This document shows, piece after piece, positions 1 through 64,000 of a DNA stretch of 64,000 nucleotides. Made by a program: the position numbers and the translations under genes. The stretch covers positions 1-64,000 of the forward strand of contig NW_024705126.1 in the NCBI RefSeq assembly GCF_018977255.1. The letters are read 5' to 3'. The DNA comes from Callorhinchus milii. Lineage: Eukaryota. Each line of letters begins with the position of its first letter. The stretch's first letter is position 1. The notes beneath the pieces are model-generated. The model saw only the letters and a list, made by a program, of their open reading frames with translations. It was not told the DNA's origin and did no database searches.

Positions 1-350
1 ATCCATGTCTAGCTACGTTGCTTTTCAGAAATTATTTATTTTTCCGTGAGCACTCCAAACCTTTGCTTGCTCTTGTCCCCCACTTTATTTAATCGTTTTG
101 ATTCCAATTTGTCTTCATTACGTGAACAAGGCTAATATACCGTGTTGTCTTTTAACTCTAGAGGGCATTTGGCCTACTCTTCCAAACTAACCAAGCAGGA
201 GTATCCACACTTTACCCCAACATATACGCAACCTGAAAGTATTGTAAAAAACCATAGCATTTATTTTAAACATCCCTGCCATCTGCGCTTTCTAATATAA
301 ATATTTTATGTGAATATAATTCTATCACCAGTTGTCGTTCGGCGTCGGCA

Positions 351-1333
351 ATGGAGAACGGCAGCTCGGCATTCTACCTCTCCACGTTCGAAGCCTCCTA
401 CTCGATGCAAATGGTCATCTTTGGCCTCTGCCTGCTGCTCTATGTGATCACAGTTGTAGCCAACCTGCTGGTCTTCGTGGCGGTGCTCATGTGCCCGGAG
501 CTGCACAAGCCCATGTACTTTTTCCTGGGAAACATGGCGTTGGTCGACATCATCGGCTGCACGAGCTCCGTGCCCAAGCAGCTGCAAATCCTGCTGACGG
601 GCGACACCAAAATCCTGTACGAGTCTTGCCTCGTGCAGATGTTTTGCGTTCACGTGTTCGCCAATTTCGAGTCGCTGACGCTATCGCTCATGGCTTTTGA
701 CCGTTACGTGGCCATCTGTCACCCGCTGCGCTATCACACCATCGTCACAGCCAAGAAGACGCTCGGAGTCTTGGTGCTGATTTGGGTGATTGCCTCGCCG
801 GCCTGCATGGCACTCGCGCTGCTCGTCACGCCGCTAAACTTCAGCGATGACAATCGGAAAATCCAGGGATATTTTGTGATCACATGGGCGTCATTGCATT
901 GGCTGAATCAGACATCAAGGTTAGCAATGCATATGGGACGGCGCTAACGGTGTTGTTGTTTTTCTTACCGCTTATTTTTATTAGCTACAGCTACTTCAAG
1001 ATTTTCATTGAGTGTCGAATTAAACGATCAGCTGAGATTACCAAGCATGGTTTGAACACTTTGCTGACACACTTCTTGGCGCTCTTGATATTTTTCATCT
1101 CTACCTTGGGTTCCACATTAATTGCTCGATACATTCAAGATCTCAAAACTCCCATAGTCCGAAACGTAAGGTGCTTTTTCCAGTTCGGCATCCTTGCTAT
1201 ACCCATGGCAAATGCATTGATATATTTTTTTCGCACTAAAGAGCTAAGGAAAGGAATAATGACGTCCTGTAAACATACATTCCTTATAAGAAGACTATTC
1301 CCAAGGTTTTTGAAAGTTTCGTCCATAAGTTAA
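351..1333 (+). pseudogene. Olfactory receptor (class A GPCR) copy OR1 with one 1-bp frameshift; possibly intact if the indel is an assembly error
   Basis: ORFs 351-947 and 884-1333 join into a 7-TM protein with OR motifs LHKPMYFFL, MAFDRYVAICHPLRY, SY, LLTHF and NALIYFFRTKELR. The frameshift is at GGG 866-868, where the paralog has GGGG (20042-20045). Splice acceptor caccag ends at 331. Confidence 0.88.
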
Positions 1334-1657
1334 ACCCAATTTTAAGAGTCCAGCCATAAGCTCAATAACAATCTTAATTATGGAGCTTTCGTGACTGCAG
1401 GAATTTCACACTTAAACTGATATTATTGTAACTAGAGTCTAAGCTTTAGTGACTGCAAGAATTACTTTTGGTTTCTTTCGGTAAAGTCACGTAGAAAATA
1501 AAATCAAATAATAATAAAATACGACGTTTCGGTTGCAATACAAGCAACCATCATCGGGTAAGAATCTATATATATAAAATCGTGAATCTGTCTGTCTGTC
1601 TGTGTGTCTGTGTGTCGCCGGACCATACGCACTTTCATTGGACGAAATGTCAGGGAT

Positions 1658-1763
1658 TTGCGACACACGATTGGTCCGGCGGTTGCCCCTGCATTGCGAC
1701 ACACGATTGGTCCGGCGGTTTCCCCTGCATTGCGACACACGATTGGTCCGGCGGTTGCCCCTG
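1658..1763. repeat. 36-bp tandem repeat x3 inside the Helitron
   Basis: Unit ttgcgacacacgattggtccggcggttgcccctgca; it appears as RGNRRTNRVSQC repeats in the ORF track. Confidence 0.9.
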
Positions 1764-2189
1764 GCAACGGCTAGCGACGCATTCGCCATTTTTAATTCCC
1801 GTTAAAAATAGGCGCACGCATTAACACGCGACTCTGACGTTAATTCATCACAGTTTCACGTCCTCTTCAGTCCCCTCCCACCCCAATGTGTTCTATTACT
1901 GTTATAGGCTCCGTAGATAATTAAATAATAGCGATTAGACACTATTATTGTAGCGCGGGGGGGGGGGGAACGCCACCCGTACCCTGCCTCTGCCGGGTGG
2001 GAAATTTAGGCGAGGCCGGAGGCTCTGCACGCTACTAGGCCTCGACACCCACCACGCGAGTCTGAGGTAAATTCATCAAAGTTTCACGTACTCTTCACTC
2101 CCCCCCCAACACAATGTGTGCAATTTGTATTACTTTCAAACCCTACGCGCCAATAATCTATTCTTTAAATGGTGACTGTACAAATACTC

Positions 2190-2495
2190 ATTAAGCTGGG
2201 TGAGCGTACTGACAGTCTATAATGTATACTGTAGCCTGCTTATTAAATTGCCTGAGTCTACTGGCAGTCTATTATGTAGACTGTAGCCTGCTTATTAAGC
2301 TGAGTGGGTGTACTGGCAGTCTATAATGTAGACTGTAGCCTGGTTATTATAATCGATTCTTTAAATGTTCTTTGTACAAATAGTCATTAAGCTGGTTTAG
2401 CGTACTGCCCGTCTATTATGTAGACTGCAGCCTGCTTATTCAGCTGGGTGGGTGTACTGGCAGTCTATCATGTACACTGTAGCCTGCTTATTAAG
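2190..2495. repeat. ~50-bp minisatellite inside the Helitron
   Basis: About five copies of tactggcagtctattatgtagactgtagcctgcttattaag. Confidence 0.8.
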
Positions 2496-2619
2496 TAAAG
2501 TTTGTCAATTTGTAACACGTGGCCTTTCGCGACCATTAATCATAAACAACGTTATTGCCTTTCGATCGCCTTATTTATTAATGTGTTGTAACCCTCCACC
2601 ACCCAACACGGCCATTCAG

Positions 2620-2800
2620 CATTGTAGTGTCGTGGTTAGCGCGCCACGCTACGAACCCGGCGACCCGAGTTCCATTCCCACTCACGGCCACCACCGGTCA
2701 CGATTATTTGAACCGGTCCTGGGCCTCCCCTAGGTCGACTCAGCCTCAAAACGAGTAACTGCTGTGGCGTATGAACATCGCCACTGGGGAGACAAAGGCG
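2620..2800 (+). mobile_element. tRNA-derived SINE head carried in the Helitron
   Basis: A-box-like gtggttagc and B-box-like gagttccattcc; homologous to 5771-6035. Confidence 0.7.
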
Positions 2801-3129
2801 GCCTAGCGTCGTGGATCCAAGACCCGGGCGAAGCCGGGTAGTACATCTAGTGAATGATAAAACACAGACACGGAAACAACACAGCCAAACAACATGCAGA
2901 GAGAGACATACACAAACACAGCAACAACATAGGTAGACACACATGCTACGGGGAGGGTCTACTCACAACTCACACTTTACTTCTAATTTAGCAATCTTTG
3001 GGAGAACGTTAATCAACAAGGCTATGCGTTAACTGTGCGTTAATCCAAGCCTCTGTGTTGCATTGCATTACACTTCTTAATTTTACTAAAATTGTTTTAT
3101 CAAACTTTCGATTTTCTTGCTCTAAACCA

Positions 3130-3435
3130 TTGTCTCTCCTCCGGCCACTGTGGTCTGGCATTCCACACTGCTCCACTCGTTTGTCCGCCTCCGCAGTCCT
3201 CTCTCTGCCGCGGCCCGTCCCCCCGTCTCTCTATTTACGGCCTCGGCACAGAGTCGTTGTCCTTCTGTTTGTCTTGGTGTGTCTTTGTGTGTGTCTCTCT
3301 CTGCCTTTGTTGTTTCCGTGTCTGTGTTTTATCATTAATTCTTACCTGATGACGGTTGCTTGTGTTGCAACAAAAACGTCGTATTCTATTATTATTTGAT
3401 TTTCTACGTGACTTTACCGAAAGAACCAAAGATTA
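3130..3435 (+). mobile_element. Short PLE-derived element, inverted partner of 1466-2945, with a hammerhead motif whose GAAA is mutated
   Basis: CTGATGA at 3346-3352, stem ggttgc/gcaac, AAAA in place of GAAA, then cgtcgta and the shared tail ctacgtgactttaccgaaagaacc. Confidence 0.65.
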
Positions 3436-5770
3436 TACTTGTAATTTTCATTGGAAAAATACAATTCATATTTGTCGGATAATTATTAAGTTTTCATCGT
3501 ATATCGTAAAGCTTTTTTAGATATATTACTGTATTTGTAGATTGCAAATAAATTCGTAAAAAATATTTGCTGACACAGATCTTTATAAAACTGAACAATG
3601 AATATTAGGCTGTTTTAACATTCTATGCAGCTATAGTTTAGCTGTGTAGACGAGTGGTGAGAACACCACCTAGACTTTGGCGTGTTTTTACTGCTACAGG
3701 GAATCGAGAGTTACTCGTACTACAAATATGGATGAATTGCGAATTTCTATGTTGAGAAAATGTGATGTACTTGTCGCAGACATTATAGACGTTGATCAGT
3801 ATGGTCACATTAGGGTTTACCATCTTTTGCATGCTCATCTGGACACAATGTTGGGTAATTATTTTAGGCCGAGGTAACCTAGAAGCAGCACCATACACCT
3901 ATATCAGCTTAAATTGATCATTTCGGTGTTAAAGAATCTCCCCATTTTAAACGTCTGATGTCGCTTACGTATGCTTGCATGTATTGGTAGAATAACGATT
4001 GAACAATTATTTAAAAGTGCCTTTGAAATGAATCGATCTCACTGTTGTTGAATGTTTAAAAATTAAATAAATATGCTCATGGACAAGCATTGGAAATACA
4101 TTTTCTTCAGCCGGTTAAACGTGTGTTGGACATTAGAAATAAAGATACGAGGCGCTGTAGATCGATGGCAATTGCAACGTATTTTGAAATACAATAAATG
4201 TAAACAAACCTGTATTTCACACTTAGCAGGCCTGCATCAGGCAGCCGTTAGTCATGTGGCTGTTGTGCAGAACCAGGTTACTCAAGAGCACCCCCCAAAA
4301 AATATGCAGTCAACATGGAAAGAGGTAATGGGATGAGGTCATTGAAAGCCCAAAGTGGAGGTGGGTGAAATTTTTTTCTGCTTGACATGAGGTATGTATT
4401 TTGAACTTCATTCGCACGATATGTAGCCAACCGTGCTACTCGGATGTTCGGGAAATGATGCCGGAGCGAGAAAGCAGATGCAGCTTTGCTTCTTGCAACC
4501 CAAACTGGCAGCATTTCGTGGGCATCTTGTTCAGCAGGGGCTGAATAAGCACGAGTTCAATAACTTTTTCACGGTTCATTGTGCGCATGGGAAATATCTA
4601 ACAAACTGGACTGAGCTGATGACGCTCATGCTAGTATCAGGTAAATCTCCTAGCGAAGTCAAACAAAATCTCCAACGATTTTTATTTAATTCAACATCAA
4701 TTATTATCAACACTAAAATTGCTCCTAAATGCTGAAAAAGTGAAAATCATGGTATTTTCCTTAAACAAAATCCAGTTTCATTATCTTCACCTATTACTGA
4801 TATCATAAACAACATAATTGAGTGCTTCATATACTTGGGTTGACTAATTTATTCAAAACCGACATTCGGACCCCATATTTGTCATCTTAAAAATAATAAA
4901 ATGAAATATATGTTGATCTTTCTCTTTTTTTCTCCTTATATATAAAAGTCTCCACGCGCGCTTGCGAGGGATTTGGCTCTCGGATGGTGGGGTTTAAGAA
5001 CGAAATAATTTGTCAGCCGCACGCCCTAAGCCCCGTGGTGGGAATAGGCTATTCTGTTTTCACGTCCGTAAACTTTAAAGTCGTTTAATTAACTAATTCG
5101 TGGCATTCTTATTTTAATTATTTACTTATTGCGCAACATTGACCGTAACAACTCAAGACAATTGCCTGGGGGGGGCGGGCGGACCCTGCCAAGTGATGCG
5201 CGTTCGCTCCAGCTCACGGGAGACATTTTATTTTACGCGTTTAACATAAAATAAATATACATATCACGCTGCCGATTTCTCTTCACAGTGTCATGTCCTC
5301 TTCCCCCCACCCCAATGCGTGCAGTTACTGCTATAAAGTCCTTAGATATTGATTTAATAGTATTAAAGCGCTTACATAGTATTATTCTGGCGAGGGCGGC
5401 GGGATGATGGGGGGGGGGGTAACGGCCCAGCCCGCAGCCTGCCAATGTCTCACCTCCTCCGGCTTGCCAATCTAGGCGAGGCCGCGGGCTCTGCACAGGA
5501 CGAGGCTTCACCACGCCAATGTAAAGTACAATTTTATTGCATCTTTCGCTAAGAACTCACGTTTATTGTTTACTATTATTAAACAAATAAGTTTACAAAT
5601 ATTACAATGATAATGTTTGTGTGCACATAACAACTCTGCTTCATTCTTTACTATTTTGAAACTAATAAGTTGCCTAATATTACAATTATAATGTTCGTGT
5701 GCAGAAACTACATGTGTGTGCCTAAAGTTCATGTCTGTGTGTGTGAGTCCATATGTGTTTGTGTGCGTGT

Positions 5771-6035
5771 GGGGAGCGGTAGTGTAGCGGTTAGCGCGCT
5801 GCGCTATGAACCTGCCGACCTGGGTTCGATTCCCGCTCACGGCCAACACCAGTGACGATTATCTGAACCGGTCCTGGTTCTCCCCTAGGTCGACTCGGCC
5901 TCAATTGAGTACCTGGTGCGGTATGTAAACATCGCCACTGGAGAGACAAAGGCGGTCGGGCGTGGTGCTGGCCACCCACCCCCTCATGTGCCGTTCCGGC
6001 CTTCATAGGTGCTCGCTAACAGCTCTTGCCTCTAC
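5771..6035 (+). mobile_element. tRNA-derived SINE
   Basis: A box gtagcggttagc and B box ggttcgattcc; the tRNA-like head continues into a non-tRNA body. Confidence 0.78.
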
Positions 6036-6039
6036 AGTC

Positions 6040-6815
6040 TGTCACATGCTACGTGGGGGATCTTTTGTTTGTGTGCGTGTAAGTCCATGGGTTTCTATGT
6101 GTGTGGGTCCATGTCTGTGTGTAAGTCCATGTGTGTGTCTGTCTTTTTCAAACGGACAACGCCCCGTGTGTGTGTGTACGTACAAGTGTTTGTGTGTCAG
6201 TCCATTTGTGTGCGTATCAGTCGCTGTGTGTGTGTTAGTCCACATATGTGTGTAAGTCCATATGTGTGTTTCACTCGATTTGTGTGTGTGTGTAAGTGAA
6301 TGTGTGTGTGTGAGTCGATGTGTGTGCATATGCTCCATCTGAATGTGTAAGTCAATGTGTCTATGTGTGTCAGTCGATTTGTGTGTTAATCCATGTGTGT
6401 CTATCAAAATTACTTGTCTGTGTGTCACAGTCCATATGTCTATGTGTGTGTAGTGCAATGTGTGTGTCAGTTTATGTATGTGTGTAAAAGTCTATGTGTA
6501 TGTGTCTTAGTCGATATGTGTGTGTAAGTACATGTGTGTTTACGTCAATGTGTGTGTGTGAGTTGCTGTATGTGTGTACGTTGATATATGTGTGTGTAAC
6601 TCCATGTGTGTGTATCTAAAGTGCATGGTGCATGTCTATGCATGTGTGCGTCCATATGTGTGTGTAAGTCCATGTGTTTGTGTGTGTGAGTCCATATGTC
6701 TGTGTGTGTCAGTCCATGGGTGTGTGTGTTAGTCGCTTTGTGTGCGTGGCTCCATGTCAGTCAGTGTAAGTCCATTTCTTTGCGTGTCTGTAGGTCCATG
6801 TGTGCGTGTGAGTGA
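6040..6815. repeat. Degenerate (TG)n-rich minisatellite
   Basis: Many gtgtgtgt-aagtccat variants; an expanded version is at about 24190-25145. Confidence 0.9.
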
Positions 6816-6825
6816 ATGTACGCGC

Positions 6826-7555
6826 TTTATTGACCTGCTCAAGGCCTATGATACCATCAGCAGGCCTGGCCTCTGGGTTGTTGTTCTTCATGCTTTTGGA
6901 GTCCCTCAAACTTTGCTCACGATCCTTAAGGACCGTCATGATGGTGAGCGGCCCCGCGTCAAACTACGTGGCCGCCAGTCAGAGCCATTCCCTCTACATC
7001 TTGGGGTGTGACAGGGATGTCCTCTGCCTCCACATTATTTTACATATCTTTTGACCACGTATATCGTGAAGCCTTCAATGGCTGTACCTGACGAATTACT
7101 ATATGGTACAGATACAATGGGAGGCTGATCGATGCCCGGGTGCGGTCAAGGGATGGCTCCCTATTGCTCAACCATGTTATGTATGCCGATGCTCTGGTGA
7201 TTGCTGCTCACTCAGTGGAGGAGTTGGAGGCACTGCTGCTGAACCTGGAGCTTGCCACTAAGAGGGTGGGGTCTTACCATAAGCCCCACCAAAACTAAGT
7301 ACCTGCCTGGGTATTTTGTACATCGAACAATCCACCCCCACAACTTACAATTGGTGATGTGGCAGTTGTGGAGAGATTGCCGAGATTCCCGTACCTGGCA
7401 GTGTGCTCATGACCGGCTCCGGTTTAACAGCAGAGGTCTCACTCCAAATTAGTCGATCGCCATTATCTTTTCATTGGCTGCGTTATACTGTGTGGAAGCT
7501 ACCTGGTTTCTCGCTCCGCATGAAGCTCCAGGTCTTCTCGGCCACAGTAATTCTA
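6826..7555 (+). mobile_element. Degraded RTE-clade LINE reverse transcriptase fragment
   Basis: Motifs FIDLLKAYDTISRPGLW, GV*QGCPL, YADAL and FPYLGS across shifted frames. Confidence 0.8.
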
Positions 7556-8097
7556 GCGATCCATCCTGGGTTTAACCATATATATGTGTGTGCGTCTAAG
7601 TCGATGTGTTTCTATGTGTGTGGGTCCATGTCTGTGTGTAAATCCATGTGTGTGTCTGTCTTTTTCACCCGAGCAACGCCGGGTACTTACCGCTAGTACT
7701 TAGATAATGCATTCATCCCACTGTCACATTAAAGAAACCTAATGCGTCCATCTAATTGCCTTTTAACTATCCCAAGACCAAGAATTGCTGTTGCAGCACC
7801 AACGTTTTGGAACAACCTTGTTTTCTCACTTAACATAAAAAAGCTTCCTTTAAACATATATTTTGAAGCAGAAGATTAGTACTAGATTTTGTCATTTGTA
7901 AATTTAATCCTTAACATCACAGACAGTTATAACCTAAACTGGTTAATGACATCCTTCCAATGATTGCTCAGTTTTTACCCATCTTCTCGGTTGAAATTGT
8001 CTGTGTTTATATATCTAGATGGCTTCATGAATGAATCTTTGTTGATAGCCAGTGGGTTTGCAGAGTACCTTCGTCTTGGCAAAATCAATTTCGTGTG

Positions 8098-8493
8098 TGC
8101 CCACAAAAAGATTTCCAAAATCATGAGCAAACACAAGATCCAGGTACGATTCAACACAGTACATAACATTCGTGATTTGGTTGACATGATATCACGTGAC
8201 CGGACGATACTGGAAGGGGGCCACTGTTGGACGGGGGCCGTGGGGCGGTCACGTGGTTCCGAGGGGCTCTTGGGAACCTTCGAGAAGGAGCTCGAGAGGC
8301 CTGGAAGGTTGGCGGGTCTAAGGGCGGAGCCAGCCCCAGCCCGGGAGCATATAATGAGGGCTCCGTCAGGAGCTCGAGGTCGCAGGCTTGCGTTGTGGCC
8401 GAAACGTTGTGAGAATTGTATTTTATTATGTTTTATTTTTATCATTTTATTATTCCCCTTCTACGTGACTTTACTGAAAGAACCAAGAAGAAC
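8098..8493 (+). mobile_element. Internally deleted Penelope-like element fragment
   Basis: KKISKIMSKHKIQVRFNTVHNIRDL matches the ORF at 34672. It ends with the 3' half of the hammerhead (gttgtggccGAAAcgtt) and the shared tail. Confidence 0.7.
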
Positions 8494-8499
8494 TAGAAT

Positions 8500-9433
8500 G
8501 CTCTTCGCTATGTCCAACACCACCATCCAGAGTCCGGCTTTCTAAACGTGAAAAACTTTGTCAACCACAACGACTATATCATGTTCAAAAACTAATTTTC
8601 AATAGAATATGATTATGCTCCATCAATTTTTGGAAATCTGGATGACAAACGGAACATTCTTGAGATTGGCTTCAAGTTGCTGAATGGTTTTCAGTAGCTG
8701 CTCAATCATCATTGTGCTATAATTTTGATAGCAATCTGCAAATGCTATGTAATGTTCCAGAATGGTGACACATTTCATTTTGTGATTGCCATTCTTGTGG
8801 AGTAAAGGGAGCACCATCAGTGAACGAACCTGCTTTGTCTTCAAGTGTGATACCATCAATTAACTATTATAGTTTTGCAAGGGAGCAGTTGGTGGAAGCA
8901 AGAATGCAGTGTACACTTTGGATTTCATTGAGGTCCAGCCCAAAAATTACATAATTCGAACCCCAATAGTTTACAGTAGACGTAATGAACAGACGAGCGC
9001 TGCCAGAACAGGATCAGCTGTTGATACTTTGCCTGTTAGGACTTCAGTTTTGTTGCCAATCAATGGCCATGAGCCAAAAGAAGATGCAGTGCTACAAGAA
9101 GTTCCTCAAAGTGACGCAACCTTAACGAGATCAAGCACAGCACTACGGATAACATTGTCAATGAGGCACATGAGTTGAAGGCCGAAGAGTTGTCCTGGTT
9201 CTATCGCTCTACAAATGGCCAAAATGGATTGAATGAAAATCGTCTGGTAAATATCATGCCACTGAACTATTTCCAAAATCGAATACTTGGCAGGAACCAT
9301 CGGTTTCAGCAAAACAATTACGTCTGCTATGCTCTCTCCATGTATGAGTTCTACAGGGTCAAGTCAAATATTTCGGTATGCACCAGAAGGATTAATCAAT
9401 ACTGCAATATGCGAGAGGATGTTCTTTTACATG
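8500..9433 (+). mobile_element. Degraded Helitron RepHel N-terminal fragment
   Basis: EELSWFY...GQNGLNENRLVNI.PLNYFQNRILG.NHRFQ.NNY..YALSMYEFYRVKSNISVC resembles the region preceding the Rep domain in Helitron RepHel proteins. A PIF1 remnant lies beyond the Gypsy insertion in copy B. Confidence 0.6.
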
Positions 9434-10367
9434 TGTTGAGGTGTGAAGAACGACGCGAAGGCAAGTTGTGTAGGGGCTAACGCCAACTGATTATTATGGG
9501 CTTACGCCTAACTGTTTATTATGGGGTTACGCCTATCTTGGGGAAAGGGTTAACACAACTGTGGGTTAAGCTAATCTCCCCAGGGGAAAGGGTACTGGGA
9601 ATTCCCTATGCCTACCCGGCTTTCAGGCTCTTCCCTCAGCACTGACCGAGGGTTCAGCCAACTCGGCCAGCCGGGTAAAGTAGCCCCCTAGCCTGGCGCT
9701 ATTTCTCCCTTACCCTGGGTCCCTACTCCCCCACCCCTCACGATCATGGCTCCCGGTGAAGACCCCTAACATGTCACGCATTTGCTTCCTCATCACCCTA
9801 CCGGCAGGTCTGGCTGACGTCACTTCCTTTCATGGCGAGTGTGACATGACGTCACCACTCTACTCCTCAACATCACCCCCCGCCCCCCCCCGGGAAAAAA
9901 ACCCAGCCAACCCGGCTGCAACTACTCCGTGACCGGCCCCCCCCCTTCCCCCTGGCGGGAAGTCACGATGACAACGAACGCAAGTAACCCCTGAGCGTAG
10001 AAGCTTGACCGACCGCTAGAACAAACACAAATACAACATTAAGGTAGGCCGGTACAAGACAATGTCTGGCCATAGACACCACCCAGCCCTGCAAGCGGTG
10101 GTGACGGTGGGATGGAAGAGGCTGGCTCCACTGTCCGTCAGCGTACGCGCCCGCCCCGCGAGCGCGTGCCCGCCGCCGGGCCGCTTCCACGTGTGGCGTC
10201 AGCCGCTGGAGCCGGCGATGCACTATCCCGCCGGCGTAGGGCCACTGCTCCCTGTGGCGTCTGCCTCCGTAACCGGCGGTGTTCCGGGAGGAGACTGGGC
10301 CTCCACGGGGACCTCCTCTGGCAGGCCCGCAAACGGCGGTATTAACGGCGGTAGCTCTGTAGGTATA
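9434..10367 (-). mobile_element. 3' LTR (9434-9872) and 3' internal remnant of the older Gypsy element
   Basis: The LTR is bounded by the inverted repeat TGTTGAGG...CCTCAACA and followed by the PPT complement tcaccccccgcccccc. Near-identical to 27858-28785. Confidence 0.8.
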
Positions 10368-12413
10368 CAGTGAGGGAAAAAAGTATTTGATCCCCTGCTG
10401 ATTTAGTACGTTTGCCCACTGACAAAGAAATGATCAATCTATAGTTTTAATGGTAGGTTTATTTGAACAGTGAGATACAGAATAACAACAAAAAAATCCA
10501 GAAAAACGCATGTCAATAATTTTATAAATTGATTTAAATTTTAATGGGGGAAATAAGTATTTGACCCCTTTTCAATCAGAAAGATGTATGGCTCCCAGGT
10601 GTCTTTAATATAGGTAACGAGCTGAGATTAGGAGCACACTCTTTAAGGGAGTGCTCCTAATCTCAGCTTGTTACCTGTATAAAAGACACCTGTTCACAGA
10701 AGCAATCAATCAATCAGATTCCAAACTCTCCACCATGGCCAAGACCAAAGAGCTCTCCAACGATGCCAGGGACAAGATTGTAGACCTACACAAGGCTGGA
10801 ATGGGCTACAAGACCATCGACAAGCAGCTTGGTGAGAAGGTGACAACATGATAATTGGTTTTTTTACCCTTCTATCTGGCAACAAAACTGACACCTTTTT
10901 ACAAAGAGTCATGTTTGCATAGACCGCAATACCAGCAGTCATAATACAAACAAAAGAACATAACTCTGATAATGTATGCACTGTCCTTGAAGTTGATTGG
11001 TCCACACCCCCGAGACAGCTTTCCTTAGAGCCTAGTCTCACATGGTGTTGGACCAGATGACGCCAACACCATGTGAGACTAGGCTAAGGAAAGCTGTCTT
11101 GGGTGTGGACCAATCAACTTCAAGGACAGTGCATACATTATCAGAGTTATGTTCTTTTGTTTGTATTATGACTGCAGGTATTGCGGTCTATGCAAACATG
11201 ACTCCTTGTAAAAAGGTGTCAGTTTTGTTGCCAGATAGAAGGGTAAAAAAAAACAATTATCATATTTTTACTGGCAAATGAGGTTCCCATAGTGAAGGTG
11301 ACAACAGTTGGTGCGATTATTCGCAAATGGAAGAAACACAAAATAACTGTCAATCTCCCTCGGCCTGGGACTCCATGCAAGATCTCACCTCGTGGAGTTG
11401 CAATGATCATGAGAACGGTGAGGAATCAGCCCAGAACTACACGGGAGGATCTTGTCAATGATCTCAAGGCAGCTGGGACCATAGTCACCAAGAAAACAGT
11501 TGGTAACACACTACGCCCTGAAGGACTGAAATCCTGCAGTGCCCGCAAGGTCCCCCTGCTCAAGAAAGCACATATACATGCCCGTCTGAAGTTTGCCAAT
11601 GAACATCTGAATGATTCAGAGGACAACTGGGTGAAAGTGTTGTGGTCAGATGAGACCAAAATGGAGCTCTTTGGCATCAACTCAACTCGCCGTGTTTGGA
11701 GGAGGAGGAATGCTGCCTATGACCCCAAGAACACCATCTCCACCGTCAAACATGGAGGTGGAAACATTATGCTTTGGGGGTGTTTTTCTGCTAAGGGGAC
11801 AGGACAACTTCACCGCATCAAAGGGACGATGGACGGGGCCATGTACCGTCAAATCTTGGGTGAGAACCTCCTTCCCTCAGCCAGGGCATTGAAAATGGGT
11901 CGTGGATGGGTATTCCAGCATGACAATGACCCAAAACACACGGCCAAGGCAACAAAGGAGTGGCTCAAGAAGAAGCACATTAAGGTCCTGGAGTGGCCTA
12001 GCCAGTCTCCAGACCTTAATCCCATAGAAAATATGTGGAGGGAGCTGAAGGTTCGAGTTGCCAAACGTCAGCCTCGAAACCTTAATGACTTGGAGAAGAT
12101 CTGCAAAGAGGAGTGAGATGTGTGCAAACATGGTGGCCAACTTCAAGAAACGTCTGACCTCTGTGATTGCCAACAAGGGTTTTGCCACCAAGTACTAAGT
12201 AATGTTTTGCAGAGGGGTCAAATACTTATTTCCCTCATTATTATGCCAATCAAATAATAAAGTTTTGACATGCGTTTTTCTGGATTTTGTTGTTGTTATT
12301 TTGTCTCTCACTGTTCAAATAAACCTACCATTAAAATTATAGACTGCTCATTTCTTTGTCAGTGGGCAAACGTACAAAATCAGCAGGGGATCAAATATTT
12401 TTTTCCCTCACTG
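10368..12413 (+). mobile_element. Tc1/mariner DD34E transposon copy 1, disrupted
   Basis: TA|CAGTGAGGG...CCCTCACTG|TA with ~200-bp IR/DR-type TIRs. The transposase is split by a 445-bp insert and has a small C-terminal deletion with a premature stop. Confidence 0.95.
10849..11293. other. Fold-back (palindromic) insertion with a 13-bp target-site duplication
   Basis: Arms 10848-11051 and 11063-11263, an 11-bp spacer and a 30-bp unpaired tail. Flanked by gaaggtgacaaca at 10836-10848 and 11294-11306. Confidence 0.9.
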
Positions 12414-12479
12414 TATGTGTGTCGAACTTCTTTCGTACAGTACGTAGTCAACCGTGCTAATCGGAGCTGCGGGGGATAG

Positions 12480-12780
12480 GACAAGACACTTAACACAAAA
12501 ATCAGTTGTAAAGAAATGCGATTTAAATCTAAATTTAACAGTGCATAGCCACAGTGGCTTCCAAATATCAGACGGAAGAGCGTTCCAGACGGCCGCCGAA
12601 GCGCATCTGAAAGCGCGCAACGCGGTGACCTCCTTTGTTGGACGGTTAGCCAGAAGCCGCTGTTGCAAAGATGATGATGGTTGATGCTCCTTGACGAGAT
12701 CAGCAAATGTGTTGTGGTTCATTTGTGGCAAGCACTTTGTGTGTAATGAGTGTACATTGCACCTAATCGATGCTCAGTAA
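12480..12780 (-). mobile_element. L2/CR1-type LINE 3' end fragment
   Basis: Minus-strand translation RAFRCASAAVWNALPSDIW...FKSHFF matches the typical L2 ORF2 C-terminus. Confidence 0.6.
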
Positions 12781-12840
12781 CGGTACTGTCGGGGTGAACA
12801 CAGCCGCAAGAGGATTATGAAAAACGGCCTCCCTCTAGCC

Positions 12841-12900
12841 CAGGGGTCGACAACCCGCGGCTCAGCAGCCACATACGGCTCTTTAAGGGCTGTTTCGTGA
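12841..12900 (+). mobile_element. Truncated hAT (Charlie-like) 5' end
   Basis: ctctagcc|CAGGGGTCGACAACCCGCGGCTC; no matching right end found. Confidence 0.45.
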
Positions 12901-13107
12901 AGTTTTCTATTAAAGGACCGTCTCGTATTCACATGCATTGAAATATTGAGGTTTTTTTTTACCGAATTCGAACTAATTCATCTTCTCGTTCTCCTGGTTG
13001 CCGACCCATGCTCTAGCCTGTCTGCCCATGCTCCCATTTCTAACGCTTTCTTACAACTTTCCATACCCCCCCTACATACTCACCTTCATCCACCGCGCCG
13101 TCCCTCG

Positions 13108-13174
13108 CCATCCATTGTCATGTGACCATCCATTGTCACGTTACCATCCATTGTCACTTAACCATCCATTATCA
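13108..13174. repeat. 18-bp tandem repeat x~4
   Basis: Unit ccatccattgtcacgtta. Confidence 0.85.
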
Positions 13175-14799
13175 ACTTCCCCGCCGATCCGTGACCGCAA
13201 CTCCTCACGACTTCACAACCCATTACTCCACTCTCACCACCAATGGATTTCGCTGCACTGCCGTACCGTAAAAGCCCCCTCGCACCGACATAATAATAAT
13301 ATACCAGGCGTGCATGCGTGGCACATGGTGTCAAGAGTCGGAAAAGAATCCACCTCCCCCCCCCACTCTATTATAATATTAATCAGGATACTACAAACTG
13401 CATCCCCAAGCCAGAATTGTTGACGAGAGTTCAACACTTCCCCGAGCAGGCGAACACGCTACCACAGGCCATGTCCTCTCCCGCCGTGATCTTGGCGAGA
13501 AACCAACATCACATTCACAGCGGTGAAGGTGCCGCCAATCCGCGAGGCAGGCAGAAACGGGCTAAAGTAAATCAAGATTAAAGTAAAAGAGTTACTTTTT
13601 GCGTACATGAGCTGAGGTTCGAGCTTGAATACCAAATTAAAAGAAACATACCTGAAAGAAATCTCCGGGACAATTTGTTGTGCACGCGTTGACACCTGAA
13701 TTAAATTATTTTCTTCATTTTTAAATAATGAATGTGTAGCCACCGGACTGGACATAGGCTCTACAAGTTGGGAAGTGTTACACATCCCACGGTGAGCAAT
13801 TGCACGGTGAGAGTGTACTCCTTGGTGATGGTGTGCGCTGTACATGGGGAGCGGTGAGCGCCGTTGGTTCGAGCTCGGATTCCCGTGTTCTTATGGGCCA
13901 GCAACCCTTTAGAGCTTCCTGCAATCGAACGTAAATCTGCCTAATCGTCAGTTAGATTGTCGTCTACAGTTGATCATTAACAATTATCTGAGACCGCGCA
14001 ATAATCCAACTTCCAACATTTTCCGGAGGTCCCAGGCCGATCCGGCGAAACCGGCAAAACCGTTTCGAAGGCCGCAACCAATCCGGTGATCGGCGCCATG
14101 TGCGTGACAAAAGACTAGGTGTCCTTGATTTTGGTGTTAAATATGATATATACAGTACATTATACACTACATACAAATGAAACAAAGAAAATACTGCACG
14201 TATGTACATCACCCCATGCAGAGTCTTCGAGATTGCAGTGGTAAGTACGGCACAGTAAATACGGTAACTTTTTAAAGTAGGATATTTATTTTTGTCTATG
14301 TATATGTTTATTATGCCATTTGATTTCGTAAACAAATATAAACACCCCTACAATGTACAAGAATGTGCAAAAATAAGATATTTGAAATTATTACGTGAAA
14401 ATCCGGCATCCCCTCGCTCCCAAAGCCGCCAGATAAACGTAACAGTAATGTTTAGTTAACATTATGATAGTGGTATTGGCGGTGATTATTTGAAATGTTA
14501 AATATCATGAGGCACAAGATAATGTTGGCACGATAATGCTGTTACAATTGCGTATAACCAGTGCACCTCCGATTAGCATGATTGGCTGTGTACGGTATGA
14601 AAGAAGTTCAACATGCCTTAGACACGAGTATGCACATGGCCTTAAGTTAGCCTTGTTTTACAGTCTTGTTATATGTTATGATTGAATTGCAGTAATTCTG
14701 TGAGCGAATTCAATGGCATGATTATGCAAAAATTTCTGACGGTAATGCCTACTGGTGTTTTGATACACCGTTTGGTTTCAGACCCCACAGGGTTGATTC

Positions 14800-17185
14800 A
14801 ATTGAGTAGCTGTCTAGTACCACAGATATTGTAAAAAAACGTTTCTCATATCTGAGTCAAATGTCTATATATGACCAAAAGGCATGAAGGTACATCTGAA
14901 CCGTGTGAGGAGGGCATCTAGGGCAGTCTGGAGAGGCGTCTATGAACTTGGCTTTTTTCTCATTGGTCAAATAGGTGCCGTGCATAAATTTGAATTGGAT
15001 GAGATTTAGTGGTAGCGATTTTGGGCCAGAGAAAGGGGCCCGCCAGATTTGGATCCATTTACGCTGGGGATATCTTGGCCCAGATGTTTATTCCAGAGTT
15101 TTCTAGTGGTAGTTCTAGTCTGAAATCCCTCGCCGTCCACGAGGCAGTATGCCTCCGCTAGTCTATATTTGACTTTCCGTGTCTCTAACCAGTCTATTAT
15201 CACGCATACTGAATGGCCAAAGTTCTTGTCTGGGGTTTTGGTGATGACGTCCTTTATCTGTAGGTTACTAAATAAATGTGTCTGGGAATGTTGTATCTTG
15301 CTTGTAGCTGTTCTAGAGGATAACAAGTTGCCTTCTTCGGACAGAGGTCACCAACTTTTCCAGTCCTGCCACTTTCCAGCTGGGACAACTTATCTCCTTT
15401 CCCAATTTTCAACGGAGAGTTATCCTATAGCAGGGACAATCTATGAAAGGGCGTTGGGAGGGGATATTTTTGTCCCTACATATCCCTAGTGGAGAGGAAA
15501 CTGTCCACACCGATTTGATGCTCAGGGGCATATCTTTGGTCCATGAGAGGGAATTCTTATAAAGGGACCATGGACTCACAGACCCCTCCTCCCACCTTTT
15601 ACAGTATTTGAACAGGTCAGGGAGAGCCATGCTACTTGCCTTCGCAAGGAGGGTAAGGGAGTGATAAAATATATCCGCGCGAGTTTACAGTTCCAGATGA
15701 AGGAAATATGTGAGTGGAGTTTTTTTTAAAGAAGCGTCTTGGCATCTAGGAAGGAACCATTCGTAAGTGGCGTAGGGGTTTTGGGAGAGCCATCATTTTA
15801 ACCAGATGAGCTCTGTTGTGGAGAGAAAGGGGCACGAGTAAGGTGACAATCTCCTGTAGCAAGGAGGGGCATTCTATTGAAGAGCGATGTTAGAGACGAG
15901 GAGATTGTCACTCCCTGGTATTTGATGTGGGTTGGGCACCACTTCAAAGGGGCATCAAACCCTCTGGGGTTTCGGGGAGGTAAGTAACAGGGGCGTTTGT
16001 TCCAATTTAGCTGCGTTTAGCTTGTACCCCGACGCTCTCCCGTACCTCCCCCCACTAGAGCCATAATGGCGGGGATTAAAGTCTTTGGATCCTTAAAGTT
16101 GATGAGGACATCATCGGTGTACAAGTAAATTGTATTCTCCACTGCTCCACAACTTACCCCTGATATTGTTAGCGACTCTGGATACCCACAGTGAAGGGCT
16201 CCAAGGCCAGAGTAAATAATAGTGGGGGAAGGGGGAAACCTGCCTCATGTCTTCGCTTTGGCTGAAAAATTGGGGATGCCAAGCCATTCGTGACCAGCAT
16301 AGCTGATGGGTTAGCATGTAATAGTCTGTATATGTCAGTGAATGAAGAAGGGATGCCACCTGTATCCATAACCCGGAATAGGAAGGTCCTCTCCACCCTG
16401 TCAAAAGCCTTTTCATCATCTAGGATAAGGGCATAGACAGATAGATTGTCATTTGTGGGTATTTTACTGTATTGACCAGGGCCTTCGCGTAGTTGGCCAA
16501 TTCTCTGTTCCTAAGTAGTCCCGTCTGCGCTTCGACAATGGCATCGGAAAGGCCCTTTCCATGAAATTGCTAGATCTTGGAGAGGAGTTTGTAGTCCGTG
16601 CTAAAAAGTGAGATGGGGCTGTAGTTACCTAATACCTCCGCTGGAGTGTCCAATTTATACGAGTGAAATATGAGGATATATCCGGCTCACTGACGTATCA
16701 CAACTCGTCATGGTGATTGGCTCTGCCGGTCCTGGTTTACAGCCAATGGGAGGAAGCCTGGGGGCACGGCCCTGACATGATGGAAAGGTGACAGCTATAA
16801 GGATTGGTTCTGCTGGTTTTGGCCACAGCCAATGGGAAGAATAGTTAGGGGCGTGGTCCCGGGAGCTGACGAGGGAGCCTAGAAGATTCCATACAGGCTA
16901 ACGAGAATTGGCGGAAACGTACCACGTGACCCGGGTATTAAATAGGGGTGGAGACGAACGACACGTGGGGAGAACGGGAATGAACAGAAGAAGGGGGCCA
17001 CGCGGGAGCGGGGCTCCGAGTTGCCACGTGGCAGTGCGTCTCTCTCTCTATCTGTCCCTCTCACGCTGCCTATCAGCAGCGTGAAGTAAAATTTAATATA
17101 AGTTGAATAAAAGACGGATTCCAGAAGTCGCCTCAACGAGCTTTATTACACGAGACTGAGATCCTGGCTTCATTCTAGGTTAAAT
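14800..17185 (-). mobile_element. Degraded L1-clade LINE ORF2, interrupted by a solo LTR
   Basis: Minus-strand motifs NYSPISLFSTDYKLL, LDDEKAFDRV, PLPPLLFTLALEPF and LYTDDVL with many stops; left boundary approximate. Confidence 0.8.
16664..17150 (+). mobile_element. Solo LTR
   Basis: TGAAATA...TATTACA termini and a 4-bp TSD cgag (16660-16663, 17151-17154). Contains repeated CCAAT boxes, TATA-like tattaaata and AATAAA; the LINE frame rejoins across it. Confidence 0.85.
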
Positions 17186-17865
17186 CGAGATTTTAAAGTG
17201 CATGTGGGAGGAAACTGGAGCACTCAGAGATAACTCACACGTGCAAAGGAGCAACACTCTAACCCATACAGATAGAAGAAATGGGAATCCACAATTTCTG
17301 TACTGCATTTCTTTCTAAAGCCACGGTAGGCAGCTTGACGGGGGCGAGAAAGGAGTTTCACAACTAACAATCACATCACATTCCAAGCTGACGCCTGCTT
17401 AACTTTTCCCAGAATTGGAAAAGATCTGGTGGCATTCCAGGTGACGTTTTTATTTAAATGGTGAAGTATAGTTAAACAATCACCATAACTGGCGTGGCAT
17501 GAAGAGGATTTCATCCAGCCGTGAATTGACAAAGGGTTGTAATTTTTATTCAATTTCAGAAAGCAATATTTAACAACAAAAATGCTTTATTTTACTATTA
17601 TGATTTATGATCAATAGCATTTAAGGGTAACGCATTTGGTTGCATATAAATTAAAAGTGAATTAACACTGAATGGCTTGGTTTTCTGGATTGTAATGCAT
17701 CCATATACCACGGTCGTCCCTTTGCTGATTTTACAGACACTCGCAACATGTAGAGTCAAACTTTATAAACAGATTCGGTCATGTGTGTGAACCAGTCATT
17801 AATCATAGCTGTATTCATTCAGATTTTTGGAAACATTGATTAAATCCCAAAATCACTCCCAACGT

Positions 17866-18184
17866 GCCTATGAGAAATTCCCGAGAATGCATCCAACTCA
17901 TAACTCCTTGGAAACGAACGAAGCAGTGGTGAGCTTGTGATAGTGCTTGGATGAGTGACCACCGCACACAAAACAGATGCGAAGGGCTGCGGTGGGGCTA
18001 CGTTGCCTGCAGAGCGCAGTGCAGAAAAATACACGGTTGTACAATCGTCTGCTTCAACGCCTAAACTCTCTGCCTTCCCGCAACCCGTGCTGACCAGCTG
18101 GTCAGCGAGGTCAAAAAACTCCACGGTGACTCACAAGGTGTGGGAAAGGCCCTCATCCAGCAGTGGAATGTCAACAGTGGCTGA
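17866..18184 (+). mobile_element. 5S rRNA-derived SINE-like element, degenerate
   Basis: 5S-like head 17866-17988 (tagtgcttggatgagtgacc) and tail ccctcatccagcagtggaatg; paralogous to 36692-37004. Confidence 0.6.
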
Positions 18185-18339
18185 GAGTGCGCCTAATTAA
18201 TCAACCTTCGATCGTGTTAAAAAAATCAACTGATGTGAAATATCCGTGGCAACCCAAGTCATTTTCAACCTAATTGGCTGAGCGCCACCACGCCTGACTG
18301 CAGAGTATTCCCTTGTAATTTGAAGGCGCCTGGCCACAA

Positions 18340-18481
18340 CCCCTCCATGTGAACGTTCGTAATGAGCACGGAACCACGAGAGCGTTATTGGACACGTGAT
18401 ACCCAAAACGTATAAAAGAGGGGGTTGGCGCGTGGCGCACTGAGCTTTCTGCTGCAGACATCCAGTGGCACCACGGTGAGT
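18340..18481 (+). promoter_or_regulatory. Putative OR2 promoter and short non-coding exon 1
   Basis: TAATGA at 18360, ATTGG at 18387, CACGTG at 18393, TATAAAAG at 18411 and donor acg|GTGAGT at 18476. Acceptor caccAG ends at 19507, 19 nt before the ATG. The block is conserved upstream of OR3. Confidence 0.7.
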
Positions 18482-19526
18482 TTATACACCTGGGCTTGGG
18501 GGGTGTTTAATTCGCACTCTGTGTCACACTCGCTCGCCTCCTTCTAAGCTAAACGTTACAGATTTTGTAATTAAGTTTGCGTTTTTACGTTGCAATAAAA
18601 TGCGATGTCACGGCTTGAAAATACGTATCCAAAACAACGTCTGATTTTACGTGAAATGTACTATATTACTTATAAAATATATTCATAATATGCGTAATTA
18701 TGGAAAATGTCAGAAACTCACTTCGAGAAATGCATGTTCAATGCATCATTGTCCATTTAATCAGATTTGAATAAGCGCTTCATTTTTTGGTTTGTGAAAT
18801 TCACCGCCGTGAAGCCTTATCAAGTAGAATAAAAACCATTTGGATTGGCAAAGTTTCTGCATGAGACTACATATCAAAATTCTGACGGTTAGTAAATTGA
18901 CTTAATACAATTAAGGTACACACACCCTTACTCGGCATAATCCTCATCATTATGAATGATCCATGCACTGCTGAATGAACGACTTTGCAAGCCGTTTTCA
19001 AATCTAACAGTCTGATGTCGAAATTTATTTAGCTCTTGCACCTGAGCCAATTTTCATCAATCCATCTTTTCAGTGGACATGACGTCTCTAACCTGCGTCG
19101 GTTATTCAGTCCAAGCGTTCCTCTATCTTGCTGTGATACCGAGCAAACGCCTCCTTCCTTTGTTTCTCATCCATGTCTAGCTACGTTGCTTTTCAGAAAT
19201 TATTTATTTTTCCGTGAGCACTCCAAACCTTTGCTTGCTCTGTCCCCCACTTTATTTAATCGTTTTGATTCCAATTTGTCTTCATTACGTGAACAAGGCT
19301 AATATACCGTGTTGTCTTATAACTCTAGAGGGCATTTGGCCTACTCTTCCAAACTAACCAAGCAGGAGTATCCACACTTTACCCCAACATAACGCAACCT
19401 GAAAATATTGTAAAAAAAACCATAGCTTTCATATTAAACATCCCTGCCATCTGAGCTTTCTAATACAGTATATATTTTTTTTTATGTGAATATAATTCCA
19501 TCACCAGTTGTCGTTCGGCGTCGGCA

Positions 19527-20509
19527 ATGGAGAACGGCAGCTCGGCATTCTACCTCTCCACGTTCGAAGCCTCGTACTCCGTGCAGATGGTCATCTTTGG
19601 CCTCTGCCTGCTGCTCTATGTAATCACAGTTGTAGCCAACCTGCTGGTCTTCGTGGCGGTGCTCATGTGCCCGGAGCTGCACAAGCCCATGTACTTTTTC
19701 CTGGGAAACATGGCGTTGGCCGACATCATCGGCTGCACCAGCTCCGTGCCCAAGCAGCTGCAAATCCTGCTGACGGGCGACACCAAAATCCTGTACGAGT
19801 CTTGCCTCGTGCAGATCTTTTACGTTCACGTGTCCGGCAATCTCGAGTCGCTGACGCTATCGGCCATGGCTTTTGACCGTTACGTGGCCATCTGTCACCC
19901 GCTGCGCTACCACACCATCGTCACAGCCAAGAAGACGCTCGGAGTCTTGGTGCTGATTTGGGTGATTGCCACGCCGGCTTGCATGGCACTCGCGCTGCTC
20001 GTCACGCGGCTAAACTTCAGCGATGACAATCGGAAAATCCAGGGGATATTTTGTGATCACATGGGCGTCGTTGTATTGGCTGAATCAGACATCAAGGTTA
20101 ACAATGCATATGGGACGGCGCTAACGGTGTTGTTGTTTGTCTTACCGCTTATTTTTATTAGCTACAGTTACGTAAATATTTTCATTGAGTGTCGAATTAA
20201 ACGATCAGCTGAGATTACCAAGCATGGTTTGAACACTTTGCTGACACACTTCTTGGCGCTATTGATATTTTTCATCACTATCTTGGGTTCCACATTCATT
20301 CCTCGATACATTAAAGATTTAAAACTCCCATAGTCCGAAACGTAAGGTGCTTTATCCAGTTCGGCATCCTTGCTATACCCATGGCAAATGCATTGATATA
20401 TTTTTTTCGCACTAAAGAGCTAAGGAAAGGAATAATGACGTCCTGTAAACATACATTCCTTATAAGAAGACTATTCCCAAGGTTTTTGAAAGTTTCGTCC
20501 ATAAGTTAA
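19527..20509 (+). pseudogene. Olfactory receptor copy OR2 with one 1-bp frameshift; possibly intact
   Basis: A 268-aa ORF, then a 1-bp loss at gatttaaaactccc (20316-20329; OR1 has gatctcaaaactccc). The remaining C-terminus matches OR1 to TAA at 20507-20509. Confidence 0.88.
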
Positions 20510-20635
20510 ACCCAATTTTAAGAGTCAAGCCATAAGCTCAATAACAGTTAATCATACAACTGCCTTTGCTAGAATGTTAGGTAGAACTGATATTATTGTA
20601 ACTAGAGTCTAAGCTTTCGTGACTGCAAGAATTAC

Positions 20636-20830
20636 TTTTGGTTTCTTTCGGTAAAGTCACGTAGAAAATAAAATCAAATAATAATAGAATACGACGTTTC
20701 GGTTGCAATACAAGCAACCATCATCGGGTAAGAATGAATGATAAAACACAGACACGGAAACAACACAGGCAAACAACATGCAGAGAGAGACATACACAAA
20801 CACAGCAACAACATAGGTAGACACAAATGC
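20636..20830 (-). mobile_element. Short PLE-derived element, uninterrupted paralog of 1466-2945
   Basis: Same degenerate hammerhead and tail; contains the empty Helitron site. Confidence 0.65.
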
Positions 20831-21009
20831 TACTGGGAGGGTCTACTCACAACTCACACTTTACTTCTAATTTAGCAATCTTTGGGAGAACGTTAATCAA
20901 CAAGTCTATGCGTTAACTGTGCGTTAACCAAGCGTCTGTGTTGCATTGCATTACACTTCTTAATTTTACTAAAATTGTTTTCTCAAACTTCGATTTTCTT
21001 GCTCTAAAC

Positions 21010-21317
21010 CATTGTCTCTCCTCCGGCCACTGTGGTCTGGCATTCCACACTGCTCCACTCGTTTGTCCGCCTCCGCAGTCCTCTCTCTGCCGCGGCCCGT
21101 TCCCCCGTCTCTCTATTTACGGCCTCGGCACAGAGTCGTTGTCCTTCTGTTTGTCTTGGTGTGTCTTTGTGTGTGTCTCTCTCTGCCTTTGTTGTTTCCG
21201 TGTCTGTGTTTTATCATTAAATCTTACCTGATGACGGTTGCTTGTGTTGCAACAAAAACGTCGTATTCTATTATTATTTGATTTTCTACGTGACTTTACC
21301 GAAAGAACCAAAGATTA
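21010..21317 (+). mobile_element. Short PLE-derived element, paralog of 3130-3435
   Basis: CTGATGA at 21228-21234 and the shared tail; inverted relative to 20636-20830. Confidence 0.65.
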
Positions 21318-22645
21318 TACTTGTAATTTCATTGGAAAAATACAATTCATATTTGTCGGATAATTATTAAGTTTTCATCGTATATCGTAAAGCTTTTTTA
21401 GATATATTACTGTATTTGTAGATTGCAAATAAATTCGTAAAAAATATTTGCTGACACAGATCTTTATAAAACTGAACAATGAATATTCGACTGTTTTAAC
21501 ATTCTATGCAGCTATAGTTTAGCTGTGTAGACGAGTGGTGAGAACACCACCTAGACTTTGGCGTGTTTTTACTGCTACAGGGAATCGAGAGTTACTCGTA
21601 CTACAAATATGGATGAATTGCGAATTTCTATGTTGAGAAAATGTGATGTACTTGTCGCAGACATTATAGACGTTGATCAGTATGGTCACTTTAGGGTTTA
21701 CCATCTTTTGCATGCTCATCTGGACACACTGTTGGGTAATTATTTTAGGCCGAGGTAACCTAGAAGCAGCACCATACACCTATATCAGCTTAAATGGATC
21801 ATTTCGGTGTTAAAGAATCTCCCCATTTTAAACGTCTGATGTCGCTTACGTATGCTTGCATGTATTGGTAGAATAACGATTGAACAATTATATTAAAAGT
21901 GCCTTTGAAATGAATCGGTCTCACAGTTGTTGAATTTTTTAAAATAAAATAAAAATGCTCAGGGACAAGCATTGGAAATACATTTTCTTCAGCCGGTTAA
22001 ACATGTGTTGTACATTAGAAATGAAGATACGAGGCGCTGTAGATCGATGGCAATTGCAACGTATTTTGAAAAACAATAAATGTAAACAAACCTGTATTTC
22101 ACACTTAGCAGCCCTGCATCGAGCAGCCATTAGTCATGTGGCTGTTGTGAAGAACCAGGTTACTCAAGAGCACCCCCCCAAAAAAATATGCAGTCAACAT
22201 GGAAAGAGGTAATGGATGAGGTCATTGAAAGCCCAAAGTGGAGGTGGGTGAAATATTGATCTGCTTTACATGAGGTATGTATTTTGAACTTCATTCGCAC
22301 CATATGTAGCCAACCGTGCTACTCGGATGTTCGGGAAATGATGCAGGTGATACAGAGCAGATGCAGCTTTGCTTCTTGCAACCCAAACTGGCAGCATTTC
22401 GTGGGTATCTTGTCCAGCAGGGGCTGAATAAGCACGAGTTCAACAACTTTTTCACGGTTCATTGTGCGCATGGGAAATATCTAACAAACTGGACTGAGCT
22501 GATGACGCTCATGCTAGTATCAGGTAAATCTCCTAGCGAAGTCAAACAAAATCTCCAACGATTTTTATTTAATTCAACATCAATTATTATCAACACTAAA
22601 ATTGCTCCTAAATGCTGAAAAAGTGAAAATCATGGTATTTTCCTC

Positions 22646-22894
22646 TTCTTGGTTCTTTCGGTAAAGTCGCGTAGAAGGGAAGTAATAAAATAATAAAAAT
22701 AAAACATGATAAAATAATTCTCACGACGTTTCGGCTACAACGCAAGCAGCCATCTTCAGATGAAGAATGAGACACTACCAAGCTAGGAGCTTATATATAC
22801 CCTGGGTTGGAGGTGCAAGAAGAGCGCCTTAACAAAAAGAATGTGCATATGAAGAGAATTTAACATATCATGGAAAATGCGTAGGAGGTGGGCG
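22646..22894 (-). mobile_element. Short PLE-derived insertion specific to copy B
   Basis: 12-bp TSD ggtattttcctc (22634-22645, 22895-22906); empty site near 4751-4762; shared PLE tail. Confidence 0.85.
22720..22765 (-). ncRNA. Minimal type I hammerhead ribozyme motif with intact core
   Basis: The reverse strand reads tcat-CTGAAGA-t-ggctgc-ttgcgtt-gtagcc-GAAA-c-GTC-gtga, giving stem I tcat/gtga and a 6-bp stem II. Confidence 0.7.
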
Positions 22895-23061
22895 GGTATT
22901 TTCCTCAAACAAAAATCCAGTTTCATTATCTTCACCTATTACTGATATCATAAACAACATAATTGAGTGCTTCATATACTTGGGTTGACTAATTTATTCA
23001 AAACCGACATTCGGACCCCATATTTGTCATCTCAAAAATAATAAAATGGAATTTATGTTGA

Positions 23062-26000
23062 TCTTTTTCTTTTTTTCCCTCTATATATAAAAGTCTCCAC
23101 GCGCGCTTGCGAGGGATTTGGCTCTCGGATGGTGGGGTTTAAGAACGAAATAATTTGCCAGCCGGCATGCCCTAAGCCCCTTGGTGGGAATAGGCTATTC
23201 TGTTTAAACGTCCATAAACTTTAAAGTCGTTTAATTAACTAATTCGTGGCATTCTTATTTTAATTATTTACTTATTGCGCAACATTGACCGTACCAACTC
23301 AAGACAATTGCCTGGGGGGGGGGCGGGCGGACCCTGCCAAGTGATGCGCGTTCGCTCCAGCTCACGGGAGACATTTTATTTTACGCGTTTAACATAAAAT
23401 AAATATACATATCACGCTGCCGATTTCTCTTCACAGTGTCATGTCCTCTTCCCCCCACCCCAATGCGTGCAGTTACTGCTATAAAGTCCTTAGATATTGA
23501 TTTAATAGTATTAAAGCGCTTACATAGTATTATTCTGGCGAGGGCGGCGGGATGATGGGGGTGGGGGGTAGCGGCCCAGCCCGCAGCCTGCCAATGTCTC
23601 ACCTCCTCCGGCTTGCCAATCTAGGCGAGGCCGCGGGCTCTGCACAGGACGAGGCGTCACCACGCCAATGAAAAGTACAATTTTATTGCATCTTTCGCTA
23701 AGAACTCACGTTTATTGTTTACTATTATTAAACAAGTAAGTTTACAAATATTTCAATGAAAATGTTTGTGTGCACATAACAACTCTGCTTCATTCTTTAC
23801 TATTTTGAAACTAATAAGTTGCCTAATATTACAATTATAATGTTCGTGTGCAGAAACTACATGTGTGTGCCTAAAGTCCATGTCTGTGTGTGTGAGTCCA
23901 TATGTGTTTGTGTGCGTGTGGGAGCGGTAGTGTAGCGGTTAGCGCGCTGCGCTACGAACCTGCCGACCTGGGTTCGATTCCCGCTCACGGCCAACACCAG
24001 TGACGATTATCTGAACCGGTCCTGGTTCTCCCCTAGGTCGACTCGGCCTCAATTGAGTACCTGGTGTGGTATGTAAACATCGCCACTGGAGAGACAAAGG
24101 CGGTCGGGCGTGGTGCTGGCCACCCACCCCCTCATGTGCCGTTCCGGCCTTCTTTGGTGCTCGCTAACAGCTCTTGCCTCTACAGTCTGTCACATGCTAT
24201 GTGGGGGATCTTTTGTTTGTGTGCGTGTAAGTCCATGGGTTTCTATGTGTGTGGGTCCATGTCTGTGTGTAAGTCCATGTGTGTGTCTGTCTTTTTCAAA
24301 CGGACAACGCCCCGTGTGTGTGTGTACGTACAAGTGTTTGTGTGTCAGTCCATTTGTGTGCGTATCAGTCGCTGTGTGTGTGTTAGTCCACATATGTGTG
24401 TAAGTCCATATGTGTGTTTCACTCGATTTGTGTGTGTGTAAGTGAATGTGTGTGTGTGAGTCGATGTGTGTGCATGCTCCATCTGAATGTGTAAGTCAAT
24501 GTGCGTTTGTGTGTCTATGTGTGTCAGTCGATTTGTGTGTTAATCCATGTGTGTCTATCAAAATTACTTGTCTGTGTGTCACAGTCCATATGTCTATGTG
24601 TGTGTAGTGCAATGTGTGTGTCAGTTTATGTATGTGTGTATAAGTCTATGTGTGTGTGTCTTAGTCGATATGTGTGTGTAAGTACATGTGTGTTTACGTC
24701 AATGTGTGTGTGTGAGTCGCCGTATGTGTATATGTCGATATATGTGTGTGTAACTCCATGTGTGTGTATCTAAAGTGCATGTCTATGCGTGTGTGAGTCC
24801 ATATGTGTGTGTGTAAGTCCATGTGTGTGTGTCTTAGTCGATATGTGTGTGTGTAAGTACATGTGTGTTACGTCAATGTGTGTGTGTGAGTTGCTGTATG
24901 TGTGTACGTCGATATATGTATGTGTAACTCCATGTGTGTGTATCTAAAGTGCATGGTGCATGTCTATGCATGTGTGCGTCCATATGTGTGTGTGTGTAAG
25001 TCCATGTGTTTGTGTGTGTGAGTCCATATGTCTGTGTGTGTCAGTCCATGGGTGTGTGTGTTAGTCGCTTTGTGTGCGTGGCTCCATGTCAGTCAGTGTA
25101 AGTCCATTTCTTTGCGTGTCTGTAGGTCCATGTGTGCGTGTGAGTGAATGTACGTGCTTTATTGACCTGCTCAAGGCCTATGATACCATCAGCAGGCCTG
25201 GCCTCTGGGTTGTTGTTCTTCATGCTTTTGGAGTCCCTCAAACTTTGCTCACGATCCTTAAGGACCGTCATGATGGTGAGCGGCCCCGCGTCAAACTACG
25301 TGGCCGCCAGTCAGAGCCATTCACTCTACACCTTGGGGTGTGACAGGGATGTCCTCTGCCTCCACATTATTTTACATATCTTTTGACCACGTATATCGTG
25401 AAGCCTTCAATGGCTGTACCCGACGAATTACTATATGGTACAGATACAATGGGAGGCTGATCGATGCCCGGGTGCGGTCAAGGGATGGCTCCCTATTGCT
25501 CAACCATGTTATGTATGCCGATGCTCTGGTGATTGCTGCTCACTCAGAGGAGGAGTTGGAGGCACTGCTGCTGAACCTGGAGCTTGCCACTAAGAGGGTG
25601 GGGCCTTACCATAAGCCCCACCAAAACTAAGTACTGCCTGGGTATTTTGTACATCGAACAATCCACCCCCACAACTTACAATTGGTGATGTGGCAGTTGT
25701 GGAGAGATTGCCGAGATTCCCATACCTGGGCAGTGTGCTCATGACCGGCTCCGGTTTAACAGCAGAGGTCTCACTCCAAATTAGTCGATCGCCGCTATCT
25801 TTTCATTGGCTGCGTTATACTGTGTGGAAGCTACCTGGTTTCTCGCTCCTCATGAAGCTCCAGGTCTTCTCGGCCACAGTAATTGCCTCCCTTCTCTGTG
25901 CTTGTGAAACGTGCACCCCCTAATGGAACATCTTCGCCGGTGAGAAACATTTAGGCTGGCCTGCTAGCGATCCATCCTGGGTTTAACCATATATATGTGT

Positions 26001-26107
26001 GTGCGTCTAAGTCGATGTGTTTCTATGTGTGTGGGTCCATGTCTGTGTGTAAATCCATGTGTGTGTCTGTCTTTTTCGCCCGAGCAACACCGGGTACTTA
26101 CCGCTAG
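23062..26107 (+). mobile_element. Non-autonomous Helitron, paralog of 4917-7696
   Basis: Same termini (CTAG|t ending at 26107). Contains a SINE at 23920-24185, the TG satellite and an RTE fragment at 25158-25970. Confidence 0.72.
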
Positions 26108-26521
26108 TACTTAGATAATGCATTCATCCCACTGTCACATTAAAGAAACCTAATGCGTCCATCTAATTGCCTTTTAACTATCCCAAGACCAAGAATTTCC
26201 GTTGCAGCACCAACGTTTTGGAACAACCTTGTTTTCTCACTTAACATAATAAAGCTTCCATTAAACATATTTTGAAGCAGAAAATTAGTACTAGATTTTG
26301 TCACATTTGCCAATGTCATTTGTAAATTTAATCCTTAACATCACAGCCAGTTATAACCTAAACTGGTTAATGACATCCTTCCAATGATTGCTCAGTTTTT
26401 ACCCATCTTCTCGGTTGAAATTGTCTGTGTTTATATATCTAGATGGCTTCATGAATGAATCTTTGTTGATAGCCAGTGGGTTTGCAGAGTACCTTCGTCT
26501 TGGCAAAATCAATTTCGTGTG

Positions 26522-26917
26522 TGCCCACAAAAAGATTTCCAAAATCATGAGCAAACACAAGATCCAGGTACGATTCAACACAGTACATAACATTCGTGAT
26601 TTGGTTGACATGACATCACGTGACCGGACGATACTGGAAGGGGGCCACTGTTGGACGGGGGTCGTGGAGCGGTCACGTGGTTCTGAGGGGCTCTTGGGAA
26701 CCTTCGAGAAGGAGCTCGAGAGGCCTGGAAGGTTGGCGGGTCTAAGGGCGGAGCCAGCCCCAGCCCGGGAGCATATAATGAGGGCTCCGTGAGGAGCTCG
26801 AGGTCGCAGGCTTGCGTTGTGGCCGAAACGTTGTGAGAATTGTATTTTATTATGTTTTATTTTTATCATTTTATTATTCCCCTTCTACGTGTCTTTACTG
26901 AAAGATCCAAGAAGAAC
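26522..26917 (+). mobile_element. PLE fragment, paralog of 8098-8493
   Basis: Same peptide match and tail. Confidence 0.7.
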
Positions 26918-26919
26918 TA

Positions 26920-27857
26920 GAATGCTCTTCGCTATGTCCAACACCACCATCCAGAGTCCGGCTTTCTAAACGTGAAAAACTTTGTCAACCACAACGACTA
27001 TATCATGTTAAAAAATTAATTTTCAATAGAATATGATTATGCTCCATCAATTTTTGGAAATCTGGATGACAAACGGAACATTTTGAGATTGGCTTCAAGT
27101 TGCTGAATGGTTTTTAGTAGCTGCTCAATCATCATTGTGCTAGAATTTTGATAGCAATCTGCAAATGCTATGTAGTGTTCCAGAATGGTGACAAATTTCA
27201 TTTCTGTGATTGCCATTCTTGTGGAGTAAAGGGAGCACCATCAGTGAACGAACCTGCTTTGTCTTCAAGTGTGATACCATCAATTAACTATTATAGTTTT
27301 GCATGGGAGCAGTTGGTGGAAGCAAGAATGCAGTGTACACTTTGGATTTCATTGCTGTCCAGCCCAAAAATTACATAATTCGAACCCCAATAGTTTACAG
27401 TAGACGTAATGAACAGACGAGCGCTGCCAGAACAGGATCAGCTGTTGATACTTTGCCTGTTAGGACTTCAGTTTTGTTGCCAATCAATGGCCATGAGCCA
27501 AAAGAAGATGCAGTGCTACAAGAAGTTCCTCAAAGTGACGCAACCTTAACGAGATCAAGCACAGCACTACGGATAACATTGTCAATGAGGCACATGAGTT
27601 GAAGGCCGAAGAGTTGTCCTGGTTCTATCGCTTTACAAATGGCCAAAATGGATTGAATGAAAATCGTCTGGTAAATATCAGGCCACTGAACTATTTCCAA
27701 AATCGAATACTTGGCAGGAACCATCGGTTTCAGCACAACAATTACGTCTGCTATGCTCTCTCCATGTATGAGTTCTACAGGGTCAAGTCAAATATTTCGG
27801 TATGCACCAGAAGGATTAATCAATACTGCAATATGCGAGAGGATGTTCTTTTACATG
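26920..27857 (+). mobile_element. Degraded Helitron RepHel N-terminal fragment, paralog of 8500-9433
   Basis: ORF 27599-27904 shows the same motifs. Confidence 0.6.
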
Positions 27858-28785
27858 TGTTGAGGTGTGAAGAACGACGCGAAGGCAAGTTGTGTAGGGG
27901 CTAACGCCAACTGATTATTATGGGTTTACGCCTAACTGTTTATTATGGGCTTACGCCTAACTTGGGGAAAGGGTTAACACAACTGTGTGCTAAGCTAATC
28001 TCCCCAGGGAAAGAGTACTGGGAATTCCCTATGCTCTACCCGGCTTTCAGGCTCTTCCCTCAGCACTGACCGAGGGTTCAGCCAATTCGGCCAGCCGGGT
28101 AAAGTAGCCCCCTAGCCTGGCGCTATTTCTCCCTTACCCTGGGTCCCTACTCCCCCACCCCTCACGATCATGGCTCCCGGTGAAGACCCCTAACATGTCA
28201 CGCATTTGCTTCCTCGTCACCCTACCGGCAGGTCTGGCTGACGTCACTTCCTTTCGTGGCGAGTGTGACATGACGTCACCACTCTACTCCTCAACATCAC
28301 CCCCCGCCCCCCCCCCGGGAAAAAAACCCAGCCAACCCAGCTGCAACTACTCCTTGACCGCCCCTCCCCCTGGCAGGAAGTCACGATGACAACGAACGCA
28401 AGTAACCCCTGAGCGTAGAAGCTTGACCGACCGCTAGAACAAACACGAATACAACATTAAGGTAGGCCGGTACAAGACAATGTCTGGCCATAGACACCAC
28501 CCAGCCCTGCAAGCGGTGGTGACGGTGGGATGGAAGAGGCTGGCTCCACTGTCCGTCAGCGTACGCGCCCGCCCCGCGAGTGCGTGCCCGCCACCGGGCC
28601 GCTTCCACGTGTGGCGTCAGCCGCTGGAGCCGGCGATGCATCATCCCGCCGGCGTAGGGCCACTGCTCCCTGTGGCGTCTGCCTCCGTAACCGGCGGTGT
28701 TCCGGGAGGAGACTGGGCCTCCACGGGGACCTCCTCTGGCAGGCCCGCAGACGGCGGTATTAACGGCGGTAGCTCTGTAGGTATA

Positions 28786-30388
28786 CAGTGAGGGAAAAAA
28801 GTATTTGATCCCCTGCTGATTTTGTACGTTTGCCCACTGACAAAGAAATGATCAGTCTATAATTTTAATGGTAGGTTTATTTGAACAGTGAGATACAGAA
28901 TAACAACAACAAAATCCAGAAAAACGCATGTCAAAAATGTTATAAATTGATTTGCATTTTAATGAGGGAAATAAGTATTTGACCCCCTCTCAATCAGAAA
29001 GATTTCTGGCTCCCAGGTGTCTTTTATATAGGTAACGAGCTGAGATTAGGAGCACACTCTTAAAGGGAGTGCTCCTAATCTCAGCTTGTTACCTGTATAA
29101 AAGACACCTGTTCACAGAAGCAATCAATCAATCAGATTCCAAACTCTCCACCATGGCCAAGACCAAAGAGCTCTCCAAGGATGTCAGGGACAAGATTGTA
29201 GACCTACACAAGGCTGGAATGGGCTACAAGACCATCGCCAAGCAGCTTGGTGAGAAGGTGACAACAGTTGGTGCGATTATTCGCAAATGGAAGAAACACA
29301 AAAGAACTGTCAATCTCCCTCGGCCTGGGGCTCCATGCAAGATCTCACCTCGTGGAGTTGCAATGATCATGAGAACGGTGAGGAATCAGCCCAGAACTAC
29401 ACGGGAGGATCTTGTCAATGATCTCAAGGCAGCTGGGACCATAGTCACCAAGAAAACAGTTGGTAACACACTACGCCGTGAAGGACTGAAATCCTGCAGC
29501 GCCCGCAAGGTCCCCCTGCTCAAGAAAGCACATATACATGCCCGTCTGAAGTTTGCCAATGAACATCTGAATGATTCAGAGGACAACTGGGTGAAAGTGT
29601 TGTGGTCAGATGAGACCAAAATGGAGCTCTTTGGCATCAACTCAACTCGCCGTGTTTGGAGGAGGAATGCTGCCTATGACCCCAAGAACACCATCCCCAC
29701 CGTCAAACATGGAGGTGGAAACATTATGCTTTGGGGGTGTTTTTCTGCTAAGGGGACAGGACAACTTCACCGCATCAAAGGGACGATGGACGGGGCCATG
29801 TACCGTCAAATCTTGGGTGAGAACCTCCTTCCCTCAGCCAGGGCATTGAAAATGGGTCGTGGATGGGTATTCCAGCATGACAATGACCCAAAACACACGG
29901 CCAAGGCAACAAAGGAGTGGCTCAAGAAGAAGCACATTAAGGTCCTGGAGTGGCCTAGCCAGTCTCCAGACCTTAATCCCATAGAAAATCTGTGGAGGGA
30001 GCTGAAGGTTCGAGTTGCCAAACGTCAGCCTCGAAACCTTAATGACTTGGAGAAGATCTGCAAAGAGGAGTGGGACAAAATCCCTCCTGAGATGTGTGCA
30101 AACCTGGTGGCCAACTACAAGAAACGTCTGACCTCTGTGATTGCCAACAAGGGTTTTGCCACCAAGTACTAAGTCATGTTTTGCAGAGGGGTCAAATACT
30201 TATTTCCCTCATTAAAATGCAAATCAATTTATAACATTTTTGACATGCGTTTTTCTGGATTTTGTTGTTGTTATTCTGTCTCTCACTGTTCAAATAAACC
30301 TACCATTAAAATGATAGACTGATAATTTCTTTGTCAGTGGGCAAACGTACAAAATCAGCAGGGGATCAAATACTTTTTTCCCTCACTG
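28786..30388 (+). mobile_element. Full-length Tc1 DD34E transposon copy 2
   Basis: TA TSD, ~200-bp TIRs with inner and outer direct repeats (aagtatttga[t]cccc) and an open transposase ORF. Confidence 0.97.
29153..30172 (+). CDS. Tc1 transposase, 339 aa, open ORF
   Basis: [10 protein letters not shown]... with paired-like HTH domains. Catalytic motifs WSDE, HDND and NPIE with 34 residues between the second D and the E. One Arg codon is missing relative to the other two copies. Confidence 0.9.
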
Positions 30389-32462
30389 TACAGGAGGGCA
30401 AGACAATGGTGACATCCCCGCGACCCCCGAGACCCGGCCCTTCGGACACATCCATCGTCGGCCGTCCCGGAAATGGGGATGAGTCAAGGAAGGCTGGCGG
30501 CGCCATCCGCTTGAGCCATGATGGGTGCACGGTCCAGCGGCGACGGCCCAGCCGGATGTGGACACACTGAGGCCGGCAGACCTCCACCACCTCGACAGGA
30601 CCCTGCTATGGCCAATGTAATTTAGGGAATGTGCCCACCGGCACCTGAGGGAAGTGTAGCCACGCCAACTGGCATGGTAGACCAACAGCCCGGTGTTTGG
30701 GCAAGTGCTTGGCAGCCGCCTGCTGACTGGCTGAATTTTCCAAAAGCTGCTGACCGCGCCTCGCGCAGCCAAGCGAGCGCGACTTACATCGGGAAGGGAA
30801 TGGACGAACCCTTATTAACCAAACCGAGGTCCAGTTGGACGAGCACCGGGGGCTCGGGTTTGCTCCCATACATCAGGTAAAAGGGTGATAATCCTATCGA
30901 GGCATGTGGAGCTAACCTGTACGCGGCCAAAACCCCTGGGATGAACAGGTCCCAGTCCGATTGGGATGTGCTCACGTGATGGCACAACATAGACGTCGCC
31001 CTACTATCCCGTCAGACTTGGGATGGTAGGGTGGGGTGTGGAGTTTCCTCGTCCCAAAGAGGTTACAGACCACCTTGAGCAAACGGGAAGAAAAATTCCG
31101 CCCTTGATCAGTTAAGAGCTGTTCTGGTGCCCCCTTATCGAGAACATACTCCTGTACAAATGCCTCCGTGATGGACATGGCCGATTGGTCCACCATAGGC
31201 CAATGTGTGAATGGTCCCAAAATATCGAGCGCCACGAGCTCATTCACATGAGAAACCGGATGGACTGCAGCGGGGCCCGATCCTGACCAACTTGTACCTT
31301 CCTCCGCGCACAGTCGTGGCAACCCTTCAAAATCAGCGCCACATCATCCTCCATGCCCGGCCAATAGTAGTTCCATTTAAGGGTCAACAAGGTCTTGTGG
31401 TATCCGAGGTGCATACGTTTCTCGTGAATGGCTCTGGTCAACTTACCTCGCAAGCCAATGGGCACCACCACACAATATCGCTCCAACTGAGTATCCCAAC
31501 GCATGAGGAGGCCGTTATGCACGGCAATTTCCGGGCAGCTGACGGAGCCGAGCTCCGGGCCTTAGACCCAACACGGCGTCGCAGCCTCAGCAGAGAGGAA
31601 TCCTCCATCTGCATCTGGGACCATACCTCCCGGGGGAGTCCCAGGCCAAAATCCACAGGCAACGCCACACCCGGAGAGGGCGCCGCTTCGGCCGATGCGA
31701 CCAACTGGGCCACGGAGTCCACTCGGCCTTACAGCGGCTGGAACCCAGGGTACAGGCGCACTCGCCCTCCGGGGGCCACCTGGAAAGGCCATCCGCATTC
31801 CCATGCAGAGTACCCTTCCTGTGGATGACGTGGAAGGGGTACTCCTGGAGCACCTCGAGCCAGTGGGACAGCTGACCCGAGGCTGGTCAATTTGAAGGGA
31901 ATATTGCAGAGCTGCATGGTCGGTCCGGACGGTGAACCGGTGACCATGCAGATATGGCCTGTACAATTGGACAAAGAAAACAATGGCCAGCAGCTCTCTC
32001 CTGGTCACACAGTACCGCTGCTCAGTGGGGGACAAACGCAGCTACCATAGGCCACCACCTGCTCCACCCCGTCGACGACCTGAGCCAGGACAGCCCCAAT
32101 GCCCGTGTCACTGGCATCAGTGTCGTGGAGGAATGGCCAAGAGAAATCCGGGTACCCAAGGGCGGCACGTCCGCCAAGGCCGCACGAAGTGCCACAAAAG
32201 CGGCGGCCTCCTTTCCCCAGCGAAATTTCTGACCTTTGGCAAGAGAGTGGTCGCAAAATTGCGGACGAGCCGGCGATAATACGATGCAAAGCCCACAAAA
32301 CTATGCACCTCAGCGACAGATGTAGGAGTCGGCCACGTCCGGACACAAGCAGTCTTTTCTGGATCTGTGGCCACACCTGACGTGCTAACAATGTGGCTCA
32401 AATACTTTATCAATGGTTGCAGTAGATGGAATTTCTGTGGTTTAAATCGTGAGGGGCATGGC

Positions 32463-32803
32463 TGTAGGCGGGGCTTGATGACGTAGTCCAGGGGATATAA
32501 GGAGAAGCGGAAGAGAGCTCGGGAGCAGTGTGCGGAGTCCGACAGCAGGACCACGTCGTGCGCCTCCGGAATGCCAGCAGCCACGTGGCGGGCCGGAGGC
32601 TTCCGCCCAGCGAGCCGCCTATCAGCGGCGTGCGGCAGAGGCTGTGAGAGATTTGGCGCGAGCGAACACCGAACCGCGCGGGAAGGGGAGTGCAGCCATG
32701 CAGCCATGTTGGAGAGAGAGAGCAGAGCTGTCCATCTTTGAAAGAGTAATAAACGAATAAGAAGACACAAGTCCAGATCATCATTGCAGTGGTTTATTTC
32801 ACA
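32463..32803 (+). mobile_element. Solo-LTR-like insert in the old Gypsy RT
   Basis: TG...CA ends, gatataag and aataaa; no TSD, and it coincides with deletion of the RT core. Confidence 0.55.
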
Positions 32804-33709
32804 TGCGAGGCAATGGATATGCATCGGCCACCAAATCTTGTTTAACTTACGGAAGTCGACGCAGAAGCGGAGACTCCCGCCCCCCAAGGGCTAGTGGACA
32901 TGATCCTTTTCCGCTGGGCTAAAGCCTCTCCAAGGCCAGGGAGTTGAGCGCACCTCCTTCCATGTCAGGATACGCGGCCTGAGCCAATGCCAGGAGGGAG
33001 CAGCGGAAAGCGAAAGGCGATTCCCCCTCCTCCCGCCGGCGTATGGTAAACTTAAGGCGCACCGCGGATGGTGGCTCGAATACCTCGGCCATCTGATGAT
33101 AGGCCGACTGCAGCATCGCCTTGTCCTCCGGTGGGATGCTCAAAAACGCTTGCAACGTGCTAGCATCCAAGCATATGGGCAGCGCATGCAGCGCCTCCTC
33201 CACCGGCCAGCGCACCGACTGATAGGCCGCATCAAACCGGGCCTGGAAATCCAGCCAGTCGTCCCCCTTCACGATAAACGGCGTGACAGGGGGCAGCCGG
33301 TGCAGCCGCAAGTGAGCCGACCCATCCCCTGGCCCGGACTCACCCATAGTGGCAGCCGCAGCCACCACGCCTTAACGCGGAGCCCCAGCAGCCCTGGAAA
33401 CCCACGGGGACGTGGCTCCCCGATCCGCGTCCGTGGCCGCTGCAACCCCCGCCACCCCTGCTTGCAGCGAACTCACAGCGACATTGGCGGCGACGTGCGG
33501 TGTCATGGCGGCGACTTGTGGCGTCGCATAAACAATGGCGCCCGACTCCGGCGATGCAGGGAAAATGGCGACCGCCAGCGGCGTCGCAGAAAAAATGGTG
33601 CCCCCCTGCTCCGGTGCAGCCGTTGGCGAAATGGCGCCAATTTGAAGTTTGGTGGGAGACGAGGCGTCGGAAAAATCGTGATGGTCGTCCACCCCATCAC
33701 ACGCCCCGT

Positions 33710-34150
33710 GTGCAAAAGGACAAGTTGGTGAACCCTCGAATGTTCACAGGCGTATACCTCAAAAGCCTGAGATTACAGTGGAAGGACATCGAGTTAATGT
33801 TCATGACTAAATAACCATGGTACCGTACAAAATGCTCAGCATGATTGATCAGAGGCTGAAACAGCTTAAGGGTAACCCTAAGCTCGACATCCTCCTGTTT
33901 GGTGATCTCATGCAGCTTCCTCTCGTGCATGGCAGCGCAATGTTCGATCAGCAGGAAATGATGCCACCAGAAACCTATTTGTGGCAGAAGTTCTCTTTTG
34001 TGAGCTAACTCAGAACATGCGCCAACAAGGAGACACGTTTATTGAATTGCTGAATGATTTGAGGATCGGCCAGATCAAAAGTGAGCAGATCAATCTTTTT
34101 CTTGAAAGAATTGGAGGACAACGGCTTGGGATAATTTACCCTTGAAAAGC
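33710..34150 (+). mobile_element. PIF1-like helicase remnant of a Helitron RepHel
   Basis: MVPYKMLSMIDQRLKQLK...ILLFGDLMQLP and ELTQNMRQQGD.FIELLNDLRIG across shifted frames. Confidence 0.75.
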
Positions 34151-34199
34151 CCTGCATGAAAATACATATTGAGAGGAAACCACCCAGTTTTATTCAGCA

Positions 34200-34335
34200 C
34201 ATCAAATTGCAGGTCGGGGGTTCGATCCCGACCCTGACGCCTGTATATTTGGAGTTTGCGTGTCTCTCGTGGTCACGTGGATTTTTATCCAGGTCCTCCG
34301 GTTTTTCCCCTCCACGTTCAGAAACATGCGTTAAT
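34200..34335 (+). mobile_element. V-SINE-like tRNA-derived SINE fragment
   Basis: B box ggttcgatccc followed by the core tggagtttgcgtgt...cctccggtttttcccctccac...aacatgc. Confidence 0.65.
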
Positions 34336-34559
34336 ATTATTGAGATACTTTTGGTGCTATAATATCCAGATGGGCCACTTTGTTGAGGTATCATTAATGG
34401 CCAGGTCTCTTTTGAAAAAGCAGTCACTGCCTCAGTGGCTTTGCCTGGTAGGATGGGGTTGGTTTAGTTTTATTTGTGTGTGTGTGGGTTATTTGTTTAC
34501 CTTTCTTGTACTTTGCACTACTTAAATGTTTTTGTACTATTTGTTGCTGTAATATTCTA

Positions 34560-35690
34560 ACCCGCTCCGACAGGAAATCTGTGAAACGGATACTCTGACC
34601 GCACCATCCGCCAAGCTGTTTCTCCCACCATACAGAAACAGCCACTTGAAACTCCGATCAAAACTATCACGTTGCCATACATAGCAGGCGTGACCAAAAA
34701 GATCTCCAAAATTCTAAACAAACATAAGATCCAAGTCCGATTCAGTACAGTACATAAAATGCGTGATCTAATTCCATCTGTGAAGGATGTCATCCCTGAC
34801 TTGCAATACCCTGGAGTCTATAAACTGAGTTGCAGCTGTGGTGATTGTTACATTGGGGAAACGAAACGTCATGTCTCTGATCGTGTCCGCGAGCACAAGT
34901 CAGATTTGAAAGACGGCAAAATTGAGTCTTCCGCCGTTGCGGATCATTGCTACAACGCGGTGGGCTCTCATGATATTGTTTTTTCCGAGACCAAGGTGCT
35001 CTGCAAACCCTCTGGCTACCATCAATGGTTTGTACACGAAGCCATTCAGATATACAAATACAGACATAATTCAACCGTGTTGATGGGTACAAACTTAGTA
35101 ATGATTGGAAAGATGTTATTAACCATGCAAAAAAGATTTAACTACACATTTTTGGACCATCTTATCTGACAGGCACTATTTTACTTTACCGAGTGTTAAC
35201 ATCCCCAGCGTTAAACAGTACTCTCTTTATTGTCAGCCAACACTGGTATAAACAACATGGGCATTTTCGTTCTCTTCTATCATGTGCACCAACAGGTGCT
35301 TGTGCACAGGCATGTCCACGTACACCTTGTGCTCTCTTTTAGCCCCCCCCCCCTTCCAATACGTTATCATGCGCACCAACAGGCACTTGCGCACAAACAC
35401 GTCTACGTCTACGTGCACCTCGTGCTCTCTTTTAGCCCCGCCCCCTCCCTCCGATACGTTCCATTCATTGGCTACCACATTCTGATAAGCTCCCCCTCTC
35501 CTCCCCCTTAACTGGTATTTAAGAACTTACATCTTGGAATCCCTGCCTCACTTGATACAGCAAATCTGGCTGTGACGGTCCCACCTGATGACGGAGACTT
35601 GTGTTGCCTCCGAAACGTCGTGATTTTTTATTTTTTTATGAATTTTAATTTCATTTTTTACCTACGTGACGTTACCGAAAAAACTAAGAG
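34560..35690 (+). mobile_element. 5'-truncated Penelope-like element: GIY-YIG endonuclease region plus 3' repeat
   Basis: ORF 34672-35169 reads LPYIAGV...GVYKLSCSCGDCYIGETKR...REH...SAVADH. It is followed by a ~90-bp tandem duplication, a hammerhead motif and the shared tail. Confidence 0.88.
35581..35623 (+). ncRNA. Minimal type I hammerhead ribozyme motif with intact core
   Basis: cac-CTGATGA-c-ggagac-ttgtgtt-gcctcc-GAAA-c-GTC-gtg; predicted cleavage after GUC at 35619. Confidence 0.7.
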
Positions 35691-36224
35691 TGTGAAAAAG
35701 AGCTTTATAGCTCATCAGATTCCTCCAGTAGAAATAAATAAATATTCTGATTACGGCACGTTGACTGATTTGCTGGTGCGTGACCAAGCACTGGAAGTGT
35801 CCGAGAGACGTACGGATATATTTGTGAAAGCAAAACCCTAAAAGTGTGCAAGTCTGTGCTTAGCGACGCTTGGGGGGCTCATGATCGTACCTATGGCATA
35901 GGGAGACGAGACAGAAGACTGACCAGGTGATACATCTAGCAGAGGAATTGGACGAGGAGATGACATTCGCAGTACATCACAATCGATGCTCACTTTTGCT
36001 TAGATTTGTCAAATATGGTAAGATCAGGCCCATTCTAGGTGACTGATATTTTAGTCTACTCTAACCAGTGTGGCGAAATATTTCATTTTTACTATTTTAT
36101 TTACCAGGTAAGGCCCACTGAGCAATACTGTATAGATATTTTTCAGAAGCGACCTGGCTATCACAAAGTATTCCTATTCAAAATTGTTTTTTGGAAATGT
36201 AGAGCAGCCAAATGCTCTAAACGC

Positions 36225-36350
36225 ACGTACATGTTAAATGTGGACACAGAACCCGGGAAAAAAATTCCACAACCACAGGGAGAACATGCAAACTCCAAAT
36301 ATACAGGCTCCTGTATACCAGGCGAGGTAGTTACCATATAGCCACCGTGG
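36225..36350 (-). mobile_element. V-SINE-like fragment
   Basis: cagggagaacatgcaaactcca is the reverse complement of the V-SINE core. Confidence 0.6.
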
Positions 36351-36691
36351 ATTAATGGGACGGCATGAAGACGTTTTCATCCAGCAGTGAATTTATAAAG
36401 GACTGTAAATTATTTAATTTTACAAAATAATGTTATTTAAAAAAAATCCTGTTTTGATTTATAAAGTTTATCAAAAAATGTTACCCATTTGGTCGATTTT
36501 TCATGAAAAGTGAAGTACTGTACCACTGAAGGGGTTGGTTTTCCACATTGTAACATGTTCATATACCACCATCATCCATTTGTATTTTATTTAACAGCCA
36601 CTCTTGTAGATGTCATTCTTCATGGATCTACTCATTCCGTATGCTCGCGAGACTGTTGTAAACCTATTTAATCCTCAATCACTCACAATGT

Positions 36692-37004
36692 GCCTTTGAC
36701 GAAATCACCCAGAATGCATCCAAGATGGTCACATCTTGGAAGCTAAGCAATGTTGATCCTGGATAGTGCTTGTATGGGTGACCACCGCACACAAATCAGG
36801 TGATATAGGCTTATGTGGGACTACGTTGACTGCATAGCATAGTGCAGCAAATAAACGGTTGTACAGTCCTCTGCTCCAACGCCTGAACTCCCTGCCTTCC
36901 CGCAACCTGTGCTGACCAGCTGGTCAATGCGGTCAAATAACTCGACTTGACTTGCAAGGTGTGAGGAGACCCTCATCCAGCGGTGGAATGACAAAAGCGG
37001 TTGA
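36692..37004 (+). mobile_element. 5S rRNA-derived SINE-like element
   Basis: 36692-36812 aligns end to end with 5S rRNA (gcct...atcttggaagctaagca...cctggatagtgcttgtatgggtgacc...caggtgatataggctt). A ~190-bp body follows, with tail ccctcatccagcggtggaatg. Confidence 0.7.
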
Positions 37005-37139
37005 AAGTGCACCTAATATATCATACATAATGTGGTGTTAAAAAAATCCACTGATGTGAAATATCATACTAATTGTCTGGGCTCCACCTCACTGATTGCA
37101 CAGTATTCCCATGTAATTTGCAGTCGCCCAGACACATAT

Positions 37140-37289
37140 CTCCATGTGAGCGTTCGTAATGAGAGACACGTGACCACAGAACCACGAGAGCGTTATTGGA
37201 CACGTGATACCCGAAACGTATAAAAGAGGGGGTTCGCGCGCGGCGCACTGAGCTCTCTGCTGCGGACATCCAGTGGCACCACGGTGAGT
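37140..37289 (+). promoter_or_regulatory. Putative OR3 promoter and non-coding exon 1
   Basis: TAATGA at 37157, CACGTG x2, ATTGG, TATAAAAG at 37219 and donor acg|GTGAGT at 37284. A polypyrimidine tract precedes acceptor caccAG ending at 38733. Confidence 0.7.
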
Positions 37290-38265
37290 TTATACAGCGG
37301 GGCTTGGGCGGGTGTTTAATCTGCACTCTTTCACGCCTCCTAAGCTAAAACATGTTTTAATAACGTTTGTACGTTTGCGTGGTAATAACATTCCGTGCGT
37401 ATTACGTCTCTAAAAAAATAAGCATGTTTAGTTTCATCCAAAATAAGACGCCTGATTTTACGTGTAATTTACCAGATTACTTCAAAAATATTCTTAATGT
37501 TTATTGAATGCAGTGTGGTCTCAGAGTACGCAGTCTGACACTTGTGACTCGGACTATTGCTACACGCACGGAGCGGGAAGCAAGGAGTCACATCACCCCA
37601 CCATCACGCGCACGTGGATTTGAGGGCGTGTAACTATATCGCCCGCGCAATAAACGAGTCAAAAGAAATGTGTTCCATCTGACCTGGATGTTACCGATGA
37701 TTCGTGAATCATTTGCTGGACAGTACTGTACATTATTAAACATTTACGTACATTTATATACATTTCTTTCCACTCTTACAATTTTTTACTGTATTGTATG
37801 TTAACAAAACGTGTCAGAAATTTTCACTTTTGGAAATGCATTTTCAATACTTGACTTTCCATATCTGCACATTTTAATAAGCGCTTCATTTTGTAGTTCA
37901 TGAAATCTCCCACCATAAATACTTTGTAGATACAAGACAAAACCATTTGAAATTACAAAGTCGATACGTGAGACTGCGAATAAAAATTGCTGACATTGAA
38001 TGAATCCACTTCAATACAATCAGGGTACAAACACTCTTACTCAGCACAATCATCATCATTAGCCGTGATCAATCTAATGATTAATGGATTTCAAACGCTG
38101 TCGTCAAATCTTACATTCTGATGCTAAAACACATTTAGGTCCTGAACCTGAGCCAGTTTCATAAATCCATCTTTGCAGTGGATATCCAATCGGGCGAGGC
38201 CACTCGTTGATCGGCACCACTATAGTATTTTATAGCAACGGGTCCTCGAGAGAGAGCCTCTAGTG

Positions 38266-38566
38266 CAGGGGTGGGAACCTTTTTTTCTGACAAGAGCCAT
38301 TTGGATATTTATAACCTCATTCGCGGGCCATACAAAATTATTAACTTAAAAATTAGCCTGTTATATTTGGTCAAACATTTAATTAACTCGCCCCTAATGT
38401 GATGGCTGGAACTGGTATTGATGATGTTGCTACTCGCAACTGCTTTTCCGGGTTTTCTCCTAGATTGATTGAATTTCGAGTCCCGCCTGCGGTTGCCTTG
38501 GCAGGGTCAGACCAAATGATTTCGCGGGCCTTATACGGCCCGCGGGCCGGACGTCCCCCTCCCCTG
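38266..38566. mobile_element. hAT/Charlie-type MITE in the putative OR3 intron
   Basis: CAGGGG...CCCCTG termini and an 8-bp TSD ctctagtg/ctctagag. The empty site ctctagag is present upstream of OR1 and OR2. Confidence 0.85.
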
Positions 38567-38752
38567 CTCTAGAGGGTATTTGTTCTACTCTTCCACTCTG
38601 ACCAGACCTATTGGAACAGGTAGTGGTACTCACCCTTTGCCCCAACATACGCAACCTGTAAGTATTATAATAAATTGATTATAAATTTCATTTAAAACAA
38701 TCCCCTCCTTCTGTGCCTCTCTTCGAACACCAGTTGTTGATCAGCGTCGGCA

Positions 38753-39730
38753 ATGGAGAAAAATAGCTCGGCGTTCTACCTCTCCACGTTCGAAGCCTCG
38801 TACTCCGTGCAGATGGTCATCTTTGGCCTCTGCCTGCCGCTCTATGCGGCCACAGTTGTAGCCAACCTGCTGGTCTTCTTGGCGGTGCTCATGTGCCCCG
38901 AGCTGCACAAGCCCATGTACTTGTTCCTGGGAAACATGGCGATGGCCGACATCGTCGGCTGTACAAGCATCGTGCCCAAGCAGCTGCAAATCCTGCTGAC
39001 GGGCGACGGCGAAATCCTGCGCGAGTCTTGCCTCATGCAGATGTTTTGCCTTCACGTGTTCTGTAACGTCGAGGTGCTGACGCTATCGGTCATGGCTTTT
39101 GACCGTTATGTGGCCATCTGTCACCCGCTGCGCTACCACACCATCATCACAGCCAAGAAGACGCTCGGTGTGCTGATGCTGATGTGGATGGTCACCTCGG
39201 CGGTTTTTGGGGCCCTCACATTCCTCGCCGCCCAGCTAAAATTCGGCAATAATCGGAAAATCCAAGGAATTCTGTGCGATAACATGGGAATGATTTTGTT
39301 GGCTGAATCGGACACCAATATTAGTTATGTATACGGCTCGATAATCATGCTGATCTTTTTTATCTTACCACTTGTTTTCATAAGCTACAGCTACTTAAAG
39401 ATATTTATTGAGTGTCGCATTAAACGATCTACTGAGATTACCAAGCACGGTTTGAACACTTTGCTGACACACTTCTTGGCGCTGTCGATGTTTTTCTTCG
39501 CGATTTTTGTTTCCGCCTTAACGCCTCGTTTCATCAAAGATTTCAACACCCCCGCTCTGCGAAACATGAGGTGCCTTTTCCAGTTCGGTGCGTTTATTGT
39601 GCCGATGGCGAATGTGCTGATCTACTGTATACGCACCAAACAGCTAAGGAAAGGAATGAGGATGTGTTGTAAAAATGCATTCTTTGGTACACTTTTTCCA
39701 ACATTTTCAAAAGTCTCAAATGTAAGTTAA
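38753..39730 (+). CDS. Olfactory receptor OR3, intact 325 aa
   Basis: Single-exon ORF with seven hydrophobic segments and motifs LHKPMYLFL, MAFDRYVAICHPLRY, LLTHF and NVLIYCIRTKQLR; N-glycosylation sequon NSS near the N-terminus. Confidence 0.95.
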   Translation: MEKNSSAFYLSTFEASYSVQMVIFGLCLPLYAATVVANLLVFLAVLMCPELHKPMYLFLGNMAMADIVGCTSIVPKQLQILLTGDGEILRESCLMQMFCLHVFCNVEVLTLSVMAFDRYVAICHPLRYHTIITAKKTLGVLMLMWMVTSAVFGALTFLAAQLKFGNNRKIQGILCDNMGMILLAESDTNISYVYGSIIMLIFFILPLVFISYSYLKIFIECRIKRSTEITKHGLNTLLTHFLALSMFFFAIFVSALTPRFIKDFNTPALRNMRCLFQFGAFIVPMANVLIYCIRTKQLRKGMRMCCKNAFFGTLFPTFSKVSNVS

Positions 39731-42700
39731 ATTCAGTTTTCAAGAGAAACCGACCGTAGGACACCATACATATGAACTGGAGAACTTCCACTGTTCGAAT
39801 GTTATTTAGCAAGCTACTGTAATCATGTATCCTTAAGCTTACATTTTAATGAAAAAATACACGAGTGGCAAGTTATACGAAAGCTCATCTCTTACCCTCC
39901 ATGCCCCACCTCCACCAACTTACACTGGCGAGAATGGCCAAGTCTGGTCAAAAGATCCAATGATCGACAGTGTGGGAAGGCTTTCATTCACTGATTTATT
40001 GAGAATGCTTGGAATGATGTTAACACAAATATCACGCACATGTCCTTTGCAATACTTACGTAAGGAACCACTGCTTAAGTGTAATATTCGAGTGCGATGT
40101 GTAACCGTGGATTATGGTGTTGAGTTAAACAATACCCTATGAAGGCTGATACATTTAATGTAAATGTGTTCAATTGTTTAAAAAAAATGTTTTTTAGTTT
40201 GCTTAGTTTTGAGCTGCATTTGTTGACAATTGTTTTTGAGTACAGGCAGAGCTCGCCGGACGTTACGTTCTTGGAAAATGCCGTGTTGGGCAAAATGCGT
40301 TCGACAAATAATAGACGTTACGGGGAAAATCGAGTTGTGTTCCTTGGTTATAAATGATCACTCCCTCATTGTTTAATTAATGCTCCGATATTTGCCTCCC
40401 TTGTTATAATAGTAAAGGATGCTGAGTCGCTCTCCATGTCTTTTGTGTGTGTGTACACTTTATTTTATAATTCCACCTCGACATAAAACCACCGTCTCCA
40501 TTCATCTTCCTGCACCGCGGCACTCACGCCCGATGCTCGCCCCTGACACTCACTTGTTCACGGTTCGCCCTCTGGGCATACATATGACTCGTGTCAGCAA
40601 CTGGACGGTTTGGTGCAAGCGGCAACGCGGGGACATTTGCGTTGTGCATTTATCCGGGAGCGTGTTGATTCGCCATCGAGGCGTCCGTCTGACTGACGAC
40701 CTTAACGAGTGGACAGCGAGATTAAGGCGGCAAAATGTGTGTGGACATTTGCGTTGTGCCAGTTGTGCATTTTGTGTTTAGATTATCACGCGAAAAAACA
40801 TACAACCGCCATTCGCCACTAAGTGGCGGTCACGTCACCATGGCGCTTGTGCCAGACTAGATGCACTTTAAGGCCACGTGAAAGTGTTGAACGCCCGCTG
40901 GCAGGTCACAGGACAAACCCTGGTGCTATGGGTTGACAGATGACTGGCCGGTGCGCCATCTTTGTTTTATATGCCCGGCGCTCCGCTCGTTGTTGTGAGC
41001 ATCATTCTCCTGCCCTCCGTTGCTGGAGGGCGTCTGCCTACGAACTGTCCAGTTGTGTCCTTCACGAGCCTCCTCCACAGAGGCGATCTTGACACCAGTC
41101 GTACCAGTCATTGGTAAGTCGTCCGCTCAATTTTCTCTTGTACCACATAATTCCATCTCTTCTTTAACCTGTGCCGCGCCCGTTTAGCCCTCTCTATCTG
41201 GACAAACAATAGCTGTTTGGGCATGCAGTGGCTTGGCATGCATTCTATGTGAGCCAGCCAACACAGCCTTGCCTGTTGGAGAAGCTTACCGATGGGACTC
41301 CAGATATTTCTAGGATTTGTGCGCTCCTGACAATCCAGCCTGGTTAAACCGATGATGGATCAAAGCAGGCCAGCCTGAATGTATACACACACACACACAA
41401 GCATGGTAAATAAATCACAGTCGATTCATTCACACCTATTGGATGCAACACTCTTACTGTTCGACGTAGAGATGAGAATCCGAGCAGAGTTTGAACGGCA
41501 TATACAGTGAGGGGAAAAAATATTTTATCCCCTGCTGATTTTGTACGTTTGCCCACTGACAAAGAAATGATCAGTCTATAATTTTAATGGTAGCTTTGTT
41601 TGAACAGTGAGAGACAGAATAACAACAACAAAATCCAGAAAACGCATGTCAAAAATATTATAAAATGGTTTGCATTTTAATGAGGGAAATAAGTATTTAA
41701 CCCCCTCTCAATCAGAAAGATTTCTGGCTCCCAGGTGTCTTTTATATAGGTAACGAGCTGAGATTAGGAGTACACTCTTAAAGGGAGTGCTCCTAATCTC
41801 AGCTTGTTACCTGTATAAAAGACACCTGTTCACAGAAGCAATCGGATTCCAAACTTTCCACCATGGCCAAGACCAAAGAGCTCTCCAAGGATGTCAGGGA
41901 CAAGATTGTAGACCTACACAAGGCTGGAATGGGCTACAAGACCATCGCCAAGCAGCTTGGTGAGAAGGTGACAACAGTCGGTGTGATTATTCGCAAATGG
42001 AAGAAACACAAAAGAACTGTCAATCTCCATCGGCCTGGGGCTCCATGCAAGATCTCACCTCGTAGAGTTGCAATGATCATGAAAACGGTGAGGAATCAGC
42101 CCAGAACTACACGGGAGGATCTTGTCAATGATGTCAAGGCAGCTGGGACCATAGTCACCAAGAAAACAGTTGGTAACACACTACGCCGTGAAGGACTGAA
42201 ATCCTGCAGCGCCCGCAAGGTCCCCCTGCTCAAGAAAGCACATATTCATGCCCGTCTGAAGTTTGCCAATGAACATCTGAATGATTCAGAGTGTAGTAGG
42301 TTCAATGAGACTTGGACGACGTAGTCGGAGGCACACTTATTTATTAAACGTTTCACTCAATACAGGCCAAGGTATACAACACTCGAAGGGGTATCGGCCC
42401 CTTCACCCATCTAACAGGGAGATCCCACTATCTCTATCCCGGCTAGCCTACTCCCAGGTCCTCCACTACAGAGCTAGGGGAGGCTAGCTGATCCAGCTCT
42501 GGCCAAGCTAGGATCACGGCACCCTTAGTCACCAGACCGGCTCTTACAAGAGCATCGGCTCTGGGCTCTCGGGCCACGCCACTGGCTTGCCCTGGTCGGT
42601 CCTTAGAAGGACAGCGATCCAGGGGAGTCCCAGGGCCTATCTAGCCGGTCTTCCTTCTTCACTGGTTTAAGCTAAACACTGAACCCCGAGCCCACCGGCT

Positions 42701-43365
42701 CACCGCCTTATATAGCAACTCCCCCCCCGAGGGGTGGGGCCGTGGGGGATCACAGCGCCGTTTCAGCCCCCCAGGCTAAACGATGCGGACGTGGATGTAA
42801 GCATCCTTCCGCGTGCGGGCATAACCACCCCTGGTGTGTTTGTTCGCCCTCCCGTAACACCTCTACATCACCCCCCCCCCTGTACAGCCCGCAGCCGTCC
42901 CGGCTGCAACAAAATTCACAATAAAGATGCATCCCCCCAAACCCGTGTGTGCCTCGCGTAACTAACATCAACAACAACAACAAATAACAACAACACTACG
43001 AGAGAGAAAAAATAACCCGACGCACCCCCCCCAATAAATACCCCATCCCGTAAGAAACCAACATATGTACAATTTCAAGGTCCCCCACCCCGCGACCCCA
43101 GCAAGGGCTGCACGAGCGGCCGACCTCACAAAAGTCTGCGCGTTTTGGCGCGCGTTCTTGCAGCGGGACCATCACAAGGGGCAGCCCCGGTGGGTGTCAA
43201 TAGTTCGGGTGCGAGAGTGTCTGGCTTCGCCGACGAGCGACCCCCGACCCCCCGGGAGGGGTTGGCGGTCGCGAGCACGTCAATCCTGGTGCACCTGGAA
43301 GCGGAACAGTCGGTGGCAAGTCAGGCGAATGCAGCGAAGTCGGACTCCGGAAGTCGGTGGACCCC

Positions 43366-46300
43366 TCACATGTTTGGCCATGCGTGTGTGTGGAGAGGAA
43401 CATGGGGCGCAACGAACGGTTTCAACCGCGAGGGGTGCACGAACCACCGACGCTTCCCCCACCGGATACGTACACATTGTGGCCGCAAGACCTGCACCAC
43501 TTCCACGGGCCCCCGCCACGGCCGCAACAGCTTGGACGAGGTCGCCAGCGGAACTTGGGGACAGTGCAACCACGCCTTGTCACCCGGTTTCCACTGGAGC
43601 ACATGTACCCGGCCCAGCTTGAGCCTTTCATTCGCCCTCTGGCGGAGGTCTGAATTTTGGATGGCCGCCTCCCGCGCCTCTGTCAATTTAGAGATGTTGA
43701 ATTTGACATGGTCGGCCAATTTGGATTTAGCATGCGGCGCGGAGATCCGCAGCTGAGTCGCGACAGGCGGGTTAGCCTCGCGACCGTACATTAGGAAGAA
43801 GGGCGAAAATCCGGTCGCCGCATGAGGAGCCATTCTGTAGGCCGCCAAAACCCCCGGAATATGAAGGTCCCAGTCGGTCTGGGATTCAGACACCTGTTGA
43901 GACAGCATGGACGTGATAGTCCGATGCAGACGCTCCACCATCCCGTCAGTTTGCGGATGATATGGGGAGGTACGGATTTTTTTCGTACCCAGGAGCTCGC
44001 ACACCTCGTGGAGAAGTTTACCCGAGAAATTTTTCCCCTGGTCGGTCAGCAGCCGCTCCGGAGTACCTTTGTCGAGGACGTAGCCCTGGACAAAGGCCTC
44101 CGCGATGGCTGCTGCCGACTGGTTGGCGAGGGGCCAGGCCATAGGCCATCGCGTAAAATATTCCACCCCGGTCAATAGGTATTTATTTCCCCTAGGTGTA
44201 GCGGGGAATGGGCCCAAAATATCAAGCGCGACGAGTTCGTTAACCCGGGAAACCTTGATAGACTGCAATGGTGGGTTGGACCCCTTGCTGGTGGCTTCCG
44301 TTGCGCGCACTGAGTACAAGACCCTAAAGATCATCCACGTCCCTTGCCATGCCCGGCCAAGAAAAATCCAGCTGGAGCATGGCAAGGGTTTTGTGAGTCC
44401 CCAGGTGCAGGAGTCGCTCGTGAGCAGCCCACACCACTCTACCCCTCAGTGTGGAAGGCACCACCAGCCGGTGGCGGCGGGATCTCCCGTCCCAATGCAT
44501 CAAGAGACCCTGGAACAACCCCCACGAGTCGACATTTTCCACCCCCCGACCAGATCCCCCGATGCGACGGCGCAACGCGAGGAGGGAGGTGTCCTCCATT
44601 TGGAGGCGCCCCCACTCCGCAACAGACAATCCCAGCAAGGAATCCCTCCCTTCTTGCTCAATAGGACCCGCAATTGAAGGCGCATCAGCGGCGGCCGCAA
44701 GGACCGAATCAGAGATTACATTCGGAGGTCTGCAACGCCCCGAACCCAGGAGGCAAGCGCACTCGGAGGTGGGCGGCAAACGCGACAGAGCGTCTGCGTT
44801 CGTGTGGCGAACGCCCTTACGATATGTAGTCTCGAAATCGAAATCTTGGAGAATCTCCAACCATCGGGACAATTGTCCCGATGGCTGTTGAACCCGCAAG
44901 GCGTACTGCAGCGCCGCATGATCTGTGCGGACGGTGAAATGGCGACCGTACAGATATGGGCGATATTGCTGAATGAAGTAAACGATTGCCAATAGTTCCC
45001 GACGGGTGACACAGTACCTCTGCTCCGCCGGAGACAAAACCCGACTGCCGTATGCTACCACATGCTCTACGCCCCCAACAACCTGGGAAAGCACGCCCCC
45101 AATGCCCGTGTTGCTTGCGTCCGTATCGAGCAAGAAGGGTTTCGAAAAGTCGGGATAACTTAATGGCGGAGCCCCCACTAGGGCGTCCCGGAGGGAGCGA
45201 AAAGCAGCCTCCTCCTCCTGCCCCAGTGAAACTTGACCCCCTTTGATGTCAAGGCATGTAAGGGTTTAGCAATCGTCGCGAAATCGGCGACAAACCGTCG
45301 GTAATACGACGCGAATCCAATAAAACTCCTGACCTCCCCCACCGAGGTGGGAGTCGGCCAGGAGCTGACACATTGCGTTTTGGCGGGATCTGTGGCAATA
45401 CCTGACCGTCCGACAATGTGGCCCAAATACCGCACCGATTCGCGGAGCAAATGACATTTCTGCGGCTTGAATTTCAAATTAGCAGCCCGCATTTTGAGGA
45501 AAACAGCCCGCAACCTCTGGAGGTGTTCGTCGAATGTTTTACTAAAGACGATGATATCGTCTAAGTAAATCAAACAAGAATCCCATTGCAACCCAGCCAG
45601 GACCAATTCCATTAATCGCTGGAAAGTTGCCGGCGCTGAGTGGAGCCCCATCGGCAAGCGGTTAAATTGGAATAGGCCGTGCGGCGTACGGAAAGCTGTT
45701 TTGGTTTAGATTCATCATCCAGAGGGAGCTGCCAGAACCCTGACAGTAAATCCAATGTGGAGAAGAACCGGCCCCCGCCAGGGCGTCAAGCGATTCATCC
45801 ATCCGAGGGAGCGGATATGCGTCGGCTACGGAGATCTTGTTTAGCCGACGAAAATCAACACAAAACCGCAAGGAGCCGTCGTGTTTTTTAACTAACACGA
45901 TGGGTGCACCCCAAGGGCTGGTAGAAGGGGATATAATATCCGCAGCTAGCATGTCGTCTACGGCCGATTTGACATGATCCTTTTCGGCGGGACTCAACCG
46001 AAAAGGATTTTGGCGGATTGGCGCGCTGTCACCCGTGTCAATATGGTGTCGCAGCAGTTTAGTACAGCCAATATCATATTTGTGTCGACTAAAAACGTCG
46101 GAAAAATCGCGCAGAAGGGTTCGTAGCTTATCACGCTGTGAGTCGGACAGGTCCGATGATCCCGCACAAAGCGCATCCAGCCACCCCTCATCACGGTCCG
46201 AATGCGGTTGCGACGGAGGAGCGGTGCTCACTGTCCAATGACCGGTTCCTCACAGGGTACCGGCGTTGCGTGCGCAAGCACGGTCCCTTGAGGAACCACA

Positions 46301-48416
46301 GCCGTTCGCAACCCAACATTGAGGACCGCGATGAAGGGGTCCCCGTCCCCTTTCACAATGGTCTGGGCCGCTATCAAATCAGGTCCATTGACCCCGGCCC
46401 TAGACGGTCCCAACAGAACACCCCGATCCCCAATCCCCTTAGCGAATGGTCGACGCAGCCTAAGAGGCACGAGCATCTGAGCCCCCGGCGGTACGCGTAC
46501 CGTCCTCGTAACAAGCGCTTGTACCGTCGCAAATGCCGTACGGACAGTAGCGGGGGAGGACAAGAACATCATACGTCGGCCCGACGGGAGTTCGATGCAA
46601 CCTTGGTCGATCAAGATTCGAATTGGCATTTTGGCCAAAAAGTCCGTCCCCAACAGGCACGGAACTGCCAGCGAGGAGGAGACCAATACCGGCCCGGATA
46701 ATTTGATGTCCCCAATACAAATTTGCGCGCGGATCTGTCCGATAATGCCCAGCGAGCCCCCGTTGGCAGCATAGCACGGAACATCAACGGGGAGCAAAGG
46801 ACGGCTTTGAAAGGGGAGAATGTTATAAATTAAATCGGACACAATTGTCGCCGATGCTCCCGTATCAACTAAGACCCGCACCTCAACCCCATCAATATGC
46901 CCCACAACGACCGACGACCCCGCCGACGCGGCAACAACGCGGTGGGCCAACTCAGACCACTGGCCCGGTTGGAACGCCCTCCCCATCGCGGCACATTTCG
47001 ACGCAACGACAGCCGATTTCTGAACCCCGTTCGTTGCAGTGCGTGAGTGTGTCACAGGTGTGTGCGTAGGCCAAACATGTGGGGTGCCACGACTTGCCGG
47101 AGTTTGCTGCGGAGCCTTGGGTAGAGGCGCGTTGTCCGGCCGAGGCGTCGCACCGCGCTGTCGAGGAGCCCGGCATCCCGAAGCCACATGGCCCCGGAGG
47201 CCACAGTTGTAGCACCGCGTGAGCGCCCCAGTCGGCTTGGGTTGATCCTGGTGGCTCGGCCCTTCCCGAGCTGGCCGGCCCCCGGATCTCCACTCTGTCG
47301 GGCGACCCACAGCGCAGACCTCTTCCGATGGGAGGGTGGTGGCAGCCACGGTATGCCTGGCCGCCGCCTTGCTGGCCTTGCGACGCTGGGACAGCAAGTT
47401 TGCGTGGATGTGCCGTGCGGCCCGCAGGGAACACATCTCCTTGTCGTCTTGCGCCAAGACGACGATGTCCAAATCGTCCGCCAACAGCAATATCTTCTCA
47501 GCCACCATAGCGTCCACCCCTTCCTCGTCCATCCGCGGGAAAGCCGTCTTCGCCAAGGCCAGGAGAGCCGTGCGGTATGCCAGGGGCGATTCCTTGGCGC
47601 CCCGCTGACGGTCGTAAAACAGCTGTCTGCAGTCGGAAGGTGGTCCGTAGACTGCAGACAGGAGTCGAAGCGCCGCCTGCAGCGTGGCGTGCGCCGATCT
47701 CGGCGCCGTAGTGAGGGTGGCGAGGCGTCGCTGTCCAGCGTCGCCGGCAGCGCGCGTAGCGCCTCGTCGTCCGTCCATCGCGACATTTCTTGGTGGGCGA
47801 GGAACCGTCTTTGGAAGGCTCCCCAGTCGCCGTCTTCCGCCACAAACTCTTTGAGGACCGGCAATCGCTGCTGGAACGAGGCCTCCGCAGCCGTAGATCG
47901 CCAACCATCGTTCCCGCCATTCTGTACAGTATCGGCGGGAACGGCGGACGCCATCAGCGGTCGCACCGCTGGTGACGCGCTGGCCGCTGATTGGCGTTCG
48001 CCGCGTCGGCCGCTGTTGATGACGTGGCGGTTTCTGGTCGGCGACTGTCGGTCACATGATGTGGCCCGGCCCGCCCTCAGCACCCACTGTACTGATGGCG
48101 GCAAATCCAACCTCCAGCCCCGTTGAAATGGCGGGAACTGGCGTTGCGTGTCGTCCGACGTCGCCCCGTGCTGCTCCTCCAACCCCCAGGCGAGTGATTT
48201 CCTCCAGCGTGGCGGCTGCCGCGTAGAGTAGCTCCGCCAGGCAGGAGTGAGCCACCCGCAGCCCGTCAGCCGACGATCCCCACCCGTCCGGCTGCTGCGG
48301 TATCGGTGGACTCGGCCCCGGTTGCTCGAACCGCCCTCGGCGAGTTCAGGCTCTGAGTCGGCCGAGGTGTCCTCCTCCCCAGGTTCCTTGGTACGAGCCG
48401 TCCGTCTTGTGTCCAT
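43366..48416 (-). pseudogene. Gypsy gag-pol, several 1-bp frameshifts as assembled
   Basis: Zinc knuckle CYNCGLRGHVASGC, protease DTGAS, RT YLDD, RNase H DTDAS, and integrase LDILGP, TDQG and GMVER. Confidence 0.9.
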
Positions 48417-48426
48417 CTTTAGAAGA

Positions 48427-48441
48427 CCACTTCTGACTCCA
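48427..48441 (-). promoter_or_regulatory. Primer-binding site, tRNA-Leu-like
   Basis: Minus-strand tggagtcagaagtgg just inside the 5' LTR; one mismatch to the complement of a tRNA-Leu 3' end (tggtgtcagaagtgg). Confidence 0.65.
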
Positions 48442-50022
48442 GTTGTAGTAGGTTCAATGAGACTTGGACGACGTAGTCGGAGGCACACTTATTTATTAAC
48501 GTTCACTCAATACAGGCCAAGGTATACAACACTCGAAGGGTATCGGCCCCTTCACCCGTCTAACAGGGAGATCCCACTATCTCTATCCCGGCTAGCCTAC
48601 TCCCAGGTCCTCCACTACAGAGCTAGGGGAGGCTAGCTGATCCAGCTCTGGCCAAGCTAGGATCACGGCACCCTTAGTCACCAGACCGGCTCTTACAAGA
48701 GCATCGGCTCTGGGCTCTCGGGGCCACGCCACTGGCTTGCCCTGGTCGGTCCTTAGAAGGACGGCGATCCAGGGGAGTCCCAGGGCCTATCTAGCCGGTC
48801 TTCCTTCTTCACTGGTTTAAGCTAAACACTGAACCCCGAGCCCACCGGCTCACCGCCTTATATAGCAACTCCCCCCCCCGAGGGGTGGGGCCGTGGGGGA
48901 TCACAGCGCCGTTTCAGCCCCCCAGGCTAAACGATGCGGACATGGATGTAAGCATCCTTCCGCGTGCGGGCATAACCACCCCTGGTGTGTTTGTTCGCCC
49001 TCCCGTAACACCTCTACAAGAGGACAACTGGGTGAAAGTGTTGTGGTCAGATGAGACCAAAATGGAGCTCTTTGGCATCAACTCAACTCGCGGTGTTTGG
49101 AGGAAGAGGAATGCTGCCTATGACCCCAAGAACACCATCCCCACCGTCAAACATGGAGGTGGAAACATTATGCTTTTGGGGTGTTTTCTGCTAAGGGGAC
49201 AGGACTTCACTGCATCAAAGGGACGATGGACAGGGCCATGTACCGTCAAATCTTGGGTGAGAACCTCCTTCCCTCAGCCAGGGCATTGAAAATGGGTCGT
49301 GGATGGGTATTCCAGCATGATAATGACCCAAAACACACGGCCAAGGCAACAAAGGAGTGGCTCAAGAAGAAGAACATTAAGGTCCTGGAGTGGCCTCGCC
49401 AGTCTCCAGACCTTAATCCATGGAAAATCTGTGGAGGGAGCTGAAGGTTCGAGTTGGCAAACGTCAGCCTCGAAACCTTAATGACTTGGAGAAGATCTGC
49501 AAACAGGAGTGGGACAAAATCCCTCCTGAGATGTGCGCAAACCTAGCGGCCAACTACAAGAAACGTCTGACCTCTGTGATTGCCAACAACGGTTTTGCCA
49601 CCAAGTACTAAGTTATGTTTTGCAGAGGGGTCGAATACTTATTTCCCTCATTAAAATGCAAATTATTTTATAACATTTTTGACATGCGTTTTTCTGGATT
49701 TTGTTGTTGTTATTCTGTCTCCCACTGTTCAAATAAACCTACCATTAAAATTATAGACTGATCATTTCTTTGTCAGTGGGCAAACGTACGTAAATCAGCA
49801 GGGGATCAAATACTTTTTTCCCTCACTGTAGCTGAAACCTTCACCCTCATATTCTGAAAAACAGACCTCATTCAGTAAGCCATGTGTAGTCGGAAAATGT
49901 GTTCAATAAAGCTGTGTTTTGGTCAAGGGTTTCCTGTATTTTTGCATGGCTATTGTAAAACACTGTGTGATGCTCTCCACGAACAGCACTATATGCAAGC
50001 AAATGCTCTTGTATGTCTCTTA

Positions 50023-50100
50023 CAGCGAGTCCTCTGCTTAACGCGGGGTTTCAGTCCAGAAAATTGCCACGAAGTGAATTCGCGTTAAGCGGGGGTAGTT
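50023..50100 (+). mobile_element. Possible pogo/Tigger-like MITE end
   Basis: TA|cagcgagtcctctgcttaacgcgggg with an internal inverted cgcgttaagc; other end not found. Confidence 0.35.
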
Positions 50101-50997
50101 TCCCTCATAAAGAATCATTGTGAAGGTGGGGGTGCCCTTCCCCAGCCTGTAATATTATCAGTTTTCAGTTAACAGTTCAGTCCACCGTTTGACATGTTTC
50201 TTTTGAAAATGTATCGTGTATACTTAATACATCTATAAATATGCTGTGTGTGTGACAGTCATTTATTTAAATATAAAGTGTGTGTGTGTGAGAGAAATAT
50301 GGTGAGTGAAACAAAAATAAGGGAGCGAGACGACTGCGCACACAAAGATGATGGAACACAGAGGACGAGAGGACACATCACAGAGCGCATCGCGGCAGTA
50401 CCAGCAACCAACGCTGCCAACACTCACGCTGCTCAAAAGTAGTCCATTGCACGCTCGGCTCGCGTTATGTAATGCCCAATGAGTGACTTTCTCAATGTGT
50501 TTCAAGAAAAACAATGTGAGCACGGGATCGTTATACAGAACGAGGTCACGGTTGTACACACATTTGTAATGCATTGTTACCATTTAAAGGATTGTAATTC
50601 GTGTCACCAAAACACAGCACAAATCAGTTTGAATGTGCATCTGTACCATGCAAATTGATAATTGACTTTATTATAGCTGTGCATTCCGTGCAGCTAAAGT
50701 TATGGGTGTGTTGGTACTTGGAAAAAGAGTTTTTACATAATTCATACTGTCAAGTGCTATCTCGCTGTGCTAATTGGCGGTGCTACATATGGTGCAAAAG
50801 AAGTTCAACAAACAATGCAATTTGGAAGGTTTGGAAATAAATCCCACCAACAATTTTAGCGTCATTCACGAGCATCCTCCACATTCTCATACCACATAAT
50901 TTCATCTCTTTTGGCCATGCCGCGACCATTTGGGGGCCATCAATTTAGTCTTTACGCATGGAGGGGAGAGGGGGGTTAAACCAAATGCGTTTGGTTG

Positions 50998-51027
50998 NNN
51001 NNNNNNNNNNNNNNNNNNNNNNNNNNN
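50998..51027. other. Gap of 30 N
   Basis: Run of N in the sequence. Confidence 1.
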
Positions 51028-54000
51028 CAAACTATGGGCCTATTCTTACAATGGTAGCGCTGGGGCAGTGGCGTCCAAACCCAACCCTTTAGCCAATTTG
51101 TTAAAAGTGTGAGTTTGAAGGGCTGTCTGGCTGTTCCTAGGCCTTTTGTAGAAGCGGCCGAGTAGAACCACACATACGTGGTATAACGAGCCCTGTAAAA
51201 AATTAACGATGGTAGAGGGCCAACAGGGTCGGTGGGGTTCCAAAAGCCGTTTTCCGCGATAGTGAAGTGGTGAAAAATTAGACTCGTTCACTTAATCATA
51301 CCGAGGTTGAAGTCTCCCAGAAGTGTAGGCACCAGCAGATTGCTTAGGCTTACAACCCAGCGGTCATCGTAGCTGCTAGGAGCTCGAAGACAGGCAGTGC
51401 CATAATTTTGTAATCGGCGGAGCATCCTCAAATGCTTAGACTCCTATTGAATCGTTTGTCATGTATCCGTCAGGGTGTATCGGACTTGACTGGAACCTTA
51501 AGTGGCCCTCAATCACTGATAAATTCGGTAAACGTGCGATGGATGTTCTCAAACGGACATCCAGAAAAACTTAACGCTTCGGCGGTGTGGCGCTCCGTAG
51601 CTGCGTGCGGCTCGACTGGTTCGCCCAATTCCTTGACTACGACTGCTACTAACCAGCTATCTGTACGCATTGAGGTCCCGCCACCTCAGAAGGCAACCAA
51701 CTAGACAATTAAACCGCCGTAATCGCACGGGAAGTAGGATCTTGTTACGTACCACTCTGTTAACCTGACCCCTACGGACGAAGTGTGTTTGAAAATAGGG
51801 CAAACTATATGGAAAGGCCTATCCGGTCATTCCAATCGTAGGAAGAGCTCCATGATCGGGTGTGATCTCTGTGCTGCCGACGGCTCAAGATTTTCCCCTA
51901 AGTTATCGGTGCATCATGGAAGCATTGCTGCATGTCTCGCCCACTAGGGGAATCCTGAACTTCTTCGGAAATCCTGCGGTTGTCTTGGCTGACACGACCC
52001 GTTACTATTACTATAGATCGCGCATCGCTTTTGGTGGCAGACATCGGATAAGTGCCCTAGGTCCACCTTAGCGGATCCCTAAAACTTCGTGCGTTCGCCT
52101 CATTAGCCCGAGGCTGCCGTTACCACAGCGACAGAATGCAAGGGCACTTACAATCTACATCGGCTAGTTCGTTCCGGTAATACCAAAAGCGGTAAACCAG
52201 GGATAGACCGCGTTCTCGTTCTACTATTATAACACAGTAACAAGGAAAACCCACCGCGTTCCGCTGTTAAAACGAGGTACCTATTGCTAAATGGGAGTGT
52301 GAGTTATGTGCTGTTAAAGGAGGCACGGAACGGAAAGCCTGATTTAGTTGCTTAATCGAGAAGCCCGCGTGCATCACCGCTTTGCGTGATAAGACGATGC
52401 AACCGTCACATATGGCGATCTCCTGCGCCCAGGGCACAGGAACCCATTAGTTGCTCGTATCGCACGGGAGGACAGAATACGGTGTTGGTTTTCTAGCGCA
52501 CCTTGGACGATATGGCGCAACTGGTAAACAGGGGGCGATGGTCGTGCTGGCCAGCTAAAGACTGATCAAGATCCCACGCGACTTCTGACATCGGGGTACT
52601 ACCTGGATCCTCACCGATGCTATTGTCGGTGCAAGTACGGAGGTATGCTAGGGCGAAGTCCTGGCAAATAGGCCAGCGGATGGCAACGACCTAATAACGA
52701 TCGAGTGACGAAGCAACTTTTCCGAGACAATACGATAAATGCTCCGCCACGCTGTATCGAATGAGGTTGGTATAAGTTGCATGCTTTATGACAGAACGTC
52801 TCACGCGCGTAAAGTGTCACTTCCCTGTTGCGACTGTCGGAAAGGTTTACAACCTAGGAGTTGCAAGTTACAACTATCGGAACGGTAGAATGTTATTCTC
52901 ACCACGCTGCGTGGGGCCTTATAGAAAATAAACATCACGTGAGACCTGTCCTCCTAGAGGAAGGGTAGGATAGACGGCGGAGCAGAGCGTTTTGAAGTAA
53001 GCCTTGAGTTGTGACACAAGGTTTTCAGTTTACCACTGCGAGAACGCGTAAAGTCGTGATTTGGTCTAATTCCTTGGTTCCCTTCGCTGTTCACCCCCAG
53101 CAATACATTAAAGGGGGCCTCATTTGAAGGCGAGTCTCGGTGGATAACGAAGCTTGAGGAAGCATAAGGAGGATGTCTAACATGAGGTTCGGTAGTACTC
53201 CTAACTGCCAAGAGTGTCGCCGAAATTTCGTTACTCGTTCAACAGCACAACTCTTTGCTGAAACCTGGCCACCACTTTAATCTCAATCGCGAACGGGGCA
53301 ACAGCGTCGGAGAGAATAAATATCGGACTCTTCCATTTGCCATCAGTCATGTATAGACATGGTAATTCCAGAGCAAACCCATTGGGTCGGTAGGTCGTTT
53401 CAATGCTTCTTACCTGCTACAGTCTTAGTGTTCTTTGAGGTGAATGCAGCGTGAGTCTGACTCTTGAAGGTTTCCCATAAGAACAGACAGCTCAGCGTTT
53501 GATGTGATTAGCGTTGTAAACCGCTTAAGATGCCATGAAACAGCGACTCTCGAAACGGTATCGCCGCGAGGCTATCCTTCATGCGATTATTGACGGGTGT
53601 GTCTGCGCAGTGCAAATCTACAGGCCCCCCTGGGTCGGTGGCAAATTTAAAAAGATGTGAGTATGATGGTCAGCTCCAGCCAGTTGTATTCCCCTTATAG
53701 TAAGGTCAGTTAGTTAGTCTTACACCAATGTTGGGCCAGGCCCTAAGATTTTTGCGGTTCTACCCTAGGATTGGTTGATAAATCGGACGTTAGGCTGGTC
53801 ATCATCGTTCCCAATGAAATACCCGGCTGCTAATCCTCAAATGTGTCGAACCAGTCAGAGGGCATTTCAGGTCCCAGTGCGGGGTCCATGGCGAGATCGC
53901 CGGGCAGCAGCAGAACGAGTCATGCCTGATAAGATTTCTGATCTCGACATTAGCCCTATACATCCGAGAAGCTATTACGGCCAGCTGTTAAATGCATCGA

Positions 54001-57000
54001 AGGTCATCACTTACGGAAAGCTAAGTTTGAAGATTCACTAAATTCAGGTATGATGATTAACGCCGATGTTCTAAAATGGTTGCTTGCATTCGCCTTGAAA
54101 GAACGAGGCCCTAGATAAGTGAACACCTTCACGAGTGTTACGCAGGGACAGGGTACCCCGTATTTTGAAACGATCGTTACGTCAGAGCTTAGCATGTCAC
54201 TTAAAGTCGCTCTATCCTGAAGCCCACGTACTGATTTGCCTCAGAAGCGCCCTATAAAGGGAATAACTCATCTCCTTCTGTGTTAGCGGACCTATAAGGA
54301 TTTCCTAACATCCCTACGTGTCGTTGCGATGTAGAAATTAGAGAATACGATGTCCGTAATATACTGTAGACGAGGACTGCACGCAGGTTGTAGCAGGGGT
54401 TCCCCAAAAAAGCCGCATAGGCTGGCCCGTGCAGATAAATGCTGGAAGGGAGTGGGTCCGGAAAAGCAACACCCTCGGGATGCATCATGGACCAGCAAAT
54501 CGATGTCTTCTGTGTTCGTAATGACTTGTATCTTTTTTCTCTAATGTGGGTCACTCCACTCTCTCGGGCGCAACGATTAGGATTTGGAGCGCGGGAAGAC
54601 GCCATCTGTCCAAGCGAATATTCGGTTTCGTTGCACTAATGCTAGGCGTGAGGGCCTAAACCTCGAAACGGTACACGGATGGCGAGATGTATTCTCGTAT
54701 GGGCTACTATGCTACCCTTGTAGGAGAAATGTGCCCGTCTGCACGGGCAGATGGCGCCTGGGAAACGGGGGGGATGAAACTACTCTGAATCACTAGGCGT
54801 GCAGCCCAAACAGCCTATTCTGGATGCTGCAGCCTCCCAGAGTAAGTGGCAGAAGATTATTCGGCGAGTCTCATTCTAACATGTGGTGGCATGATCTGTG
54901 CTCGGACAAGGTGTGATAATGTCGACTCCAGTACAAGCCGGAACGCGTGAGACTGACTATGTCTCTTACTGGTGCTAGATTGGGAATTACTAATTCGGCA
55001 TTGCTCTCAGGGGTGATGGCGCCGGAACACTGAATGCGACAAGTCCTCTCACGGCAGGCCCCTATGCCTTCGGCCGATTCCTCGTGTGATAAGGAAGGGG
55101 CTTCGCGACGAGAGTACCGCTGCTTGCCGGAATGTGCGTGACCAAGGGTCAGCCGCAGCTGCGGCTCTCGAGCGCAATACCGCTACGGGTTAAATGCGTT
55201 ATGTGAAGTTCTTCCTTCAACTCATGTGAGAGAAACGCAGAAGCGATTACGACCGTCCTTCGCTGCCCGGGAAGAAGGTCGGCTTGCGTGGAAGACAGAT
55301 TCCGTTGCTAATCCTTTCCGGTGGAATGTGTGCACTAAAAGTCAACCTTATAAAAGACGGCTTCATGGATGGAACCCGGTTTCGCTCGTGCCCCCCCCGC
55401 TCATTGCTCTTGTCCATATAGGAGCGCGTCCCCCCAAAAACTCGACTCATGCACTCCATCTTGTATATTAGGTATAGCGGCGATTGCTTCAAGATGGTCT
55501 CGCTTTACCGTCCGTCTCTGCACTGACGGTGACCGAGAGTTCCCACGCGTCACGGCCCCCAGGGCAGGGAGACCCGGATACCTGGCCTTAGGCTCACTTA
55601 AAATTCGAAGACCGCTCCCTAGGTCGGGCAAGTAGTCATATGTAACACTATGCCTTATTGATAGAGGACCAGTGTGTTATCGCCTTTAATGCAATCACCC
55701 GGATTTGACTTAGAGGGACTGCAAATGGTAGAATGTGAGTTTCGAGATGGTATGCTAGCTAGTTTGATCAGTGCTGCAACTGACCATCCTACGATCTCGG
55801 GGCATAGCAACGACCTGTTCGCGTACCGTCTTAAGTCCTACAGATGGATTGCCCTTTAACCAGGACTCAACACATCGGATGACATGAGGATGGTTTTAGT
55901 ACTGTAGATGTCGGTAGTTCTGTATGATTGGTGATCAGGTAACATACTAGCCAAGGAGATTCCCGATTTTTCATAGGCATCTGACTGCTTACGAGGAGCT
56001 CGCCTCTTTATTCAATAGAAGCGCGATTCGCTCCCACGTGATGAATTTTTACGCTCTCCTCGAGGGGAGGAGGCTAGGCATCTCTCTGCAAACAGATGCC
56101 TTCTTCTGCATACTTGACAGGATTCGTCCTAATGATTGAGTTTAAGTTCGCGCGAAGCTATTGTTAGGCGCCCCTGCATGGTAACCTGAGAATTTCCCGA
56201 CGAGTCACGGAGCGATGTCTATCTCGTACCTCCAGAGCGTAGCAGTTAACAACATGGCAGAGCACGAGTGACTGAAGAAAAAGATGATCCTGTTCCGAAA
56301 CCCTGAATCAGCAGTGAAAGCCGAGTTCTGCGTATTTATCTTTTTCGGAGGTCGCACCCAGGAATCCCTCTAAACAGGAAAGAGCCCATCCAGACCAATT
56401 ATTAAAAGGCGGGGACACAGGCAACGCGGTCTAAGGTGGCGTGAATCTGATACGTTGCACTATCTTCGAGTAAGTGGACCACCACTATTTACAGAGGTTG
56501 GTGCGACGCGAAAGGACAGGACTAACACTCCTCCTTCATGTACTAAGGACTGGTAAAACCACCCTGGATCAATTAACCAAGTAGGCATCACTACCACAGA
56601 GGATCTGGCTTTTGCTCCCCTCCCCTAGCGCAAAAGCAATGGCGGCTGGTCATAGTCAACAATCTCTGTCATTTGCGTATACTTTCGCCTAGGCCACCGG
56701 AGAAGTCCGCCGCTCATACTTGGGTACGTAAAATAAAAATAAATCAATAGAGATCATGCATATCCGCCACAAAAATTAGACATGGCCAAGAGGGGCATAG
56801 ATCCGCACCACGTTGTTAAGTAAGGACGCTCGTGTGAACCAGCAGGAGGACCGGATACGCCTGGATTAAACTTTAACATCCCTTTCTTGGAGTAAAAGAG
56901 GGTGTGCCTTCATATCTAAGCTGAGCGGTAATCAGGTTGAAGGGGCGCCGCCGCTAAAGCCAAGGTATGTGACGATTTGTTTCGCGTTGTGCGACTAAGA

Positions 57001-60000
57001 ACTACTGATACATCCTGGGATGCATGTTTTGTGTTAGTCACGGATATATCAAGGCGTACGTCGGTCTCATGAGGATGCGTGTATGTATACTTAGGATATG
57101 TCTCTTATGCGACCCCGTTCCGGTCAGGCAAGGCCAGAATTAGGGCGCTTGGTGACATTTAAAATGATGTTCTCCGGGACTCTTGTGACTAATCGTCAAA
57201 CGTACTGGAGTCTGCCACACTATGATCAGAAAAATCCCTTTGAATAAGCATACAGGGCTTACGCTAAATTTTATCTATATATAGCACATTAAATCCCTGA
57301 ACGTAAGAAGAGATTTCGAGCGAGGAGGATTTTTCTGACGACCCATTAGCATAAGTACTGATCGGATGCACAGAAGCTCTTAAAGAAGAGAAGCCCTGAG
57401 CTGTTAACATCCCAAGTTCAGTGGCCGATGGCCTAGGACTAGAACGATACGTTACCACCAGCTTAAAGTAGCAGTCTATGTCATCCAGATGGAAGACTCT
57501 CGGGGAGTTCAACGTCCAAAGCTCCATATCCCGAAGTAATTGTCAATGGACCACCAATCTGCTCACTTGGAATATGGGATCAGGTTGACATGCGATATGG
57601 GAAATGAGAGGTGGGCACGTGGCATATTTCAACCCAATGATTTTCGTTGCGCGTGGGCACTATTTATCATGGTAAGGAGAATGCTTGCAGTATGTGCAAA
57701 GACATCCGAGTAGCCAACGGACTCTGGTATTTATCCGTAAACGCAAGGGGATTAGCGGCCCATGTCTATAAACGCGAAGATAAGATTTACTCTTGGTTAA
57801 CCTTAGTTGTCTGGGCCGTGTGGAAGCCCGCTATTTGCTCCAGACCCTCCTAACCTTAAACTTCGACTCCCATCTGAGGGGGGAGACTTCGGATCTACTA
57901 GCATGAGCCAAGAACAAGTCCCAAACGCTCTTTCGGTCGACATCCGTAATTTGCTAATTGATGCTAATCTCTTCTTGCTACGATTTAACTCCTGGTTCGT
58001 CACAAGGTCGCATATGCGCAAGCATTCATGTTTCATATCGCTGAGTCTGAGGTTACGTTAAGCGGCGTTTCTGTAGCCTGCAATGATTCCCACACTACCT
58101 TCTTAACATCAAGCAATTGATGTCGGTCCGGTTTAGCTCTTGACCACAGTCCTGAGCTAGTACAAGTTAGATAAGAAATTAAGTAATATGTATGGTAGCT
58201 GGTCGGAACCCAACTCAATTCCAACGTAAATATGTGTGGTCGAGAGTCAACAAGGCATACCGAGCACTAAGCTTTGCTTGGAATCAGGAGCCCCCCAACA
58301 GACCGCGCAATTGTAGAATAGCCGAGTCAACTAATTCCCCCTGGACGATATAGGGCCGTCTCTGTTAGCAGTACCGGCAGATAGTAAAGACGCAGTATCG
58401 GTAGATACCCAAATGTTAGGGACCACACTAGGGTGCTCACAGATGGACAATTAAAGGACAGGCCGGGCTATGGGTCTTAGGACATAACTTGGAGGTTGCC
58501 CGCGGGACCTTACTGGTGATTGGGTAACCGACATACATTAGCGGGCGTATATGGCACAATTGTTGAACGGCCCAGTATCGAGCCGTTGGCTTAAAGTGCT
58601 TAGCAACTCGATCTACTAAAGGTGACCTTCCTTAAAACAAAAGAGTCCAATTAAAGGTACATTCATAGCAAGAGCTGGGCTGTTGAGCGGGCTATGGAGG
58701 TATGTCACGGTTACCACCATTATACAGAAATGGTCATTGAAAGTGGCATGGCGAGGAGTGTTCTACAACTCTCGACAGGAAGCACCGAATTGCAAATAAA
58801 AGGAGAAAAACGAGACGATTAGTCCGTGGACGCGCATTAGGTCTATGTGCGACACCTACCGCCTCGTGGACATCCGGACGTGCATCCCAATCATAAAATC
58901 ATTTAGTAGATGTTTCAGGTCGGGCGCTCGCATGGCACGATACTCGCTGCCCCCCCTCCTATTGCGGCTCGTCTTCGCACTGTCCTGAGTGAGAGACCGC
59001 TGAATTGATACAGATGCTCTGCTTCTCAGTTTGAATCCGAATGTAACAATATTCAAGTTCACTCTGCCGCTATTCAACCCGTCGGTATAGCGTAGCTCGT
59101 AACAAGGGGGCCTTAAATGTCTGTGCATGCACAGTACCCACAGTTACTCTTACAAATAAACTCAATATCTTCCCGGATAAGAGCTGAGCCCTGGTTCGAC
59201 TCTAGGCGATTGAACCCTATTTCCCTCCCATACCTTCAATAACCGAGTGTTGCCAGAAAGAACTCGTTCTGACACAAATCCTGTGTTTTTTACACAATAT
59301 TTATCATATTGTCGACTTGCGCGCTGGCCTGCTTCGAAGAAGCTATTGACAGGCCATCGGCAATCATCCGAGTAGTATGCCGGCAGGCGGGAAAGAGTCA
59401 TAAGGAACCAACCCAGGGTAATCGTACTTGATGCCTGCATCGACAGAAATAGCCTAGAAAACCGGTATAAATGTCGGCAGCCAAGTGGCGACAGAACAAG
59501 CCAGCAGGAGATGCAGACCTCATGCACAGGCTATATTTATGTGAATGAGTAGGCCGCAATCCGTTTGAGATGGGTCCGTGCATCACAGGTTCGGCCTGTT
59601 TCCGCACCGTCGACACTGTTTCGTGGTTTATAATATTACAGCGTCCCCATGGAGAGTTTCCAATAAGACAAAACTTCACTAAAACTAGTAATGATCCGGG
59701 AAGTAGAACAAAACTCTCACAAGTATCTCGTAACTGTGCAACGATCTGAAACCAGTTGAGATCCTAATCAACCTAAGCGAACAAGGTCCAGGGCGTGCTC
59801 TCCGGACAGGATATGTGGTGTTCTTAAATGCGCAGAGTACATAACGTAGTCCGTCTCAGCGTAGCCAATCCTACCACGATCCAAACCATGCCGAGGCCAA
59901 AAATGAAAATAGTTGTGAATCGACGAAATGCAGGCCCGGGATTAAGCAAACCAAGCGCATAATCATGGAACTACAGGCGATTAATGGAAGATTGGCAAAA

Positions 60001-63000
60001 AGCTTTGCCCTGAAGGAATTTAACGGCACGGTTCAAGTCGATTTAGCCATCGACACGTGACGAACAATTATTATTATGGATAAAAGATCATGTGATAAGA
60101 GAGCCATCGCTAAGGGGAGCCTTATACGAGTGGCTCCGTCGCGTTGAACACTTTCGTGGGCTCGCGAAGTGCATAATAGGAGGTAACGTGTCTTTGCCGT
60201 AAGTGTTCGCGCGTCGGCCTACTAGAAAGGGCTTTACACCGCCGCACCCGTTGAAGGACGCTGCCGATATTATTGGTAATTATCTCTTTATACCGACCGC
60301 AGTTAATGCGGTAGCCAGGGAGGATTGACAAGAAAGACAACTGTTAAGTTGACCTATCCGCCAGATAATAAGCAACGTGTAGCGGACGCTTTCACTGATT
60401 CACGCCAAGGGCGCTCGAGGAGTAATACTGTTGTCCGTGGGGCCTCAATTTCTCACTAACACCAACACTGAGTAACGCGTGCGCAGGAGCCTCTCGACAC
60501 TCAGGACGACACAAGCTTGACGAAATGGCGGCGGATTCCCTCCGACACGAGGCTAGGTAATTATTCATTGACAGATGCCAGGCGCAACCATAATGGCGGT
60601 ACCATCGTTAGGTAGAACTCGATGGAATTCTCTCTCTTGATATATATGCTGCGGGACCGTCTCATAAGATCACCTGTGTTGACTAAGAAATATCTCATCC
60701 AGGCACATCGCGTGTAGGTCTGATCACAACTTTCGACATAGCCACGGGAGAGGTGAGCTTATTGTAGTGTACTGACAACCCTCTTGTCGCTAATCAACAA
60801 ATCGAAATGTTTAGATAACTCTGCACTTGTGGACGTGTTTAACATAGCGATGTCAACACAACGGGACACTACAAGGACCACGGTTTTGGCGCAGGGAACC
60901 GTCAGGTGACGACCAGTTAGCCAATAGGTTTTACATGACACACCCTAATCCAGGATAACCAATGGTTAACGTAGACTGAGTGACATATAGGCTGCCACAT
61001 ATCACGTATTTAACAAGATCGAGTAGGCAGGGCGCTTGATACCGAGAACGCCCATACATTTGACTCCCCGGGAACGTATTTGAGCTCGTGAGTTCGCTCC
61101 CTTTAGATACCCTCTCCCGTCCTGTAGATAAATTAGTTGGTAACGAGCGCCCCTTCGCGCGATACCTCCGTAAGTGGCGAACGGCGAAGAACCCAAGCCT
61201 ACTCAAATGCCAATACGATGTTATATTATTGCGGATATGGCCCGGCACAATTGGAGCCGTGAGGCTACCGAGGCAAAGTACACTTCACACCAGCACCGCT
61301 TTGCTGACATCCTCTCCATTGACTCGTGAAGTTTGTAATTATACTGAACCTCCAGGAAAGGCTTCCCATCGAGGGCGACAGAGTGTTCTTGAATGGTTCG
61401 GTTCATTAGGTGGCCCGAGCTTGCCGTCGGCGTGCCTGCTTGGCTGTTACAGGAATTATTGTACTGTGTATACTGGGCACAAGGGGACCTTAGTGAACGA
61501 GATAGCTTCATAAGGCGTGGTGTAAATATCATGATGTACTGGAATCATGACTATAGAGTGGTTGCTGTCCGCCGGAAACGTTGGGCGGGTGCAGTTCTCG
61601 CTCAAAGAAGTTTCAATAGGCCATCTCCCGAGAGAAATTTCTTGTCCATGGATCATAAGGTAAAGACAAGGGCAACCCGTCTTACCTTCAAAGGCCCACA
61701 ATGCCACGAATCATCCCTATTTAACATCCAGGCGCGGAGGCGCAGCTAAAGTGTATGCTTAAGTTCGAGAGCGGAGGATTTCATCTTGATTAGTTCCGGC
61801 GCCACTTACCCCCTAGTCCAAATGATGTAACATCGACTGTAAGAGCGACGTGGTGCGAAGCGATATATTCGGCATCTGTTGACCTTCGCAGAGCGAAAAA
61901 CTGGTGATTGAAGCTCGCATAGCCACGCTCTCGTTCATACACACCTCTGCACTCCAGTTCTCGGTGAATATGCCTTCGTGTGCGTGTCATACATACTAGC
62001 CACGGATGGTGTTGGTGAGGAGCTATTTGACTTCCTGTAAATCCTTTACACCGAGAATTCGAACGGACATAGGTATGCTTTACTATCTTACCCCTCGGAA
62101 TTACAGGAGTCGTTCACTGGCTCGTCGGAGATAGGTTAAGCTAAACGTGTCTATATCGCTCCCAGTGGTAAACAACGAGGGGCTGTGCCGATAAAAACAA
62201 GCTCGTTGGCAGCTGGCTCACGAGATTTCTCCTATGAAGCGCCGATGTCTTCAGAAGGATTCTGTACGGTGAAGGGATTCCTGGCGGCAACGGCACGAGT
62301 AAGCTTCTGTTAAGCGCCTTGAGCCTCTAGACGACTACATAGCCTGCTTCTTATCGTAACAATGGATGTATGCATTAAGAAACATGGATTCATTCTGCGT
62401 ATAGAGAACAAGTGTGCTATTATAATAGCCGAGGCAGATGGTGGCAAGCGTATCCAATAGTAGCCGAGTTTGATGGAGAAGATGTATACTCGTTCTGTAA
62501 CGACTAAATGGCCAACACTAGCTAGCCTTCATGAACCGTGCGAAAGCACACTACCGTTAACTAAGCCAATCGGCTTGTACTAGCCATTTACGAATACTGC
62601 GGGAGTCGCCTTAGGATCGAAGGTATGGCGAAATGGATAGAGCATAATTGGAATGAGCAACGCTCCTCTCTCAAGTGAAAAGATGTTTTATTGTTCCATA
62701 TCGTCCTAGAGACTTACGCCCTTTTCTGGTTATAAAAGTTCACTCACTTAAATAGGGAGACTGTAACCTAACGGGCTGTGTCGGTTGGGATACTTGGACT
62801 GAAGTGGCACCGCGGATAGCGTCGCACTAGTAACACAACGAAAGAGCAACGTGTCCCAGCTCTTCAGTGAGCAAGTGCAACTGTGTTGTCTACCAATTTA
62901 CCAGTACATGGCTCCGTGAGGGACGAATTCGTTGCTTAAACCTTTAGCGTCCCGTCGCTTGTAAGTCGTCCCGACGATATTTCGGCTAACCAGAGAGTGC

Positions 63001-64000
63001 CTTGAAGAGTGTTACGAAGGCTGTCCGACGGGGCTCTATTTCATTCCGTTGCTAGACTGCGCGTATCCCTCTCAACAATGCTAGCTGGGTATGCGAGACA
63101 CCACTATTGGAGACGAAATGGGCGAACAAGCGTTGCTCCGGCCGCTGCTTCGGACTCAAAAAACGTCTACCCTCGGCACATTACTAAACTGAACGAAAAT
63201 GAGTTTCAGATCGGTTGACACCCTTATAGGCAGCTTAAAGTTCGAATTGCAGTGGACAGGACTGCAGTATGACAATTGATAAACTTAGGAATACGGGTCT
63301 TTTATCTTTTAATTTTGGCTTAATTTCACAATCTTCGAGCGAAAATGTTCAGTTGATATCTAAATTACAGTATAAGACCCCACCATAGGAAAGTGTGGTG
63401 AGGCAGCAACCAGTTGGTTGTATTCTGATTCGCACGCCAAAGGTCCACCTGGGCAATTGGGACTTCGCGTACCGGAGATTCCCTCCGGCATATGCTATTG
63501 GTATCCAGGTGGTGAGCGAGACGACCCGGTGGATCTATAGCATGCGTTAGGTTCAATGACATAATAGGCTTTGAACGAGTGTGCTGATGGCAAGGACCTT
63601 AGCAGCTTCTCTGGCATCTAAGAAGTCGATACACGAGTGAGAAGTCGTGCGGTGAGAATCACTCCGTTTACTGCGATTCCCCGTATGATCTGTGAAGCTT
63701 AGCGTGTTTCGCGACCTCGGCGGCAGGGGTAGACTGGCCTAGCTCCCAGACACCACGGATCTGGTGGAAATATAATTTGCGATTTGAGATTATGGACCGC
63801 TAGTTTGGCACCAAATCACCCCCTCATTATGTAGTCCTTATGACGGTTCCCCTCTGCCGGTGATTTCGTTGTTATTCCTGGTTCCAGGTATACTAGGCTA
63901 GACATCGGCGAAGATGCTCATATCCTCCTCGTAGACTATTTTTGCCATTTGCACCTGGACGGATACTATCAATCGTAAGTACACATCCGTAGCGAGGCGC
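51028..64000. other. Featureless random-like sequence with no supportable biological annotation
   Basis: Even-looking base composition, no microsatellites, long homopolymers or TE fragments seen, and only short ORFs (max 141 aa) with no recognisable motifs. Confidence 0.75.

What the first reader, a model, noticed from the sequence alone, without database searches (positions are those of the whole stretch)
10368..12413. A Tc1 element sits at the breakpoint of the OR tandem duplication
Seen: Tc1 copies 1 and 2 share the same left flank (Gypsy sequence ...ctctgtaggtaTA), but only copy 2 continues into Gypsy on the right; copy 1 continues into unrelated DNA leading to OR2. Copy 1 also differs from copy 2 more (about 15 changes in the first ~280 bp) than the adjacent flanks do (about 6 in ~370 bp). 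Inference: copy 1 is a junction element made by ectopic recombination or transposase-mediated rearrangement between two Tc1 copies, giving a concrete mechanism for OR gene birth.
Basis: partly seen in the sequence, partly recalled or inferred. Interest (0 to 1): 0.7.

Follow-up and report, generated by a model that had tools for sequence, protein, structure and literature searches.

The report
Tc1 junction in lamprey receptor repeat
Two neighbouring copies of a lamprey smell-receptor gene region meet exactly at a Tc1 transposon, likely through unequal recombination between two transposon copies; this is a known route to gene copy-number change, and the DNA is lamprey sequence that likely contaminates another animal's assembly.

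Summary
The flank switch is real. Tc1 copies 1 and 2 share one Gypsy insertion site on the left; copy 2 continues into Gypsy, copy 1 into the tail of an old retroposon.

The divergence argument fails. The 15 changes in 280 bp are there, but ends are about four times more variable than interiors across 29 other copies, copy 1's right end is equally divergent, and copy 2 is too close to the family majority to serve as a clock. Copies 1 and 2 alone (2 of 101) share two rare left-end variants, so copy 1's left end descends from copy 2's insertion.

Best reading (0.55): unequal exchange between the Gypsy Tc1 and an older Tc1 in the retroposon tail. 'Gene birth' is not shown: OR1 and OR2 differ at 22 of 325 residues, OR1 is 3 residues from a Lethenteron reissneri protein, and both are frameshifted here.

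The window starts its contig, so the upstream test is impossible. The contig is lamprey DNA whose repeats are almost absent from the assembly's large scaffolds, likely contamination. A mis-join stays possible (0.13).

The parts
1..12415 (+). Unit 1 of the direct repeat (OR1 to Tc1 copy 1); left edge is the contig start, not a breakpoint
351..1333 (+). OR1, lamprey olfactory receptor, 1-bp frameshift near 865; 3 residues from L. reissneri P0025
9495..10367 (-). Gypsy-type sequence forming the shared left flank, ending in the TA target (left limit = end of match to L062)
10368..12413 (+). Tc1 copy 1, junction element; 38 substitutions from the family majority, TIRs differ at 17 of about 200 positions
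10849..11293 (.). Palindromic mobile repeat inserted in copy 1, 13-bp target duplication (10836-10848 and 11294-11306)
12414..12752 (-). Old 5'-truncated retroposon fragment; its (CATA)n-type tail supplies the TA next to copy 1
12414..19168 (+). Spacer upstream of OR2; no second copy found in G000; 71-72% homologue upstream of OR3 at 36362-38185
19169..30390 (+). Unit 2 of the direct repeat (OR2 to Tc1 copy 2)
19527..20509 (+). OR2, 1-bp frameshift near 20318; 22 of 325 residues differ from OR1
28786..30388 (+). Tc1 copy 2: TA target duplication in Gypsy, open 339-aa DD34E transposase frame, 4 substitutions from the family majority
30389..33800 (-). Rest of the degenerate Gypsy element, absent after copy 1 (right limit approximate)
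38753..39730 (+). OR3, intact older paralog, 93% to an L. reissneri protein
41505..49828 (+). Tc1 copy 3, independent insertion, split by an LTR element (42292-49018, LTRs 98.6% alike, 4-bp target duplication)

Best explanation
Tc1 copy 1 joins the Gypsy flank of copy 2 to the tail of an old retroposon upstream of OR2, and is likely a hybrid made by unequal homologous exchange between two same-orientation Tc1 copies that bracketed an OR unit. Shown: the flank switch; copy 2 as the true Gypsy insertion; common descent of the left ends of copies 1 and 2. Inferred: an older Tc1 sat in the retroposon tail; the exchange point lies right of element position 244 and probably left of 1528; the exchange put an OR1-type unit in front of an OR2-type unit. 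Because these two receptor types are older than the flanks next to the Tc1, the event would have joined or reshuffled existing variants in a copy-number-variable lamprey array, not split one gene into two new ones.
For: Empty Gypsy site in L062 and L063. Variants 109T plus 244T occur together only in copies 1 and 2, 2 of 101 motif matches. Copy 2's 2 private right-end substitutions and its 3-bp deletion are absent from copy 1, the direction a hybrid predicts. 3 of 29 other Tc1 copies sit in the tail of the same retroposon family by their printed flanks (L010, L021, L030), so an independent insertion there is ordinary. Runs X1 and X3 (organism A) each hold a 268-letter contig laid on 12393-12660 with 10 differences, while other copies of that retroposon in G000 are at most 82% alike; X1's OR contig differs from OR2 at 29 sites where OR1 differs at 28, so a Tc1 end appears to precede an OR1-like unit there. 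OR1/2-type genes look multi-copy elsewhere: three accessions for one L. reissneri protein, two different proteins each in Lampetra fluviatilis and L. planeri. A mis-join through a repeat with at least 101 copies would seldom pick the local neighbour (inference).
Against: No upstream Tc1 or spacer paralog was found in G000. The organism-A contig has only 21 Tc1 letters plus TA, under the tool's 31-letter rule for bridging. The hybrid signal rests on 2 shared against 2-3 unshared sites. Copy 1 has 15 private changes in the left 280 bp and copy 2 none (p=6e-5); this needs homogenisation of copy 2, which is inferred from its deficit (4 seen, 13 expected, p=0.004) but not shown. L026 also carries both variants and was missed by the exact pattern. 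The database accessions were not checked at DNA level and could include isoforms or haplotypes.
Confidence: 0.55

Rival explanations
1. No gene was gained at this junction: an older, longer duplication or array existed, and a later Tc1-to-Tc1 deletion or a conversion-like replacement removed the right part of Gypsy and what followed it in unit 1.
For: OR1/OR2 divergence (4.1% over 1-1565) exceeds flank divergence (1.8% over 2851-9999) and is patchy, 0-6% per 300 bp; paralog pairs 18-19 residues apart exist in two Lampetra species.
Against: Needs at least two events; the junction sequence is the same as under the best explanation, so nothing here favours it specifically.
Confidence: 0.18
2. Transposase-made junction (hybrid element insertion): the right end of the Gypsy Tc1 on one chromatid inserted into the TA of the retroposon tail, duplicating the interval with a single parent element.
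For: Precise element end joined to a TA in a favoured target; left-end identity by descent with copy 2.
Against: No right-end variant is shared between copies 1 and 2. In X1 and X3 the Tc1-end/retroposon contig is unbranched and, in X1, as deep as the OR contig (119 against 116), with no empty-site piece among the rows shown (most rows were not shown).
Confidence: 0.14
3. Assembly artefact: two haplotypes of one OR locus were joined through Tc1 overlap in thinly covered foreign DNA.
For: Unit 1 runs to the contig start; the contig looks like contaminant DNA; both ORs carry 1-bp deletions absent from relatives; diverged spacer types coexist in run X19; false receptor gains are documented (43 of 267 platypus V1R genes, PMC9516828, passages).
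Against: No gap between the units (only N run 50998-51027); a chance join to the one local Tc1 is unlikely and unit-1 reads would overlap unit 2 far better (inference); multi-copy OR1/2-type genes in three other lampreys; spacer types in X19 near 2:1, not 1:1, at four places picked by eye (weak, contig depth is no copy number and other rows give other ratios).
Confidence: 0.13

Closest known systems
NAHR / unequal crossing over between transposon copies (criteria in PMC3744419, passages; Kochia EPSPS duplication model, PMC6808082, abstract)
   Same: Direct duplication with a mobile element at the junction and another at the distal end.
   Different: The proximal third element could not be seen in this assembly; the duplicated genes are diverged types, not identical copies.
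Alternative transposition: P-element hybrid element insertion and maize Ac reversed-ends transposition (PMC3744419, passages)
   Same: Breakpoint exactly at an element end joined to a target site.
   Different: Those products lack an element at one breakpoint; here read contigs hint at a Tc1 at the upstream position. No reciprocal deletion seen.
Heterogeneous duplications such as mosquito ace-1 (PMC6121789, PMC5137868; search listing and abstract start only)
   Same: Two diverged variants of one locus held in tandem.
   Different: Allelic origin of OR1 and OR2 is not shown and no selection is known.
Lamprey/teleost Group 1 Tc1 (PMC3516227, passages; 6,604 copies in sea lamprey)
   Same: Young, very abundant DD34E Tc1 in lamprey DNA.
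   Different: Sequence identity to Group 1 was not tested.
False heterotype duplication (PMC9516828, passages)
   Same: Duplicate at a contig end in a receptor cluster.
   Different: No assembly gap between the copies; relatives also appear multi-copy.

Membership tests
Tc1/mariner, DD34E/Tc1 | Terminal inverted repeats and TA target duplication | tested here: met
   About 200-bp TIRs, 3 differences in copy 2; TA on both sides; empty site in L063
Tc1/mariner, DD34E/Tc1 | HTH plus DDE transposase with D34E spacing | tested here: met
   PF25787, PF01498, PF13358; D153, D243, E278, spacing 34, motifs located from recalled consensus
Lamprey/teleost Group 1 Tc1 | At least 90% identity to the Group 1 consensus | not tested
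   Consensus not available; only abundance and host agree
NAHR duplication between transposons | Element at the junction and at the distal end, same orientation | tested here: met
   Copies 1 and 2
NAHR duplication between transposons | Element at the proximal end of the first unit | tested here: inconclusive
   Beyond the contig start; not found in G000; 21-letter hint in X1 and X3
NAHR duplication between transposons | Junction element is a mosaic of both parents | tested here: inconclusive
   2 shared rare variants on the left, 0 of 2 substitutions and 0 of 1 deletion shared further right
Hybrid element insertion / alternative transposition | Breakpoint at element end plus TA target | tested here: met
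Hybrid element insertion / alternative transposition | Empty target site in the first unit; reciprocal deletion | tested here: inconclusive
   None among the rows shown; upstream DNA missing
False heterotype duplication | Half read depth over each copy | not testable with these tools
   Only contigs of other samples; no baseline outside the unit was obtained
False heterotype duplication | Assembly gap between the copies | tested here: not met
   Only N run is 50998-51027

The most novel reading that the evidence does not exclude
A horizontally acquired Tc1 family supplied the recombination points that locked two deeply diverged, trans-species OR alleles into one tandem haplotype, so that lamprey OR copy number is being built from standing alleles; and lamprey ORs like these have entered a cartilaginous-fish gene set by contamination and inflate its very small OR repertoire.
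Probability: 0.2. Interest if true: 0.6.

Novelty: new member of a known kind. Interest (0 to 1): 0.35.

Why it matters
If real, it is a sequence-level example of a young DNA transposon setting the unit boundary of a jawless-vertebrate OR array. That is useful but expected biology. Two side results matter more in practice. Divergence between Tc1 copies in this assembly is not a usable clock. And lamprey DNA likely sits in an assembly whose large scaffolds do not look like lamprey; separately, a database protein labelled Callorhinchus milii differs from an L. reissneri OR at only 7 of 328 residues. Catshark has only 2 canonical ORs and 6 OR-like genes (PMC11979771, passages), so a few foreign genes would distort counts and trees for cartilaginous fishes.

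Tried and rejected
1) Direct upstream check: impossible, the window is C385:1-64000 of a 71,323-bp contig. 2) Paralog searches in G000 with 12500-13500, 12414-12760, 17400-20500 and a copy-1 left-end motif found no second copy; weak, because only top candidates are scored in the DNA searches and G000 likely holds a small part of the lamprey genome. 3) My interim idea that copy 1 is wholly an older element with a swapped flank: dropped. 4) The idea that the palindrome is an assembly fold-back: rejected, it is a dispersed family with 10-14-bp target duplications in 7 of 7 loci examined; no hammerhead or other Rfam family reached its gathering score. 5) Fishing for the original left flank by a retroposon target duplication: none longer than 7 bp in 19 of 19 loci. 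6) Absence of copy-1 variants in read contigs: uninformative, contigs drop rare variants. 7) A depth baseline outside the repeat unit was not obtained, so copy number in X19, X1, X3 and X5 stays open; 4 of 22 listed runs were laid. 8) No LTR pair found around the Gypsy that holds copy 2. 9) Earlier scan notes: none near. 10) Eight paper searches listed no report on this locus, and none on the mislabelled OR (passages of 2 of 4 listed papers read); one search was for analogues; most subscription papers are not covered.

Full report
Setting. The window is the first 64,000 bases of G000 contig C385, 71,323 bp long. Self-comparison shows a direct repeat, 1-12415 against 19169-30390, whose left edge is the contig start. 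It holds three olfactory receptor genes and three copies of one Tc1 family. OR3 is 93% identical to a Lethenteron reissneri protein and 89% to a Petromyzon marinus protein; of 23 hits, 20 carry lamprey names, one is the window's own, one is an eel protein at 32% and one is labelled Callorhinchus milii. The DNA is lamprey.

The flanks. Copies 1 and 2 follow the same Gypsy-type sequence and TA. In 2 of 11 other Gypsy loci examined (L062, L063) the left and right flanks of copy 2 are directly contiguous; the other nine matched too patchily to tell. Copy 2 is therefore a true insertion with TA duplication. After copy 1 comes the tail end of a reverse retroposon fragment whose other 39 scored copies are 75-82% alike; its homology starts at the TA and does not extend upstream in 19 of 19 loci. 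By their printed flanks 3 of 29 other Tc1 copies sit in the tail of the same family. So the right junction looks like an ordinary Tc1 target, and the left flank belongs to a different insertion. This part of the finding stands.

The divergence argument. Copy 1 differs from copy 2 at 15 of the first 280 bases against 6 of 368 in the flank (p=0.012), at 11 of 1092 inside and at 12 of the last 213. Against the majority of 29 other copies (the best hits to copy 2, so biased to young copies), ends carry 1.56% and 1.34% substitutions and interiors 0.39%; copy 1 follows this ratio (p=0.48). Several copies have no interior change but 1-4% at an end (L015, L021, L023). Copy 2 has 4 substitutions where at least 13 are expected if it has sat there since the flanks split (p=0.004). 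I infer that repeat interiors, and copy 2 above all, were pulled toward the family majority by read correction, polishing or gene conversion. Divergence within the element is thus no guide to origin. Two rare variants are a better guide: 109T with 244T occurs in 2 of 101 exact motif matches, copies 1 and 2 (100 rows listed; L026 has both but fails the motif). Copy 1's left end descends from the Gypsy insertion. Copy 2's two right-end substitutions and 3-bp deletion are not in copy 1. That is the pattern of a hybrid, on very few sites.

The missing upstream copy. G000 gave no second spacer and no second copy-1 left end. These negatives are weak (see below). Read contigs give indirect evidence. 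In runs X1 and X3 (organism A) a 268-letter contig lies on 12393-12660 with 10 differences, covering 21 Tc1 bases, the TA and the retroposon. That is below the tool's bridging rule but fits a contig cut at a high-copy repeat. X1's OR contig differs from OR2 at 29 sites where OR1 differs at 28; X3 at 36 against 30. Run X19 holds both a window-like and a diverged spacer type, near 2:1 at four places that I picked by eye; this is only a hint of more than two copies.

Gene birth. OR1 and OR2 differ at 22 of 325 residues; 22 codons differ in amino acid and 9 silently, and changes split 14 to 14 against OR3. OR1 is 3 residues from L. reissneri P0025 and groups with it at 100/99; OR2 is 17-29 residues from the Lethenteron and Lampetra proteins (17 rows; P0003, P0009 and the more distant hits left out). 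The two types are thus older than the split from L. reissneri's copy and older than the 1.8% flank. P0025 has three accessions, and L. fluviatilis and L. planeri each have two OR1/2-type proteins, which points to a variable array. Both window genes have a 1-bp deletion that relatives lack; error or recent loss cannot be told apart.

Mechanism. Most likely, a Tc1 in the retroposon tail upstream of the OR unit and a Tc1 in Gypsy downstream recombined out of register, giving Gypsy flank, hybrid Tc1, retroposon. By the criteria in PMC3744419 (passages) NAHR needs three elements and alternative transposition lacks one; two are seen and the third is hinted. A later deletion or replacement in an existing array gives the same junction without gene gain. 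A mis-join is possible but would have to choose the local Tc1 among at least 101.

The host assembly. Of 100 listed Tc1 motif matches 1 lies on a large scaffold (C14); of 40 retroposon hits 2 do (C5); ORs of 44-47% identity lie only on small contigs, while the best hit on a large scaffold is 27%. Large scaffolds exceed 120 Mb, while the longest contigs behind the lamprey proteins are 9-15 Mb. In public runs the Tc1 is thousands of times deeper than unique DNA. I infer that C385 and many small contigs are lamprey contamination; masking of large scaffolds was not excluded. Separately, P0007, labelled C. milii, clusters with lamprey ORs and is 7 of 328 residues from L. reissneri P0037. I did not test which assembly G000 is.

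Papers seen: PMC9516828, PMC3744419, PMC8032801, PMC11979771, PMC3516227 (passages); PMC6808082 (abstract and outline); PMC6121789, PMC5137868 (listing). No supplements were read; OR gene lists in supplements could bear on the mislabelling.

Verdict. Real flank switch, known kind of event, wrong supporting argument, gene birth unproven. Interest 0.35.

Noticed in passing
window and G000 small contigs (C75 onward) against large scaffolds: Lamprey repeats and ORs are almost confined to small contigs; likely foreign DNA in the assembly.
   Followed up: partly
P0007: Protein labelled Callorhinchus milii is 7 of 328 residues from an L. reissneri OR and sits in a lamprey cluster.
   Followed up: partly
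window 10849-11293; L052-L060; C725, C438, C1500: Palindromic repeat with a short one-sided tail and 10-14-bp target duplications; one arm also forms 304-bp tandem arrays. Resembles non-autonomous Penelope-like elements (recalled); no Rfam family at gathering score.
   Followed up: partly
L010, L021, L030; window 12414: The tail of one old retroposon family is a repeated Tc1 target (3 of 29 other copies).
   Followed up: partly
L002-L030: Tc1 interiors are about four times less variable than ends, falling off with distance from the flank; possible correction or polishing artefact.
   Followed up: partly
window 41505-49828: Tc1 copy 3 is split by a young LTR element with 98.6% identical LTRs and a 4-bp target duplication.
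   Followed up: no
window 16660-17152: About 490 bp present in the window are skipped by contigs of X1 and X3, with TA between: a polymorphic insertion.
   Followed up: no
window 1565-2851 and 22646-22908: Unit-specific insertions of 1286 bp and 262 bp.
   Followed up: no
G000 C668 and C737: Runs of Tc1 left ends with the same private variants every 3.5-9.8 kb (most 3.5-4.5 kb): a Tc1-containing tandem array elsewhere.
   Followed up: no
window 10596-10692: Internal palindrome of the Tc1 5' region gives a sub-threshold match to Rfam mir-7558; probably only a hairpin.
   Followed up: no

What the first reader, a model, noticed from the sequence alone, without database searches (positions are those of the whole stretch)
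35581..35690. Family of minimal hammerhead ribozymes with covarying stems, tied to a GIY-YIG Penelope-like element
Seen: the motif CTGANGA-stem II-GAAA-c-GTC recurs at 35585(+), ~22720-22765(-), 3346(+), 21228(+), ~1520-1560(-) and ~20690-20730(-), with half copies near 8400 and 26825. Stem II covaries (ggagac/gcctcc, ggctgc/gtagcc, ggttgc/gcaacc) and stem I covaries (cac/gtg, cat/gtg, tac/gta). All are followed by an AT spacer and a conserved tail ctacgtgac(t/g)ttaccgaaa. Established: PLEs carry minimal type I hammerheads with a palindromic, very short stem III thought to cleave as dimers. Inference: at least three subfamilies populate this OR cluster, and the conserved tail may be the RT/endonuclease recognition signal.
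Basis: partly seen in the sequence, partly recalled or inferred. Interest (0 to 1): 0.7.

Follow-up and report, generated by a model that had tools for sequence, protein, structure and literature searches.

The report
Lamprey Poseidon retroelement ends with hammerheads
These motifs are real but mostly known: they are end pieces of a lamprey Penelope-type jumping gene carrying a small hammerhead motif printed in 2014, and the "conserved tail" beside it is likely half of the hairpin where copying of the element's RNA would start, once from each cut DNA strand.

Summary
The motif is real, but the eight sites are four insertions: a segmental duplication and one inverted pair inflate the count, and only two keep a canonical core. 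They are 3' ends of Poseidon-type Penelope-like elements. Full-length tandem copies (788-aa RT plus GIY-YIG-type ORF) exist in G000, with 4,238 exact tail matches. The window is lamprey DNA (OR 93%, element 92% identical to lamprey proteins), and this hammerhead is printed for sea lamprey in PMC4209133, so the family is known.

It is the 5' arm and loop of a 7-bp hairpin around the ATG. The hairpin is homologous to the RT-initiation region of anole Poseidon and shows compensatory changes.

Copy ends fall at two sites about 34 nt apart. All 47 inverted insertions with a target duplication, plus 8 of 8 in a divergent family, have one short and one long end. This favours priming from both cut strands. 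The one-sided tail is in print, and this scan has noted the rule on other DNA. Ribozyme cleavage is untested.

The parts
34585..35690 (+). 5'-truncated family-B Poseidon-type PLE copy with a short (tail-less) 3' end just before the ATG
   Evidence: 92-94% identical to longer copies L062/L066/L072 over the coding part; candidate 7-bp duplication TGTGAAA at 34580-34586 and 35691-35697
34585..35126 (+). C-terminal ORF fragment with GIY-YIG-type endonuclease motifs (GVY...YIGETKR, CxC, two His); frame broken near its end
   Evidence: no Pfam GIY-YIG hit for this fragment
35582..35622 (+). Minimal type I hammerhead motif, canonical core, predicted cut after C35619
   Evidence: same architecture and loop as the Petromyzon row of PMC4209133 supplement
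35623..35661 (+). T-rich spacer of variable length between the hammerhead and the hairpin
35665..35690 (+).
22645..22894 (-). 250-bp family-A-like end piece with canonical hammerhead (22722-22762) and short 3' end; 11-bp target duplication at 22634-22644 and 22895-22905
   Evidence: empty site in the duplicated segment at 4751-4761
1433..1563 (-). Long-ended (tail-bearing) arm of a family-C inverted insertion, hammerhead with U4C; carries both hairpin arms
3339..3433 (+). Short-ended arm of the same family-C insertion, hammerhead core broken (G12 lost)
20603..20733 (-). Duplicate of the long-ended family-C arm
21221..21314 (+). Duplicate of the short-ended family-C arm; flanks match 9 of 12 bases, possibly a decayed target duplication (by eye; the script found none)
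8386..8491 (+). Family-A end piece truncated inside stem II (half hammerhead), short 3' end, next to rearranged endonuclease fragments at 7918-8181
26810..26915 (+). Duplicate of the 8386-8491 half copy
2510..2619 (-).
   Evidence: blastn hit 2560-2619; rest by eye

Best explanation
These are 5'-truncated 3' ends of lamprey Poseidon-type Penelope-like retrotransposons, whose end repeat carries a known minimal hammerhead motif and, about 55 nt further on, a hairpin that likely positions the element's RT-endonuclease on its RNA. Inferred mechanism: a protein dimer binds the hairpin of a tandem transcript and nicks both strands of AT-rich DNA about 12-13 nt apart. One 3' end would prime inside the loop (about +1 from the ATG) and the other just 3' of the hairpin (about +35), probably on the same RNA. 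Both cDNAs run 5'-ward across a mostly uncut hammerhead. If both are captured, they join head-to-head, giving one tail-less and one tailed arm inside a target duplication; if one is captured, a simple stub results. The hammerhead is likely slow, dependent on a partner copy or on protein, and not needed for insertion. Shown here: anatomy, end positions, pairing rule, covariation. Inferred: protein binding, nicking, priming and cleavage.
For: Full-length head-to-tail arrays with units of 2,993-2,996 bp and a 788-aa ORF; RVT_1 E 8.4e-12; 44% identity over 792 aa to an Anolis carolinensis protein whose N-terminus matches the PAc RNA printed in PMC11167929. Of 266 distinct 3' junctions, 134 end at or before +10, 118 at +29 to +46, 3 between, and 11 run on into the ORF. 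Median spacing is 34 nt. Inverted pairs with a duplication of 9 bp or more: 47 of 47 short+long, 9 of 9 in loci fetched after the rule was noted; mismatched ends gave such a duplication in 1 of 300. Family E (49% protein identity): 8 of 8 distinct pairs with a duplication. The two arms of one insertion are identical over 28 nt in 10 of 25 family-A pairs against 9.7% across pairs, permutation p 5e-5. A is enriched 2-3 nt outside the duplication (53% and 62% of 92 pooled ends), as expected for symmetric nicking. Hairpin arms are CGTGACT/AGTCACG (A-D), CGCGATC/GGTCGCG (E) and CAUGGCC/GGCCAUG (PAc, by eye), each followed by AAAGC. PAc starts RT 11-18 nt behind the 3' arm; long ends here lie about 15-17 nt behind it. 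PAc extends both strands and does not need its hammerhead in vitro.
Against: No biochemistry on this element. Of 26 inverted neighbours without a duplication, 17 are short+long, 4 short+short, 4 long+long and 1 runs into the ORF; these may be unrelated neighbours, but that was not shown. PMC11167929 saw no strand difference in start site and did not link the two strands of one molecule. The hairpin is weak: z-scores 0.11, -0.41 and 0.27, and it is the minimum-energy fold in 3 of 6 longer contexts. Its covariation rests on three lineages only. Shared variants between arms could also come from one source locus or from later gene conversion. Family-E loci were ranked by a score that favours long ends.
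Confidence: 0.7

Rival explanations
1. One priming event followed by fold-back of the cDNA, or an antisense hairpin intermediate resolved by staggered endonuclease cuts about 34 nt apart, makes the inverted arm and the one-sided tail.
For: Proposed in print: self-priming (PMC3846280 passages) and EN-mediated resolution (PMC8557442 passages). It also predicts short+long ends and shared variants between arms.
Against: Fold-back of a cDNA primed at the long site needs the long-ended arm to reach at least as far 5' as the short-ended one. Among 33 of 47 pairs that could be resolved, the short-ended arm was longer in 20, the long-ended in 7, and 6 were ties. A fixed stagger on one hairpin predicts one direction only. 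PAc initiates at both sites on RNA in vitro.
Confidence: 0.17
2. [quoted passage not shown]
For: Conserved core and covarying stems across families (91.5% of cells paired, 5 of 9 pairs changed on both sides, 0 of 500 shuffles reach the score). Palindromic ACGU and tandem arrays 3 kb apart. 12 of 97 family-A 5' ends lie 0-9 nt upstream of the cut.
Against: Only 1 of 97 family-A copies begins exactly at the cut and 2 of 73 family-B copies within 9 nt. 118 of 170 cross it by 10 nt or more. The monomer at 35585 folds with its core paired to the cleavage site. Dimers cleaved poorly in PMC4209133, and PAc needed protein. Family E carries U4C in 20 of 20 readable copies, a variant reported to lower activity.
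Confidence: 0.1
3. The short palindromes are a non-autonomous element amplified as a unit from a few masters, so the pairing rule is inherited, not repeated.
For: Many are 150-400 bp and look like MITEs.
Against: Lengths run from 92 to 2,141 bp, with different internal junctions and different duplications, in five families.
Confidence: 0.03

Closest known systems
Minimal hammerheads (min-HHR) of metazoan PLEs, Petromyzon marinus Poseidon row (Cervera and De la Pena 2014, PMC4209133; parts 1-2 of 4 of the text and passages of supplement file 2 seen; file 1 not searchable)
   Same: Same core, extra nucleotide after A9, 6-bp stem II with loop UUGUGUU, no stem III loop, C-GUC-GUGA end, T-rich flank, tied to Poseidon.
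   Different: More stem II variants here (74 in 268 motifs), and a family with U4C throughout, which was not found in the searchable supplement.
Poseidon of Anolis carolinensis (PAc), Frangieh et al. 2024, PMC11167929 (parts 1-2 of 4 and passages seen; supplement figures not seen)
   Same: RT plus C-terminal GIY-YIG-type domain (44% identity), tandem arrays, two end points with a 30-40 nt tail between them, AC-rich stem-loop region, AT-rich targets.
   Different: The lamprey ORF most likely starts at the short end point, 80 nt after the cut, whereas PAc starts at stem II. The passages seen do not report a one-site-per-strand rule or the 7-bp covarying stem.
Inverted-pLTR insertion unit with one-sided tail (Arkhipova 2013, PMC3846280; Craig 2021, PMC8557442; Schostak 2008, PMC2377424; passages seen)
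   Same: [quoted passage not shown]
   Different: Here the rule is counted (47 of 47 and 8 of 8), and arm lengths argue against simple fold-back.

Membership tests
EN+ Penelope-like element, Penelope/Poseidon type | Single ORF with RT and C-terminal GIY-YIG endonuclease | tested here: met
   788-aa ORF, RVT_1 E 8.4e-12; GVY...YIG motifs. Pfam gave no GIY-YIG hit on this protein; relatives P0050 (PF01541) and P0078 (named GIY-YIG) carry one.
EN+ Penelope-like element, Penelope/Poseidon type | Tandem or partial-tandem layout forming pLTRs, 5' truncation, inverted copies | tested here: met
EN+ Penelope-like element, Penelope/Poseidon type | Optional 30-40 bp tail and target-site duplication | tested here: met
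   median 34 nt, duplication mode 12-13 bp; empty site in the window
EN+ Penelope-like element, Penelope/Poseidon type | RT phylogeny within Penelope/Poseidon rather than Neptune | tested here: inconclusive
   No tree built; full-length 44% match to the Anolis protein and the Poseidon label of the lamprey row point to Poseidon.
Minimal type I hammerhead (min-HHR) | CUGANGA and GAAA core, extra base before G10.1, G10.1-C11.1, palindromic 15.2-16.2, short stem I | tested here: met
   met by 2 of 8 window sites in full, broken or variant in 6
Minimal type I hammerhead (min-HHR) | Compensatory changes in stems I and II | tested here: met
   26 variants: 5 of 9 pairs changed on both sides, score 0.552 against 0.234 shuffled; relatedness not corrected, R-scape not run
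Minimal type I hammerhead (min-HHR) | Self-cleavage (as dimer or with protein) | not testable with these tools
   No assay; 5' ends of copies give no clear pile-up at the cut
Rfam hammerhead families | Covariance-model match | tested here: not met
   No hammerhead family among 8 matches at E up to 1 in the window
Non-LTR retrozyme | Short tandem repeats each with a type I hammerhead, no ORF | tested here: not met
   Copies are dispersed stubs, inverted pairs or 3-kb ORF-bearing tandems; definition from bioRxiv 10.64898/2026.07.22.740005 part 1

The most novel reading that the evidence does not exclude
Poseidon integrates by ordered double priming: an RT-endonuclease dimer bound to one conserved hairpin primes both cut target strands on the same RNA, one inside the loop and one behind the stem. 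That single step explains the inverted pLTR, the one-sided 34-nt tail and the 12-13 bp duplication. The hairpin is kept by compensatory change from lamprey to lizard, and intact 788-aa lamprey copies make the model testable.
Probability: 0.55. Interest if true: 0.55.

Novelty: already known. Interest (0 to 1): 0.3.

Why it matters
The ribozyme family is not news. The value lies in the insertion record: how Penelope-like elements, relatives of telomerase, make their inverted repeats and one-sided tail is described as open in PMC8557442 and PMC11167929. A counted one-short-one-long rule, a named covarying hairpin and intact ORFs turn that into a direct experiment. The window also shows lamprey-type DNA among the small contigs of G000, which matters to anyone reading genes or horizontal transfer from this assembly.

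Tried and rejected
Rfam gave no hammerhead hit. The metagenome scan found no relative. The PDB sequence search found no PLE structure; best E was 0.018. A single-sequence fold of the endonuclease was useless (pLDDT 38), and the Atlas gave no answer.

Expression: no RNA holder was listed, and expression, splicing and RNA ends remain untested.

A switch in which the hairpin's 3' arm pairs with the cleavage site was rejected: it was not the favoured partner in any of 6 folds (the row labelled D there is an A-type copy). A loop II pseudoknot was looked for by eye only; there was no convincing partner, and loop II varies too little to test. The T-rich spacer as an intron is unlikely by eye (no pyrimidine tract next to an AG) and untested.

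A looser motif-based classifier called 2 of the 47 pairs long+long. Inspection showed flank sequence mimicking the arm, and the alignment-based class was used. The alignment used several wrong coordinates and is not relied on. Horizontal transfer of the element into the G000 host is not needed, since the neighbouring OR gene is itself lamprey-type.

Lunse 2017 and Pyatkov 2004 were not held; dimer cleavage is cited through the review PMC6765202 (passages). Searches for a printed one-site-per-strand rule found none in the held library, which lacks most subscription papers, including Arkhipova 2006. A search for lamprey + Penelope + hammerhead found 0 papers, yet the motif is in a supplement, so such blanks are weak.

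Full report
Observation. The motif at 35582-35622 is as described, with the predicted cut after C35619. The downstream 19-mer occurs 8 times against 0.01 expected, whereas the bare core is at chance level (4 against 3.08). The count is inflated. Window 1-10848 is duplicated at 19169-29266, and the copies at 1520(-) and 3346(+) are two arms of one head-to-head insertion. That leaves four events. Two sites have a canonical core, two have U4C, two have lost G12 and two are half copies. Rfam does not detect them.

The element. The 35585 copy ends a 1.1-kb 5'-truncated piece that begins inside an endonuclease domain. In G000 the 19-mer has 4,238 exact matches and a 35-place hammerhead pattern 2,572, with 0 for the reversed controls. 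Head-to-tail arrays of 2,993-2,996 bp carry a 788-aa ORF with an RT domain (E 8.4e-12) and C-terminal GIY-YIG-type motifs. Pfam gave no GIY-YIG hit on this protein itself. It is 92% identical to a Petromyzon marinus protein over 524 aa and 44% to an Anolis protein over 792 aa. The N-terminus of the Anolis protein matches the PAc RNA printed in PMC11167929 (by eye).

Host. The intact OR at 38741-39730 is 93% identical to a Lethenteron and 89% to a Petromyzon receptor, so the window is lamprey DNA. Among the places listed (only the first 100 are shown in 23 and 42), matches lie in small contigs and three islands of C5 and C14. CpG observed/expected is 0.85 in the window, 0.72 on average in 36 small-contig stretches, and 0.33-0.54 in 5 stretches from the middle of large scaffolds, which had no tail motif. 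One island stretch (L160) had 3 motifs at 0.39, which does not fit. Foreign contigs in the assembly are the likely reading.

The hammerhead is known. The PMC4209133 supplement lists a Petromyzon min-HHR tied to a partial Poseidon with the same core, loop and ends; earlier scan notes pointed me to it. Covariation holds on 26 variants seen at least twice (of 74 variants, 268 motifs, overlapping loci not removed): 91.5% of cells paired, 5 of 9 pairs changed on both sides, score 0.552 against 0.234 shuffled. The shuffles ignore relatedness. A divergent family E has U4C in 20 of 20 readable copies; U4C is a known, less active natural variant (PMC3088659 passage). Activity is not shown. 118 of 170 copies extend 10 nt or more across the cut, and 1 of 97 family-A copies starts exactly at it, with 12 within 9 nt. 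This agrees with PAc, where uncut RNA is the main template and cleavage needs protein.

The 'tail'. In full-length copies the motif lies in the 5' UTR and pairs with sequence just inside the ORF, forming a 7-bp stem with a 32-nt loop that contains the ATG. The arms are CGTGACT/AGTCACG in families A-D, CGCGATC/GGTCGCG in family E and CAUGGCC/GGCCAUG in PAc, each followed by AAAGC. The stem is thermodynamically weak, so the case rests on these compensatory changes and on position. Of 266 distinct 3' junctions, 134 end at or before +10 from the ATG, 118 at +29 to +46, 3 between, and 11 continue into the ORF. The two sites are a median 34 nt apart, which is the known PLE tail and matches the two PAc start sites. 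The 250-bp insertion at 22645-22894 has an empty site in the duplicate and fixes a short end with an 11-bp duplication.

The pairing rule. Of 73 distinct head-to-head neighbours, 47 have a duplication of 9 bp or more (mode 12-13; 1 of 300 in mismatched controls), and all 47 have one short and one long end, including 9 of 9 in loci fetched after the rule was noted. The 26 without a duplication are 17 mixed, 4 short+short, 4 long+long and 1 read-through. Family E repeats it: 13 rows, 11 distinct pairs, 8 of 8 with a duplication mixed; of the 3 without, 2 mixed and 1 long+long. Unpaired ends are 31 short and 21 long among 138 junctions in the 10-kb loci. Arms of one insertion share variants (10 of 25 identical against 9.7%, p 5e-5). 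The short-ended arm reaches further 5' in 20 of 33 resolved pairs, the long-ended in 7, which a single fold-back of a long-primed cDNA cannot produce. A is enriched just outside both ends of the duplication.

Mechanism and comparison. The simplest reading is double target-primed reverse transcription: both nicked strands prime on the element's RNA, one at each site flanking the hairpin's 3' arm. Each enzymatic step is inferred from anatomy and from the PAc results. [quoted passage not shown] I found no printed one-site-per-strand rule in four searches of the held library. I noted the rule, before reading earlier scan notes, several of which report it in other genomes; those notes are not independent support.

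Verdict. A correct catch of a known motif in a known element, over-counted and with the tail misread. The follow-up adds a covarying hairpin and a strict end rule that make an open step of PLE insertion testable. Interest 0.3.

Noticed in passing
whole window; G000 small contigs; islands near C5:67.99-68.05 Mb, C14:13.55-13.57 Mb and C14:17.37-17.42 Mb: Window genes are lamprey-type (OR 93%, PLE 92%) and CpG-rich, unlike sampled large scaffolds; lamprey DNA appears to be filed in an assembly of another vertebrate, partly inside scaffolds near N gaps.
   Followed up: partly
window 1565-2850: Helitron-like insert (5' TC, 3' hairpin plus CTAG, between A and T; hallmarks recalled), absent from the duplicate at 20734; it carries a family-E PLE stub.
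   Followed up: partly
window 1-10848 and 19169-29266: Segmental duplication, 89-97% identical, containing an OR gene and the PLE stubs.
   Followed up: yes
window 270-1333, 19464-20524, 38741-39730: Three related olfactory receptor genes; the third has an open 325-aa frame (7tm_4 E 7.7e-36), the first is split over two frames.
   Followed up: partly
window 29036-30172, with copies near 10365-12416 and 41500-49830: Tc1/mariner elements, one with an open 378-aa frame; the Rfam mir-7558 matches (below gathering score) are a palindrome inside them.
   Followed up: no
window about 30400-33700 and 42870-48440: GC-rich LTR-retrotransposon-like stretches with protease, RT and integrase-like ORFs (by eye, not scanned); the second interrupts a Tc1 copy and is flanked by a 578-bp direct repeat.
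   Followed up: no
window 36692-36811: Weak 5S rRNA match (34 bits, gathering 38), possibly a 5S-derived repeat.
   Followed up: no
L163 (G000:C745), L148, L076: Divergent Poseidon family E with an open 783-aa ORF and a U4C hammerhead in all readable copies; a related family keeps U4.
   Followed up: partly
L063, L007, L021, L093: Some 3' ends abut the element's own T-rich spacer, suggesting insertion into earlier copies; not counted.
   Followed up: no
window 33780-34140: Broken reading frames resembling a PIF1-type helicase (motifs recalled, no scan result).
   Followed up: no
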